Source: Eukaryota sp. TZLM1-RC (Eukaryota; Protista; Metamonada: BaSk clade). Taken from it: DNA of 64,000 nucleotides. How positions within the stretch are numbered: position 1 is the first letter of the stretch; each line of letters begins with the position of its first letter. The translations under genes and the position numbers were made by a program. The notes under the pieces are model-generated. The model had not been told where the DNA came from. It did no database searches and was given only the letters and a program-made list of their open reading frames with translations. Location of the stretch: positions 248,001 to 312,000 of the forward strand of contig JAUPSS010000001.1 of assembly GCA_040285825.1 (NCBI GenBank). The letters are read 5' to 3'. Below are positions 1-64,000 of this stretch, in pieces.

Positions 1-1823
1 GAAACCAATGGATTGGCTCCCTTCGTGCGTCACAAGGAGACTTCCAGCATCTCCTTCTTTCTTCAGGACTGGCTAAACTCCAGGAATGGCAACTCACTTA
101 TACCCCCCAAACTGCCCCCTCTTTGAGGGAAGCAGAAAGGGTGGCTAAAATTAGTAAGAAAAAGATTTGGGAAGACTTTGTTCCGCCTCAAAACTTGGTT
201 AGAAAGGAAAGAAAATATGGAGGGTTGGTGGTTGAGGTTTCTTCAGGAGATTGTATTTCAATTAAAATTGATGGAGAAATTAAAAGAATTTATCTTGCTT
301 CCACCAGGGCTCCAAGAATGGGTACTAGAGAACGTAGACCTGATCCATTGGGATTTGAATCAAGAGAATTTCTAAGAAGGAAGCTTATTGGTCAGAATGT
401 TGAGGTTGAACCTTGCTATGTTGTTGATGATCGCCAATATGCTGATGTTTTGTACGATTCAGCCTGTATTTCTCTGTTATTGGTCAACGAAGGTCTTGCG
501 CACGTCATCAAGGGTGGGAAACAGCAAGACCAGCCTAAATCAAGGTTTATTGATGCCTTGATTGCTGCCGAGATTAAAGCAAAAGCTTCCAAAAAAGGAG
601 TTTTTCTTCCTTCTGACCAACAACCAAGGTTCCTTTACCAAGATCTCACCCTTGCTGCTCCTGGTAAAGCCAAGTCTGGTATTGCCGCACCAACAGACCC
701 CAAAACCGTCTTTCCCATGTTACAACGACTGGGAAAGGTGGAAGGTATTGTGGAAAGGGTTTTGAATGGAGGAAGATTCAAGGTCTTGGTACCCAAAGCG
801 TATGCTTTGTTGACTCTCACTATTGCTGGTGTATTGTCTCTCAATAAAGAACATTCAGAGGTAATTGAAAAAGGAGCTCAATTGGCTACAATGGAACTTC
901 TCAATAGAGATGTCACGATTGAAGTTGTTTCCGTAGACCAAAGAGGTGCTTTTATTGGCCATTTGTTTATTAAGGGATTCAACTGGGCTTTTAAGCTGAT
1001 ATCTGAAGGTTATGGAAGAGTATTTGAATCTAGGGATTTGGAATTCAAGTTTATCAAGGATCTTTTAGACAAGCAGGAAGAAGCTAAAAAGGAACAGAAA
1101 GGAGTTTGGTCACCTCGATATGCAAGAGAAGAGGTAGTTACTGTTCAGAAAGATCAAATTGGAGACGTTTTTGATCTATTTTTGGGCTATATTATTGACC
1201 CAGTCCACTTTTACGCATCAAAGACACAGCCTTCTGAGCAATTCATGCTAAAAGTAGTTTCTTCGGTAATTGAAACCGATCCACTTTCCTCTCCTCCTAG
1301 GAAGAATTCGATTGTTCTTGGTAAGAGTCAGGTGAATGAAGTTTGGTACAGAGCAAAGGTCGTTGGCCTTTCAGAATCAAAGGTAAAGGTACAATTTGTT
1401 GATACAGGTTTCTTTGAATCCTTGGCATTGGTTGACCTAAGGCCTTGCCCAGAGAGTTTGTTATTAAATCAAATTCCTCCAATGGCCCATGAATATAAGT
1501 TAGCCTTTATTGACCTGCCACCTTCTTCAGAGGAATATGTCTATGGCGAGGGTTTGGCGCTGTTTGAACGGTTTGCTGTTGAATCTCATGGGGTTGTTTC
1601 GGCCAAGGTTGCTGGTTTTACAAGGGAAGGAGTTCCAAAGGTTTGTGTTACCAATTCAAGTGGTCATTCCATCAATGTAGATCTTATGGTTGAAGGTTTG
1701 GTTTTGCTTGATAGACGCGACGATGGCTCGGCAGAATATCATGCAGTCAAGGAAGCTTATAATGAGGCTGTAGATGAGCATAGGGGAATATTTGAATATG
1801 GGGAGATTGATTTTGAGGATTAG
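1..1823 (+). CDS. SND1: Tudor-SN / staphylococcal nuclease domain-containing protein 1 (5'-partial; frame is open from the window start)
   Basis: Repeated SNase-domain motifs (VVEVSSGDCI...LASTRAPR...FESREFLRRKLIG; VERVLNGGRFK; A+...KGVW), a Tudor domain (WYRAKV...VQFVDTG) and the C-terminal GIFEYGE. The frame continues without a stop upstream of 123. Confidence 0.92.
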   Translation, partial: NQWIGSLRASQGDFQHLLLSSGLAKLQEWQLTYTPQTAPSLREAERVAKISKKKIWEDFVPPQNLVRKERKYGGLVVEVSSGDCISIKIDGEIKRIYLASTRAPRMGTRERRPDPLGFESREFLRRKLIGQNVEVEPCYVVDDRQYADVLYDSACISLLLVNEGLAHVIKGGKQQDQPKSRFIDALIAAEIKAKASKKGVFLPSDQQPRFLYQDLTLAAPGKAKSGIAAPTDPKTVFPMLQRLGKVEGIVERVLNGGRFKVLVPKAYALLTLTIAGVLSLNKEHSEVIEKGAQLATMELLNRDVTIEVVSVDQRGAFIGHLFIKGFNWAFKLISEGYGRVFESRDLEFKFIKDLLDKQEEAKKEQKGVWSPRYAREEVVTVQKDQIGDVFDLFLGYIIDPVHFYASKTQPSEQFMLKVVSSVIETDPLSSPPRKNSIVLGKSQVNEVWYRAKVVGLSESKVKVQFVDTGFFESLALVDLRPCPESLLLNQIPPMAHEYKLAFIDLPPSSEEYVYGEGLALFERFAVESHGVVSAKVAGFTREGVPKVCVTNSSGHSINVDLMVEGLVLLDRRDDGSAEYHAVKEAYNEAVDEHRGIFEYGEIDFED

Positions 1824-2551
1824 AACTAGATCTAAATGAAAAATAAATGATAGTTTCTCCAATGTTTATCTGAATTGTATTATTCAAAATTACCAAGCTG
1901 AAATAATAACGAGAAAAGTGTTGATTAATTCATTTGTGGTTTTCGTTTTGTGCGCATAATTAGAAAATCCTCTTTCACCACACCACTTCTTTCACCAACA
2001 CTATTCTTTTTACCAACACTTGAACGAACACTATAATGAAACATGAATCGATAATATTGTATTTTGGAACTATTAGTTATGTGGCGAGAATTAGTACTTT
2101 TAGTTACAATTTAAATCACCTATAATACTACAGTCACTAATATTATATATTATTATATATATTATTATATCAATATTATTCACTAGTATTTACATATATT
2201 ATTATCAACCACGCTCATTCAAGACAGTGAAGGTTCATAAATAGGTTATTAACCAGAAAATCATCTTTCTCAAGAGTCCGAACCTGAATTCAAGGAAATT
2301 GGTTTCACTCAGAGCAGCGTGGATGTCTTCAGACTTATCATCGAATCAGACTACATTAATATGAAATTGGTCAAAATCAATCTCTGCAAGGAAGCCATGT
2401 TGACTAACATTACAAATGTCTTCAATTCAGTTTCAATTGGAGTTCATTAAGTTCAAAAGTCTTCTGCTCATTAGACTTGAGAAGTTCATGTATATCAGGT
2501 GAGTTGATTCGTAGAGAGTGGTCAATAATATTGGTTCAATAATCATTCTTG

Positions 2552-3652
2552 ATGCCTCTTACTATTCTACCTTATATTTCTGGGGTGGCAGCTCTCCCTT
2601 GGATCATCATAGGCTTTATTGTTAACAGTATTTTATGCTATTGTCTGAACCCTTCTTCTGTGATAAAGGCCATGAAGGCCTTTGGTAAAGTGCTTCTCTT
2701 TGTGTTTATACCTTTACTCCAATTCAGAATCTTCCTCAGTATACCATTTGGGCTATCAGAAATATCCTTTTCAATCACAGCAGTAGCAGTTATGTTATTA
2801 CTCTACCTTGTATCTTATTACTCTTCAAAACTTAGATCGCGATCATTGAAGCTCTGTATCATGGAAAACCAAGAATTTCTGAAAACCTGTTTGACTAATC
2901 AAGGTAGATCATCTGCATTTATTGGAGGTTCTCTCTTGTCTATAGCTGCCTGGGAAATCCAAGCCTCGTTGTACATGGCCTTATATGGTGTGTTTTTGTT
3001 TGTCTTGATCCCAATTGCTCTATCCAGAATGTCAAAAAAGGATGTTTTGCCTAAAGAACTTCAAGATATGTCCTCTCCAGCAGACGTTGACCTCGAGTCT
3101 AATCACACCCCAGTCAAACCAACTTCACCCATTCCCTTATACTTACAAATCTTTCCTGTCTTTCTTCTAGTCACCATTGCCATTGCAATCATCCTCAACA
3201 GAATGTTTGACATCACAATGGAGAGCTTGGGTAAACCTGGGGAATATATCCATTTGGTCTCAGCATTCACAGTCCCTTTGGGCCTCTATTATGCAGGAAG
3301 TGGAGTCAAAGCTGAAGATTTGAAGTGGATGAACATTAGCCAAGTGTTTTCCACACAATCACAATCACTTGCTCTAAGGTCCACTTCTTTTACGTTGTTC
3401 ATCAACCTTGTCATTTCTCCTTTAATAATTGGATCTATTTTTGGTGTTTTAACATTATTCAAAATAATCGACACTAGTTGGTTTTCTGTTATATTTATAA
3501 ACACGATTTTGCCAACAACACCAACCAATATCTTCTTAGAAGAGTTTGGTATAAATAAAAAGGCTACTGCTTTAACTGTATCAACTTCTACGGCATTGGG
3601 AGTTCCATTGGTATTAATAATGATTCCTCTATTAAATGGAATTTTTAACTAA
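2552..3652 (+). CDS. Multi-pass membrane transporter, AEC/auxin-efflux-carrier (Mem_trans)-like
   Basis: About 10 hydrophobic segments in two halves around a hydrophilic loop, plus AEC-like C-terminal motifs (TVPLGLYYAG, ILPTTP..IF.E.FG). Confidence 0.6.
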   Translation: MPLTILPYISGVAALPWIIIGFIVNSILCYCLNPSSVIKAMKAFGKVLLFVFIPLLQFRIFLSIPFGLSEISFSITAVAVMLLLYLVSYYSSKLRSRSLKLCIMENQEFLKTCLTNQGRSSAFIGGSLLSIAAWEIQASLYMALYGVFLFVLIPIALSRMSKKDVLPKELQDMSSPADVDLESNHTPVKPTSPIPLYLQIFPVFLLVTIAIAIILNRMFDITMESLGKPGEYIHLVSAFTVPLGLYYAGSGVKAEDLKWMNISQVFSTQSQSLALRSTSFTLFINLVISPLIIGSIFGVLTLFKIIDTSWFSVIFINTILPTTPTNIFLEEFGINKKATALTVSTSTALGVPLVLIMIPLLNGIFN

Positions 3653-3926
3653 TAGTCATTATTCAATGTATTTCTATTTTTTATTATTTTGATTTTTTTA
3701 TCAAATGATTATAAAGCGAAAATCAATAAATGTGATGATAAACAAAAGCCTACAGTTTTTTTGATTTAAATTCACCAAAATTGTGATGGAATTGTTTACT
3801 AATAGAGATGAAAAATAAACAAAACAAAAAAACTTGATCAATGATTAATGAATCAATTATTAAAAATAAATAAACGAAAAAAAAAATAGAATAAAACACC
3901 TTGAAATTAACCTCAAGCAATAACCT

Positions 3927-4517
3927 CTAACTCTTTGCAATTTGATGAAAATAACTAGGTTTTATTGGAATTTTTGCAGGCAATGTGGGTTTTCTAATAA
4001 ACTTTAGATCTGGCAAATTCTGCTCAGTATTGACAGCATTTTCAACTGTGTCAATGTCATTGGTTAACTCAACAGCTTTAGTGGATTCCTCACAGTGAGA
4101 CGTGGACCAGGGTGGAATCCAAAATGAACTAGACTGCTCTTGTGGAGAAACAACAGGTTGTTCATCGGCTGATGTCTGAGGTAATGGAGAGGTCGACATT
4201 GAAACTGAATGAGTGTCCATAGATTGCTCAGTTGTAGTAGTTGTAGTAGTTGTAGTAGTTGTAGTTGATGAAGGAACTGGTGGTTTGTTAGATGCGCTCT
4301 GAGAACGGCGAATAGTCTGTCTTTTCTTTTTGTCATTGATGAATGTAGCTGTGTCTCTTGGAGTAGCTCGCTTGTGACTGCTCGACCAAAAGTTAGAACC
4401 TTTCTTCTTTACCTGAGAGAGTAGATGGTCCTGGTGCAAGCGCTGCTCTCTAACAAGTCGTAACTTTTCCTCCAATAATTCTGCTTCTGAATACAAAAGG
4501 GAAGTACGCTTATCCAT
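3927..4517 (-). CDS. Hypothetical protein (N-terminal coiled coil, poly-Thr tract)
   Basis: Long ORF; the likely start MDKRTSLL at 4517 is divergent from the gene at 4593. The (GTA/GTT)n microsatellite at ~4231-4267 encodes the Thr run. Confidence 0.6.
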   Translation of the reverse strand: MDKRTSLLYSEAELLEEKLRLVREQRLHQDHLLSQVKKKGSNFWSSSHKRATPRDTATFINDKKKRQTIRRSQSASNKPPVPSSTTTTTTTTTTTTEQSMDTHSVSMSTSPLPQTSADEQPVVSPQEQSSSFWIPPWSTSHCEESTKAVELTNDIDTVENAVNTEQNLPDLKFIRKPTLPAKIPIKPSYFHQIAKS

Positions 4518-4592
4518 AGAAATAGAAATAAGGAAATAGCCTATTCTACCTATCTCAGTATATTTGTCCAGATTTCCAAGGTTTCTCAACTA

Positions 4593-7500
4593 ATGACATC
4601 GAGGCTACTTTATACTTCTGATACAAAACCACCTCGGGGCACTGGTCCATCTTCATTTAAAACCACAACCAAGCTTGCCCAAACTGTCAAATTACCTGCT
4701 AAAAGAACAAAAGCCAAAACTACTTTTACCCCTACACCCCACCTCTCTCAATCAAAACCAAGGACACATTCCCAACCCCCGAAACCATTATCTGTTACCT
4801 CTCTTCCTAGTACTGGATTCATTGGTGACTGCAGGTCGCATTCCAGCACAGTACCGGGGGAGAGAGTTGCTCAGCATAGAAATCGTCAAAAGATTGTGTA
4901 TGATGAAGTGATTGAAGGGTTTAGGTTCGAATTTAAAGATATTCATCAGAAATTCAAGGACTTTTTGATTAGCAAGACCAGAGGATTTGATAGTTGGTTT
5001 GACTCAGTCATCAAAACAATTAATGGTCAATTGAAATCAAACGACTTTCATAATGGAAAAGCATCAATAAAAGAAATTGAACATTTCAGGTCAGAAATTA
5101 TGGGAAATTTCGAGGTTGCAAATCAAAAGATTGAAGAACTTCAATCTGTTTTGAATGAAGAAACCGTCGGGCTTTCCCAAAGAGTCAATTCTTTGATTGA
5201 GAATCTTACGGTTAAATTGATTGACATAGGTTATATTTCAATAGAAGGGGTCAAAAAGGACATTGCTGACATCATCAATCAATCAAGTACTTTGATTGAT
5301 GATTCAGTTTCAGTTTTCAACACCACCTTATCGAAACACGCTGCTAAAGTTCATTCTACTCATGATGATATTGCTTCGGAGTTGGAATCAATCAAAAATG
5401 ATTGGCTTAAGGGATCAATAGACGTCACTGTCCAAAGTTTCAAGAATGTCGTTGAAAGTCAAGACATTTCTGACCCCAGTGATCGTGTCAACATCATTCT
5501 AAATCAATCAAAAATTGATAGGAGTCATTGCTCAGAGAAACTGAGTTGTTTACAAAATTTGATTGATCTCGATATTGAACACTTCAGTATGCTTCATTTT
5601 GACAAGATCAGGTTGGAATTAAATAGAATTCTTGATTTTTTTGAATCTTCACATGTGGAAGCGATCAATTCAGTCACTCATCTTCAAGACTCGATAATAA
5701 ATGATTTGAATTCGAAGTTACTTTCTTGTCAGGAATTTCTTGTTGAAATTGGTGCTTGTTCACACGAGGAAGTTGTTAATTTAGTTAAAATTCCAGGCGA
5801 AAAGCTCATTCAACGTGTATCTGAAAACTTTGGGCAGTTTTCTATTGATTTAACCGAAGTTTATAGAAAATTAGATTCAGTTTCTAAAAATCAAATTAAG
5901 TTTTATTTAGATTTTTTCCACTCATTGTTTACCAAGGTTTTGGGATCAAACGACAAGCTTCTAATTTTCCAAAAAACACTCGAAAACGTGACCTTCATGA
6001 CCTATTTCGACAATTACAGCACTTTATTTGAATTAGAAACAGAATTCGATCACGTCATCCAATCAATCAATACGTGTCACTCTGACCTTGATTTGGATTC
6101 CTTTTTCCTGGATGCAAAGGATCTTCTACAACAAATGGGTACCATCAATCAAGATTTTGTTGAAATTCTTTTAAAAGAACGAGAAGAATTTAGTCAGAAT
6201 TTGGCAGAATTTCTTGAAGAAGATTTTAGCACCTTTTTAACGCATTTGAACTTTAAAATACATGAAGAGGTCGACCCAAAGGCCAAAAAGTCAAGGGAAT
6301 CGTCCAGAGGAAAGCATAAAGCACGTGAGGAAGAAGCTAATCAACCGAATGATTTGATAGAAGTCGAAGGTATCCAATTGATTGACATTGATGAGTCGTC
6401 ACCTGTTTACAAGCAATCAGATGACGTGTCTGATGACGTGTCTTTTCAAAGTTCCGGTCAATTATCAAAGGTTCATAACATTGTTATTCCTGATTCTTTA
6501 TTAAATTCACAATTACTTTCAGTTCGAAAATCAATAATTTCTTGGTTGGTCAAGAGAAAATCCAAGACTTTAAGTGACTGGGAAGCTCAAAATTCCAAGT
6601 ACTCTGAACTTTTGCCTGTGCAATTAGAACGTTTTTTCAAAAATTTAAAACCCAGATTCTATAATTTAGAATTAAAACATTTTGAGAAGAGAAAGGAAGA
6701 ATTAAAGAAAATTAAGTCTAAAGTTCAAAGACATTGTGGCTCCTTACGGTCAAAAATCCCTTCTGCAATGTCATTACTTGGCCAGGAAGAGGTCAAAATT
6801 AGGTCAAAAGTCAAGGATTTTCTCTCTGAAATTGATTGTCAATCTTCTGGTATTCTTGAAGTTAAACATTTGAGCTCTCTTAACTGTATCAGATCAAAGT
6901 TTTCAACAAAACTGGAACAACTCATTGTAGATATTAGTCAAGCCAAGTCTTCTCTTGTTGACACTTGTGGATCTTTTACTGAAAATTTACAGCAAATGAA
7001 CCAAACATTTATTGAAAATTTTTATTCTACTATAGGTGTAGAAATTTCTGATCTCCATTTGTCAATCATTTCTGATGAGACCAACCTAGAAGTTCAAAAC
7101 TTAAAGGAAACTATCCAATCAAGTGGTGATCAGATGGCACTCAAGTTTGACAACTTTTCCGACCAAGTTAAATCTAAATTTGAGGAATTCACAAAAAATT
7201 GTTTGGAAATTCATGAAAAGGAACTCACCTTTTTACATAATTGGAATTCTAAGTTAACTTTAGCTAATTCAAGGATTCTTACTTATAACAATGATTTGAA
7301 TGAATTATTTACTGGGCTAGATTCACGTTTTCAAGAATTATGCCGTGTTTCAAGTTCAAATAAGGAAAGCCACGAATATTTAAAAATTCTGAAGCTTTGG
7401 GAAGTGATCTCTATCAGGCATTATAAACTTGTCACAATGCTGTCACTTTGGAAAACAGAGCAATTTAATTACAGTCAATCAAAAATGATTGATTGTGAAG

Positions 7501-8573
7501 TTTCCCTTGAAATTGATCCGGTCTATGAAGTTTTCAGTGAGGACCCGCCTAAAATATTGGTTTTCAAGAATTTTGTAGAGGACATCACTGCAGATACAAT
7601 CAAATCACTTACCGAGTTGTGGTCTAATCACTTTAATGCAAAAAAGCCACTTCGGAGCTGTATTCCATCAGATTCTCAATCAGTGCAAAAGTATTTGATT
7701 GATTGGAAAAATGACCATGTTGATTCAACAACTTCCCTCAACACTGAGCTTCAGTCCTCAGTCGTCCTTTTTACTCATAATTTGACATCAATTTTGAATA
7801 CATTGGCCAAATCTTTATTTCCTAGGGCTGTTCAACAACTTGACTCGTCAGCAGCGTCAAATTTTGAAGAAAAGCTCAAAGAATCAACATCATTTTTTAA
7901 AATAACTATGAAAGACCAATTTAATTATATCTGCAATTCAGTCAGACCTCATCACTCAACCAATCAAAATGATTTAAATCAACTTCAAGAATCAGAAAGT
8001 CAACGAAAGTCAAAAGTTGATGCTGAGGTGGCAGAAATTAAAGAATTTTTGAATTCTTTTACCCAAAATTTCCTTGAAAATCGTTGCATATCTCTCCAAA
8101 ATCTTTTAAACTACTGCTTTTCTCTTTTGGATAATACAATATTTCAATCCGATCTTATTCAAGTGGAAATTAATCCTCAAAAGTTGGTGGCTAAACCAAA
8201 AACTGTGAAACAGTTGCTATTGGAAAAGAAGCAATCAAATTCTGATTGGAACAAGTTTTTTGAACCTCTGAAAGGCTCAAAGGAGAAGAAGGTTCGTGAT
8301 TTTGATATTGTTACCTGGAATATGGATGACTTTTCACTAGATTTTGATGGTTTTGAACGATTTTCCTGGACATTTGAACCAATAGTTGCTTTCAATTCGA
8401 CCACTCATTCCCACTTTTTTATGTCTTTCTATTCTCATTTGTTTTCCATTAAAGATTCTTTAGAAAATCACTTTAGGCAGTTCGTTGCGGTTTTTCAAGA
8501 AGCTTTTGATCAAGAAGCAGATTTTGAAAAAGAATTTGATTTAATTGTCAATACATTATCGGCACTTAATTAA
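4593..8573 (+). CDS. Large coiled-coil protein resembling CCDC180/CFAP76 (DUF4455/DUF4456-like), possibly flagellar
   Basis: 1326-aa helical ORF with a central lysine-rich linker (DPKAKKSRESSRGK). The C-terminal RPHHSTNQNDLNQLQESESQR resembles the DUF4456 'RP..GHP....L..L...E..R' motif. Confidence 0.55.
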   Translation: MTSRLLYTSDTKPPRGTGPSSFKTTTKLAQTVKLPAKRTKAKTTFTPTPHLSQSKPRTHSQPPKPLSVTSLPSTGFIGDCRSHSSTVPGERVAQHRNRQKIVYDEVIEGFRFEFKDIHQKFKDFLISKTRGFDSWFDSVIKTINGQLKSNDFHNGKASIKEIEHFRSEIMGNFEVANQKIEELQSVLNEETVGLSQRVNSLIENLTVKLIDIGYISIEGVKKDIADIINQSSTLIDDSVSVFNTTLSKHAAKVHSTHDDIASELESIKNDWLKGSIDVTVQSFKNVVESQDISDPSDRVNIILNQSKIDRSHCSEKLSCLQNLIDLDIEHFSMLHFDKIRLELNRILDFFESSHVEAINSVTHLQDSIINDLNSKLLSCQEFLVEIGACSHEEVVNLVKIPGEKLIQRVSENFGQFSIDLTEVYRKLDSVSKNQIKFYLDFFHSLFTKVLGSNDKLLIFQKTLENVTFMTYFDNYSTLFELETEFDHVIQSINTCHSDLDLDSFFLDAKDLLQQMGTINQDFVEILLKEREEFSQNLAEFLEEDFSTFLTHLNFKIHEEVDPKAKKSRESSRGKHKAREEEANQPNDLIEVEGIQLIDIDESSPVYKQSDDVSDDVSFQSSGQLSKVHNIVIPDSLLNSQLLSVRKSIISWLVKRKSKTLSDWEAQNSKYSELLPVQLERFFKNLKPRFYNLELKHFEKRKEELKKIKSKVQRHCGSLRSKIPSAMSLLGQEEVKIRSKVKDFLSEIDCQSSGILEVKHLSSLNCIRSKFSTKLEQLIVDISQAKSSLVDTCGSFTENLQQMNQTFIENFYSTIGVEISDLHLSIISDETNLEVQNLKETIQSSGDQMALKFDNFSDQVKSKFEEFTKNCLEIHEKELTFLHNWNSKLTLANSRILTYNNDLNELFTGLDSRFQELCRVSSSNKESHEYLKILKLWEVISIRHYKLVTMLSLWKTEQFNYSQSKMIDCEVSLEIDPVYEVFSEDPPKILVFKNFVEDITADTIKSLTELWSNHFNAKKPLRSCIPSDSQSVQKYLIDWKNDHVDSTTSLNTELQSSVVLFTHNLTSILNTLAKSLFPRAVQQLDSSAASNFEEKLKESTSFFKITMKDQFNYICNSVRPHHSTNQNDLNQLQESESQRKSKVDAEVAEIKEFLNSFTQNFLENRCISLQNLLNYCFSLLDNTIFQSDLIQVEINPQKLVAKPKTVKQLLLEKKQSNSDWNKFFEPLKGSKEKKVRDFDIVTWNMDDFSLDFDGFERFSWTFEPIVAFNSTTHSHFFMSFYSHLFSIKDSLENHFRQFVAVFQEAFDQEADFEKEFDLIVNTLSALN

Positions 8574-10163
8574 TTGTTGATTGTTTTAATAAAATGTATT
8601 ATATTCAGATAGTCGTTATTATTTTCTACCACTATTTGCCATCACCTGGTTGTTTGAGCATTCAGTGTTTTTTCAATGCAAGAAATCATGTTCACCTCTA
8701 CCACTGGTTTTTGTACAAACTGACCAAGAACCAACATTTAATTCATTCTGTTTGAATAAAAGTCAATAAATGAATAAGCATGCCTATTTTTGCATAGCAT
8801 CCACACAACTACCCCTTCTCTTAACGGCTCTGGTTCAATGTAATTAGGATGGTTACAATAAATTGTGTTTTGACGTTAGATGGTGACGGGAGTCTTGGTA
8901 CTGTAAGGTTTAGGTCAAAATAAAGGTTCAAAAAGCAACTATTTTCAGGGAAATTGTTTTCAGGAAATCCTTCAGTTATGTTCAAACCTGAAACTTTCAA
9001 CAACTTTTCAACTTTAGAATTCCAGCCAGTTTTTAAAACATTGTTCTCCATTACTGAAGCCTCAATCAATTCCGTTAATCCCACAATTTTAGCTCGAATT
9101 ATGCAGTGGAGATCCATTGGCTGACGTTGTCTGTCAAACACTCATCATCATCAACATTTTCCAAAGCAAAGATTTCCTTTTGATCAACTAACTGTATCGA
9201 TTCTTCTTCTGATGACTTGTGAACATCAAGATGGTTATCATTGTCTTCAACATCACTTAACTCGTGCCATAAATCATCATCATAAGTATGTTTTTTCACC
9301 ATCAAAATTGACTTTACACCATATATGACTTTATTTTTTTCAGTTAATTTTATTCACAAATGTGTGTCAGAACTGTGGTTTCAGATTGCATTGTTAATGT
9401 TAAGCAATGCATTATTCTCTTTATCGGATTCAATCAAATGAAAGTACAAACAAATGAAAACCTGATTTTGTTCTGGACAAAATTAGTCTCACAAGAAGAT
9501 TTTGAAAGGGAGTCAGGTTAATTAGCAGTGTACTGTGGACTTAAGATTAAAGTTAAGGTAAAGTTTATTATTTGAATTTTATTTATTTTGAAAATACTGT
9601 TTGATATTTTCTCCTGTCCACCTCGTATTTAATTCTTAATTTAATTACATAGTGGTAGTTTTCCTTATGGCCCCCTATGTTTGATGTAGCATCAGTGAAA
9701 GGTTTATAAGACGGTCGTTATACAGACAACAACCTCATTAAACACTAACATATTAAACAGTTTATGGAGCCATTTTATGGATAGCAGCACCAAATTGATG
9801 TAATTAGAGGGAACCACTCTTAGAGACCACAAAGAAACTAGCTTCAAATCGTCTGTGGACGATCTCACCAAGGATGTATTTCAAATTAAAACCACAGTTG
9901 TAGAGAACAGGACAGTTTTACAGGCGATACCCTTGTCAAAATGACAATTGAGGGCTAGGTACATCGAATCAATGATAGAAAGTTTGAAGGACTTTGAGAT
10001 TGCAGGTGATAGAATAACTGACAAAACTTTCAGCAGGTCTTCTTCAGTGAGTACGGAGCTGCTGACGGAGTGAAGAAAAGTTGTAAGTGAAAAAGTTTTT
10101 CAGAAGTTGAAACAAGTGAAGAAGAAGAGTGGGAGACTTTGGTAACAGTAACAGTTGAAGGGA

Positions 10164-10572
10164 AAATCGAGCTGATGTTGATGACCACTAAAAGAGATAC
10201 AGTGGGTAGGCATTTGATACCATTGTGGAAATTTGCAATCAATTTGAAATTGCTATCAGCATGTCAGACATCGTGTCAGACAGCGAGATTATCTTGACTC
10301 TTCCCATTCTTCTAACATCATGCAGCGAAACGAGAAAAAGGATAACGAGGTTACGGACCCGGTTCCCACCTCCTCCTTCCGTCGGTTTAGAGTATTGCAC
10401 TTTTTTCAGTCATCATGTGAGTCATAATATGGGTGCTGTTGAATCAGACATGGTGCTAATCACCTTGGATATGGGATGTTCTTCTTTGTGTTTTGTTTTG
10501 AATTGTTATTTTGATGTTATTGAGTTTGTTGTTGTTTGTGGTTTAGCTTTTTGTACTGTAGATATGGGAGGT
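10164..10572 (+). repeat. Dispersed repeat fragment (unclassified, likely transposon-derived)
   Basis: 10164-10455 matches the reverse complement of ~51030-51458. 10450-10570 (GATATGGGATGTT...TTTTGTTTTGAATTG) matches the reverse complement of the repeats at ~50050-50320. Confidence 0.75.
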
Positions 10573-11815
10573 TGATGGATGATTTATCATCTACACAGAC
10601 TCTGAAAATGTCCAATACATTAACCCAAATTACGAAATTCAAACCACCTCAGCAATTTGACTTTTGGTCTAATATACTCCATTTGAACCAACCAATGCTC
10701 AAACAGAAAAGCTATAAATTCAACAACATTATCCACACAGATGGACTTAATATTGCAGTAGAATTTGTTCGTCGGGATTTACAAGGTTAGAAATGTAAGC
10801 CAGACAACAAGGCTGGTATTTCTGATTTATATATTGATGATGTTGATGTTGATACTTTTCAAGACAAACGAATTGTTGTTTGTGATCCTGGAAAACGTGA
10901 TTTATTGTATTTAGGCAGCAGAAAGACTGATGAAGAACTAGCCATGGTGCCTGAACATGAAACTGAACAGCAAAGAAATAGTCGGGTGATGAATCAAGAC
11001 AAGAAGTACAAATGGTTGAGAATGACTCAGATGTCCTGGTCTTTGAAAAGTAGGATGAATGAAAAGCAAAAACGATGGGCGACAAAGTATACTGAGGTAG
11101 GTTACGACAGGAACCAAATGATAGAGTCTAACGAAATGACAATTGAAGATGCAAACACCGAATTATCAGCATTTGCTGCAAATTCAGCAACTTTTATAGA
11201 CTTTTCCAACTTTGTGGTTGCCAAACTTCGGCAAGTTTTTTGACAATCGACTTTTACAGTCTTGACTTGTGGAGCATTCATAAAATGCAAGTTTTCATTC
11301 ACAAGCAAAAGACTGAAAGTTGGTTGTTAAAAAGCCTTGTTCAGAAGTTTGGCAATCCAAAAGACATTTTAATACTAATGGGTGATTAAGGAAAAAAAGG
11401 TTCCAAGAATTTAAAACATCATAGGCCTACTCGAGGCATTGGATGGATTCAATTTCTGAAGAGGAATGGATTTGAAGTGTTGATGATTAATGAAGCTTTC
11501 ACTTCAGCAAAATGTCCTGTTTGTTTTGAAAAGGTTGCTACGTTTTTGAGAGTAACAAATCGCAGATTCTATAGAAGAGAAAAGACTCCTGTTACTACGT
11601 GTCATGGTTTATTAGCTTGTAACAGTGAGAGTTGCAAACTCAGTAACAAAGGCTCAACAAAGCTTTTCAATAGAAATAAGCTGGCTTGTCTGAATATGTT
11701 TGCGATTGCTCAAGCGAGGACGAGTGGTGATGAAAGGCCTCAGTATCTGTCCAGTAGATAGTTTTTGTAATTATTCCACACGAAAATTGATCGTGTATTT
11801 ATGGGAATTTCCCAC
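10573..11815 (+). mobile_element. Fanzor1 (eukaryotic TnpB-like) element, copy A: 5'-truncated pseudogene plus conserved 3' non-coding end
   Basis: Across frames: IHTDGLNIAVEF, RuvC-I IVVCDPGKRDL (10884), FIHKQK, MGD*GK...HHRPTRGIG, RuvC-II INEAFTSAKCPVC, zinc finger CHGLLACNSESC, RuvC-III FNRNKLACLNM, and C-terminal ERPQYLS. It has premature stops (~10788, ~11387) and a frameshift at ~11240. It is colinear with the reverse complement of 42027-43281. Confidence 0.9.
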
Positions 11816-11835
11816 CTCAATCTCTTTATATATCT
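11730..11835 (+). ncRNA. Putative Fanzor omegaRNA (scaffold to 11815, then flank-derived guide), copy A
   Basis: The non-coding tail is conserved with copy B and contains hairpins ACACGA..TCGTGT and TGGGAA-T-TTCCCA. Identity stops sharply after CCCAC at 11815. The RNA itself and its 5' boundary are inferred. Confidence 0.55.
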
Positions 11836-11855
11836 CCAGTATAGAGTCCACAAGA

Positions 11856-14800
11856 ATGAACTTGTCACTTCTGGCATGGTTACTTCTCTCCTCATGTTTT
11901 TTCATGTTTGTGCTCCTTTTTGTTGGTCGGTTTTTCGGCATCTTGACGACCTTCATTCTTTCCTTCTTTCTTCCCAAGACACATCACATCAGAATCCACT
12001 CCCTACGACTAGGCATCCTAGGTGGAATCATCAAGCTTGCTGATGTCACAATCATTACCCGAAGTGCCAAAATACGAATTTCTTCCATTACCCTCACTTT
12101 TCTTTGGTCTGTCAACCACACTACTTCCTCTCCAAGACTCTGCTGCTCCATCAAGGGTCTCCAAGCTCTCTGTTTTGCCAATGCCAGCCGCTATGACATC
12201 CTCCGTGCTATCAATGCTAGACGTACACGTACAAAGGAATCTCGCATTTTTGACATTAGTAAAAACAAGATTGATTTTTCCAAAATTGATCGCGAATTCA
12301 TTCCCGACATTACTTTTGAGGATTTGCTATCTTACTTGGAAATTCCCATTCCCATACTCAATGCCACGTCATCAACCACGTCATCACACGTCATCCCTAC
12401 CTTTTACAAACTAGTTCCAGTTACCTCCATTAAACTACTAAACTGTGGAATTCTTTTGGGTAACAATACACTTCCTTTTACATTGATAACTACTTTCAGT
12501 GGTAGGGGGTTTCATGAATTCAGCCAGGCTCAAAATGAGCTTGACCTGTATAGAACCTCGACAAGATTAAATATTTTTGAACTTTCTGTAAAATTTCGAG
12601 AAAATGATGATTATGTTCCTTTCAATACAAACCAGCCAGCTAAAAACGAAGCTTTTCAAGCAGGAAGTGGTGATTACAGTTTGGAGTTCGATGCAGTTCA
12701 TCAATTCAAAGAGTATTTAACCGCAAGTGGATTTTCTGATTTGATTGATGACGTTTCTGCCGACGTCACCACTCCAGATGACTTTTTTAGACGCCAATCA
12801 GAACTCTGGGAAGAAGTTTCCGATTATGCATCTTGTAAAAACCTTTGTGACTGTGATTCTCTTTCACTTACCTATTATTATGATGTACCAGGTCAAGTGG
12901 CTCATAATTCTGGCGATGAAGGTCAAAATGATGACGTTTGCTACGAGACTCTTGTTGATTCTTCCCCACAATACGGAATTGATGTAAGATTTACATCAAA
13001 ATTAAAAGTTTTTTATGGACCCTATACTGATAGAATCAAAAACTCTTTATTGAGGTATTATTACCCGCTTCAATACGATACTAGGCCATTAGTCAATCCT
13101 TTTGAACCAGACTCGACAAGACTTTACCTATTTATGACCGTTTCAATCAAATTTGATCACCCAGTGTCAATCATTTTACCTTTCCGCCGGATGTTGGATA
13201 ACATTTCTAATCCCACCACCCAAGTTAATTCGCCAGGTTGCATTTCAGTTAACATTTCCCCGGGATCTGGTGTTTCTTTCCTTCAACCCTGGTACGATTT
13301 GGAGGATAAAGGAATGATTTCGTTGCTGGATTGTTCATTAAGGAATGTTTCGGTGACGTGTCATGACGTGGCAGCCGGTTTTGGTTCTTCATTACCATTA
13401 CTAACTGCAAATTCATTAGAAGTTAAAGCAGCAATGTCCTATCCCAGAAGTTGGAATGGAAAGTACAGGTGGTTGTTCTCTATCACGTCATCAAAGGTCA
13501 AAATTAACTATCTTTCTGACCTTTTGGACGTTTGCCAAGACTTTGCTGCTGATTTTGCTTCAGGGGCACCTAAATGGACTATCTCGAACTATTTTCCCAC
13601 CGAATATTCTTTCAAAGTTGCTTTTAAAGATGTTGCAATCAACCTCAACACCACAAAGCACAACATTGTAATCCCACATTGCTCTAATCTATTGTATTCC
13701 CAGGCTGTTCTGAGAGCTACTACGTTGAATCTCAGTGTAAGTTCTCCAATGATCTTATTTAATGCTCCTTTTGTTGAACATTCTTTTAATGTTTTGTTGG
13801 AGGATTGTAGTTTGAGCCTAAAATCACCAAATAATTCTCCTTTAATTTTATTTAAAAAAGAACCAGAAACAGTTTTTGACTTGGATTCTCTTGAAGTGAT
13901 TGGTAGTTATAAAGGCCATTATGCAGTTTTGCCTAACTATGTGGATGAATTCAAACTCAATGTTAGGGTGAATAGAGTTGAGGGTCCTTTCTATGGTTAT
14001 GAATTATTTATTTTTAAAGATTTATTAAGTAATTATTTTGGTTTGGATGCCGCTCCTATTACAATTACTGATTTCCAAAACAATTCCAACACTAACATTA
14101 ACTCAATTAAAAGAATGGATCAGAGAACTAAATGGTTTGATGGCTCTCTCAAACAATTTAATCCATTCAACTCGTTAATCAATGTCGAGGTTTTTGACTG
14201 TGAGTTGCAGTTGCCTTGTAATGTCGTAGAAGACGGTACTGTGCCTGTAGTTATTCAGAAGTTGATCTACACTTCTTCAGGATTAGATGGTCTTGCTGAC
14301 TCAAATGTCTTGATTCCATCAATTTTGATTGGTAACACATCACCAACTTCCCTTCCTCTTCTTTTTTCCGACTTCCAATTAATCCAAAAGGCTTTCTATT
14401 CTCCTTTACCCAATCTTGATTGCTATTACTTTTCTAATGTCATAAAGCTGTCCTCTGTTTCAGGAGAACCTTGCTTGGCCGAGTTTGCCAACATTATTGA
14501 TTGCTTTAGTATTATTTCTAAAACTATTTCTTTACCTCCCTTGAACAGCCCAGTTACGCTTGACCAGCCAGAATTTGATTTAAAATCACCTTTTTCTGTT
14601 TTGGAGTTGTCTATTTCTGATTTTGTTGTTTCTGTTTCCCTTCCCGATTCTGGGTTGTTAAACCTTACTTTGGCAGATGGAATTCATTTGAATTCAGAAT
14701 ATAGTCTCAGAAATTCTAGGGATGGTATTTTGATTTTACAATTACCAGACTTTTCTTTAAAATTATTTGCATCTAAAGAAGAGATAAAAAAGGGAATATT

Positions 14801-17800
14801 GATTGGAAATTTAATTAGTGTTTTTGAGGTCAATACGGCTCTTTGTGTTACTAAAGCCGACCAATTAAATCATTTTGAACTGGAAAGTGCCTATGAATCA
14901 TGGTTGATGGATTGTGATTCCGAATCAGGAAGGTTGGAATCTTTACTTGGAAGTTTAAAGCTGTCTTTGTTACCAGAAATAGGAGTTTTTGACTGTGAAG
15001 ACCTTTCAGATTTGATTGATGATGTCGATGACCAACTATTGGTGGATGACATTTCACATCATAGTAAACCTCATTCTGATGGTCTTGAAAAGTCAGTTCT
15101 ATCATTGGATGATTTTGATACCGCGATTGATGCTACTGATGGGTCACTTTCAGATCTTTCAATGGATACAAACTCTCTTTCCACAAGAAAATCAATCAAA
15201 ATTGATGGCTTTATGCACGTTTTCCACGACGAGTTCAATAGCTCATTAGACATTGTTAGAGAGCGATATCCAAAGTGTATTTCCCCTGCCAAGAAAGGAA
15301 GGTCTTTCCCCAATCAAGAAATCAATCATTTTGATTGTCCCACAAGTTCGCTCAATGTTAATCTAGCTTCTATTTCGCTTTTTGTATCTCCTTTAGCTTT
15401 GCCAAGTGTCTCAACCATTTCTGATTCTATTAAGTCCAAAGATGAGTTGAATTCCATAACCAGTTCTTTGCTAAATTCTGGGTTGGCAGAGTATTGCTCG
15501 AAACAACCTGCTCAAATGCCAACTATTGATTATCTTTACTCTGTCTCTGTCGGAGCTGTTTTGATTGAATCACCCTTGTCCTCGGTTAATGTTGAAGTTC
15601 CTGTCGCCAAGGCTGACTCTTTTGAGACACTTGTCATTGATCCCATATCAAGTGTCAGTGTGATCTCTATTAGCCTTGATGACGTGGCATTCGGTGTCAA
15701 ATTTTCCACAAGTGAGCCTGAAATTTCTGCTTTTTTGACACTTGCTTCTTTAAATTCTTCAATTACTTCATACTTTCAATCAACAATAGCCTTGGATAAT
15801 TATTTTATTGGTAAATCACAATATGCACTCTCAATGTGCCTAGATAATTTTAAATGTCAGTCCAGTCAAGGAAAGTCAAGCGGAGTTTTGAGCCTCACTT
15901 CTGACCCAATTTCTTGTTCTGTCTCACCTTCTTTCTATAGTTTATTCATTGGAATTAATCATGATTTGTCAACAAGGTTTAATTTTTGTTTTAATTCCAA
16001 TTCTTTTTCGCTATCGCCTATTCAAATTAACAAAGGCCTTGTTGAACCTTTATTAATCAAGGACCCCAAGTTTGTTGGGTTGAGTCACCCTTCACGAATT
16101 AGGAGGTTGTATGATGGGGTTACTGCTCTAAAGCCTAATCAGCTAAGAAAATTACATTCTAGATTGGAAAAAGTATCATTTGAGCAAAGTAGCTCATTCA
16201 CTCTGCCTCACAATCATTACATTTCCATTTGCTTACCAGGATTTGAAATCTCTTTAAGTTCCGATCGATCGGGACATCCTTGTACCTTTTCTTTATCCAA
16301 TATCTCCGCCAAGGGATCAATTTCCCAAGATTCGTTGCTCTGTGTCAGTTTTGATCAAATTTCACTCAAACTTTCTCCACTACTTACAGAGACTCTGGTG
16401 TCCATTAGGGCACAAATGAATCTACCATTAGAGGTGTTTAACGATGAGGATGAGTGTCAAGACGAGTTGTCTGAATTGTCAGAATTTGAGCAAGAAAATC
16501 CTTTTACAGAATACAAGCAGTTGATTAATACCCCCCAGTCAGCAACTCCAATCAAATCAACTCCAAAGGCAACTCCAAAAGCAATCATTTATGATAAGGA
16601 TTTGATTGATTTCTCAAGACAATTGTCGAAACTTTTGTATGAACCATTGGATCTTGACTCAACTGACACAGCTCAAAAATCGAAATTTTTCAGTTGTTTT
16701 TCCATCAAAACCAAGGTTAATTTATTTGAATTATCTTTAAGTTGTGACCATGGTAAACAGTCTGTTACTTTGGATTCACTACATTTAAGTATGGTTAACA
16801 ATTCAAAAACTGAGTCTTTTGTTTTAAATTTAAAATCTCTAAAAACTTTGTTTTCTAATGAAGAAAGTGTCTACGATTTTGGCATTAATATTTCTGATTT
16901 AGTTGTCAATTTGGTCAATCATTCTTCGTACTTGATCACTGTACATTCCTTCAATATTGCAATTCCTTTTTGTGGGGAGTATTGGGTTTTACCAAAGCTT
17001 TTGTTGGATGAGTTTCTTCCCTCAAGCTACAAAATACCATCCATTCTCAGTACGGATAACTCTGACAGTGATTACCAGGAGCACGTGGATTCTGAAGTTA
17101 AGGCTTCCTTGGTCAGGATTTATACACGTCATCGTCACCGTTTACCCTCCCAGTGGACTAATTTGTTGGATAATATAAGCAGTAGGAACCAGAAGAAAGA
17201 GGAAAGATTGCCAATCGAAGAAGTGGATAATGTCACCAGTGAATTGAATATTTCTGTGTTGATCTCTTCTTTTGTAGTCAGTTCTTTATTTGAAAGAACA
17301 CTTTTCAAGTTTGTTGTTGATTCTTGCTTGGTTAAGACCTTTATATCTGATTATTCTAGTTTTTATTTTGATACTGGTTCAATTGATTTGGAGTTTAGTC
17401 CAGTGTCTTCAACCAATCAAATGTCGTCATCAAAACTCTCTGATTTTGACCTAGATAACGTCACCAGCTCAGAGGAAGAGTTGTTATCATCAGATGATTT
17501 GGGTTGTTTCGATGATGATCTTCTTCAAGTTTCAAATGATTTTAACCACACTCACCCTGAAATTGGCAGGGAATATGTTAGCTTTGGCTTGGAAGAATTT
17601 GAAGTTATTGTCAGTGAAAAGAAGCTTTTTTCCATTCCAAGATTTCTTGTTCTTTATCGGCAAACTAAATCCAATTCATTTGTGAAGTTGTTTGTGTCCC
17701 CCATGACGAATATTGTCAGTACTGAAATTATTTCTTACTTGGCTCATTTGCAATCAAAAATAACAGAAGAGTTTGCCAATTATTCTCAAAAAATAACCAA

Positions 17801-20800
17801 TTTAATTAATTTATCGAAGAATTACTCAAGTGATGCTCAGGAATTGCTTCAAGCTTCCTCTAATTTAAACTTGAAATTCTCTATTGATGTATCGATACTG
17901 TTACGTTCAGTTACGATTGTAGCTCCTTCGCCAGCTGTCACGTTGGGGGTTAAATTGAATTCAATCAAATTCAAATTCAATAATGTTCAAAGTCAATCAT
18001 TTTCTTTGAATATTGACCGTATTAAACTTGAACTAGCCAATAAAAAGCTTCTTTTGGATGACTTCCATGAAAGTCTTTCCCAGTCAAGCTATTTTAGACC
18101 CGGTCATAATTCTCAAGGAAGTCTTGGTAATTCAACTTCTAATTCTGATACTGTGATTTCCCTCACCAAAAATGACACAATTTCTCTTGAATTAATTACT
18201 AGTCTTACGTTCAACACAATTATTGATGAATCAAAACTTACTATAATCAATGTCATTATCTCCAAACCCTATACAATCATTAGACCAAGGGCAATTCAAG
18301 CTTTAAATCTAATCATCTCTTCTTTTACCCGAGCTTATAGTTCTGTTGCCTCTAAAAGAGTTTTGGCTTCCATGCCGGCTGGGTTTAGTGCACAAGACCT
18401 TCAACAAGCACTGGCTGAATTGAAATCAAAAACAGAATGCAAGACTAGGGAGTGCTTGGAAAGTAGAACTATTTTGTTATCATTAACTGTTGATTCGGTT
18501 GGAGTTGCTTTGCCCGCATCGTTTGGCGTAGGAAATATTTCCAAAAATGATCCTTTAGGTTTAGTCTATATTGGGTGTGAATCAATTAAAGTTTCTTCAA
18601 GAGTCAAGCTCAATCAAATTATTGATACTTCTGGTCAATTTGATACTTCTGGTCAATTTTCATTACATCTGTCAAATCCAATTGCCAGAACCTTGTTAAT
18701 TAGCCAAGAAATTGAATTAAAACATTTGGGTAAACTTTGGAATTCTTTTCAATTTTCCCACTTGGTTTTTAATCTAGAATCTATCTCAATTAAGGGTGCG
18801 GGATCTCTTTCTGATACCAAACTCAAGTTTGGCGCGAATGTGTTTATGCCCGTTGCAAAGCTCGCTCTTAATGAAAGGTCAATAGGTGTTCTTTTTGAGC
18901 TGAGTCAGCTTTGGTCAAGTGATTTTCTTGGAAATTCTGCCACTGACACATCCCAATCTGATTGTTGCTCTGCTGTTGGGTCCGCTGTATCCTTCTCCAA
19001 ATCATCACTGAATCAGCAATCAGAGTCCTTTTTACCTGCAACTGATTCCGTTTTGATTGCTCCAACTAGTTCAATAAGCAAGCAGACTTTTGTTGACCTC
19101 ACAGTCAGAACTTGTGGTATTTCTATTGATTTCTGCAGTTTTGCTGATGGAAAAGACCAAAAATCAAAAAAAATTACTGACCCTTTCTCTTTAAGGTATC
19201 CTATTTTCCAATCGATTTCTTTACCCGGAATAGATTTTCTAGGCAACTATGTCTCTCATCCAGTTGAAGATATTTCTAATTCCAATTTACAATTGAAACT
19301 TTCTATTTCTGATTATATTAAAGTAACATTGACTCCAAAAATGGCTTCATTTGTGGCAACGTGTTTGCCAAATGATTCTTCTAGAACTTCTAGTAACCAA
19401 TTCTATTTCAACAATGAAGAAATTAAAGGTCAATTAGCAGATTACAAACAAGATTTGAAAGAAAAAAGAAAGAATTTAAAGAAGCAAAAGTACCAGGAAG
19501 AGCGCCTTGCTCGAAAGCAAAAGCAGAGTTTAATCAATAATGCTCAAGGTACGGTTGTGTTGTTGGTCACTCTGGCAGGGTTTGATTTAAGAATGTTAAA
19601 TGTTGATAAGAAGGAGGTCAATAGAGGTCAAGATGGACTGCTAATCAGAACTGATAGAGTTTCCGTTTTGGGGTCATCAACGCTGTCAGATTCGGTAGTT
19701 TGCCAGTCAATCACATCGACGGTTTTAAACCCTTTGATTGCAATCAATCTCCCATCAAATGTGTTGAAGGTTTCCTTTTCTGCCATAAGTCTCTCTTCAA
19801 CTAAAACTGTGAATCTATTATCGTTACCGGTAGTTTCTTTTTCCCTTGTTACGGGGGCTTCGAACATGGAGTTGTCATTACCCAATCTGCATTTGGTTTC
19901 TGTTGCCCTCAAAAGTTGGATTTCGCCTTTCAGTAGCTACACAAATAAGGAAGCTCTATCTTATCAACCCGAGGGAGTTCAAATGATTGGCAATTCTCAA
20001 TCAAATTCTCAATCAAATTCAATTACTTTCGGAGCTATCTCAATTGGTAATATTTCTATTAAATCAGATTTAGGTCCTGAACTAGGCCAATTGAAATTTG
20101 GAATCTCTTCAATTAGAGGCAAATTGCAATTATCTCCAGGTTTGACAGAAGAAATTCCTTTATCAATGCTACTATTAATAATAGATCATTTTTCAATGAG
20201 TTCTTCTGGATGTCTACACCTCAATACTTCTATCGACCGTACTTCTCTTGTTGCTTTTCAGGATAAGGTTGCTGCCAATTCGCCAATATTGCTCAGAGCA
20301 CGGCTTTCGAAACTGTTTTTTGACTTGGAGTTTGAAGTCAATAGAATTCTCTTTGCCAGGTCATCACTTTGCTCCTTTTACACGTCATCAGAGTTGCTGA
20401 CGTCATCAGATGACGTGGAGTTGCCTTGTACTTGGCTGGTGGTCAGAAATGGACAGTTAGCTTTGTCCTCGTACACCGTGCCTTCTTTAATAACAATTTC
20501 ACAGAGGTTGGCTAACTACTTTGATTTGGCCAGAATTGTTCCTGATTTAGTAACATTGTCTGACACAGACAGTCAAGAATCAGTTGACAATTTGATTGAT
20601 TACTTTGAATTGATTCCTTCCAAATTGATATTTGTTATTTCAAACTTTTCACTTTCTCTCTATAGTCGTGGTCTTCGAGATTCTGATTGGATTTCCTTTT
20701 TGGGAGAATCCGTTTACCTTGTTTTCCAGAGGGCCGTTAGTCATTCTGAAGGAATCATTCAGCGGCAATTAACCTTAACCTTAAAGAAAAATGAAATTGC

Positions 20801-21317
20801 TAAAATGACTGTCAGAAATTCAATGTCAGATGACGTTGCAACGCGTTTGAATGATCCCTATTCAAAATTTTTGGTTAGAGTTCCTGATACCGACATTGCT
20901 TTTATTTCTCAATTCAGTGATTCAAGCAGTGAAATTTTAGGTGAAATTGACTCAAAATTTAATGGTCCCTTCCAAATTGCATTTGACAAGACAAGGTATG
21001 AGCATCTCATTTCTACAATTAAATCATTCATGACACGTCTTGGAAGCCAAACTGCCGAGACGAACTCTTCAGTGAGCTCTTCTCAGTTGCAGGAGAAAAA
21101 TTCGAAATTTTCATATTCCTTTGGTGTTTCTTTCAACCCCACTATCCAATTTTTGGGTAATCATCGAGTTCCAATCACTACTTTGCTGGGCCAGTTCATC
21201 ACGGGGGATCCAGCCCAGGAATTCCCAAGAATTGTGCAAGAAAATATTATTTATTTGTTTGAAACTTTATTATCTGCTTCGAATGGCTTATTGAATACAC
21301 TGGAACAAACCTTGTGA
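11856..21317 (+). CDS. BLTP1: Giant bridge-like lipid transfer protein, BLTP1/KIAA1109/Tweek/Csf1 family (~3150 aa, single exon)
   Basis: N-terminal TM anchor (MNLSLLAWLLL...), then a Csf1-like N-terminus (IHSLRLGILGG.I...; YYYDVPG; YGPYTDR....L..YYP), a long beta-rich body and an FSA_C-like C-terminus (FNPTIQFLG...FPRIVQ). ATG 11856 is preferred over the TTG at 11700, which lies in Fanzor DNA. Confidence 0.8.
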   Translation: MNLSLLAWLLLSSCFFMFVLLFVGRFFGILTTFILSFFLPKTHHIRIHSLRLGILGGIIKLADVTIITRSAKIRISSITLTFLWSVNHTTSSPRLCCSIKGLQALCFANASRYDILRAINARRTRTKESRIFDISKNKIDFSKIDREFIPDITFEDLLSYLEIPIPILNATSSTTSSHVIPTFYKLVPVTSIKLLNCGILLGNNTLPFTLITTFSGRGFHEFSQAQNELDLYRTSTRLNIFELSVKFRENDDYVPFNTNQPAKNEAFQAGSGDYSLEFDAVHQFKEYLTASGFSDLIDDVSADVTTPDDFFRRQSELWEEVSDYASCKNLCDCDSLSLTYYYDVPGQVAHNSGDEGQNDDVCYETLVDSSPQYGIDVRFTSKLKVFYGPYTDRIKNSLLRYYYPLQYDTRPLVNPFEPDSTRLYLFMTVSIKFDHPVSIILPFRRMLDNISNPTTQVNSPGCISVNISPGSGVSFLQPWYDLEDKGMISLLDCSLRNVSVTCHDVAAGFGSSLPLLTANSLEVKAAMSYPRSWNGKYRWLFSITSSKVKINYLSDLLDVCQDFAADFASGAPKWTISNYFPTEYSFKVAFKDVAINLNTTKHNIVIPHCSNLLYSQAVLRATTLNLSVSSPMILFNAPFVEHSFNVLLEDCSLSLKSPNNSPLILFKKEPETVFDLDSLEVIGSYKGHYAVLPNYVDEFKLNVRVNRVEGPFYGYELFIFKDLLSNYFGLDAAPITITDFQNNSNTNINSIKRMDQRTKWFDGSLKQFNPFNSLINVEVFDCELQLPCNVVEDGTVPVVIQKLIYTSSGLDGLADSNVLIPSILIGNTSPTSLPLLFSDFQLIQKAFYSPLPNLDCYYFSNVIKLSSVSGEPCLAEFANIIDCFSIISKTISLPPLNSPVTLDQPEFDLKSPFSVLELSISDFVVSVSLPDSGLLNLTLADGIHLNSEYSLRNSRDGILILQLPDFSLKLFASKEEIKKGILIGNLISVFEVNTALCVTKADQLNHFELESAYESWLMDCDSESGRLESLLGSLKLSLLPEIGVFDCEDLSDLIDDVDDQLLVDDISHHSKPHSDGLEKSVLSLDDFDTAIDATDGSLSDLSMDTNSLSTRKSIKIDGFMHVFHDEFNSSLDIVRERYPKCISPAKKGRSFPNQEINHFDCPTSSLNVNLASISLFVSPLALPSVSTISDSIKSKDELNSITSSLLNSGLAEYCSKQPAQMPTIDYLYSVSVGAVLIESPLSSVNVEVPVAKADSFETLVIDPISSVSVISISLDDVAFGVKFSTSEPEISAFLTLASLNSSITSYFQSTIALDNYFIGKSQYALSMCLDNFKCQSSQGKSSGVLSLTSDPISCSVSPSFYSLFIGINHDLSTRFNFCFNSNSFSLSPIQINKGLVEPLLIKDPKFVGLSHPSRIRRLYDGVTALKPNQLRKLHSRLEKVSFEQSSSFTLPHNHYISICLPGFEISLSSDRSGHPCTFSLSNISAKGSISQDSLLCVSFDQISLKLSPLLTETLVSIRAQMNLPLEVFNDEDECQDELSELSEFEQENPFTEYKQLINTPQSATPIKSTPKATPKAIIYDKDLIDFSRQLSKLLYEPLDLDSTDTAQKSKFFSCFSIKTKVNLFELSLSCDHGKQSVTLDSLHLSMVNNSKTESFVLNLKSLKTLFSNEESVYDFGINISDLVVNLVNHSSYLITVHSFNIAIPFCGEYWVLPKLLLDEFLPSSYKIPSILSTDNSDSDYQEHVDSEVKASLVRIYTRHRHRLPSQWTNLLDNISSRNQKKEERLPIEEVDNVTSELNISVLISSFVVSSLFERTLFKFVVDSCLVKTFISDYSSFYFDTGSIDLEFSPVSSTNQMSSSKLSDFDLDNVTSSEEELLSSDDLGCFDDDLLQVSNDFNHTHPEIGREYVSFGLEEFEVIVSEKKLFSIPRFLVLYRQTKSNSFVKLFVSPMTNIVSTEIISYLAHLQSKITEEFANYSQKITNLINLSKNYSSDAQELLQASSNLNLKFSIDVSILLRSVTIVAPSPAVTLGVKLNSIKFKFNNVQSQSFSLNIDRIKLELANKKLLLDDFHESLSQSSYFRPGHNSQGSLGNSTSNSDTVISLTKNDTISLELITSLTFNTIIDESKLTIINVIISKPYTIIRPRAIQALNLIISSFTRAYSSVASKRVLASMPAGFSAQDLQQALAELKSKTECKTRECLESRTILLSLTVDSVGVALPASFGVGNISKNDPLGLVYIGCESIKVSSRVKLNQIIDTSGQFDTSGQFSLHLSNPIARTLLISQEIELKHLGKLWNSFQFSHLVFNLESISIKGAGSLSDTKLKFGANVFMPVAKLALNERSIGVLFELSQLWSSDFLGNSATDTSQSDCCSAVGSAVSFSKSSLNQQSESFLPATDSVLIAPTSSISKQTFVDLTVRTCGISIDFCSFADGKDQKSKKITDPFSLRYPIFQSISLPGIDFLGNYVSHPVEDISNSNLQLKLSISDYIKVTLTPKMASFVATCLPNDSSRTSSNQFYFNNEEIKGQLADYKQDLKEKRKNLKKQKYQEERLARKQKQSLINNAQGTVVLLVTLAGFDLRMLNVDKKEVNRGQDGLLIRTDRVSVLGSSTLSDSVVCQSITSTVLNPLIAINLPSNVLKVSFSAISLSSTKTVNLLSLPVVSFSLVTGASNMELSLPNLHLVSVALKSWISPFSSYTNKEALSYQPEGVQMIGNSQSNSQSNSITFGAISIGNISIKSDLGPELGQLKFGISSIRGKLQLSPGLTEEIPLSMLLLIIDHFSMSSSGCLHLNTSIDRTSLVAFQDKVAANSPILLRARLSKLFFDLEFEVNRILFARSSLCSFYTSSELLTSSDDVELPCTWLVVRNGQLALSSYTVPSLITISQRLANYFDLARIVPDLVTLSDTDSQESVDNLIDYFELIPSKLIFVISNFSLSLYSRGLRDSDWISFLGESVYLVFQRAVSHSEGIIQRQLTLTLKKNEIAKMTVRNSMSDDVATRLNDPYSKFLVRVPDTDIAFISQFSDSSSEILGEIDSKFNGPFQIAFDKTRYEHLISTIKSFMTRLGSQTAETNSSVSSSQLQEKNSKFSYSFGVSFNPTIQFLGNHRVPITTLLGQFITGDPAQEFPRIVQENIIYLFETLLSASNGLLNTLEQTL

Positions 21318-21539
21318 TTTTTCAGCTTTATTATAAATAAATTTGTGTATTTCAGGAGTTTTTTATAACCTAATTTTTAGTTTTAATTTAGAATGTCGAC
21401 CCATTTTCACCTTTTTTTAAAAGTTTCTGAGCCCAACATCACCCGGGATTTCAGCAACTCTTCTCTCTTGTTTTGTAGGTTATATGATTACTAATAAATA
21501 CTACTTTATTTGTAAACAATCACATGTCTCAAACACTGG

Positions 21540-22010
21540 GAGATCTCATTGAATATTAGTGTTGCAAGTTCGGGCATTATGGCCATATTGACCACATTTG
21601 CTAAATTTGTTCTTCCTTTTAGCTTCACCAGTTTCATCAGTAATTGTCACAAACAGTGAAGAATCTGATGACTGATTTTGACAAACACCATTTTCCAATA
21701 GCAATGAGTGAAGATCTTGATTTAAAACGACTGAGCTGCATATATTATTATAAAGATCATTTTCATACATTTCAGTCATTCGTTTCTGTATTGTTCGAAG
21801 AGTGTATTTTATATTTAAAAAATTCTTTTCATGAATATTACCATTGAATGATTAGGGAAAGCATCGACTCCACTTTTCTACATCAATTTTTGAAACTTCT
21901 TCATTTAAAGCAAAGATGGTAGAACTTTGTGTTGTAATTAATAAATCTTCCCAATCATCAAATCTTTTAGAAAACTCAAAAATTGCTTTTCTGCATCCAC
22001 CACCAGGTGA
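21540..22010 (-). mobile_element. Degenerate non-LTR retrotransposon fragment joined to a CCHC-like knuckle fragment
   Basis: MYENDLYNNICSSVVLNQDLHSLLLENGVC matches the 47618-48148 ORF. The distal part SKCGQYGHNARTC comes from a different source. Confidence 0.75.
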
Positions 22011-22059
22011 AAACGGAAAACAATTTTTGGAAAAAAGAATGAATCGAAAATAAGACCAA

Positions 22060-24430
22060 TTACAATAAGTGAATCATTATCTTGTATTCTTGATTCAGCT
22101 GTGTTTGGTAGGATTGGTAAAAAAGCTGAAGATTTTTCAGTCCTTTTGAATTTAGAATTAAAACAGTTGATGGTGCATCTTCTGCGACACTCTCTTCGGA
22201 TGTTTTTTTTACATCAAGTAATTCGATTTATATTTTCAATTTATATTTCAAAACCACTTTTGATGAAGGGAAGAGGTCATCGAACTTGCCTTTGCTCCAA
22301 AATCATTTGGCGGCAACTGAGTCGTTTTGAATCTGAATTTTGGGTTTTTGGTTGTTATTTAGGCAATTTTGATGAAACTCGAAATCATTTTTCCTCTCTT
22401 TAAGCAAAATAGCTATTGTTCTTTTAGATATGGATTGTTCGGAAAAACATCTTAAATTCTTCATTTCTCACAATTTCCCACAATTGGTTATTTAGGGAAA
22501 TTTACTCATGTCCTACGATCAACCTCGCCATCTATATCTCTCGGCTTTTGCTGAATTTTTATTGAATTAAGAACAAATTTTTTTGGCTAAGTTGCTTGAC
22601 ACTGATTCTACTTTTTTACGTAGTCATATTTTTTGTAGCACAGAATTAGGAGGCATAGATTTTCATAAATCTAAATATTTGTGTAAATCTGCATTTATTG
22701 GTGGAGGAAAAAATTTCGTTTTTGAATTTCTAAAACGTTTTCCTGAAAACCAACATTTAATAGAACACTGTGTGAGTGATTATTTAGTGTCTTTGCAGAA
22801 TCAAATTGAATGCCTTTCTCCTCACATCTGGTCCAAATGCTTTCCTGCCGATATATAAGAAATTCCACCCAGAAGTTTGGTTTCCTTTAGCATACGCCAA
22901 ATTGCAGAAAAACGTATTAAAACTTTTTAAAAACTTGGACTTTATTGTTCGTTCTGGCTTGGCTAAGGAAAAGAATCCCGTTTTTGCCATTTTTTTAATT
23001 GATCTTAAGGAAAATAGCTCAAGTTGACTCATTTCCCAACTTTCCGATGCTTTTGGTCTATTGTTAAATGACCATCAATGAACAACTGCCCTAAGAATGA
23101 GGTGTTTTCTGTGGCCATGCAGTGTGCCAAATGATTTGATTTGTCGTTGTGGTCAGCTTATTAAATTGAATCATCTATTTAATTGCAAATTTCGCTCAGT
23201 TGTTCATGATGCTTTTAGAGACCAACTGTATGCCATGTACAAAAGCCACCATATTGAAGCTTTTGTTGAACCACTTGTGCGTAAATTGTCACCGGAAAAT
23301 GAAGATGATAATACTTTCGGGAAACGGCATGTTGATTTAATTACTCCTGGGTCTGGTGGTGTGATCAATGTTTATGTTGTCACTGTTGATGTTTGTAAAG
23401 AATCAGCAATTGATTTGCTAAAAAAGATGAAACTCCACTTTGCTTTGCTGAAAAGAGCAACATCAAATAGTACAAGGAGTCCTTATCTCAGCTAGGACGT
23501 GTTGAGCATGTAAAATATGAGCTGGTTCCATTTGCGGTTTCTCTTTTTGGTAACATTGGAATACCTGATATTAAATTTCATGAAGGTTTCAGTTTAGAGT
23601 TGCACAAAATACGTCACCACACTTAGGCGACATCGTGGCGACGTTGCCGTGATGTCACTAATTTATCTATCTTTACCTAATCATCTTTTTCCTTTTTTTT
23701 GGGTATTTCAATTCCAATTGATTCAATTCTTTGATTTACATAACAATCATTCCACTTTTTTCATAACATCTATTTCCATTTGATCAGCAAATCAACTCAA
23801 CGTCAATGGGACAAATTAAAAATCATCCCAGCACCCTAATCTTGTATTTTCTTCCCATATCGGTGTCCTAAAACCGGTTGCCCCACTTCCTCCCGGTTGC
23901 AAAAGCCCGAAAGATCCCGAAGTTCTATTAAGTCACGAGTGAGATAATGACTTTTTTTTGTTCACAGCAATATTCGTTTGCTTCGTGAAATGAAAGGTCA
24001 ATCCTTCTGCCTAAAAACATGATAGATGAAGAACAAGAGTTACAATATTGAATTTTTGATGTCTTTATAATTGTTGGTTTCTTTATCTTGATATGTGTTT
24101 CAGTTTGAGTAAAACTTGTTGAGACATAGTTTATTAGCATTATTGAGAAACAATTAAAATGAGTTGACAAAGATGAGGTGACGTGACTTTCCAGGCGACG
24201 TCGTGGTGATGGTGTTGTAGCGTGCAACTCTATTTCAGATGTTTAATAAAGCAAACAGCAGGAAAAGAGCTGAACTTTAATTCCTGGCACACCAGAATTG
24301 TTTTCAGTATTCTTAAAGCAATTCCCGAAATGATAACCAATGCACTGTGATAATTAGGAATACAGTATGAAAATGGCGCACTGAAGAGATGAGATGGTGT
24401 TGATGCGTGTGATAAGGAAATTGAGTTCTA
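22060..24430 (+). mobile_element. Degenerate RLE-type (CRE/R2-group) non-LTR retrotransposon, interrupted by a MITE
   Basis: Fragments GGIDFHKSKYLCK, C.CG...HLFNC, HDAFRDQLY and KRHVDLITP are homologous to 45016-47271 and 50385-51030. Confidence 0.85.
23595..24232. mobile_element. Non-autonomous hAT-type element (MITE), 638 bp
   Basis: Perfect 11-bp TIR TAGAGTTGCAC (23595-23605) / GTGCAACTCTA (24222-24232), 8-bp TSD TTTCAGTT/TTTCAGAT (7/8 match) and subterminal GGCGAC/GTGAC repeats. Removing it restores the retro ORF (EGFRCLIKQ.AGKELNF). Confidence 0.88.
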
Positions 24431-25584
24431 GTTTTTTGTTTAATTGTTTTGTTTGCGTTTCGAAATAAATAAATATATTTAAAATTTTTTCTGAAAAAAG
24501 TGAAAATGGTATTAAATTTTATGATTTATATAAAAAGGTAAGGAATTGTTATACATGAACATTAGTCAAAATCTGCCTTGTTTGAACAATGTGAAACAGC
24601 GAAAAGTTTGGAAAACTATTGAATGATAAACTGTGCTGAGTGACACAGGGATATTCAGTTTATATTCATATCTATTTCAACTTTTCTGGTTTCAAAATCT
24701 TTGAGAAAGAGATTTGGATTGAAAACAATTGGGACAGAAGCAAAATAATACAACCAGAAAAATTGAATAGAACTTTTGTTACTTTTTCAGGAAAACATTG
24801 CATTCAAACATTAATTTGCAAGTTTCTTATATTGAACCATGAACTCCACCGTTTTTTGTTGAAAAGTTATCCACATATTAGAATTATAATTAAAAATTTG
24901 TTATAAGCAGAGCTGTTTATTCTTATATTGACCACAACCCCTCAAATAACATTGACATGAGTTGAATAAAATGGGGATATATCCGAATATGACCACACTA
25001 TGGTTCAGTTCAATGAAGAACAACTCGCCATTAATTTTACTCACAAAATACTGATAAAATATTGAACGCGAAATTTGGAAGCCTTGATAATGCGTACCCA
25101 ATTAGAAAAGTTGCTGCAAGAACTTCGTGACATATTTTCAGTGGCACTACTGTGAAATAATACTTTAATAGGATATTTTTGATACAGACTCCCTAATTTG
25201 ATGGTGGAACAGTGCTAATTTATTAGTGACGGTGATTGGGAATCTCTTGAACCATTTTCTGGCAGTCGCTCAGCAAAATTCTCCTGCTCCTGGATACAGG
25301 TTTCTATTTATGCAAAAATGGGAAAGCAATAAAAACCAACTGTTGGTTCCCATCAGCATTAGCTTCATTGATGTAGACAAATTTAGGTGTGAGTGATAGA
25401 ATATAAATAACTCTTTTTTCAGTAACTGAAGGATCTACCCGTCCTATCAGGCCTAGCTGTAGGCAAGTATTCACACAATAGTGCTCATTTTGAAACTGAA
25501 ATTTGCTTTTAGGAAGGGAATTTCTCCAGCGATCATCCAAAAAACCTCAACATTGTCTAATCTTGATTATATGCTCTTTACACA

Positions 25585-27943
25585 ATGAATCACTGGGAAG
25601 ACTCCAAGGAAAATATGGCACCTACGCGACTGGGTCGCAACCCCGATCTTTCTGTTTCAGACTTATCTCATGAGCATCAAGAATTGATTAATCAGTTTGA
25701 GTTTGATATTGCAGACAGCACAAACGAGGACTCTTTAGCTTCATGGACTCGTTACATTAATTGGACCAAGAACACTTTCCCTAATAGACCAGAAATGCTT
25801 ACTTCTCTCTTAGAACGTGTAACAGATTCACTTAAGGACATCAAGATGTATGCCAATGATCGTAGATACATCATTTTGTGGATTCAATATGTATGAGCCA
25901 TTCATTAATAACTAAGCAAAGGCAGATCTGTGTTCTGATGCCCGTGATGTCTTCCGCTATATGCGTAATAAGGAAATTGGTCTAGACCTGGCTATTTTCT
26001 GGGAAGCTTTTGCTTTAGTCTGTGAAAACTATCATGATCACTCCGCTATCCATGAAATATTCCAAGAAGGAATTTCCAGGGGAGCCCACCCAGTAGAAAG
26101 GCTTCGGAGGAAGTACTCTGAGTATCAAGTTCGCTTTCCCAATGTTCCTCAACCTACTCGTCGTCATCCCATCTCCTCCAGCTCTCAACCATTCTCTTTA
26201 CAATCTTCATCCAACCCCGCACCCTTCCAGGTATATGAGGATGATGACTCTGAGAAAATTTCCTTCCCAAAGCCAGACTGGAGAGAACTGGGTGGGGCTA
26301 GGGAGAGAAATAGGGAGAATGAGGGTTTGAAAAGTAGATGGACTGATGTTGGGCCATTCCCTCAGAAAATAAATACAGGAAAAAGGGAATCATTTAAAAT
26401 ATTTGAAGATAATCCAGAAGGTCAAAAAGGTGACAAGAAGGGATCAAAGTCAAAGAAAGTCAATACAGAAGTTCTTTCTTTTGACCTAACCCAATTGTAC
26501 AACAGCAACGGCGATGAATTTTCATTTGAAGAACTTCGATCAATGCTGCCTTGCTACACTATATCCCCAGCTACCCCAGTCATGGAAAGTCAAGATGATG
26601 ACGTGGCAATGTCTCCTGCCTTGGAAAAACCTCCATCCCCTACCATCAATACCAAAGCTGCTTTAAATGATGTTCTGAAAATGTTTTCTTCTCCAATTAT
26701 TTCCCAGGACCAGAATCCTAAACCAAATGAAAACCAAGTGAATGATTGGAGTAATTTTAATTCACATGCTTCCGAATTTGATGTATTCGAAGATCCCGCA
26801 GTTACCGTTAATATTAAACCCCCATCAAGTTCAAAAAGGAAAGTTTTGACCCAGAAGTCGGAAGTAGACCACAATCAAATTCAATCACATGGTGTCGTCC
26901 GTGTCACTTCCAAAGCCGAAGTTGATCTTCAGCTAAAAAAGTCAATTGAATTCCTTCAAAACAGACCTGATTTTGAGCTTGTCAATGAAAGTATGCCGCA
27001 TTTCTGCATTGGTCAAGATTTTTCAATTAGTTCAAGATTCCTCATGATTAGAGCAGTGTTAGGCTCTGGAATCTTTGCCACAGTTTATGATGTTTTGGTT
27101 GAGAATGAAGTTGAAAATCCTGCTGATTGGGAACAAGATGGTATAGTAGCGATGAAGGTGGGCAAAGATCTCAGCCCTTTAGAATATTACGTTATGGTGA
27201 AGCTATCCGATTCTCTCCCCATTAACGTTTTGCCTAAAGTTTTAATTCCTCTGCACTTTACCCAGTTTTCTTGTGGTGGAGGAGCTCTTTTTTCAGAGCT
27301 TCATCCTCATGGTACAATTCAATCTATGATTAGCAGAATAAGGCAAGGGGGCGAGGTGTTGGATGAAACCTTGATTCTGTTTTTTGCCTCTGAAATGCTG
27401 TTTGTACTGGAACATTTGATGAAATTTAGAATAATGCACTGTGATATTAAACCAGATAATTGGCTGTTATCTTTATCTGCCGATAATTTGAGGTCTTATA
27501 CGTGGCTTGCTGACCGTTCAGGTGGTTGGGATTCTTATGGATTGGTTTTAGCTGATTTTGGCTCTGCTATTGACCATTCTTTTTACCATATTAATTCCAA
27601 ATTCACTGGAAATGTCTGTGCTTCAGGATTTGCTCATCCAAAGATTGAAGAGGGCTCTCCATGGGGTTTTGAGGTTGATTGGTTTGCAGCAGCTGGATGC
27701 ATACATGTTCTTTTATTTGGAGATTATATGGCATTGAATCAAAGCAATGGAAATTATTTTATTAAAAACACTTTTAAAAGATATTGGCAACGAGAATTAT
27801 GGAAAAAAGTATTCGATAATTTATTAAACAATCAATCAGATGGATTGGCTGTTGCACGTGAGTTGATTGACACAGAATTGGAAACCAGAAGTAAGAAAAT
27901 TTACCCACTTTTAAGTAGGTTGGTGGTTCGACTTTTATCTTAA
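25585..27943 (+). CDS. BUB1: Spindle checkpoint kinase Bub1/MadBub; exons 25585-25890 and 25922-27943
   Basis: KEN box (WEDSKENMAP), TPR region, ABBA motifs (FQVYED, FKIFED, FDVFED), GLEBS (EFSFEELR), CD1 (SPTINTKAALNDV..MFS) and kinase domain (HCDIKPDN, DFG, FKRYW). Splicing a 31-nt GTATGA...AAG intron restores WIQY-ADLCSDARDVFRYM. Confidence 0.92.
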
Positions 27944-28060
27944 TTTAAAAAAATAAAATAATAAATAATACAATATTTACATCAAAAAAATAAATTGAAA
28001 AATATAGAGAAATACCATAAAATATAAGTAATGTACCAATAAGTTATATAATATTTACAA

Positions 28061-29881
28061 TTAGTTAGTAGATTGCTGGGCTAAATTTATAAGATTTTCA
28101 ACAGAAAGAGTGTCGGTAAGATTACAAGGAATTCCATAAATTAACTTGAGAAAATAGCCACAAAGAGTTATACAAAAAACATTCTTGCTATCCTTCAATT
28201 CAGTAATCATTTTTAAAGAATTAATTTGCATTGACTTGTATTCATTCAAAAACCGCGAATCAAATTGTCGTTCTTTAAATTTTTGAATTCTATGAGAATC
28301 GAGAAATTCAAGATCAGTTTCAATAACAACGAATACTGTATTTTTCAGCAGCGATAATAGACGGAGATCTGGAATCCATCCAATGAAAAAAGTATGGCAT
28401 AATGATGAATTATAAATTGAAATTAATCTCTTTGTTTGAACTTCTAATTTGCTCAAAAAGCGACTTCCTGAGGAAAACTCAACACCCAAATCAAGAATAG
28501 TATCAAAATCAATCAATTTTTGACCTAATAAACGATTGAGATAACGTGTCAAGAATGATTTACGACTTCCTGGAGGCGCCAAGAACAAAACTGATTTACC
28601 TTCAGAGACTAAGTCAAAAAGGGCTTGATAAGTGTTGGAAAAACAAAAGGAACATAAACGACTGGAAACCGAATGATTATTGATTGGAGTTGTTGACTGG
28701 CAACTGATCGAATTAATGATCGAATCAGCTCGTGACCTACAACGTGATCTAGGAATTGATTGCTTAAAATTTGATTGACCCCCAACTAATGTTTTGATTG
28801 ACATTGAACTCGAGACTATTGATATAGGCAAGAAATTGGTTAATTTTCCATTCTCTACCAAAAGATTTAAGTTATTTGAAACTTTAACCACTGAAACACA
28901 ACTATTTAAAATGGAAGATTTTTTGATAAAGATCAAATCAAATTCTAAAACGTTATGCACAATTGAAAAATTAATTTCCTTTAGTTTAAACAAGAAACTT
29001 GCATCAAAGACAAATCCAAAAGGAACAAAATAATGATTTTGATTGGATGTTTGATCGGATTTGGCAATTGCTACCAAGGTGATAGGTAATTCATAATGAT
29101 TCAAAACATTTGATTGGTCAACAGTGGTCAAACAAGATTTGACGAGAAGGTCCTTCACGACAAATCGATTGATTGGATCAGACTTCAACTGGGTCGTCAG
29201 ATCATGAACTGACATAAAGTAATCATCAGCAAGAATTTTTAACTGCACATCACAATCGGATAGAAGGTCAAAAATACCAATCAAATCATTGAAAGTTAGA
29301 CGTTTTCTACAACTGATTGCTGATCCTGGACGAATGTCACCTGAAAATCTTCTTACATTGCTACCAGGCCTTTTCCCCTTGACTACAGGGCCAACATCAT
29401 AAATAGAGCTCAGAGGGAGGGAGAGGACAAGGTATATATGTTGAGTAGGGTTAATGGAAAGAAGCGGGAGATCAGAAGGGTTGATTGCAGCGTAATGAGT
29501 GATTTTGGGGTAAAAGCAAAAGTACCAAGAATTCACAAGAAGTTTTTGGAAAGATTCAGGAGAAAACAACAAGAGGGGATAAGGTGAAGTAACGTTGGAG
29601 GGTTTGGAGTTGATGATAACATGGTGAAGATCAGCTGAAAGAGGGAGAAACAAGGAAGTTGAGAAGGAAACTTTTGTCAGATGAGAATGGCTAGAGTACC
29701 AATTGAGAGAAATACATTGACTGGTAATTGTGATTTGATTGAGTGGGTCGCTTTGGATTAAATCTGTTAGGGAGTATTTATCGTAGTGTTCTAATAAAGG
29801 AAGAGATAAGATTTTATCAAAGGTACAAAGGTCCTGATGTGTAACTGATCCAAGATAATTGAGAAGAAGGCGATATGCCAT
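28061..29881 (-). CDS. Hypothetical protein with a C-terminal degenerate P-loop/nucleoside-kinase-like region
   Basis: 606-aa ORF. SVLFLAPPGSRKSFL resembles a Walker A with the pre-Lys Gly replaced by Arg. Confidence 0.6.
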   Translation of the reverse strand: MAYRLLLNYLGSVTHQDLCTFDKILSLPLLEHYDKYSLTDLIQSDPLNQITITSQCISLNWYSSHSHLTKVSFSTSLFLPLSADLHHVIINSKPSNVTSPYPLLLFSPESFQKLLVNSWYFCFYPKITHYAAINPSDLPLLSINPTQHIYLVLSLPLSSIYDVGPVVKGKRPGSNVRRFSGDIRPGSAISCRKRLTFNDLIGIFDLLSDCDVQLKILADDYFMSVHDLTTQLKSDPINRFVVKDLLVKSCLTTVDQSNVLNHYELPITLVAIAKSDQTSNQNHYFVPFGFVFDASFLFKLKEINFSIVHNVLEFDLIFIKKSSILNSCVSVVKVSNNLNLLVENGKLTNFLPISIVSSSMSIKTLVGGQSNFKQSIPRSRCRSRADSIINSISCQSTTPINNHSVSSRLCSFCFSNTYQALFDLVSEGKSVLFLAPPGSRKSFLTRYLNRLLGQKLIDFDTILDLGVEFSSGSRFLSKLEVQTKRLISIYNSSLCHTFFIGWIPDLRLLSLLKNTVFVVIETDLEFLDSHRIQKFKERQFDSRFLNEYKSMQINSLKMITELKDSKNVFCITLCGYFLKLIYGIPCNLTDTLSVENLINLAQQSTN

Positions 29882-29979
29882 CAGTTCACATCTATGGCTC
29901 TATAAAACTGTGATTTCTGTTGTGGTATTGCTTCTTGGGAGACTTTCTCAATAAGTGGTAGAACAAAACAAAAACAGTA

Positions 29980-31116
29980 ATGACAGCTTTAAATGTCAAA
30001 ATGCTTCAACCTCTTGTATATATCTTCTGTATCATAGTCCCATTCTGTCTAGCAGAACATCAATGTACAATCATTGACCTGTATTTTCACTACTTTTCTA
30101 TTCCACCTGGTTTGCATGCTGACATTCCTTCAGATACACCCTCTGATGTAGAAGTTCTCCCACTACACCAGCCCACAGTACTCACTAATACCAGCACAAA
30201 GGCCACTAGTCAAACAAATTTTGCTGCTGAAGAGTTTGGTGCGAAGATCCTCTCCTTTGCTCCAGACAAAACTAAAGGTGCTAAAAATATATTATCAACC
30301 AACAGAGATAAGTATTTATTGGTCCCTTGTTCTTCTCAATTGGTAGTTGACGTTGAACTTTCAGAAGAGATTTTTATTACAAATGTTGCAATTTCATCAT
30401 TTGAGTTCTATTCAGGGGCACCTTCCACTATACGCATATTAACCACTCGACAGCCATTATCAGATAAAACTTCAACCCCCTTTTCATTGGAGGATTCCAT
30501 CAAGGCAGGATGGGTAGACTTTGGTGTGTTCAATATCTCTACACGCCATGGAAGTGACTCTGTTGACATTCCTTATCCTTGTTGGGGTAAAGTTATTCGG
30601 ATTGTGGTTCTTGATTGGTCTGTAAACCGACATCACCTTTGTACAGTCTCTTATCTCAAGGTATCTGGTTCTACGCCATTAGAACACTTCAAGGTAGAGC
30701 TAGCTGAATCTCTAGAACAAAGTAAGACTTCGAGTTCAGCCGTGGCCTTCCTCAATGCTTCCCTGCACCAAGTTATCAACAGAGAAGCCACATTTACTGC
30801 CAAGCTCAACCAACTTGAAGCAACTGTGATTGCTCAACGCCAACATCTAGAGCTGGTATTGGAGCAGGTAAACGAGCTAAAAGTTTTGGTCAATGGTCTC
30901 AATACCAGTTCTCCTTGGTCAGGGTTTGGAGTTGGTGTTTCCTTTGTTTCAGTAGCTATCGTGTTTGTGTTTGTTGCAAGTTTGTGCTTTGTGGTGTTGC
31001 TTTCTCTTGTCTGTCCAAAGAGCTTCGATATATCCAGATCTCCTACACCATCGCCTGTTCATCCCACAAGAATAATAGAACAAAAAGTACTACATAGAAG
31101 AAGTAAATCAAGGTGA
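29980..31116 (+). CDS. Mid-SUN domain protein (Slp1/SUCO-like)
   Basis: Signal/TM N-terminus, NFAAEEFGAKIL...GAKNIL..NRDKYLL.PC...VELSEEI...FEFYS, CTVSYLKVSG, then a coiled coil and a C-terminal TM helix. Confidence 0.85.
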   Translation: MTALNVKMLQPLVYIFCIIVPFCLAEHQCTIIDLYFHYFSIPPGLHADIPSDTPSDVEVLPLHQPTVLTNTSTKATSQTNFAAEEFGAKILSFAPDKTKGAKNILSTNRDKYLLVPCSSQLVVDVELSEEIFITNVAISSFEFYSGAPSTIRILTTRQPLSDKTSTPFSLEDSIKAGWVDFGVFNISTRHGSDSVDIPYPCWGKVIRIVVLDWSVNRHHLCTVSYLKVSGSTPLEHFKVELAESLEQSKTSSSAVAFLNASLHQVINREATFTAKLNQLEATVIAQRQHLELVLEQVNELKVLVNGLNTSSPWSGFGVGVSFVSVAIVFVFVASLCFVVLLSLVCPKSFDISRSPTPSPVHPTRIIEQKVLHRRSKSR

Positions 31117-31149
31117 TTGTGGTATTAATTAATTTATTACAAGATCAAC

Positions 31150-31875
31150 TTAATATTGGCTATTATCAACTACTCTAGCGATCAACACAAACAATCGTTG
31201 AATTTTATCATTTTTACAATCATTAACTTTTTCTGGACTTAACACTACCATTAACATCAACTCAATAAATTCCATCTTTTCGTCATCATTTAAAGTACAT
31301 TCTTCCAAAAAGACACAGGCTAAAAGTAGTTCAGGTAATGTTGTATCGGTGGTAATATCAACATATTGGGATTCAATGACTCTTTCAGCAGCTTCTTGTG
31401 TACATTGAAACTGTTCAGCATTGGGTTGTTTGTGATGAACGAGGGAGTCAGTATGAGCTAGCCTCCACCCATGACCTACTTTGAAGGTGAAAAGTTGAGG
31501 GTCAAACCTCACAAGCCCATAGTTTTGTGAATAAATGAAAAGCCAAGTAGCAGCCAGACTTCTAATGGTAGATGAGTAATGACGATTGAGAAAGGAAGGA
31601 TCAGTCTGTGTTAGTTCAGTCCAGGTTGACCCTGTCCGCTCCAGTATGATAAAATAATAACCAAAGGAGGAATCGTAGAAATGATCAACCATGTTAACTA
31701 AATACTTTGATCTCAATTGTTGATAGAGATGAACGGCACGTTTATATGAGAGTTCGTCATCGTATAATTTGGCAGAAATGGCCTGATTTTGAAAAGATCC
31801 TGGTACAACGTCATTGATGTCTTTGAAATCTGTGTAAAGTTGATACTTATGATTGACCCGAACAGTACTGGACAT
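31150..31875 (-). CDS. Kinase-like (probable pseudokinase) hypothetical protein
   Basis: N-lobe-like SAKLY....YKRAV.LY..LRSKYLV.M.D.F....YFIILE; no recognisable HRD/DFG. Upstream ORF pieces at 31945-32299 may belong to it. Confidence 0.45.
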   Translation of the reverse strand: MSSTVRVNHKYQLYTDFKDINDVVPGSFQNQAISAKLYDDELSYKRAVHLYQQLRSKYLVNMVDHFYDSSFGYYFIILERTGSTWTELTQTDPSFLNRHYSSTIRSLAATWLFIYSQNYGLVRFDPQLFTFKVGHGWRLAHTDSLVHHKQPNAEQFQCTQEAAERVIESQYVDITTDTTLPELLLACVFLEECTLNDDEKMEFIELMLMVVLSPEKVNDCKNDKIQRLFVLIARVVDNSQY

Positions 31876-32950
31876 CCGGTATGAGCAGACAATTAGGGGT
31901 AGTGGGGTATTAGTCTGTCAAATCCATTCTTCAAACTCCAGACACTATTGAGCTACATGGTTTAAGATATTTTCTTCTACAGAGATCTTCGTGACTACTC
32001 TCTGATTAGTTCCCCTCTGTCTTCTTTTAGCACTCGATGAGGATGTGCTTGTTTCAGGAACTTGCGATGGACTGTTTCTTCTGTTGTGGTCTTCTCTGCG
32101 ACATACATCTTCTTGGTTTTTTGTCCTTCTCAGCAGTCTTCTTTTTCTGATCTCTCTGTGAGGTAGATGATCCATTTTTGAAATCTTTTTTGATTTCCTT
32201 ATAAATTGAAAATATAATGTTGTTTTGCCAATAAGCCCTATTGAAAATTCTGCCAGTCCTTTCCTTTACAACAACACTGAAATCTTCATTGAATTCCACT
32301 CCACCCTTATTTAAATAACTGACACAAAAACATAGGGATGTAAATTATATTGTACATGAGAATTTTCACTAACACAAGAAGTAGGTTTTGTATATTATGA
32401 ACAATTTCGTATTTGTCCCAGCAAGAAGTGAGCTTTTGACATCAAAATTGTTTGAATGTTTATTAGATGAATTACAAGGTTGAATATACATAGAATCTAA
32501 ATTGATGAAGCGTCCAGTTAGGCCAAATATCAACCAAATCAGCCCGTGGAAGCTCTATTGTAATTCTTCTATTTTCATGAGAGTCATTTTGGCAAATTTT
32601 AGTAATATCACTAAAGGAAAACAAGATCAACTCTTGAAGTAGCTTTCCATGTTTATAGCAACAACATTTTAATAATTGTAAATGTACAAAAATACTTTCA
32701 CAGCAATATAATAATTATGTGCTTCTTTGTATTCACTTCTGACCCAGAAGTTGTGAGTGTCAGCAGAAAAATGAGCCAAAAAGAATTTAACCATTTAGAT
32801 TAAAAACAGTAAAGATATAAAAGTGAATTGACAATTTACACAACAGGTGAAAGAGAAATAATATACAGAATAGAAGCCTACTACAGGTTCAAAAACAAAA
32901 AAACGCCAAAATGATAAAAAACAATTAGACAAAGCAGATTAAAACTCAAA

Positions 32951-33184
32951 TCACTTCTTCTTGGCTATTCTTGCAGCGAGTTTAGCTTGAAGGTTCATAA
33001 CTGTACTCTGTCTTAGAGGAAGTGCCTGAGTAGGAGGCGTAGTCCCATCATCAGAAGATGATTCAGTTGAAACAAAAAACCTCTGTACAACCTTGCTCAA
33101 TGATTGAAATTCGTCACTTTTGAGAAAGCCTATGAAAGTTACAAAGCACACAAAGAGAAGTGGATAAAGCAACCAACCAAACAT
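32951..33184 (-). CDS. Small membrane-anchored hypothetical protein
   Basis: 77 aa with an N-terminal hydrophobic helix and basic C-terminus, followed by an AT-rich 3' region. Confidence 0.5.
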   Translation of the reverse strand: MFGWLLYPLLFVCFVTFIGFLKSDEFQSLSKVVQRFFVSTESSSDDGTTPPTQALPLRQSTVMNLQAKLAARIAKKK

Positions 33185-33254
33185 GTTTCTGGATTTTTGT
33201 CCTTCATTAATTTCAAGTCTTTTGTTGTATGTTTCGGTTTCTTGGTGACTGTTG

Positions 33255-33650
33255 AAATGATGTCAATTCAGTTCTGCTACTGATTTGTACTTGTGTACAA
33301 AGAAGGAAGATCATTACCACCTGATCCCTCAATTCTTTGATGAATACTAATCTTAGTTTAATTTTTGACCAGTTTCAACGGATACTTTGTGTCACAGCCT
33401 GATGTATGTTTACGAACTGTTCTGAAAGACATGATGTCAATTCAGTTCTGCTACCGATTTGCACAAATGTGTAAAACAGGAAGATCATTACCACCTGATC
33501 GTTTTTTGTTTCACAGAATTTCTTACTTCAGACTGTCGTTCACGATGTATTCCATTTGATGTATGTTGTTTTCTGAAAATCAGTGTGATGTTTATTCAGT
33601 TCTGCTTCTGAAGTGACCACATTAAGGAAGATTACTACCGCCTGACTTCA
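33255..33650. repeat. Degenerate ~160-175 bp tandem repeat (3 units)
   Basis: Recurring TGATGT(C/T)(A/T)ATTCAGTTCTGC...GGAAGAT(C/T)A(T/C)TACC at ~33258, ~33431 and ~33586. Confidence 0.65.
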
Positions 33651-33824
33651 CATTTTTCCGAATATCTCACTATAGTTTTTTTGTAACATAACGTTTTATT
33701 AGTTAATGTAATAAATCAAATGTATTTGAACGGGCTGATTATGATGTGGCAGTTGAAATATTAATTTAGGTTTTGTGGTTAACGGAGTGATTATATTACA
33801 CAAAAGATTCTGAAACAAACAATA

Positions 33825-34403
33825 TTACATCCAACTTGGTTTTTCTTTCAAGATCTGTGATATGGAATCAGATTTATCGACTCTCCTTGACTTTAAATAC
33901 TTTTCAATCTTCTGTAATTTTGCAAAAAGTTCATCCCGTTGACCAATCAGTGTAGAAACAAATTGTTCACTTTCTTTTAGGTGCTCCTTACGAGCATTAA
34001 TCTCCTTTGAGAGATCAACAATTAAGTCTGATAAATGGGACGCCTGATCTGTTGTTAATGAATCATCTTCAGTCACCTCAATTTCAGGAGACTTTGGTGG
34101 ATTGACAAGTTCCTTGAGTTGATCTGTCGGTAATAAAACAATCTTTAATACCCTTCGAAGTTCGTTTTCATCAGAGTCACAAAGCTTCTGAGGGTTTATA
34201 AAAGCTCCAGGAAGGGCATTGCAGAGTAAAGTAAGATTTTTAAGCTTGTCAGTTTGAGAAGCAGCATAACCACTCATGGAACGAAGATCTATCAAGCCTG
34301 GAAGCTTAGAATCTAAACACCGAATGAAAGCAATACCATCTGTTAAGGATTCTATGTCAGCATAAGTGGAGCTTAGAAGACGGTTAAGTGCTCTTAGACT
34401 CAT
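33825..34403 (-). CDS. Divergent EB1/RP-like microtubule-associated protein (CH-like domain plus EB C-terminal coil)
   Basis: IESLTDGIAFIRCLD...PGLIDL and KLKNLTLL resemble the EB1 CH domain. QRDELFAKLQKIE resembles the EB1 ERDFYF.KLR.IE motif. Confidence 0.55.
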   Translation of the reverse strand: MSLRALNRLLSSTYADIESLTDGIAFIRCLDSKLPGLIDLRSMSGYAASQTDKLKNLTLLCNALPGAFINPQKLCDSDENELRRVLKIVLLPTDQLKELVNPPKSPEIEVTEDDSLTTDQASHLSDLIVDLSKEINARKEHLKESEQFVSTLIGQRDELFAKLQKIEKYLKSRRVDKSDSISQILKEKPSWM

Positions 34404-34457
34404 ATATTGGAAATCAGATAGTATTTTTAATTTGTTTTCAAAATTGCAAACTAGAAA

Positions 34458-35085
34458 TCGGTATCTTCATTACATGATGCTGTTAGAGACACTGTTTTCA
34501 ATATGGCACAAACTGCAAGAATATCGTGTATCAAAGAGCCCCTGCTGAAGGAAACACTGTCTCTGAATAATTTTGGTTCTGATGATAGAGGTGATGTATA
34601 GTGTATTTGGATTGATAATTCTGAAGCTATTGTTGACTTTGTCTCATGTAATGTTGCAAATGATACTTTGGTTCACAGAAGAAAACTTAATCCTGTGGCT
34701 GCTCTGGACTTTAAAGCAAAGGAGAAACATAGAAAATATGATAAAGATATTGAAGAGGCAAATGTCAATAGAAATACACAGCTGGTTTTTATTGCTTTCC
34801 CATTTTCGATAAATGGAAGATCATCAGATGAAGCAGAAACTTTTTTGAATGACTTCCAAAAAATGGTGCAAGAAAAAACAATAAAAAGATTTGATATTTT
34901 TTTATGGCGTTCACGGATTCAATTTTCCATTATTAATAGATTACCACGGTTTTTCAATCGAATAAGAGAAGCTTTAGCTAGACAGCAAGCAGATCAAGAT
35001 TTTGTAGAGGTAATCTTGGTTCAATGATAGTCGTCCCATTAGTTATGATTTAATTTAATCAAGTGTGCAAATTCAATAAATATTA
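34458..35085 (+). mobile_element. 3' fragment of an RLE non-LTR retrotransposon
   Basis: Near-identical to 48300-48925 (DDRGDVY...VDFV, KAKEKHRKY, QQADQDFVE) and ends near AATAAA. Confidence 0.88.
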
Positions 35086-35900
35086 ATAAGAAATCGGTAT
35101 CTTCAAAACAAACATCCATATTATCAAACCGTACAACGACAATGTCTACGTAATGTGCGCTGACAGACATCAAAGCTTTCGAAACATTTTTCCAATTGTT
35201 TCGAAAATAGAGCACAATACGATTGAACCACAAACGACAATCAAAACACTTATTCATTCTCCTATGTATTAGATATTCAAACATGGCGAACATGTTTCAA
35301 TTCTTTCAAAGGATTTGTATAATTGTTCTGTTTGTACAATTCTGAATCATTATGGGGAAATACTTCGGATTGTGCATTTTTCAAGGCATCTTTCCTGCAA
35401 ACTTCCACTGTTACGACATCAACAACATTCAAGACCTCATCAAATGAGGGCACAACAACAACAGCACGTCGTTGTCCATATTTTGCATCTCTGAAATTGT
35501 CATTTATATCATAGGACCTCAACAAAGGTTCCATAAATGATTCAATATGATGGGAATTACACATTGCATGGATTTGATCTCTGACAGCATCATGCAAAGT
35601 GGAACGATAAGAAACAAATCTGTTGTGAAGATTTTCGGCAAAAGGATATCTTCTAGAAAATTGAAAAACAAATTTATTTGCAAAACCCATGATTACAACT
35701 TTGTTCAAATACTTTCATGAATTAAAACCAACACCGCCAAGTTTAACATCAGCATAAATATGATGTTCCAAAAATGTTGGATCAACTGACCTTCAAAATG
35801 CCAAAAATTCTGCGCGTATTTCGGTAACTTGTCTCAGAACTTGTAAGTTAATGATGGAGGTAATGATCAAAGCAAATAGGTAATTTTTCCAGAATATTAC
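35086..35900 (-). mobile_element. Degenerate RLE non-LTR retrotransposon 3' fragment, tail-to-tail with the previous one
   Basis: LHDAVRDQIHAMC, EPLL, RRAVVVVP...VVDVVTV and WFNRIV motifs. Confidence 0.8.
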
Positions 35901-36375
35901 ATTATATTATAAATTTTAATTTGTATTTATATGTAGTTGATGTTGTTCTTTCTATGTTTTTAATATTTGCCATATTTGTCATATGAATTATCATTCCATC
36001 AATGAAATGATAATTCAATTTTGTTTTCTGGTCCAAATCTCACAAATACTATTCGTTATTGGCCAAAGTTGATAAAAACCAAAGTGATCAATAAATTCTA
36101 CTCTGTTCAACAATGAATGTCCCTAGGATTTAAGTACCATATACGCTAATCCATGCCATGACCCAAATGTTCAAGCATAAGAAAAGTCCAAGGCAGTCCT
36201 GAGCCAAGAGAAGCTAGCTTTTTACATAGCTGGTTCTAACAGCAAATTTGCTGATTCTGTTCAATTAAATGAGTGCTATGAGGAAGCAATAAATAGGGAA
36301 TTTCGTTTTTATTTAAAAATCATAACTGAACTTCGTGCTTAAAAATATCACATTTCGTTGAATATTGGTAGATAA

Positions 36376-37173
36376 TCATTGTTGGTGAAATACTTTTGCC
36401 ATAGATTCAAAGCTGTTTTCCATCTGTTGAATGCCATTTGCCATAGATTCAAAGCCTTTTTCCATTCCTGTTGCCATAGATTCAAAGCCTTTTTCCATTC
36501 CTGTTGCCATAGATTCAAAGCCTTTTTCCATCCTCTCCAGTGTGAACAATATTTGGTCAAAAACGGAGCGATGTTGGGGGGCAGAATCTTCAACACTCAC
36601 ATGTTCTTGGGGATCAGCAAGAGGCTGAAGGTACCGTTCCATGTTGGTCCAGACCTTCAGTTCTGCTGTTATCACTTCAACTACACTGTTTTCCATGGAG
36701 GAATCAACGTCGAAGGAGGTGTACATTGACCATAAAACATGAGCAAGAAAGCGTTTGGCTTCCGCTTTCTCTTCATGGGAGAAATTAAGCTTGTTCTGAA
36801 CTTCGTCAGGAAGGTTATAATTGATCACATAATCTTCAATTTTTGAAATGAACTTGCTTTCATAGGTATCGAATGAGCATTGAGACTTGAGATTATGTAA
36901 TGCAGCGGTATCTGTTTCATTGAGGGGTGACATGACATCGATACTGAGCTCTCTTTTATTCAGGAGACAGCACTCAAAGTAGCAGTGTGACATGCGTTCA
37001 AGACCAATGTTACTCAAAGCTCTCTTGAAAAAATGTAAGGCATTATTCTCTAAGGTACTGTGGTCAGCTATTGCTTGATGTACATACGGAAGAAGTTGGG
37101 ATCTTGTAGCCGAGGATTCTTCTTGATTGACTCTCTTAGGTGAACGCATGTATCGTTGGGATGTTCGTTTCAT
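36376..37173 (-). CDS. Hypothetical protein with C-terminal 11-aa coiled-coil repeats (copy 1)
   Basis: Intact ORF (likely start MKRTSQRY) with a 33-bp tandem repeat encoding MEKGFESMATG. Confidence 0.6.
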   Translation of the reverse strand: MKRTSQRYMRSPKRVNQEESSATRSQLLPYVHQAIADHSTLENNALHFFKRALSNIGLERMSHCYFECCLLNKRELSIDVMSPLNETDTAALHNLKSQCSFDTYESKFISKIEDYVINYNLPDEVQNKLNFSHEEKAEAKRFLAHVLWSMYTSFDVDSSMENSVVEVITAELKVWTNMERYLQPLADPQEHVSVEDSAPQHRSVFDQILFTLERMEKGFESMATGMEKGFESMATGMEKGFESMANGIQQMENSFESMAKVFHQQ

Positions 37174-37819
37174 AGTTGGAGAATATAGTCCTGGAATTTG
37201 CCGGGAATTTTTCAAACTCACTTTACTTCCTAGTTTTGAATCAAATTTTTTGAATCACATACCGTTTACAATCCAAACACTGGTCAAACCGGAGTGATGT
37301 ACACTCCTGGTAACAAACAGAGGTTCAGGAGAGAGCTCAACTAGTTTCTGCTCTAGTAAAAACTATAATAGTCCATTACCCCATCCAGGTCAGGGTGTAG
37401 GTATGGAATCTGTGGCGATATCATAGCGAGTAATATAAAATTATTCCCTACTGTTGTATAAGAATGAGCGAACAAAGACTTTCCCTACAAGGCATTGATT
37501 GAATTGTTCACTGCAACCCCATATTCTAATTTTAGGTAAGAAAAACTATGCAATGCAGTGTGTGAAAAGTGTGGAAGAACCTTTGTGCATCTCACTCAGA
37601 ATCCATTCTTACACCACTGTTGTAAACCTACATCAACCTTAAATTGTTGCAAGAATGTTAATGTAACTCTACAATTTACACAGGTTAATATAGCTACCTC
37701 CTCATAGACAATTGAGCATTTCAACAGCTTATTTAATTCATTCAATCTTTTACCAATTGTATTTCTTATGGATGTTTCAAGAAAAACAATGACGACCCTA
37801 GAACAAAATTAATGAAAAT

Positions 37820-38690
37820 TTAGGTTTGGATTTTGATGTTACACTTGGATTGGCCAAGAAAAAGAATCCCGCTTTTGCAGATCTTTTACAAGATATGTGT
37901 GATAGTACTTCTGCTTTAGTAACAACAATTCCTCAAGTTTATGGCACTCTCTTAACTGATTCTTCTTGTACTTTCAATATGAGATTTCGTTCTTTTATCT
38001 GGCCTGATAATTTACCTCACAATTTTATTTGTAAATGTTCTCGAAAAATTACAATTACTCATTTGTTAAATTGTAAACATTTTAGTACTTTAAGAAGCAA
38101 GGTCCACGATGCTGTAAGAGACCAATTATATTGTATGTGTAGGTCTCATAGAATGGAATTTTTTTGGAACCTCTGTTGTCAAATCTTTTTGATACTGAAG
38201 ATGATTTTCATAAGAATAATAGAGGTGATGTCATATTACCTGGATTAGATGGACCTTTCATTTTGTTGGTTGTAATGTCTGTTGATCCTTGTAATGCCTC
38301 AAATGAAAGGCTCGCTAATTCTGAAATTCATTATTCTCTTTGAAATGCTGAAAATTTCAAAATCAAAAAATACAATGAACATTTGTCCAAATTGTCCAGC
38401 CAACAACATGCAAAATACAATTTGAATTCATTTGTATTTTCTCTATTTGGTTGACGTGCTCCAACGGCTATACGATTTTTGTCAGATTTCGAAAAGAATG
38501 TAAAGTGAAGAACTAACAGAAATTTCAACAGATTGTTTACGCAAAATAGAATTGTGTGTTCTATTTTTAAGGGGATGTTGAAGACGGTTTTTGATGCTTT
38601 GTTTTCTCTTGGATCTCACTATGAGAGAGTTGCATCTAATGTTTTTGTTTTGGGAGAGATGGATTATTTGGATGTTGATTTATAAGTTTT
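37820..38690 (+). mobile_element. Degenerate RLE non-LTR retrotransposon 3' fragment (partly duplicated at 40520-40971)
   Basis: LAKKKNPAFA, CKC....THLLNCKHF, HDAVRDQLYCMC, NRGDVILPG and K.KKY motifs. Confidence 0.82.
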
Positions 38691-39178
38691 CTAATAAACA
38701 AATTTGATTAAAGAAAACAAGAATGACAGAGGTCGCTGATATTAAAAAATGGACAGTGAACGCTAAAGTTTTTCCACCAACATAAACCATTTGGTTTCAA
38801 CCAGAAACGTTGTTCGCATCTTCACTTCCTCTAGATCTCCACTGTTTCTTCCTCAATCAATTGCACAAAAAGGAAGTCAGTTATAGCTTGCCCACTGTTA
38901 TGAATCTGCGCCAAAACGTACGAAGCACACATTCCTTGTTAGCATATCTCCTTATAATGGAAGTGCCAACAGAAATACCTTCTGGTTCTAACCGAGTTTA
39001 AATTTCTTTTCCATGAAAACATATTTGCTGATTCTGTTTAAAAACACTATCAGAAAGCAAAATATTGAAATTCTTGTTTTCATTTTGAACCAATGGTCTA
39101 CCCAGAGCAACTTTAAAATTGTGAGGCATTTGTTTACAATATCATATTTATTTAAATATTTGTTGACAATCTTTACTA

Positions 39179-39874
39179 TTAGAGGGATTCTTTTGCCAAA
39201 TTTTTGAAGCCATTTTCCATTCCTTTTTCCATCCTCTCCAGTGTGAACAATATTTGGTCAAAAACGGAGCGATGTTGGGGGGCAGAATCTTCAACACTCA
39301 CATGTTCTTGGGGATCAGCAAGAGGCTGAAGGTACCGTTCCATGTTGGTCCAGACCTTCAGTTCTGCTGTTATCACTTCAACTACACTGTTTTCCATGGA
39401 GGAATCAACGTCGAAGGAGGTGTACATTGACCATAAAACATGAGCAAGAAAGCGTCTGGCTTCCGCTTTCTCTTCATGGGAGAAATTAAGCTTGTTCTGA
39501 ACTTCGTCAGGAAGGTTATTATTGATCACGTAATCTTCAATTTCTGAAATGAACTTGCTTTCATAGGTATCGAATGAGCATTGAGACTTGAGATTATGTA
39601 ATGCAGCGGTATCTGTTTCATTGAGGGGTGACATGACATCGATACTGAGCTCTCTTTTATTCAGGAGACAGCTCTCAAAGTAGCAGTGTGACATGCGTTC
39701 AAGACCAATGTTACTCAAAGCTCTCTTGAAAAAATGTAAGGCATTATTCTCTAAGGTACTGTGGTCAGCTATTGCTTGATGTACATACGGAAGAAGTTGG
39801 GATCTTGTAGCCGAGGATTCTTCTTGATTGACTCTCTTAGGTGAACGCATGTATCGTTGGGATGTTCGTTTCAT
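39179..39874 (-). CDS. Hypothetical protein (copy 2, lacking the repeat expansion)
   Basis: Paralog of 36376-37173 with 4 aa differences in the shared part and a different C-terminus (MEKGMENGFKNLAKESL). Confidence 0.55.
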   Translation of the reverse strand: MKRTSQRYMRSPKRVNQEESSATRSQLLPYVHQAIADHSTLENNALHFFKRALSNIGLERMSHCYFESCLLNKRELSIDVMSPLNETDTAALHNLKSQCSFDTYESKFISEIEDYVINNNLPDEVQNKLNFSHEEKAEARRFLAHVLWSMYTSFDVDSSMENSVVEVITAELKVWTNMERYLQPLADPQEHVSVEDSAPQHRSVFDQILFTLERMEKGMENGFKNLAKESL

Positions 39875-41184
39875 AGTTGGAGAATATAGTCCTGGAATTT
39901 GCCGGGAATTTTTCAAACTCACTTTACTTCCTAGTTTTGAATCAAATTTTTTGAATCACATACCGTTTACAATCCAAACACTGGTCAAACCGGAGTGATG
40001 TACACTCCTGGTAACAAACAGAGGTTCAGGAGAGAGCTCAACTAGTTTCTGCTCTAGTAAAAACTATAATAGTCCATTACCCCATCCAGGTCAGGGTGTA
40101 GGTATGGAATCTGTGGCGATATCATAGCGAGTAATATAAAATTATTCCCTACTGTTGTATAAGAATGAGCGAACAAAGACTTTCCCTACAAGGCATTGAT
40201 TGAATTGTTCACTGCAACCCCATATTCTAATTTTAGGTAAAAAAACTATGCAATGCAGTGTGTGAAAAGTGTGAAAGAACCTTTGTGCATCTCACTCAGA
40301 ATCCATTCTTACACTACTGTTGTAAACCTACATCAACCTTAAATTGTTGCAAGAATGTTAATGTAACTCTACAATTTACACAGGTTAATATAGCTACCTC
40401 TTCATAGACAATTGAGCATTTCAACAGCTTATTTAATTCATTAAATTTTTTACCAATTGTATTACTTATGGATGTTTCAAGAAAAACAATGACGACCCTA
40501 GAACAAAATTAATGAAAATTTAGGCTTGGATTTTGATGTTACACTTGGATTGGCCAAGAAAAAGAATCCCGCTTTTGCAGATCTTTTACAAGATATGTGT
40601 GATAGTACTTCTGCTTTAGTAACAACAATTCCTCAAGTTTATGGCACTCTCTTAACTGATTTTTCTTGTACTTCCAATATGAGATTTCGTCATTTATCTG
40701 GCCTGATAATTTACCTCACAATTTTATTTGTAAATGTTCTCGAAAAATTACAATTACTCATTTGTTAAATTGTAAACATTTTATTACTTTAAGAAGCAAG
40801 GTCCACGATGCTGTAAGAGACCAATTATATTGTATGTGTAGGTCTCATAGAATGGAATTTTTTTGGAACCTCTGTTGTCAAATCTGTTTGATACTGAAGA
40901 TGATTTTCATAAGAATAATAGAGGTGATGTCATATTACCTGGATTAGATGGACCTTTCATTTTATTGGTTGAACACAAAATTAAACTCAATTAGGGTGGT
41001 TGACCTGCTTCAATCATGATAAACTCAGAAACGATAAATGCTGATCATCAATGGGTGTCTATGCTGTTTACGATACAAAACAAAACCAACATTGACTCTT
41101 GATGGTTTTTAAAATTAAAGTGAAAAGGCTAAACATGAACACTTGCACAGGAAATAAATAATTTTATAAAATGAATATACAAAA

Positions 41185-42018
41185 TCATAATCTGACGAAA
41201 TGCATTTCTCTTGTTAAATCCCGTCGTAGCTTTTCTCTGGCTAGTGATCGTTTTCTAATATCATAGGCAATTAGACCTAAAGCAAAAATTGTTAAAGCTC
41301 CAAATATAATAACATAAACAGTGGTATTTGGCTCTTCCAATGGAGTAAAAACAAAGTTACGAATAATTACTTCATAATCCTTGTCATCAGTAGGAGCGTT
41401 GCCTTTGTACAGCCAAAGAGCTATCCTCATTCGCTCTTCAGAGGGGGGAAACCTGTACTCACCATCGTATTCCCATGATTGGTATTCTTCTGCGTTTTTG
41501 ATAGATCCCCTGGAGGAGGAAAACTCAATCTTATCACGTGACCACGTGAGTGAATGGATGGTGGGTTTGTTATGGTGGGTGGTGTCGAATTCGTGGTAAT
41601 TGCTACGCAAGTGATTAGGTTGGACTGTGTAGCAAGAGTTATCAAAATCATTCCTTCCCCAGAGACCAAACTCCACAGCAAACTCTTCAACGGGGCCTTG
41701 ATGTATGTAGAAGCTGAGCATAACATTTCGGTCATGTTGAGCAAACACATCATCAACTTCAAATGTGTAAGTGCCATATCCAAAGTGAAGTTTGGAAAAT
41801 ATCTCTGAACAGTACCATTTAGTGCCATTGTTCACAATGCTCAGATGAAGATGGCCATTTTCATCCACATAAGGCATTGAAGCATCGAAAAAATTACTGC
41901 CTGGATACATACGATTGTCTGGAGAATCCAAGATATACCAGTCATAATTGGCAAAGTTGAGAGATTGGCAAAGCACAAATGAAGAGAGCAAAAGTAAGGC
42001 AACTATCAGTTGAAACAT
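41185..42018 (-). CDS. GH16-fold (glucanase-like) type I membrane protein
   Basis: Signal peptide MFQLIVALLLLSSFVLC, then VDENGHLHLSI, W.CSEI, FGYGTY.F, EEFAVEFG.WG and WLYKG.AP, plus a C-terminal TM helix. The likely start is ATG 42018. Confidence 0.75.
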   Translation of the reverse strand: MFQLIVALLLLSSFVLCQSLNFANYDWYILDSPDNRMYPGSNFFDASMPYVDENGHLHLSIVNNGTKWYCSEIFSKLHFGYGTYTFEVDDVFAQHDRNVMLSFYIHQGPVEEFAVEFGLWGRNDFDNSCYTVQPNHLRSNYHEFDTTHHNKPTIHSLTWSRDKIEFSSSRGSIKNAEEYQSWEYDGEYRFPPSEERMRIALWLYKGNAPTDDKDYEVIIRNFVFTPLEEPNTTVYVIIFGALTIFALGLIAYDIRKRSLAREKLRRDLTREMHFVRL

Positions 42019-42125
42019 TATGCTGTGTGGGAAATTCCCAAAAATACACGACAATTTTGGATCAATTTTCGTGTGGAATAATTACAACAACTATCCACTA
42101 CATAGATACTGAGGCCTTTCATTAC
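42007..42125 (-). ncRNA. Putative Fanzor omegaRNA, copy B (scaffold down to 42027, guide from 42026)
   Basis: The minus strand carries hairpins ACACGAAAATT-GATCCAA-AATTGTCGTGT and TGGGAATTTCCCA, conserved with copy A, and diverges after CCCAC. Confidence 0.55.
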
Positions 42126-44150
42126 CACTCATCCTCGCTTCAGCAATTGCAACCATATTCAGACAAGCCAGCTTATTTCTATTGAAGTGCTTTGTTGAGC
42201 CTTTGTTACTGAGTTTGCAACTTTGACTGTTACAAACTAATAAACCATGACATGTAGTAACAGGAGTCTTTTCTCTTCTATAGAATCTGGGATTTGCTAC
42301 TCTCAAAAACGTAGCAACTTTTCAAAACAAACACGATATTTTGCTGAAGTGAAAGCTTCATTAATCATCATCACTTCAAATCCATTCCTTCTCAGAAATT
42401 GAATCCATCCAATACCACGTGTAGGTCGATGATGTTTCAAATTCTTGGAACCTTTTTTACCATAATCACCCATTAGAATTAAAGTGTCTTTTGAATTGCC
42501 AAACTGCTGAACAAGGTTTTTTAACAACCAACTTTCAGTCTTTTGCTTGTGAATGAAAACTTGCATTTTATGGATGCTCCACAAGTCAAGACTGTAAAAG
42601 TCGATTGTCAAAAAAAACTTGCCGAAGTTTGGCAACCACAAAGTTGGAAAAGTCTATAAAAGTTGCTGAATTTGCAGCAAACGCGGATAATTCGGTGTTT
42701 GCATCTTCAATTGTCATTTCGTTAGACTCGATCATTTGGTTCCTGTCGTAACCTACCTCAGTATACTTTGTCGCCCGTCGTTTTTGCTTTTCATTCATCC
42801 TACTTTTCAAAGACCAGGACATCTGAGTCATTCTCAACCATTTGAATTTCTTGTCTTGATTCATCACCCGACTATTTCTTTGCTGTTCAGTTTCATGTTC
42901 AGGCACCATGGCTAGTTCTTCATCAGTCTTTTTACTCCCAAAATACAATAAATCACGTTTTCCAGGATCACAAACAACAATTCGTTTGTCTTGAAAATCA
43001 TCAACATCAACATCATCAATATATAAATCAGAAATACTAGCCTTGTTGTCTGGCTTACATTTCTGACCTTGTAAATCCCGACGAACAAATTCTACTGCAA
43101 TATTGAATCCATCTGTGTGGATAATGTTGTTGAATTTAGAGCTCTGATGTTTGAACATTGGTTGATTTAAATCGAGAATATTAGACCAAAAGTCAAAATG
43201 CTGAGGTGGTTTGAATTTCGTAATTTGGGCTAGTGTATTGACCATTTTCAGTATCTGTGTAGATGATGAATCATCCATCATTGTTTGTTTAACAATTCTC
43301 CATAGTGTTCTTGTATCAATGGGAAAATATCCAGGGCCCTCAGTGGTTGAAACAGGAGAAATATGATAAGGTTTTTTCTCTCTACTGGAGATATGCTGGG
43401 CAATTGTAATTGCTGGTTTTAGGAATATTTGAGAATCTTTTTCAACAGCGTCTGCAAGAAAATGTATATCCACTGGAAATATGTTGTCAACTAAATTCTC
43501 GTCAGTGACCAAATTCTCAATTTGGCAAGTAAATGGCTCAATAAGATTTTCAAATATGTCTCTAAGTTCATTATTTCTTATATCATGTTGTTCACATAAA
43601 TCGAAAAATGCATCATTCACAAGGTCTGAAATATTTTCAGGATGATGAAACCAAGGACTCAGGCAATCTCTATCATCAACTAAAAACAAGTTTTTGAATT
43701 GACGAAGCCTAAATCTATCTAGTGAAATAATTGTAGATAATGGCGTTGAGTATCCACCCAGCTTATGCATTTCTGCTAACACATTTTCCACATCTACTTT
43801 GTCAAAGTAAACATTAATAAATCGATTAATATGTTTTTCATAATTTAGTTTCAAATTATTCTCAAAATTGGCAACTATTACTGGGGCCATATACTCAGGT
43901 GGTCTACTGAAGCCATCAGTTGGAAATTGTGGAAAAGACTCAGGCCTATATCTCAAATGGTCTACATAACTCAATGATTTGTTCAACTTTTGTTGTTCAA
44001 AGGTGGTCGATAAGCTATAATCTCCTTCACCATAAACAAAGTTTTCAAAATCCTGTGGAAATGCACTTTTTGGTTTCAGCATTTCTTGCCCATAATATTC
44101 AGCTGAAATATACCAAATTCTGGCCATTAATGATTCATATAATTGGGCTA
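42027..44150 (-). mobile_element. Fanzor1 element, copy B: near full-length ORF (~680 aa, two 1-bp frameshifts) plus conserved 3' end
   Basis: ANFENNLKLNYEKHINRFIN, YHISPV...PGYFPIDTRTL, IHTDGFNIAVEF, RuvC-I IVVCDPGKRDL, FIHKQK, MGDYG...PTRGIG, INEAFTS, CHGLLVCNSQSC, FNRNKLACLNM and ERPQYLC. The 5' end abuts a retrotransposon at ~44150. Confidence 0.92.
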
Positions 44151-44997
44151 ACTAAAAATACTTCATCCTTATGAAGACCCTATAATGGATCAAAATTTTG
44201 ATGGCACATACTGGGAAAATTATCCATTGATGCCATCAGAAGTTTTTTCGGTGATCAAAAAGAGACCACGCGGTAAGTCTGCCGGACTTTCTGGTATTAC
44301 TATTGATCATGTAATAGCCGCAATTATTTCTTCAGAGGATTGTCTTGGTTTATTAACCAAATTTTTCAACAAAATATTGTCTGGTCAACTCAAATACCCA
44401 GAAGAATTAAGAAATTCTCGTTTGACTGCACTTGTCAAAAATTCAAAATTGGATGTTCGTCCTATTGCAGTCTCTGAGAGCTTACAAAATATTTTTTCTG
44501 CTTGTTGCTTAAGCAGGTTCAATGAGAAAGCAAAAAAAATTTATTACCCTTTCAATATGGTACCCTTTCAATACCACAGATGGAGTCTCTTCAGCGATAT
44601 TTGCTACTGATGTTTTATTTCGCCAAAATGAATCCAATGTTTGTATGTCATTGGATTTTAGTAATGCTTTCAATTCACTAAGTCCTCGCAGTATCCATGG
44701 TGCTCTATTGCAATATATGCCGGAATTAATACCATATTTTCAATCAACATATTGCACATATTCTAATTTACATTTTGGTAATAACATTTTGAGTTCATCA
44801 AGTGGTGTAAAGCAAGGAGATCCGTTAGGGTCTTTTTTGTTTTGTTTGGCCATTCATCCTATTTTACTGCAAATTCAAGAGATGTTTCCTTCACTAAAAA
44901 TGATTGCATATATGGATGATGTTGTGCTTATTGGTGATTTAAATATTGTGAAACAATCAACTGTATGTTTTAAAGAATTATTTACCAAAATTGGTCT
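44150..44997 (+). mobile_element. Non-LTR retrotransposon reverse transcriptase fragment (CRE/R2 group)
   Basis: LHP, KSAGLSG, VRPIAVSE, LDFSNAFNS, GVKQGDPLG, AYMDD and KIGL, with one frameshift. Confidence 0.9.
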
Positions 44998-47312
44998 AAA
45001 GCTCCTGGGCCATCTTTGTTGAATTTTGACATGATGAAATCAGCTGTTGGACAGTGTCCTGAAATTGCCGATGATCTTGTTCTTTTTTTCAACAATCTTC
45101 TTACGTTAAAAATTAAAGTCCCTTTTGAGATGACCAGTGCTCGCTTAATTGCCCTCAAAAAAAGTCAATCCAAAATCCGTCCAATTGCAATTGGAGAATC
45201 GTTTTCAAGAATTCTTGCGTCTCTTGTTTCCAATGAATTGGGAAAAAAGCCAAGGAATTTTTCAGTCCATTTCAATTTGGAATGAAGACAATTGATGGTG
45301 CTTCTTCTGCTGCTCTTTCGTCGGATCTGTTTTTTAATTCTAGTGATTCTAACTACATCTTCAATTTAGATTTTAAGAATGCTTTCAATTCTGTATCTCG
45401 TTATTCCATTTTACCTTTGCTGCGAAAGCATTTTCCTCAAGTTGAGCCTTTTTTCTATTCATTTTATGGAAAATCATCCACATTGGTCTATGAAAACTTT
45501 GACCTGCTTTCATCTTCTGGTGTTAAACAAGGTGATCCACTTGGTCTTTTTTTCTTTTGTCTGGCAATTCATCCATTAATGTGCGAATTAAAAGAAAAAT
45601 TCCCAGAAATAGATATTGTAGCATATATGGATGACATTTCTGTAATTGCTCCTATCACAATTCTGAAACAAATAGCAACTTTTATTCAACAGCGTTATGA
45701 AGATATTGGTCTCTCATTGAATATCTCCAAATATTTGATTATTGGCCATGAACCAATTGATTTTTTCATTAATGATGTCAATGTCCCCTTTATCAATTAT
45801 GATCAGTCTGGTTTTGGTTTTTTGGGTTGTTATCTCGGAAATATTGATGAAGTCAATGCCAACTTTCGACTCTGTTGACTCAATTTGGAAATGAATTAGA
45901 ATCAATAGAAAATTTAAATATTGAGAAACATTTAAAATTCTTTTTCCTAAAAATCTGTTATTCTGGAAAATTTACTCATATTTTGAGATCAACATCACCA
46001 TCAAATTCTTTGGAGTTTTGTCGCATTTTTAATGAACAAAGAACCAATTTTTAGCAAAATTATTGGAAATTGATGCATCTCAGTTACGAAGCCACATTTT
46101 TAGTCGTACAAATTTTGGTGGTGTTGATTTTCATAAATCAAGCTACCTTTGTAAAGCTGCCTTTATTGGAGGTGGAAAGAATTTTATTTATGAATTTGTG
46201 AATCGTTTTCCTGAAAAAATTCATTTCATTGAAAATTGTGGCAGCTCTTATCTTATTTCTTTGCAACAGGAAATTGAAACTCTTTCACCCAATATTTGGG
46301 CTAAATGTTTCCCCTCTGATATTGTGGAACTTCCTTCAAGAAGCTTGCTCTCCTTACCACTGACTTTTGCCAAATTGCAGAAAAAAATCTTGAAAGTTTT
46401 AGAAAACTTGGATTATATTGTACGTCTTAGCTTGGCTAAGGAAAAAAATCCCGTTTTTGCAAACTTTTTGATTGATCTTGAAGACAGTTGCTCAAGTTGC
46501 CTAATCTCCCAAATTCCCAACATTTATGGCCTTCTACTTAATGATCACCAATGGACCACTGCAATGAGAATGAGATGTTTTCTATGGTCTTGTTCATTAC
46601 CAAATGAATTAATTTGTCGCTGCTAGAGTGTTGTTACGCTTTTCCATATTTTAAACTGTAAGTATTTTATAACTTATCGCTCAATTGTTCATGACTCAGT
46701 TCGTGATCAATTGTATGCCATGTGCAAAAGTTTCAATATAGAGGCATTTATTGAGCCACTAGTACGTAAGCTGTCTTCAGATCAAACGGATGATTCCTTT
46801 GGTAAACGAAGGGCAGATTTAGTAGCTCCAGGGATCGATGGTGTTCTCAATGTTGTAGATGTTGTCTCAGTTGATGTTTGCTAAAATTCTGCTGCTCGTT
46901 TAGTGTATTCCGCTGATTCGCCGTTATCTAACGCCGAAAAAAAGAAGATAAAAAATTATGAAGAACCTTTGGCACAGTTAGGTAGAGTGGAACATGTGAA
47001 ATATCAGTTTGTGCCGTTTGCAATTTCTCTTTTTGGCAATATTGGACCTTCAGGGTTGCACTTTTTTGAAAATTTTAAATAAGTGTTACTGAATAGGTCT
47101 GGTAAAACAATGAACTCCACTTTCTGGATAAATAGAATTGCTTTTTGCATTTTCAAGTCTATTCTAACAATGATTTCAAAGGCACTTTTAGCTATTGGTG
47201 TAGAATATGAACGTAATGCTGTGAGTAGGTTCAGTAATAGTGACGCTTGTTTGGAGGATATTGAATTCTAGATGGGTTTTTGTATCTCAATAAATATTCC
47301 AGTTTTAGAAAA
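44998..47312 (+). mobile_element. 5'-truncated RLE non-LTR retrotransposon (RT, zinc knuckle, restriction-like endonuclease), degenerate
   Basis: IRPIAIGE, LDFKNAFN, QGDPLG, YMDD, GGVDF, C.C...H.LNC, HDSVRDQ, KRRADL...VVDV and K.K.Y, ending with AATAAA and an A-run. Confidence 0.9.
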
Positions 47313-48925
47313 AAAATTGGTCTCCGACTTATATTAAATGTGTTTTGTTATCGAATTCTCCAGTTTCCACAATGGTTGATGGTATTGAAATTCAAGCCAA
47401 ATTATATTCAATTGATGCTATTCGTCATTTGGGTTCGTTTTTAGGAAATAATGATGAAATTACCAAAAAATTGTTTGAAAAGTTGAACTCAATTTCTGAC
47501 AAAATTGACCGAAAGATGAATTTAGATATAAAAAACACATCAAATTTACCATTATAAGACTGTGTTTTAGTTCCAATTTTAATATTTCGATCTTCAAATC
47601 ATCTCGTCACTATACCTTTGGCTCAGAAGTTTAATGAGTTACATGCAAAAGTTCTGTCTCAATTACTGGGATGTAAAATGTTTCAAATTCCAGATTATGC
47701 TTACCTTAGTCCACATTATGGCGGTTTAGGGTGGACGAAGGCTTCTATTCTTACCTCGTGTTCTTTTGTTGGTGGATGCAGAAATGCAATCTTTGAGTTT
47801 TCCGAAAGATTTGCAGATTGGGAAGATTTATTGATGACAACGCAAAGTTCCACTGTTTTTGCATTAAATGAAGAAATTTCAAAAATTGATGCAGAAAAAT
47901 GGGGTCGATGTTTTCCCCAATCATTCAATGGCAATATTCCAGAAAAGAATGTTTTAAATTTGAAGTACACTCTTCGAACATTACAGAAACGATTGACTGG
48001 AATGTATGAAAAAGATCTTTATAATAATGTATGCAGCTCGGCTGTTTTAAATCAAGATCTTCACTCATTGTTATTGGAAAAGGGTGTTTGCGAAAACAAG
48101 TCATCAGATTCTACACTTTTTGTAACCATTGTACCACGAAGAATATGATTGTGTGCCACTAATGAAGCATTTGTAACAAAAATGAGATTATATTTGAATA
48201 TCCCCATTAATCAATTATTGTCAAAAGAAAAATGTATTTGTTCGAATTCACCTCAACTCACTTTGCGCCATGCTCTGAATTGCTCTAAATTGATAACTTA
48301 TCGTTCTTCATTACATGATGCTGTTGGAGACACTGTTTTCAATATGGCACAAACTGCAAAGATATCGTGTATCAAAGAGCCCCTGCTGAAGGAAACACTT
48401 TCTCTGAATAATTTTGGTTCTGATGATAGAGGTGATGTATACTGTGATTGGATTGATAATTCTGAAGTTATTGTTGACTTTGTCTCATGTAATGTTGCAA
48501 ATGATACTTTGGTTCACAGAAGAAAACTTAATCCTGTGGCTGCTCTGGATTTTAAAGCAAAAGAGAAACATAGAAAATATAATAAAGATATTGAAGAGGC
48601 TAATGTCGATAGAAATACACAGCTGGTTTTTATTGCATTCCCATTTTCGATAAATGGAAGAATATCAGTTGAAGCAGAAACCTTTTCGGATGAGTTCCAA
48701 AAAATGGTGCAAGAAAAAACAATGAAAAGATTTGATATATTTTTATGGCGTTCACGGATTCAATTTGCCATTATTAACAGATTACCACGGTTTTTCAATC
48801 GAATAAGAGAAGCTTTGGCTAGACAGCAAGCAGATCAAGATTTTGTAGAGGAAATCTTGGTTCAATGATAGTCGTCCCATTAGTATTGAGTTAAATTAAT
48901 TAAGTGTGCAAATTCAATAAATACC
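47313..48925 (+). mobile_element. 3' half of an RLE non-LTR retrotransposon (possibly the continuation of 44150-44997)
   Basis: RHLGSFLG, YGGLGW, CIC...HALNC, HDAVGD, RGDVY, KEKHRKY and a terminal AATAAA. Confidence 0.88.
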
Positions 48926-50049
48926 AAGATAATTGGGCAGATATTCGTGGTAATATAAAATTACGTTCATAACAAGACTGTAAATACAGCTTTAAGCAAC
49001 AAGTGGTGTGAATACGTAGCTGTTGAAATTTTACAGCAGTTTCTCTCAATTTGAATATCACATTTGAATGTTTAACCATTGAGTTAACGGTTGCTCGAAT
49101 GGTTTTATCAGATCATAAAATTAATTTGTCTTTTCTGAAACAGCACGAAAAATTTCAGAAAAAGGATACAATCATGAAGCCCGTATTGAATCGAATTTTG
49201 TATCAGAGGAGAAGTAGCTTAACAATCAATTGGCAAAATATGAGAAAACTCCTGATGAAGATCGATTTTCGTTTCATTTATCATTTTATATGCCAGATTG
49301 CCTAATCCATGTCCGTATTGTATTTTAATAAATTTTCTGGCAAATACCAAAGTATCTAAAAGAAAAATGCCATTTTCCTTGATGAAAACTTCTCTCCATC
49401 TTGGTGAAAGTTTATTGAGTACATCAATTGCTCTATCATCTGGACAGTGGGAAATGGTAAATCAAAATAATATAATCTATTTTTTAAAACCTGTAAATCA
49501 AACTGCATTAAATTGTGATTAAGAAAACAATGGGGTTGATGATTACCAATAATGTTTAGGAACCTACGAAGCAAGGTTTTTTCCTCAGTGAATATTTCTG
49601 TCTGAACATCCATATCAATGTCTGGTTATCTGATTTGAGGACTCATTCTCAATATAAGGGAATATTTACTCTCCAAGTATAAATTATGGCGATCAAACTT
49701 ACCAGCAACAATCGAAATTAAAAACACTTTTTGATCTGAAATCCACTCACCTTTTTGCTCATCAGTTTTCTTTTTCAAAAGATTTGCACCCTCCTTTCTC
49801 TTTTTGTTGATAATCTCGTCAGGAGGGAGAAATTGGCCATCATGATTTTGATAAAGATGACCATCCTGTTAGGTTTCAAGATCAAAGCACATAACAATGG
49901 GGAGATTTTGATTTGAGGTCATTGATTTGCATTGAATCAATGGATCATGCTTGAAGCCACTACGACTTGGCTCAATTTTTCTAACCATACTCAGTTCCAA
50001 TGGTTTTTATGTCAAAATAATCAAACTTAACATTATCAGAATAACAATT

Positions 50050-50320
50050 TAAGACACAACATCCCATATCTAAAGTGCCAGAATCTAAACCACAAAAATG
50101 AACAAACTCATCAACATCAAAACATCAATGCAAAACAAAACATAAACAAAAGAAACATCCCACGTCTACAGTCCAAGTACGTCAATTACAAAAAGCAACA
50201 AACTGAAAAACATCAAGACAACAATTCAAAACAAAACACAAACAAGAAAAACATCCCATATTCAAAGTGCAAGTACCTAAACCAAAAACATCAACAAAAT
50301 CAAAAACATCAATAGAACAT
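50050..50320 (-). repeat. Degenerate tandem repeats (AACATCCCATAT..AAAGTGC units), related to 10450-10570
   Basis: Three to four imperfect units, A/C-rich on the + strand. Confidence 0.6.
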
Positions 50321-50384
50321 TCCACATTTTTTTTAAGAAATTTTGAAATTTATTTTCAACGTTGACAAAACATTAAACAAAAAA

Positions 50385-51030
50385 CTAGAACTCAATATCC
50401 TCAATACACGCATCAACATCATCAAATCTTTTCAGCGCGCGATTTTCATACTCTATTCCCAATTGTAACAGTGCTTTGGTCAACATTTCTGGAATTGCTT
50501 TAAGAATACTAAACACAATTCTATTATGCCAGAAATTGAAGTTCAATTCTTTTCCTGCTCTTTCTTTTATTAAACTTCTGAATCCTTCAAGAAATTTAAT
50601 GCCAGATATTCCAATGTTACCAAAAAGAGAAACAGCAAATGGAACCAACTGATACTTGACATGCTCAACACGTCCTAGCTGAGATAAGGGTTCATTGTAC
50701 TTTTTGATTTTGCTCTTTTCAGCAAAGCAAAGTGGAGTTTCATCTCTTATAGCAAAATCAATTGCTGAGTCTTTACAAACATCAACAGTGACAACATCAA
50801 CAACTTTAATAACACCATCAGACGCAGGGGTAATTAAATCAGCACGGCGTTTCCCAAAAGTATTTTCATCTTCATTTTCAGATGACAACCTTCGCACAAG
50901 TGGTTCAACAAAAGCTTCAATGTGATGACTTTTTCACATAGCGTATAGTTGGTCTCTAACAGCATCGTGAACAACTGAGCGATATGTAATATTAAATTTG
51001 CAATTAAATAAATGATTCAGATTAATAACC
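50385..51030 (-). mobile_element. RLE non-LTR retrotransposon 3' fragment with an intact endonuclease segment
   Basis: HLFNCK, HDAVRDQLYAM, KRRADLITP...VVDVVTVD, AEKSKIKKY and VPFAVSLFG. Confidence 0.88.
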
Positions 51031-51460
51031 ACATCCAAGGGGATTAGCACCATGTCTGATTCAACAGCACCCATATCATGACTCACATGATGACTGAAAA
51101 AAGTGCAATGCTCTACCCCCACGGAAGGATCAGAACGACTATTCCAATAGGAAATCGAGGCTCTGACCATCCGTTTATTCCTGTAGATCAGGATGACTGT
51201 TCCCGACTGAAGAGTTCGGGAAGAAGTACTCTGTTGTTCTTTGAAGAACAGGTTGAAGGAGGAGGTGGGAATTGAGTCCGTAACCTCGTTATCCTTTTTC
51301 TCCTTTTGGTGCATGATGTCAGAAGAATGGAAAGAGTCAAGATAATCTCGATGTCTGACATGCTGATTGCAATTTCAAATTGATTGCAAATTTCCACAAT
51401 GGTATCAAATGCCTATCCACTGTATCTCTATTAGTGGTCATCAACATCAGCTCGATTTAC
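51030..51460 (-). repeat. Dispersed repeat fragment (second copy of 10164-10455)
   Basis: The ORF translations MEICNQFEIAISMSDI and VEHCTFFSHHVSHDMGAVESDMVLI are shared with 10225-10575. Confidence 0.8.
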
Positions 51461-51688
51461 CCTCTAGCTGTTCTGGTCGTTGTTACTCCGTCTAAACTCT
51501 ATGTTCTTTTCCAGTTTCCTTCTCCTTCACTTACCTCTTGTTCTCTTCCCGTTCAGCTATTTCAACAATTCTCCCTTCCTCTATCCCTCTCTGTTTCGAT
51601 GGGACCCAAACAAATGCTTGTATGACCCCAGAATCAACAAAATTAATAATTGAGTAGATGGTCTATTGATTTCAGACGTCTCAAATTC

Positions 51689-52462
51689 ATGGACCACAAT
51701 GATGTTGAGTCCCCACACCTAGACCTAGTTGGATGTTTCACTTACAAAATACGAACTTATCAACTTTCTCTAAGAACCTTAGTAAACAAAGAGATCGTAA
51801 TTATTTGCTCATTTGCTCTTTCTTGCCTTCAAATGCTGTTTATATTCCATCCAAATTCTCTTACTTTGTTTAGAATCTTCTTGCTTCCTGTATTTTATCA
51901 ATTTTTCACAACTGCTCACTACTATTACTCCATCTTAATTATGTTTATTCTGGCAATAACGGATTTTTTTGATGGTGTTATTGCACGAAGGTTTTCCTTG
52001 CAAACAGAATTCGGAGCATGGCTCGACCCCTTTGCGGACAAGCTTTGCTCAATAGCTATTGGGCTTGCTTATCTTCGAACCAAAGATCTTCCAATGGTAC
52101 TGGTAGCAACAGTGTTGACACGCGACCTTGTTTTAATGACAGGAATTGCTTATTTCAAATTAAGGAGAGTGAATTTAAGAATGCAACCCACTTTTTCATC
52201 TAAAACACTTACAAGTTTGATGATGTTACTTTGGGGTTTAATTTTATTACGGAAATGCAAAATCTTGTATCTTCAGTTTTTGGAACCCCTACTCCAATTG
52301 ATTTGTCTGGTGTTGGTTTTCTGGACTTCTTATCAATATTACTTAGTTGCTTACTCTATTCAGACACAGTTGAACTTGAGAAAACATGTCAAATCTTGTA
52401 ATAAAGTACTGAACACACTACACCAGCAACCAATGGTTGTACAAAGGAAGAGAACAACATAG
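51689..52462 (+). CDS. CDP-alcohol phosphatidyltransferase (PgsA/cardiolipin-synthase-like)
   Basis: HPNSLTLFRI and the signature DFFDGVIARR....T.FGAWLDPFADK. The start is uncertain (51689 or ~51832). Confidence 0.85.
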   Translation: MDHNDVESPHLDLVGCFTYKIRTYQLSLRTLVNKEIVIICSFALSCLQMLFIFHPNSLTLFRIFLLPVFYQFFTTAHYYYSILIMFILAITDFFDGVIARRFSLQTEFGAWLDPFADKLCSIAIGLAYLRTKDLPMVLVATVLTRDLVLMTGIAYFKLRRVNLRMQPTFSSKTLTSLMMLLWGLILLRKCKILYLQFLEPLLQLICLVLVFWTSYQYYLVAYSIQTQLNLRKHVKSCNKVLNTLHQQPMVVQRKRTT

Positions 52463-53013
52463 AATAGGATAACAAATTGTAAAAAATTCAATGATTAACT
52501 TTGTTTCGGTCAATAAATGCACTGGAATTAAACAAATCATAAGATTGAAGTTTTGAAATGAGCACAAACCCTCTGTATCGGTATATCAAAGACACTTATT
52601 TCATTGTTATAGACGATATCTGTACGAATGACCAAAAGTGCAGTTGTGGTACGAATTAATTACTTTTTAAAGTTTTGAAAATAGATCAAAAATGAAACTC
52701 TATTTCAATAACCCAACAACATTGTATTCCGCAACACTCACGTTAAGTCATGCTCTCAATTGGTCTCAAATGATAACTCAATCTTTACTTTCCATTCATA
52801 GCTAACAAAACAATGAGTCAAAGCAGTGAATTTGGTGTTTACTGGGAAAGTGGTGTTGAGAGTACACTACACATGTATAAGATTACCCATTCCCCATATA
52901 ATCATGTTATTTAGAAAAATGGAATTGCAAAGGTAGAAGTGATTTTGAGGTCAAAAATATGATGCATTTTTTGAGTTCCCAATAACCTTACATTATAACT
53001 ATATCTTCCTGCA

Positions 53014-54591
53014 ATGATTCGGAGCATTGCAGCACCCAATTCAGTCAAAGTTTATCATGTCACTGCTGGTAAAATCATACCTCAATTTGCACGTGAAACA
53101 CGTTCGAACGTATATCGCAAGGATGAGGGATATCGGAGGCGTGTAGATCTTCTTCAGGACTTTAACTTTCCTACAGCATCAAGCTGCATTAAATTAACAA
53201 AAGATGGAAAACATCTTCTTGCAGCTGGCACCTACCCTCCACAAATCAGGACATGGGAATTAGATCAGCTTTCCTTGAAATTCCAACGTAACCTAGATCA
53301 CGAAGTCCTCACCTTTGAGACACTTGACCATGACTGGAAGAAACTAGCCATCCTCCGTGAAGACAGGTTTGTTGAGTTCCATTCACAGGGGGGTTACCAT
53401 TTCAGAACAAGAGTACCTAGACCAGGAAGAGATATAACCTACCACCAGCACTCATGCGACTTACTTGTAGTAGGTTCTTCATCTGACTTGTACAGACTGA
53501 ACTTGGAAGAAGGGCGCTTTATGTCACCAATAACCACCACTTCAAATGCCCTGAATGTGGTCAAGGTCTTTCCTGCACATCAATTAATTTTGACCGGATC
53601 AGAGGATGGTTTTGTTCATGGTTTTGATCCTCGCGACCACTCAAAGTTGAACTCTCTCTGTGTTGAGCCCAATGAAGAAATCTCCTCAATGGCGTGCCAC
53701 TCTGATGGTATTCATCTCTCAGTTGGTACTTCCACTGGTAATGTTTATCTTTACGATCTTCGGTCCAGAAATTACATTTTCAAAAAGGATATGAGGTATG
53801 ATTGTGCCATTCACTCTGTTGGGTTCTATAAGGACTACACCATTGCTGCAGATATTAATGTGGTTCGACTGTATGACAAAACTGGTGTCCAATACACAGC
53901 ATGGGAGCCACCTGTCGCCACGTCATCTCTTACTTTTCACGAGGATAATGGATTGTTTCTGTTTTCTGCTGAACAAGAGCGATGTATGGCTTTCTTCGTT
54001 CCTTCACTAGGCCCTGCTCCTTCTTGGTGTTCCTTCCTTGATAACATTACTGAAGAAATGGAAGAGAATTCAGAGGAAGTCTTTTATGATGATTACAAGT
54101 TTGTCACCAAGGAAGAACTTTCTGAATTGGGCATGGATAGGCTAGTGGGCACTTCTTCGGTCAAAAGCTATTTACATGGATTTTATGTCGATATGAAGTT
54201 ATACAGAAAGGCTCAGGCCATTATGGGTTCAGCTAGTACCAATGTTGATAAGGAAGTGGAGAAACAAGAAAAGAAGCAATTATCTGTCGGAAAGAAGGTT
54301 GTAGCAGGGTTTGATGATCGTTTTGCTGATGCGTTTAATGATGAAGACTTCAAAATTGATGAAAATTCAGAGGAATTCATAAGAAAAAGGTCAAAAAAGA
54401 GTCGAAATACAGAGAATAGCAAGTTTAGTGGTCACAAAAGCAAACAACACAATGGACCTAAGCAACCAAGTAACAAACCACCAAATTCGGATAATAAGTC
54501 GGTTTATTCTGTCATTCAGTCAGCTGCCTTGTCCAAAACCAGTGAGTCGGAGCGCAATCTTCCATTAAAGGATCGGTTAAAAAAGAATTAG
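53014..54591 (+). CDS. NOL10: Nucleolar protein 10 / Enp2 (WD40, 40S biogenesis)
   Basis: RRVDLLQDFNFP, GTYPPQI, LGPAPSWCSFLDNITEEMEE, YDDYKFVT, YLHGFYVD.KLY and the NUC153-like DDRFA.AF.DEDFKID. Confidence 0.93.
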   Translation: MIRSIAAPNSVKVYHVTAGKIIPQFARETRSNVYRKDEGYRRRVDLLQDFNFPTASSCIKLTKDGKHLLAAGTYPPQIRTWELDQLSLKFQRNLDHEVLTFETLDHDWKKLAILREDRFVEFHSQGGYHFRTRVPRPGRDITYHQHSCDLLVVGSSSDLYRLNLEEGRFMSPITTTSNALNVVKVFPAHQLILTGSEDGFVHGFDPRDHSKLNSLCVEPNEEISSMACHSDGIHLSVGTSTGNVYLYDLRSRNYIFKKDMRYDCAIHSVGFYKDYTIAADINVVRLYDKTGVQYTAWEPPVATSSLTFHEDNGLFLFSAEQERCMAFFVPSLGPAPSWCSFLDNITEEMEENSEEVFYDDYKFVTKEELSELGMDRLVGTSSVKSYLHGFYVDMKLYRKAQAIMGSASTNVDKEVEKQEKKQLSVGKKVVAGFDDRFADAFNDEDFKIDENSEEFIRKRSKKSRNTENSKFSGHKSKQHNGPKQPSNKPPNSDNKSVYSVIQSAALSKTSESERNLPLKDRLKKN

Positions 54592-55106
54592 TGTTAGTAT
54601 TTTTTAGTTTTAAAATTAGTTATTTTCGTTTTATTTAAAGGGTTTTTGGTCATTAATTTTTAGCATATTTATTTCTCTTTGAGCAGCTTATAAAATTAGA
54701 TCTTCATTTTTGGTGCCACATTTTATGGCTGACCACATTTTGTCCTTTTCAGAAATGTATCTTTCAGTTTGAGTCTAAAACTCATCAATATTGCATTGAC
54801 TCAAAGTGAAAACTTGCGTTTCCCATTTAAGTTTACCAATAAGCTTTCAATATATGTTGAATTGATTGATACAAATAGTACTATTTCAAACCAATATTCT
54901 TTCTAATCTTGAATCGTACTTTCAATAAAAATTCTAAAGTTTTAAAATTAATGTTTCGTTAAACTCTTATTATGTGAGAACATTCTTTCCTTTTCGACAG
55001 ATTCAAAATCTAAAGTTGTTTTAAATGAATAGGAACCAGAAATTGTTGTTTCAGTGATGAAAATCTCTTATCATTGAATTGATTGGGTCTTTCGTGGACC
55101 TATTAT

Positions 55107-55224
55107 CAAGGCTGTGTAAAATTGAATTGGCGATTAATTGGTCGACCAAAATTCATACCAATCAATAATTGCAATGAATTTATTGGCAATAACTGAATTG
55201 ACACTTCAATTTTACACAGCCCTG
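55107..55224. mobile_element. 118-bp hAT-type MITE
   Basis: 20-bp TIR CA(A/G)GGCTGTGTAAAATTGAA with one mismatch, and a perfect 8-bp TSD CCTATTAT (55099-55106 and 55225-55232). Confidence 0.92.
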
Positions 55225-55699
55225 CCTATTATTGTTGATTTCAAGAAAGTGTCTGATTTCTGGAATAAAATGAAACTTCTCTTTGAACTTAAGAAGGTTT
55301 AATACAAGGAATTCTTTTTTAGAGAGATTTATACAAGAAAATGCCTTAGTAGCACTTGATAGATCCACTTAGATACACCAAGTTGCGAGGCTTTGTTCTG
55401 TGAAAGCAGTAGGTGTATTGAAGTGAGATAGCCCATTGATGAAGATCATGATTGTCTTTGTCAAATGACCTTACATGTCTTTTTCAGTCTGTAAGTAGAC
55501 ATTGAGAAAATTGAAAAGAGGAGTGAATTTCACAGAGGAATGCATGATAAGTGAAATTCACAGTTCTTCCTCTATATTTTTTGTGAAAATGTCCAATCCA
55601 ACAGACAGATTTTATGGTACAGCATCAATCTGGATTCAGTGTCTTTACTTTGTGGCAAATTTCTGAACCAGAAGTCAGATATCATTCAACGGATTCGGC

Positions 55700-58600
55700 A
55701 AAGGTCATGTGTATGAGAAGCTTCAGCGAATTTCTACATCATGGCCGTTTGCTTTCTTGTTCACGTCAAGAAATGGTCATACTCATGCGCTACCCACTAG
55801 TAGGCCTCTCCAACAACTAGTGGATGCAAAGTGCCGCCAGCAGCAAGGCAACTACCAAGAGTTGCTAGCTGATGGTCGTGTGCCCTGGAAGCTCAACTTC
55901 TTTCGCTCGTATGCAGTCGATCATAACTGCTCTGGAGCAGCCACTTATGCTGGCTCTATGCTTGACAACGGCACGAACTCTCGGAAACCTCTTCCTTCTT
56001 TGTTCAACACACATCATACATTGGCTGTCGTTCTATTTAATTTTTTGGTTAATGATCTCAAATTTAGAACACTCTTCTTTTTTCCCGAACAGTGACCCTT
56101 AATCAAGGGAACAATATCTACATCTTTCGCTGCGGCTTAACAATCCAAAACCACCTGGAGCAAGCCTTTCCACATCCCTTTAGACGACATAGACTCACTC
56201 CCATCGCTAGTTTGAAGCCTGCTTTTGTCCCCTTTTCCACATGGGTTCTCAACCATTTTATCTCCAAAAACACATCACAAACAATTTTGAAAAACCCTTA
56301 TTTATTGTTTAAAACAAAAGCTAATGACTACACCATGTCTTCTAATGGTGATAGTGTCCGTATAACTTTCAAACCGCACCCCAAAGCAACACGAGTGAGA
56401 TTGTCCGGAGAAGCCTTGACTGACAAGAGATCCAGAGGGGAACTTGACTACTACGAAACAGCAATGTGTATTATCGATATCTTTTATTTATCTTATCGTG
56501 GGACACTTCCGATAAATATATTGTTAACAAAATATCGTATCTTATTTATCGACATATCGAGCCTCAAGACGATAAATATATCGTTGATAATCAAGTGGAT
56601 AAGTCACAATTTTGTGCTTAAAAACAGTAGTGTTTATTCCTTAAGCTTAAAATTCCATATTATCATCACTTAAACCTTCATCGTCTTCGCTATCAACTCC
56701 AACATCCTCCAATTCTTTCCCCGACATTAAACGGCGAACTGTTTCATAATCCCAGAACTGCCTGTTATACAATAGGAAAAGTTGCTTTTCAAGAGATGCA
56801 GGGGTCATGTTTGGTCGTGTCGTACCATATGTCCTTTTAGCAGCACTAAAAAGCCTTTCGACTTCACAACTTGTTGCAGGAATCCAGTCAAGATCGATAT
56901 ACTTGGATTCTTTGTTCTTTTTCGCTTGCTGGCGCATTTCCATTCTTTTATCAAAGTCTAGGTCACCGTTGTCGATATCAGCGATCTGGTCCTTTTCAAA
57001 ACACTCTATTGCCTTTCTTTCTCTTTCATTGAGTGACTGTTCGTCTTTGTTTTGTACCTTCACTATGGCTGCCTCAAAGTCTGGGTGTGCTGCATTGTTT
57101 GTCGGGTATTTAGTCCAGACAGTCAAGTGAGGGAAATCGTTGTGAAATACCTCAAAAGCATCATTAGCAAGAGCAAGAGTCAGTTTTGTGCCTTGAAGAT
57201 AGTTAGTGATCCTTTTGTTTTTAGTCAAATGATCATAAAGTTGACGCAGGGCCCGTTCTTGTGATGCGTTTGGGAGAAGGTCATCAAAAGAACTGCCAAA
57301 AAGCTGAAAAATTCCTGCTTCTTTATACTGGAAGAATCTTTTCAACGTATCAGCTGCAGACAACCATCTAGTTACATTTCTTTTGGTTGGTCTTCGGGTT
57401 GTTTTAGTCCTTAAAACCATTGACCTTTTTACCCGTCGCAACATTGTAAATATTTTGTCAATAGCTTTCAGTTCATTAACGAGGCTAGATTGAAGCGTCT
57501 TCAGCTCCAAGGCCAATCTGTGAGAGGCACATCCAATGGTAGGAACCCCTAAAAGTTCACCCAGTTTTGCATTTGTAGGACAGTTATCGCTTACAACAAA
57601 GAACAAATTTTGTCGGGTCTTGTTGTAAGCGGCAAGAATGCCGTCAATAATATCACAATACTCTTCAGCACCCAGAAGGGTCGTGGCATCGTCAAAAGGT
57701 TGTTGGTCAGTCACTTCAAGTTCAGTTTCAAAGGGAGTAAGTGCAAGAAGGATAGGTTTTTCGAGACCTAGACCAACAGCAAAGATTCCTACATATTCAT
57801 CACTCTGAGAACGTTCAAACCAACCATCTACGATGATACCAATTTTCGGCGGTAAAGTCCGGGACACTTCTTCTACTACCTTAGTGTACAGTAGCTTGAA
57901 GTACTTCATAAGAGTTGAACGGCACACTGGTTTAAAGTTGAGATAAGTCGACAAGATTTTGTCTTCAACAAAGGTAAAAGGTCTTTGTCCAGAGATGAGT
58001 AAGTCTAAAGTTGCGAAGACCCTATTAATGCGAAGACCCGAGTGGTTTCATAGTACGAAACCACTCGGAATAGAAAACACTTGTGAGCCAAGGTTGAACG
58101 GCCAAGACCTCGCCAGAAACCAAAAGCTACTGAGTGGCAGGCATCTGATGACCAAACGGAAATGTTGTTCTGGGCCATCGACCCCAACCATCCAAATCTA
58201 TGTGGTTCCAGCATTGGAACATGTTCAGAGCCGACCGTATCCAATATCTTCTTGGCACCAAAGCAACGAAAATCAATCACTCCGCTTCACTGACCCACTC
58301 ATCAATAGATGTTTTTGACGTGCAGAAATTGAACCATTATCTGCTTGAAATATCAACTATCGGTGACTATAAGGACTATGAAGGTAATAACGTAAGACGA
58401 TCATTGCTAAAACAGCAATTATATCTGAGTGCTCGAAAAGCATTGAGGAGAAACACATTTGACTTTTTTATAAGAAAACAGAAAAGATAACAGCTCCATT
58501 AGCAACAAAGTGAAAAAATTTGCAAACGGTCGAGAAGTAAAGGTGTGGTTTGGCAATGGAGGTGGTGGTACATCACGTCAAAAAGTGAAAACTCCACGTA

Positions 58601-58905
58601 AGGCGTTTCTAAACTTGTTATAATGTTCATTTGCTAATGTGAAGATCGGAGATGAATATATGACATCTGCAGAGGTGAACTGCTGCAAGATGCTACACCA
58701 AGAAATCTATCGAGAAATTGATGGTGAAATTAAAGTTCACAACGCCTATTTCAGTTGTCCAGAATGTAATCAAGTTTGGTCTAGAGACATTTCAGCATCA
58801 CTAAATCAGCTAGAAATTTCAATTAGTGAGCATTACTATAAAACAAGACCAGAAGCGTTCCAGAGACCACAAAGAAACTGGGTTCAAAGCTACGTATTGT
58901 TCTAG
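55700..58905 (+). pseudogene. Second-family Fanzor1 pseudogene (copy C), split by a hAT transposon (N-part ~55700-56458, C-part ~58410-58905)
   Basis: N-part: HRLTPIASLKPAFVPFST..L and SNGDSVRITF. C-part: FDFFIRKQK, VWFGNGGGG...TP, IGDEYMTS...CC, FSCPEC.QVWSRDISASLN and RPEAFQR. RuvC-I was not found; stops and frameshifts are present. Confidence 0.78.
56459..58409 (-). mobile_element. hAT-superfamily DNA transposon (transposase ORF 56647-57954, 5' part disrupted)
   Basis: RPFTFVED, IIVDGW, VSDN..TN, IGCASHRLAL, NVTRWLS and WIPATSCEVERLFSAAK. Ends are CAGCAATG (56459) and CATTGCTA (58402-58409). Subterminal TATCG/CGATA repeats are present. Confidence 0.88.
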
Positions 58906-59700
58906 AGGAGAAATGGGTTCACTAGGATTGGTGGCCAATTATTCGAGAATTTTAGAACATCTGAGGACGATCTCAACAAGGATGAAAATTCTTGGAATAA
59001 GATTGAATGCTGCTTGAAGAAAGTATGCATTTCAAATGAAAATCATAGTGATCGGACATCACGACGTGTTTCAATATTACCACCATGTGGATCACGTGGT
59101 GGTTGGTGCCACCATGGTGGTTTTCTTGGTGGTCAATTTTATTTCATTGTTCCTTTCTCCTTTCTTTGTTCCAAATACCATGGCCTGGTAGCAAACACCC
59201 TGTATTTGAATACATTTTCCCTAATAATGCTTATGATGAAGTGGAATATTCGAGAGGACGCCTACATGTCATATGTGACTTTCATTCAAATGGATGAATG
59301 CTGAAATAGTAAAAATGATGGAAGAGATGGACGAAGTTGCAGAGGCAGTCAACGAGCAGGATCAAGAAGCAGATTATTCACTGGATGAGGAAGTCCTACC
59401 GATCCTTGTTATTTCAGAAATCTTTCTGTTTCGGAGGACATTGAGGAGGAATGATATGATCGATTTCAAATGCTTTTTCGTTCGATAGTTGAGTTATGGG
59501 TTTAGTATTTGTTAGTGAAAATAAACATGTTTTATTCATAATGATTTGACATGTCAGAAAGTAACATCATTTTATAGGTTCAAAAATACACTACCATGTG
59601 GGAAAAATTCCGAACCTTGGACAGTAGAGCGGTTTATAAACAATCATTTCAATCTCAACTCTTACTACCACCCAACATTAGTGGTTAGTGTTCATAGCTA

Positions 59701-62596
59701 ATGTCATCTTATCCCCAAAGCCCTAAAAGGGAGGATCAGAATAGGATCTTTATTGAATTGGAAAAAGAACGTCGCCAGCCACCATTGAGCCCATTGCGTT
59801 CACTGCCCACTCCTCTTGCACATTTGAAATCTTCATCAAACAGACTTCAGTTAGATGATTTCAACGAAGAAAGTCTCGCTGATTCAGAACATGAAGAGCT
59901 CTCCCACCAACTCTCCTCTAAACACCCTAACTTTGACGATGAAGTAGCTAGCCTTCAAGCACAACTGGAGAAATACATTGAAGAATGTAGTTCTTTCGAA
60001 CTCCAAATACAGACCCTTACTCTGGAAAACAACGATCTCAAATCTCGTCTCTCTTCATTTGAAGACCTTGATCGCAAAGCAAATAGGGTGAACTCTCTCC
60101 AAAGCCTGGTTGATGGGTTCAAGGTTAAGCTTGGTTCTCTTCAGGTTGAGAATAACCAAGTTAAAGAGGAAAATAGACAATTAAATCACCAATTGGAATT
60201 AATTCCTGAATTAAAATCCAAATTATTGGAATTGGAGAAGGAAAATAGGACTTTTGTAGGTAAATGTGCAGAAGGTGCTCAGAGAAACCGTGAATTAAAG
60301 GAATTGATGGAAGACTATCAACAACTCAACATCAAATTAGAAACTGAAAATTCCGAATTGAAATCTGAAATTTCCGAAAATGTTGAATTACTTGAAGGAA
60401 TTAAAATTGAAAATTCCGAATTGAAATTTGAAATTTCCAAATTGACCGAAAATTACTCAATTGCTTCTGATTTTGAACAAAATGTCAACAATTAGAAACT
60501 GAAAATTCCGAATTGAAATCTGAAATTTCCAAATTGACCGAAAATTACTCAATTGCTTCTGATTTTGAACAAAAATGTCAACAATTAGAAACTGAAAATT
60601 CCGAATTGAAATCTGAAATTTCCGAAAATGTTGAATTACTTGAAGGAATTAAAATTGAAAATTCCGAATTGAAATCTGAAATTTCCAAATTGACCCAAAA
60701 TTACTCAATTGCTTCTGATTTTGAACAAAAATGTCAGCAATTAGAAACTGAAAATTCCGAATTGAAATCTGAAATTTCCAAATTGACCGAAAATTACTCA
60801 ATTGCTTCTGATTTTGAACAAAAATGTCAACAATTAGAAACTGAAAATTCCGAATTGAAATCTGAAATTTCCAAATTGACCCAAAATTACTCAATTGCTT
60901 CTGATTTTGAACAAAAATGTCAACAATTAGAAACTGAAAATTCCGAATTGAAATCTGAAATTTCCGAAAATGTTGAATTACTTGAAGGAATTAAAATTGA
61001 AAATTCCGAATTGAAATCTGAAATTTCCAAATTGACCAAAAATTACTCAATTGCTTCTGATTTTGAACAAAAATGTCAGCAATTAGAAACTGAAAATTCC
61101 GAATTGAAATCTGAAATTTCCAAATTGACCAAAATTACTCAATTGCTTCTGATTTTGAACAAAAATGTCAGCAATTAGAAACTGAAAATTCCGAATTGAA
61201 ATCTGAAATTTCCAAATTGACCCAAAATTACTCAATTGCTTCTGATTTTGAACAAAAATGTCAGCAATTAGAAACTGAAAATTCCGAATTGAAATCTGAA
61301 ATTTCCAAATTGACCCAAAATTACTCAATTGCTTCTGATTTTGAACAAAAATGTCAACAATTAGAAACTGAAAATTCCGAATTGAAATCTGAAATTTCCA
61401 AATTGACCCAAAATTACTCAATTGCTTCTGATTTTGAACAAAAATGTCAGCAATTAGAAACTGAAAATTCCGAATTGAAATCTGAAATTTCCAAATTGAC
61501 CCAAAATTACTCAATTGCTTCTGATTTTGAACAAAAATGTCAACAATTAGAAACTGAAAATTCCGAATTGAAATCTGAAATTTCCAAATTGACCCAAAAT
61601 TACTCAATTGCTTCTGATTTTGAACAAAAATGTCAGCAATTAGAAACTGAAAATTCCGATTTGAAATCTGAAATTTCCAAATTGACCCAAAATTACTCAA
61701 TTGCTTCTGATTTTGAACAAAAATGTCAACAATTAGAAACTGAAAATTCCGAATTGAAATCTGAAATTTCCAAATTGACCGAAAATTACTCAATTGCTTC
61801 TGATTTTGAACAAAAATGTCAGCAATTAGAAACTGAAAATTCCGAATTGAAATCTGAAATTTCCGAAAATGTTGAATTACTTGAAGGAATTAAAATTGAA
61901 AATGCTGAATTGAAATCTGAAATTTCCAAATTGAAGGCCAATTTTTCAGATGATGCCCATTACAGGGTTTGCGCACTAGAAGTTGAAATTGATTCTCTCA
62001 AATCTGCTGTCAGCAACAAAGATGCTTCAATTGAACAATTACTCAACAATGAAGTAGTCCTGAACAGTAAAATTGCTGATTTAAATGCAGCAAATGAAAA
62101 TATAGAAAAGTTATATACAGATATTTTGGAAAAATCTACTGATAATAGTTCTTTGCAATTAGACTTATCTAAACTTAGACAAGAAAAGGATGAATTCTTA
62201 GTTGAAATTGAAGAAGCTAAGACTGCATTATCTCAATTAACTACCGAAAAGCAAAGTTTATTGCAGGAATTCCAAAGTGCTTTTGAGGAATGTGAAAAAT
62301 TAAGACTTGACAAACAATCGCTCGAAGATGATATAATCTCCAAAGATGATTTGAATTCTCATTTACAAAGTAGATTCCAGAATCTTTTAACACAATATGA
62401 GGAGCAAATGGAATCTCTCGGTAAAGAGAAGGCGGCTAAAACAGTGAAGGAAAAAGAGTTGAAACAGCTCCGTAGTAGTGTGATTGCTTTCAAAAAGGAC
62501 TTTGACTCTCTATCCAGTAGGTTTAGAGCGGCAACTGATTATGCAAAGGGATTGGAAACATTGATAAATGAACAATTAGTAACAAAAACAAAATAA
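59701..62596 (+). CDS. Long coiled-coil repeat protein, broken in this assembly by two 1-bp frameshifts (~60480, ~61130)
   Basis: The three consecutive ORFs join if single bases lost from homopolymer runs in the repeat units are restored. Confidence 0.75.
60335..61932 (+). repeat. Coding tandem array of 93-bp (31-aa) units interspersed with 63-bp (21-aa) units
   Basis: Near-identical LETENSELKSEISKLTQNYSIASDFEQKCQQ units and ENSELKSEISENVELLEGIKI units. Confidence 0.95.
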
Positions 62597-62692
62597 ATGG
62601 GTAATTATTTATTGACCAACATGTTCAAAAAGTTTACAAATAAGGTTAACATATAACAAAAAGACTAACAAAACAAAAGTAGGGATGATGAA

Positions 62693-62936
62693 TCAGCTTT
62701 GGGTACTTTCATGGGGATTATATAAGAGGAGCTTGTCAATAAGTTCCACATGGGTAAGCACCATACGGCGACAACAGTAACGTTTGAGATTAAGCTTGTC
62801 GAGGGCTTCGCTGTAATAAGTGGGGTGAAGAGAGTACCAACCCTTCAGAAGTTTGAGCTTGAAGAAGTTCAAGGTATTGCTCGTACTTATTGCCTACTAC
62901 TTTGCCACAAGTAAAGCAGCGTACCGGGATAATCAT
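62693..62936 (-). CDS. RPB10: RNA polymerase I/II/III subunit RPB10 (RPABC5); intron 62811-62841
   Basis: [15 protein letters not shown]... Removing the 31-nt GTTGGT...TACAG intron gives [32 protein letters not shown]. Confidence 0.96.
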
Positions 62937-63006
62937 ATAAGGTGTGCTAAATGGCAAAGAATTTGGACCTAATTCCCCCATACCCAACTTATTATCTACA
63001 TATTAT

Positions 63007-63729
63007 ATGTCTGACCATCGTGCCCAATTATCTCGTCTATTGAGGCTGCCTGAAAATCAATTTTGTGTAGATTGTGGAGCACGTGGTCCCCGATGGAGTA
63101 GTACCAATCTTGGGATTTTCTTTTGCATGAATTGCTCAGCCATCCATCGTTCTCTCGGTACTCACATTTCAAAAGTCAAATCTTGTACACTTGACGAATG
63201 GACCCTTGATCAGGTTGAATATATGAAATCAGTAGGTAACCATCGCTTCAATTCTCGTTATGAATCCAAGTTATGTAATGGTCAAAAAATCAAACCTACT
63301 TGTTCCACTGATGAACGAATCCAGTTCATTAGGTCAAAATACGAACGTAAACAATGGTATTCTGATGCACCAAGACCGCCCTCTCGAGTGTCCCCTGCAC
63401 CCTCTCCTCCTCTCTCCCCACAGCACTCTCCAAGGTCGACTGTGTCCTCGTTGAAGAGTCCATCCCCTTCACATCTCTCCAAGACATCTTCTGTTGATTC
63501 AATTGACCTCGTGGACCTTTCCGACTGTTTGATGTCTTCTGTGGAGTCCACCAAGTCTTCACTTAAATCTCCGATTCCTGAAACACCCAAGAGCACCCTG
63601 AGTAGTAATTCAAAGGAAGGACAGGGTTCAAGCAATGGAAAGTCCAAAATTAAATCTGCAAAAGCATCAATTTTGTCTCTTTTCGATGATGATTTGAACC
63701 AAAATAATAAGAATTTTTCATTATTTTAG
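63007..63729 (+). CDS. ArfGAP domain protein (SMAP/AGD5-like)
   Basis: [48 protein letters not shown] and FIRSKYE, with a C-terminal KASILSLF. Confidence 0.9.
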
Positions 63730-64000
63730 TCTTTTAATTATTGTTTTTAAAGTTTTTTTTGTAAATTATTTTAGATTTATTCAGTATTCATGTAACTTTG
63801 TTTGAGTCAAATTTTCTTTTTTTTGGCTCTTGAATTAAATCCAATATCTACTTAATACTTGTTTAGCTTATTACAACATTTACGGCTAAGATTAAATCAA
63901 ATATAATTGATCAATTCGATGCTCAAGTTGACGCAGCCATAACAATTACTTTCAAACTTCTAATAGTGTGGTAGGTGATGTCACTACAGCAACCCCCAAT

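Follow-up and report, generated by a model that had tools for sequence, protein, structure and literature searches.

Dead Fanzor1 copies of a Skoliomonas mobile element and the probable omegaRNA scaffold at their common right end

We analyzed a 64,000-nucleotide stretch of the genome of Skoliomonas litria TZLM1-RC (= Eukaryota sp. TZLM1-RC), hereafter the window, which contains two dead Fanzor1 copies, A and B. These probably derive from one mobile element with a common right end, where the non-coding tail most likely serves as the omegaRNA scaffold in active relatives. To our knowledge, Fanzors are the only known RNA-guided DNA nucleases of eukaryotes, and very few of them have a defined RNA. 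In the family described here, the tail is minimal, lies wholly outside the ORF and has its end pinned by many copies, so that the junction between scaffold and guide is directly testable with an intact relative. The family also offers a natural exonuclease fusion and a strongly conserved RNA hairpin within the coding sequence. A and B themselves are inert relics and are useful as markers of the family's ends.

Fanzor1 identity and catalytic centre

Sequence comparison identifies the protein as a Fanzor1, and the fold of an intact relative agrees. Pfam searches with the window pieces returned nothing significant, only PF07282 at E 0.09, and this zinc-finger (TNB) domain is below threshold in the family ORFs (19 bits against a cut-off of 26.3). 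The 513-aa N-terminal piece of B alone matched only GtFz1 of Guillardia theta (PDB 9CER) in the PDB, at E 0.099. A family profile was required for the N-terminal Fanzor1 match; built from this piece and its relatives, it detected SpuFz1 of Spizellomyces punctatus (PDB 8GKH) at 8.9e-14 and GtFz1 at 8.1e-9, colinear up to DPGKRD. The intact C-terminal piece of another copy, L003, matched PpFz1 of Parasitella parasitica (PDB 9CF0-9CF3) at E 4.9e-22, SpuFz1 at 7.2e-17 and GtFz1 at 0.012, and it aligned with Fanzor1 proteins across RuvC-II, the zinc finger and RuvC-III. Significant similarity to experimentally characterised Fanzor1 proteins thus covers both lobes, with PpFz1 and SpuFz1 as the best matches in sequence and fold and GtFz1 as a much weaker one.

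The AF2 model of B's own 513-aa piece (8 sequences) was too poor for use, with a pLDDT of 52.6. That of an intact relative, P0040 (KAL0220259.1), which is 33% identical to B in its N-terminal part and 47% to the L003 C-terminal piece, reached a pLDDT of 84.8 and showed a bilobed TnpB/Cas12-type fold with a RuvC domain. Its top Foldseek matches were all Fanzor1 chains (E 1e-22 to 8e-13), followed by Cas12f, CasPhi and TnpB. PpFz1 and SpuFz1 matched at E 1e-22 to 1e-20 with a TM of ~0.6 and 18-21% identity over the whole fold match, and the TnpB chains were distant matches at E of about 0.02. These results bear out the proposal of an earlier sequence-only reading of this DNA that the protein is of the TnpB/Fanzor type.

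The likeness to PpFz1 and SpuFz1 extends to individual motifs, with RuvC-I DPxxRD, RuvC-II E-x-x-TS-x-x-CPxC and a C-terminal NR(D/N)..A..N helix in common. The catalytic triad consists of the Asp in VVCDPGKRD, the Glu in INEAFTS and the Asn in FNRNKLACLNM, the codons of which lie on the minus strand of B at 42967-42969, 42357-42359 and 42175-42177, respectively. The Asn aligns with NRD of PpFz1 and SpuFz1, where these two proteins have Asp, and it occupies the RuvC-III position in 14 of 109 scorable relatives. Since the same Asp-Glu-Asn triad is active in GtFz1, in which the third catalytic residue is naturally Asn (PMC11423790), the residue is not the mark of a dead site, and we rejected the possibility that NRN denotes a nuclease-dead Fanzor. 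The D606N variant of SpuFz1 likewise has activity above that of the wild type (PMC11423790). The Skoliomonas centre is of the GtFz1 type, and intact copies are expected to be active. The family adds a second natural clade with Asp-Glu-Asn, the triad whose engineering into SpuFz1 increased activity. The zinc-finger (TNB) cysteines (CPVC ... CHGLLACNS.SC) are present in A and in L001-L005 between RuvC-II and RuvC-III, in alignment with PpFz1.

All 24 close paralogues are in Eukaryota sp. TZLM1-RC, and more distant relatives were found in TZLM3-RCL and GEM-RC1 only. The family was not found in the Fanzor papers searched, none of the papers listed combines Fanzor with Skoliomonas, and TnpB is nowhere mentioned in the Skoliomonas genome paper. 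The absence of a description in the Fanzor literature searched supports the earlier suggestion of a possibly undescribed protist Fanzor1 family.

An exonuclease-Fanzor1 element and the decay of its copies

In intact relatives, in which PF03104 is present, the Fanzor makes up the C-terminal portion of a longer ORF and is preceded there by a PolB-type 3'-5' exonuclease, as in P0037 (KAL0221781.1; 1281 aa). Pfam searches on the long intact ORFs P0037, P0183, P0185 and P0194 gave signals of PolB exonuclease, Ulp1-type peptidase and TNB only; P0182 shows helicase domains in addition and is probably a merged gene model. The exonuclease fusion and the longer ORF set the intact Skoliomonas relatives apart from PpFz1 and SpuFz1; the two copies in the window differ in addition by being dead. 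We propose that the family represents one Skoliomonas-specific mobile element of ~4.1 kb, whose single long ORF would encode a PolB-type proofreading exonuclease followed by the Fanzor1 nuclease. Spu-1 elements have inverted repeats (PMC10432273), whereas none were found when the left and right ends of the Skoliomonas element were compared. The left-end flanks of the two copies reaching that end share no obvious motif or TAM. A TTTGGG..CCCA motif, similar to the second stem-loop of the tail described below, is present near the provisional left end.

Copy B had been described as near full-length, which proved wrong. The sequence at about 42027-44148 (minus strand) is its Fanzor1 moiety (REC/WED/RuvC/TNB) with the 3' tail, that is, the Fanzor half of a ~4.1-kb exonuclease-Fanzor element split by a nested 4.8-kb retroelement (44149-48928), which encodes a reverse transcriptase in plus-strand ORFs. 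The 10-bp direct repeat GCCCAATTAT is found on either side of the retroelement (44139-44148 and 48929-48938), and the uninterrupted copy L001 runs straight across this junction. Farther along the minus strand are B's decayed PolB-type 3'-5' exonuclease part (48929-49892; tblastn with P0017, P0002, P0007 and P0025) and the 5' part of the element (49893-51618), which includes a leader ORF, tandem repeats of ~96 bp (50013-50319) and a second nested insertion (~50320-51028). The left end at 51618 is provisional and comes from two copies only (B and L004).

The Fanzor frame of B is broken into three ORF pieces (42586-44127, 42303-42641 and 42091-42306, minus strand). The first frameshift is at a T8 run (42610-42617, minus strand), which is T7 and read through in L002 and L004 and T6 in A (11236-11241); T8 could reflect either a genuine mutation or a homopolymer error of long reads (see PMC11316075 for how the genome was assembled). 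The second is a 1-bp deletion next to 42318 on the same strand. In addition, the first zinc-finger Cys is changed to Tyr (codon 42336-42338, minus strand), such that B reads AKYRVCFEK and then shifts frame where A and other copies have AKCPVCFEKV. With two frameshifts, a nested 4.8-kb insertion and a lost zinc-finger Cys, B is a pseudogene. It would formerly have been complete, to be disabled later by the retroelement, the second insertion, the two frameshifts and the Cys-to-Tyr change.

It could be argued instead that B is a working gene which relies on programmed ribosomal frameshifting at the U-run, driven by a surrounding hairpin. The shift does occur in a U8 run within a very stable hairpin, and A and B each depart from T7 at this same run. 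However, T7 copies are read straight through, annotated intact relatives have one continuous ORF and the hairpin is found in other lineages without a U-run, on which grounds programmed frameshifting at the T-run was rejected. As B is also disrupted by a second frameshift, by the 4.8-kb insertion and by the loss of a zinc ligand, its being a working gene is extremely improbable.

Copy A was thought to start at 10573, yet homology goes on upstream: a 5' block at 10150-10574 (plus strand) is homologous to B 51472-51029, in the 5' leader region, and includes repeat units. The 3' block (10573-11815, plus strand) begins late in the WED, covers the rest of the Fanzor and includes the tail, and it contains two in-frame stops as well as the T6 run. 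A is a pseudogene, an internally deleted derivative with two stops and one frameshift in which a 5' block and the final 1.24 kb remain.

The shared right end and its two-stem tail

The mean identity of A and B is 93% from A 10573 to 11815. As the sequence-only reading had it, the alignment passes through RuvC-I (VVCDPGKRD), RuvC-II (INEAFTS), the zinc finger and RuvC-III (FNRNKLACLNM) and continues beyond the stop codon, and the sequence which that reading quoted for B is present at the position it gave. The two copies part directly after CCCAC (...GGGAATTTCCCAC). When B was compared by blastn with five loci on other contigs of the same genome, the copies ended at query 2121-2126, the CCCAC end being 2124; the L003 match stops at 2091 and its tail continues to GGGGAATTTCCCCA. 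Since copies at other loci stop within a few bases of this point, the boundary cannot be put down to chance in the comparison of just two copies, and the earlier use of a second copy to mark a shared right end was sound. A covariance model of the tail, run over 195 kb, detected exactly the seven tails of the family (E 5e-15 to 5e-10) and no other sequence. The seven copies do end together within a few bases, as had been proposed for a common 3' end at CCCAC, but the last base varies: CCCAC is found in three, CCCA followed by T in two, and two are degraded. The 3' end is constant among copies while the 5' ends vary, and the right end common to all copies lies at ...GGGAATTTCCCA(C).

From stop codon to end, the 54-nt tail consists of a 6-bp stem-loop (SL1), a U-rich linker and a 4-bp stem-loop (SL2). 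In B (minus strand), the tail occupies 42027-42090, between the stop codon TAG at 42091-42093 and the element end at 42027, with SL1 (ACACGA/TCGTGT) at 42046-42074, the linker at 42040-42045 and SL2 (GGGA/TCCC) at 42029-42039; SL1 and SL2 of A are at 11778-11796 and 11803-11813 (plus strand). The SL1 loop of B is enlarged by 10 bp. This difference had been taken for a deletion in A, but A, L001, L002, L003 and L005 are all short-looped and it is instead an insertion by local duplication in B.

MFE folding gave the same two-hairpin layout here as in four further Fanzor lineages of Skoliomonas, whose stem sequences differ; in three lineages, the end was chosen after the hairpin had been seen. 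The tail of the L009/L011 family aligns base by base with that of the B/A family and shows a C-G to G-C swap in SL1. Tails of different lineages were not alignable in register by MAFFT, and since the covariance model specific to this family missed those of other lineages, the likeness across lineages rests on a reading of the folds. Only the short local hairpins of the A and B tails stood out, with z-scores of -1.9 to -2.1; folded together with its surroundings over 194 nt, the tail did no better than shuffled sequence (z = 0.0).

The structures solved for Fz1 complexes show an SL1 of 7 bp. In SpuFz1 and PpFz1, a single additional stem precedes the guide, with 4 bp in PpFz1 (PMC11423790), and whole omegaRNAs are 75-90 nt long (PMC11423790; PMC10432273). 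The Skoliomonas tail, with 6 rather than 7 bp in SL1, follows the PpFz1/SpuFz1 order of SL1, linker, one short SL2 and guide, whereas the GtFz1 omegaRNA is 150 nt long with four stem-loops (PMC11423790). The compact, scaffold-like tail noticed earlier is therefore a two-stem unit of the kind solved for the PpFz1 and SpuFz1 omegaRNAs, and because the layout is that of this minimal omegaRNA, use of the flank as a guide is plausible by analogy. We infer that the tail works as RNA and the flank as guide. In active relatives, the tail would most likely be the omegaRNA scaffold and the transcript would extend into the flank, the first ~15-20 bases of which would be the guide, as in PpFz1 and SpuFz1; the guide so predicted for B is at 42007-42026 (minus strand).

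In ISDra2 TnpB (IS200/IS605), the right end of the element encodes the RNA scaffold and the flank supplies the guide, which is the arrangement proposed for Skoliomonas; this TnpB trims its own mRNA into omegaRNA (PMC10278001), and its element maintains itself through cleavage of the empty site. The ISDra2 scaffold overlaps the ORF, in contrast to the putative Skoliomonas scaffold, which is wholly in the non-coding tail. Unlike the Skoliomonas element, ISDra2 is bacterial, has TnpA as a partner and carries known DNA hairpins at each of its ends.

The subterminal hairpins of IS200/IS605 elements are recognised by TnpA, and the tail hairpins here might similarly act mainly at the DNA level, as a right-end recognition structure for a mover and not as an RNA scaffold. 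Such a role is consistent with asymmetric ends in which terminal inverted repeats were not found, as in single-strand transposons, with the near-palindromic SL2 and the similar TTTGGG..CCCA near the provisional left end, and with a constant 3' end among copies with varying 5' ends. On the other hand, Pfam detected no HUH/Y1 (TnpA), serine, DDE or other transposase domain in the long intact family ORFs, in which neither of the IS200/IS605-type partners, TnpA or a serine recombinase, was thus found, and the number and size of the stems match those of solved Fz1 omegaRNAs. We consider a mainly DNA-level function unlikely, although DNA-level and RNA-scaffold roles could exist side by side.

Placement before host genes and a hairpin inside the ORF

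Of the ten right ends examined, six are followed within 0-40 nt by the start codon of a co-oriented host gene, for which the rough probability under random placement is 1e-10. The distance is 8 nt for B, 40 for A, 26 for L001, ~12 for L003 and 0 for both L005 and L009. B is followed by the start codon (42016-42018, minus strand) of a 277-aa host gene with a signal-peptide-like N-terminus, and the flank of A (11816-11858, plus strand) holds 40 nt and then the ATG (11856-11858) of a Csf1/BLTP1-like gene. This placement bears on the element's choice of, or survival at, its sites. It also favors the idea that the tail is kept because the downstream host gene uses it as its promoter or 5' leader, with the shared end resulting from selection on host expression. 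The same tail and end, however, are found with no co-oriented gene behind them (L002 twice, L011 and L008), and lineages from three species retain the two-stem arrangement beside intact Fanzor ORFs. Promoter use may explain the survival of copies at such sites but cannot explain the structure, and we regard it as a quite improbable account of the tail.

A hairpin of ~100-150 nt inside the ORF has been conserved, with compensatory changes, across six Fanzor lineages belonging to three Skoliomonas species. It distinguishes the Skoliomonas Fanzors from PpFz1 and SpuFz1, it is absent from the single non-Skoliomonas Fanzor1 gene folded, and no counterpart was found in the Fanzor and TnpB papers searched; Rfam gave only sub-threshold matches resembling miRNA precursors. 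The intra-ORF hairpin is a new feature here. It is possible, if rather doubtful, that the Skoliomonas exonuclease-Fanzor1 elements form a distinct working OMEGA/Fanzor variant with an mRNA hairpin signal and guides from host leaders. The sense-strand mRNA hairpin would then be a processing or regulatory signal, for example one at which an RNase III-type cut would free a 3' fragment that matures into the minimal two-stem omegaRNA, and right ends would be either aimed at, or only tolerated at, positions 0-40 nt before host start codons. In the window, the hairpin is located between RuvC-I and RuvC-II of B (42485-42645, minus strand; -60.8 kcal/mol, z = -7.0), where it encloses the T-run, and at ~11208-11366 (plus strand) in A.

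Fanzor1 identity and the asparagine of RuvC-III

The protein encoded by copies A and B was examined by sequence and structure searches. Pfam gave no significant match to the window pieces of the two copies, and the N-terminal piece of B by itself barely touched GtFz1, which is, like PpFz1 and SpuFz1, a Fanzor1 protein of solved structure. An unbroken C-terminal stretch of 175 aa from L003, a locus elsewhere in the same genome, matched PpFz1 (E 4.9e-22), SpuFz1 (7.2e-17) and GtFz1 (0.012), and the alignment covered the GD..G loop, the E-x-x-TS-x-x-CPxC motif, the CHGLL.C zinc ligands and the NR(D/N)..A..N helix. A profile of the 513-aa piece of B and its relatives matched SpuFz1 (8.9e-14) and GtFz1 (8.1e-9), colinear as far as DPGKRD. 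P0040, an intact relative of 603 aa, was modelled with AF2 (pLDDT 84.8), and a Foldseek search with this model placed PpFz1, SpuFz1 and GtFz1 on top (E 1e-22 to 8e-13, TM ~0.6), followed by Cas12f, CasPhi and TnpB. Because of the L003 match, the family profile and the P0040 fold, we consider the assignment of the family to Fanzor1 confirmed by sequence and, through a predicted model, by fold; the sequence-only reading of a Fanzor/TnpB-like nuclease was borne out in both respects.

RuvC-III reads NRN in all copies here and in the relatives of all three species, whereas PpFz1 and SpuFz1 have NRD. Among the 150 best representatives, the third RuvC position is Asp in 92 and Asn in 14. GtFz1 resembles the Skoliomonas family in having a natural Asn at this catalytic position, and it cleaves DNA (PMC11423790). 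Changing Asp to Asn in SpuFz1 (D606N) raises activity above that of the wild type, and the opposite change in GtFz1 (N658D) lowers it (PMC11423790). The active natural Asn of GtFz1 and the SpuFz1 D606N result rule out the reading of NRN as a dead catalytic site.

There are 24 close paralogues of the 513-aa ORF of copy B (73-90% identity), each annotated as a hypothetical protein of Eukaryota sp. TZLM1-RC (Skoliomonas litria). More distant relatives (34-39%) are confined to two sister strains, TZLM3-RCL and GEM-RC1. An exhaustive HMMER search returned 970 relatives, and the 12 best of the 970, which were checked, are all from Skoliomonas. The exonuclease-Fanzor1 family appears to be undescribed in the literature searched. 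The window has a high gene density and a GC content of 33-40%.

Element architecture and decay

Intact relatives encode Fanzor as the C-terminal portion of a longer ORF. That of P0037 (1281 aa) runs from a lysine-rich N-terminal region through a PolB-type 3'-5' exonuclease (PF03104, E 2e-13) to Fanzor, and another relative, P0185, shows an additional Ulp1-type peptidase signal. The earlier description of copy B as near full-length has to be given up, since intact relatives have the exonuclease ahead of Fanzor and the Fanzor part of B is cut off from its own, which lies at 48929-49892. Nested between the two parts is a reverse-transcriptase-encoding retroelement of 4780 bp (44149-48928, +), flanked by the 10-bp target duplication GCCCAATTAT at 44139-44148 and 48929-48938. 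The copy at L001 is uninterrupted across this junction. The terminal ~120 bp of the retroelement recur at 34959-35082 and in L003. Upstream, the homology of element B to other copies reaches ~51618. A second nested insertion occupies 50320-51028 (-) and is 80-86% identical to 23158-23592 and 24234-24527 (+). The 5' part between leader and exonuclease carries ~96-bp tandem repeats (50013-50319, -, in B; 10461-10574, +, in A; L004 4241-4689), the number of which varies among copies. The element minus its insertions is ~4.1 kb long.

Both window copies are relics. In the Fanzor part of B, 1 bp is missing near 42318, and the first zinc-finger Cys is replaced by Tyr. Copy A joins a 5' block (10150-10574), which matches the leader and repeats of B, to the last 1243 bp; two in-frame stops interrupt it, and the protease, exonuclease and REC parts are missing. 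From this layout, copy A looks like an internal-deletion derivative that is non-autonomous in appearance. A T-run in the coding sequence is T8 in B, T6 in A and T7 in in-frame copies. Long-read errors could account for the T-run differences (assembly method: PMC11316075), but not for the remaining lesions.

2A-like D(V)E.NPGP motifs were seen upstream of the exonuclease-Fanzor ORFs in the loci of three relatives (L006 4452, L007 4890, L009 369); no intact one was found among the window's copies. A different TnpB/Fanzor-like remnant at 55709-58905 (+) retains CPEC and SRDISASLNQ, with the canonical Asp, in its C-terminal piece and is broken by a 435-aa ORF at 56647-57954 (-). The sequence-only reading had taken it for a putative second family, interrupted by a hAT element.

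A hairpin within the coding sequence

Sub-threshold Rfam matches to miRNA-precursor models pointed to the region 42485-42645 (-) of copy B, which folds, at -60.8 kcal/mol (z = -7.0), into a near-perfect hairpin. The region is coding sequence, situated between the RuvC-I and RuvC-II motifs, and the T-run falls inside the hairpin. In copy A (~11208-11366, +), L002 (7869-8030), L003 and L004, the homologous stretches form a long hairpin too. Long hairpins with different sequences were found in GEM-RC1 (L006 7259-7420, -61.8 kcal/mol), in TZLM3-RCL (L007 6753-6914, L008 7328-7489 and L009 4282-4443) and in a second TZLM1-RC family (L010 4470-4631). Eight sequences from six lineages and three Skoliomonas species, in an almost ungapped alignment, were analyzed with RNAalifold, which predicted 32 pairs. 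Of the cells, 89.8% pair, compared to 39-50% when the partner was slid by 1-3 columns, and compensatory double changes occurred in 15 pairs, where the slid controls had 3-8. Not one of the hairpin's pairing or covariation measures was reached in 500 shuffles.

Since G-U cells exceed A-C cells in every lineage, the alignment points to the sense RNA strand as the one that forms the conserved hairpin. The homologous region of one non-Skoliomonas Fanzor1 gene with the canonical NRD showed no comparable fold (z = +1.8), and the Fanzor papers searched make no mention of such a hairpin. For TnpB, cleavage of its own mRNA has been described (PMC10278001). Our leading guess, which is speculation, is that the hairpin may serve as a signal for mRNA processing or for autoregulation, perhaps tied to omegaRNA production.

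The common right end, the tail and its flanks

Copies B (-) and A (+, 10573 to 11815) are 93% identical through RuvC-I, RuvC-II, the zinc finger, RuvC-III and the stop codon, and the similarity breaks off directly past ...GGGAATTTCCCAC; the alignment with a common end described earlier was thus reproduced, with the quoted sequence present. Five further loci of the same genome, reached via annotated paralogues, were compared with B by blastn. Copies end at query 2121-2126, the CCCAC end being 2124, except that one copy was truncated earlier and one match halted at 2091, its tail running on to GGGGAATTTCCCCA. A covariance model of the tail recovered the seven family tails (E 5e-15 to 5e-10), with no other match within the 195 kb searched. 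Together, the blastn ends and the covariance-model matches indicate that the common right end is real. The proposal that other copies share the CCCAC terminus holds for its position, within a few bases, but not for the last base, which varies: three copies have CCCAC, two have a T after CCCA, and the other two show slight degradation. The 10-bp loop difference, previously read as a deletion in A, is instead an insertion in B because all remaining copies carry the short loop. The window copies and those at L001-L005 have a constant 3' end and widely differing 5' starts, the shortest being the last 343 bp alone (L002 4023-4367). These starts resemble 5' truncation, though the element has no poly(A) or reverse transcriptase of its own.

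The tail, from stop codon to right end, is 54 nt long, or 64 nt in B. Its MFE fold consists of SL1 (ACACGA/UCGUGU, 7-nt loop), a six-base U-rich linker, SL2 (GGGA/UCCC) and two bases before the flank, with z scores against shuffles of -1.9 in A and -2.1 in B; a wider 194-nt fold around it was unremarkable. Four more Skoliomonas Fanzor lineages (L007, L008, L009/L011 and L010) have, just past the stop, a 5-7-bp hairpin that a U-rich linker separates from a second one, although the tail end in three lineages was set only after the hairpin was visible. Their stem sequences are unrelated, and the family covariance model did not detect these tails. The L009/L011 tail can be aligned base by base to that of the window family, and in SL1 a C-G pair of one is G-C in the other. 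Such hairpins may work at the DNA level. On the other hand, the two-stem layout before the guide closely parallels the omegaRNAs of PpFz1 and SpuFz1: SL1 is 7 bp in all three Fz1 structures, and SpuFz1 and PpFz1 have a single further stem ahead of the guide, 4 bp in PpFz1 (PMC11423790). Whole omegaRNAs are 90 nt in SpuFz1 and 75 nt in PpFz1, and the SpuFz1 scaffold is two stems plus a linker (PMC11423790; PMC10432273). Given the tail folds and this parallel, the sequence-only reading of the tail as a compact, putative omegaRNA scaffold is the best one. An omegaRNA/guide boundary at the right end is plausible from the seven copies and the structural parallel.

The right end of B is followed after 8 nt by the start codon of a co-oriented gene, whose 277-aa product has a signal-peptide-like N-terminus; in A, a co-oriented Csf1/BLTP1-like gene has its ATG 40 nt past the right end. 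At these distances, neither window copy is fused exactly to a start codon. Of the ten right ends examined, six have a co-oriented start codon 0-40 nt downstream, for which the probability under random placement is roughly 1e-10. The tail may have been adopted later as a host promoter. In the L009/L011 family of TZLM3-RCL, two copies are identical through ...CTTCCATGTCC (L009 4850-4870, L011 ~4350-4370), and the annotated start codon of a HAD-hydrolase gene, the ATG at L009 4864, is therefore part of the terminal sequence that the copies of the element share.

A search for terminal inverted repeats between the element ends found none, the family's long ORFs showed no transposase domain, and the two left flanks compared had no motif in common. 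The provisional left end (51595-51618, -) and the right end (42027-42045, -) each have a T-rich run followed by GGG..CCCA, in direct orientation (TTTGGGTCCCA and TTTGGGAATTTCCCA).
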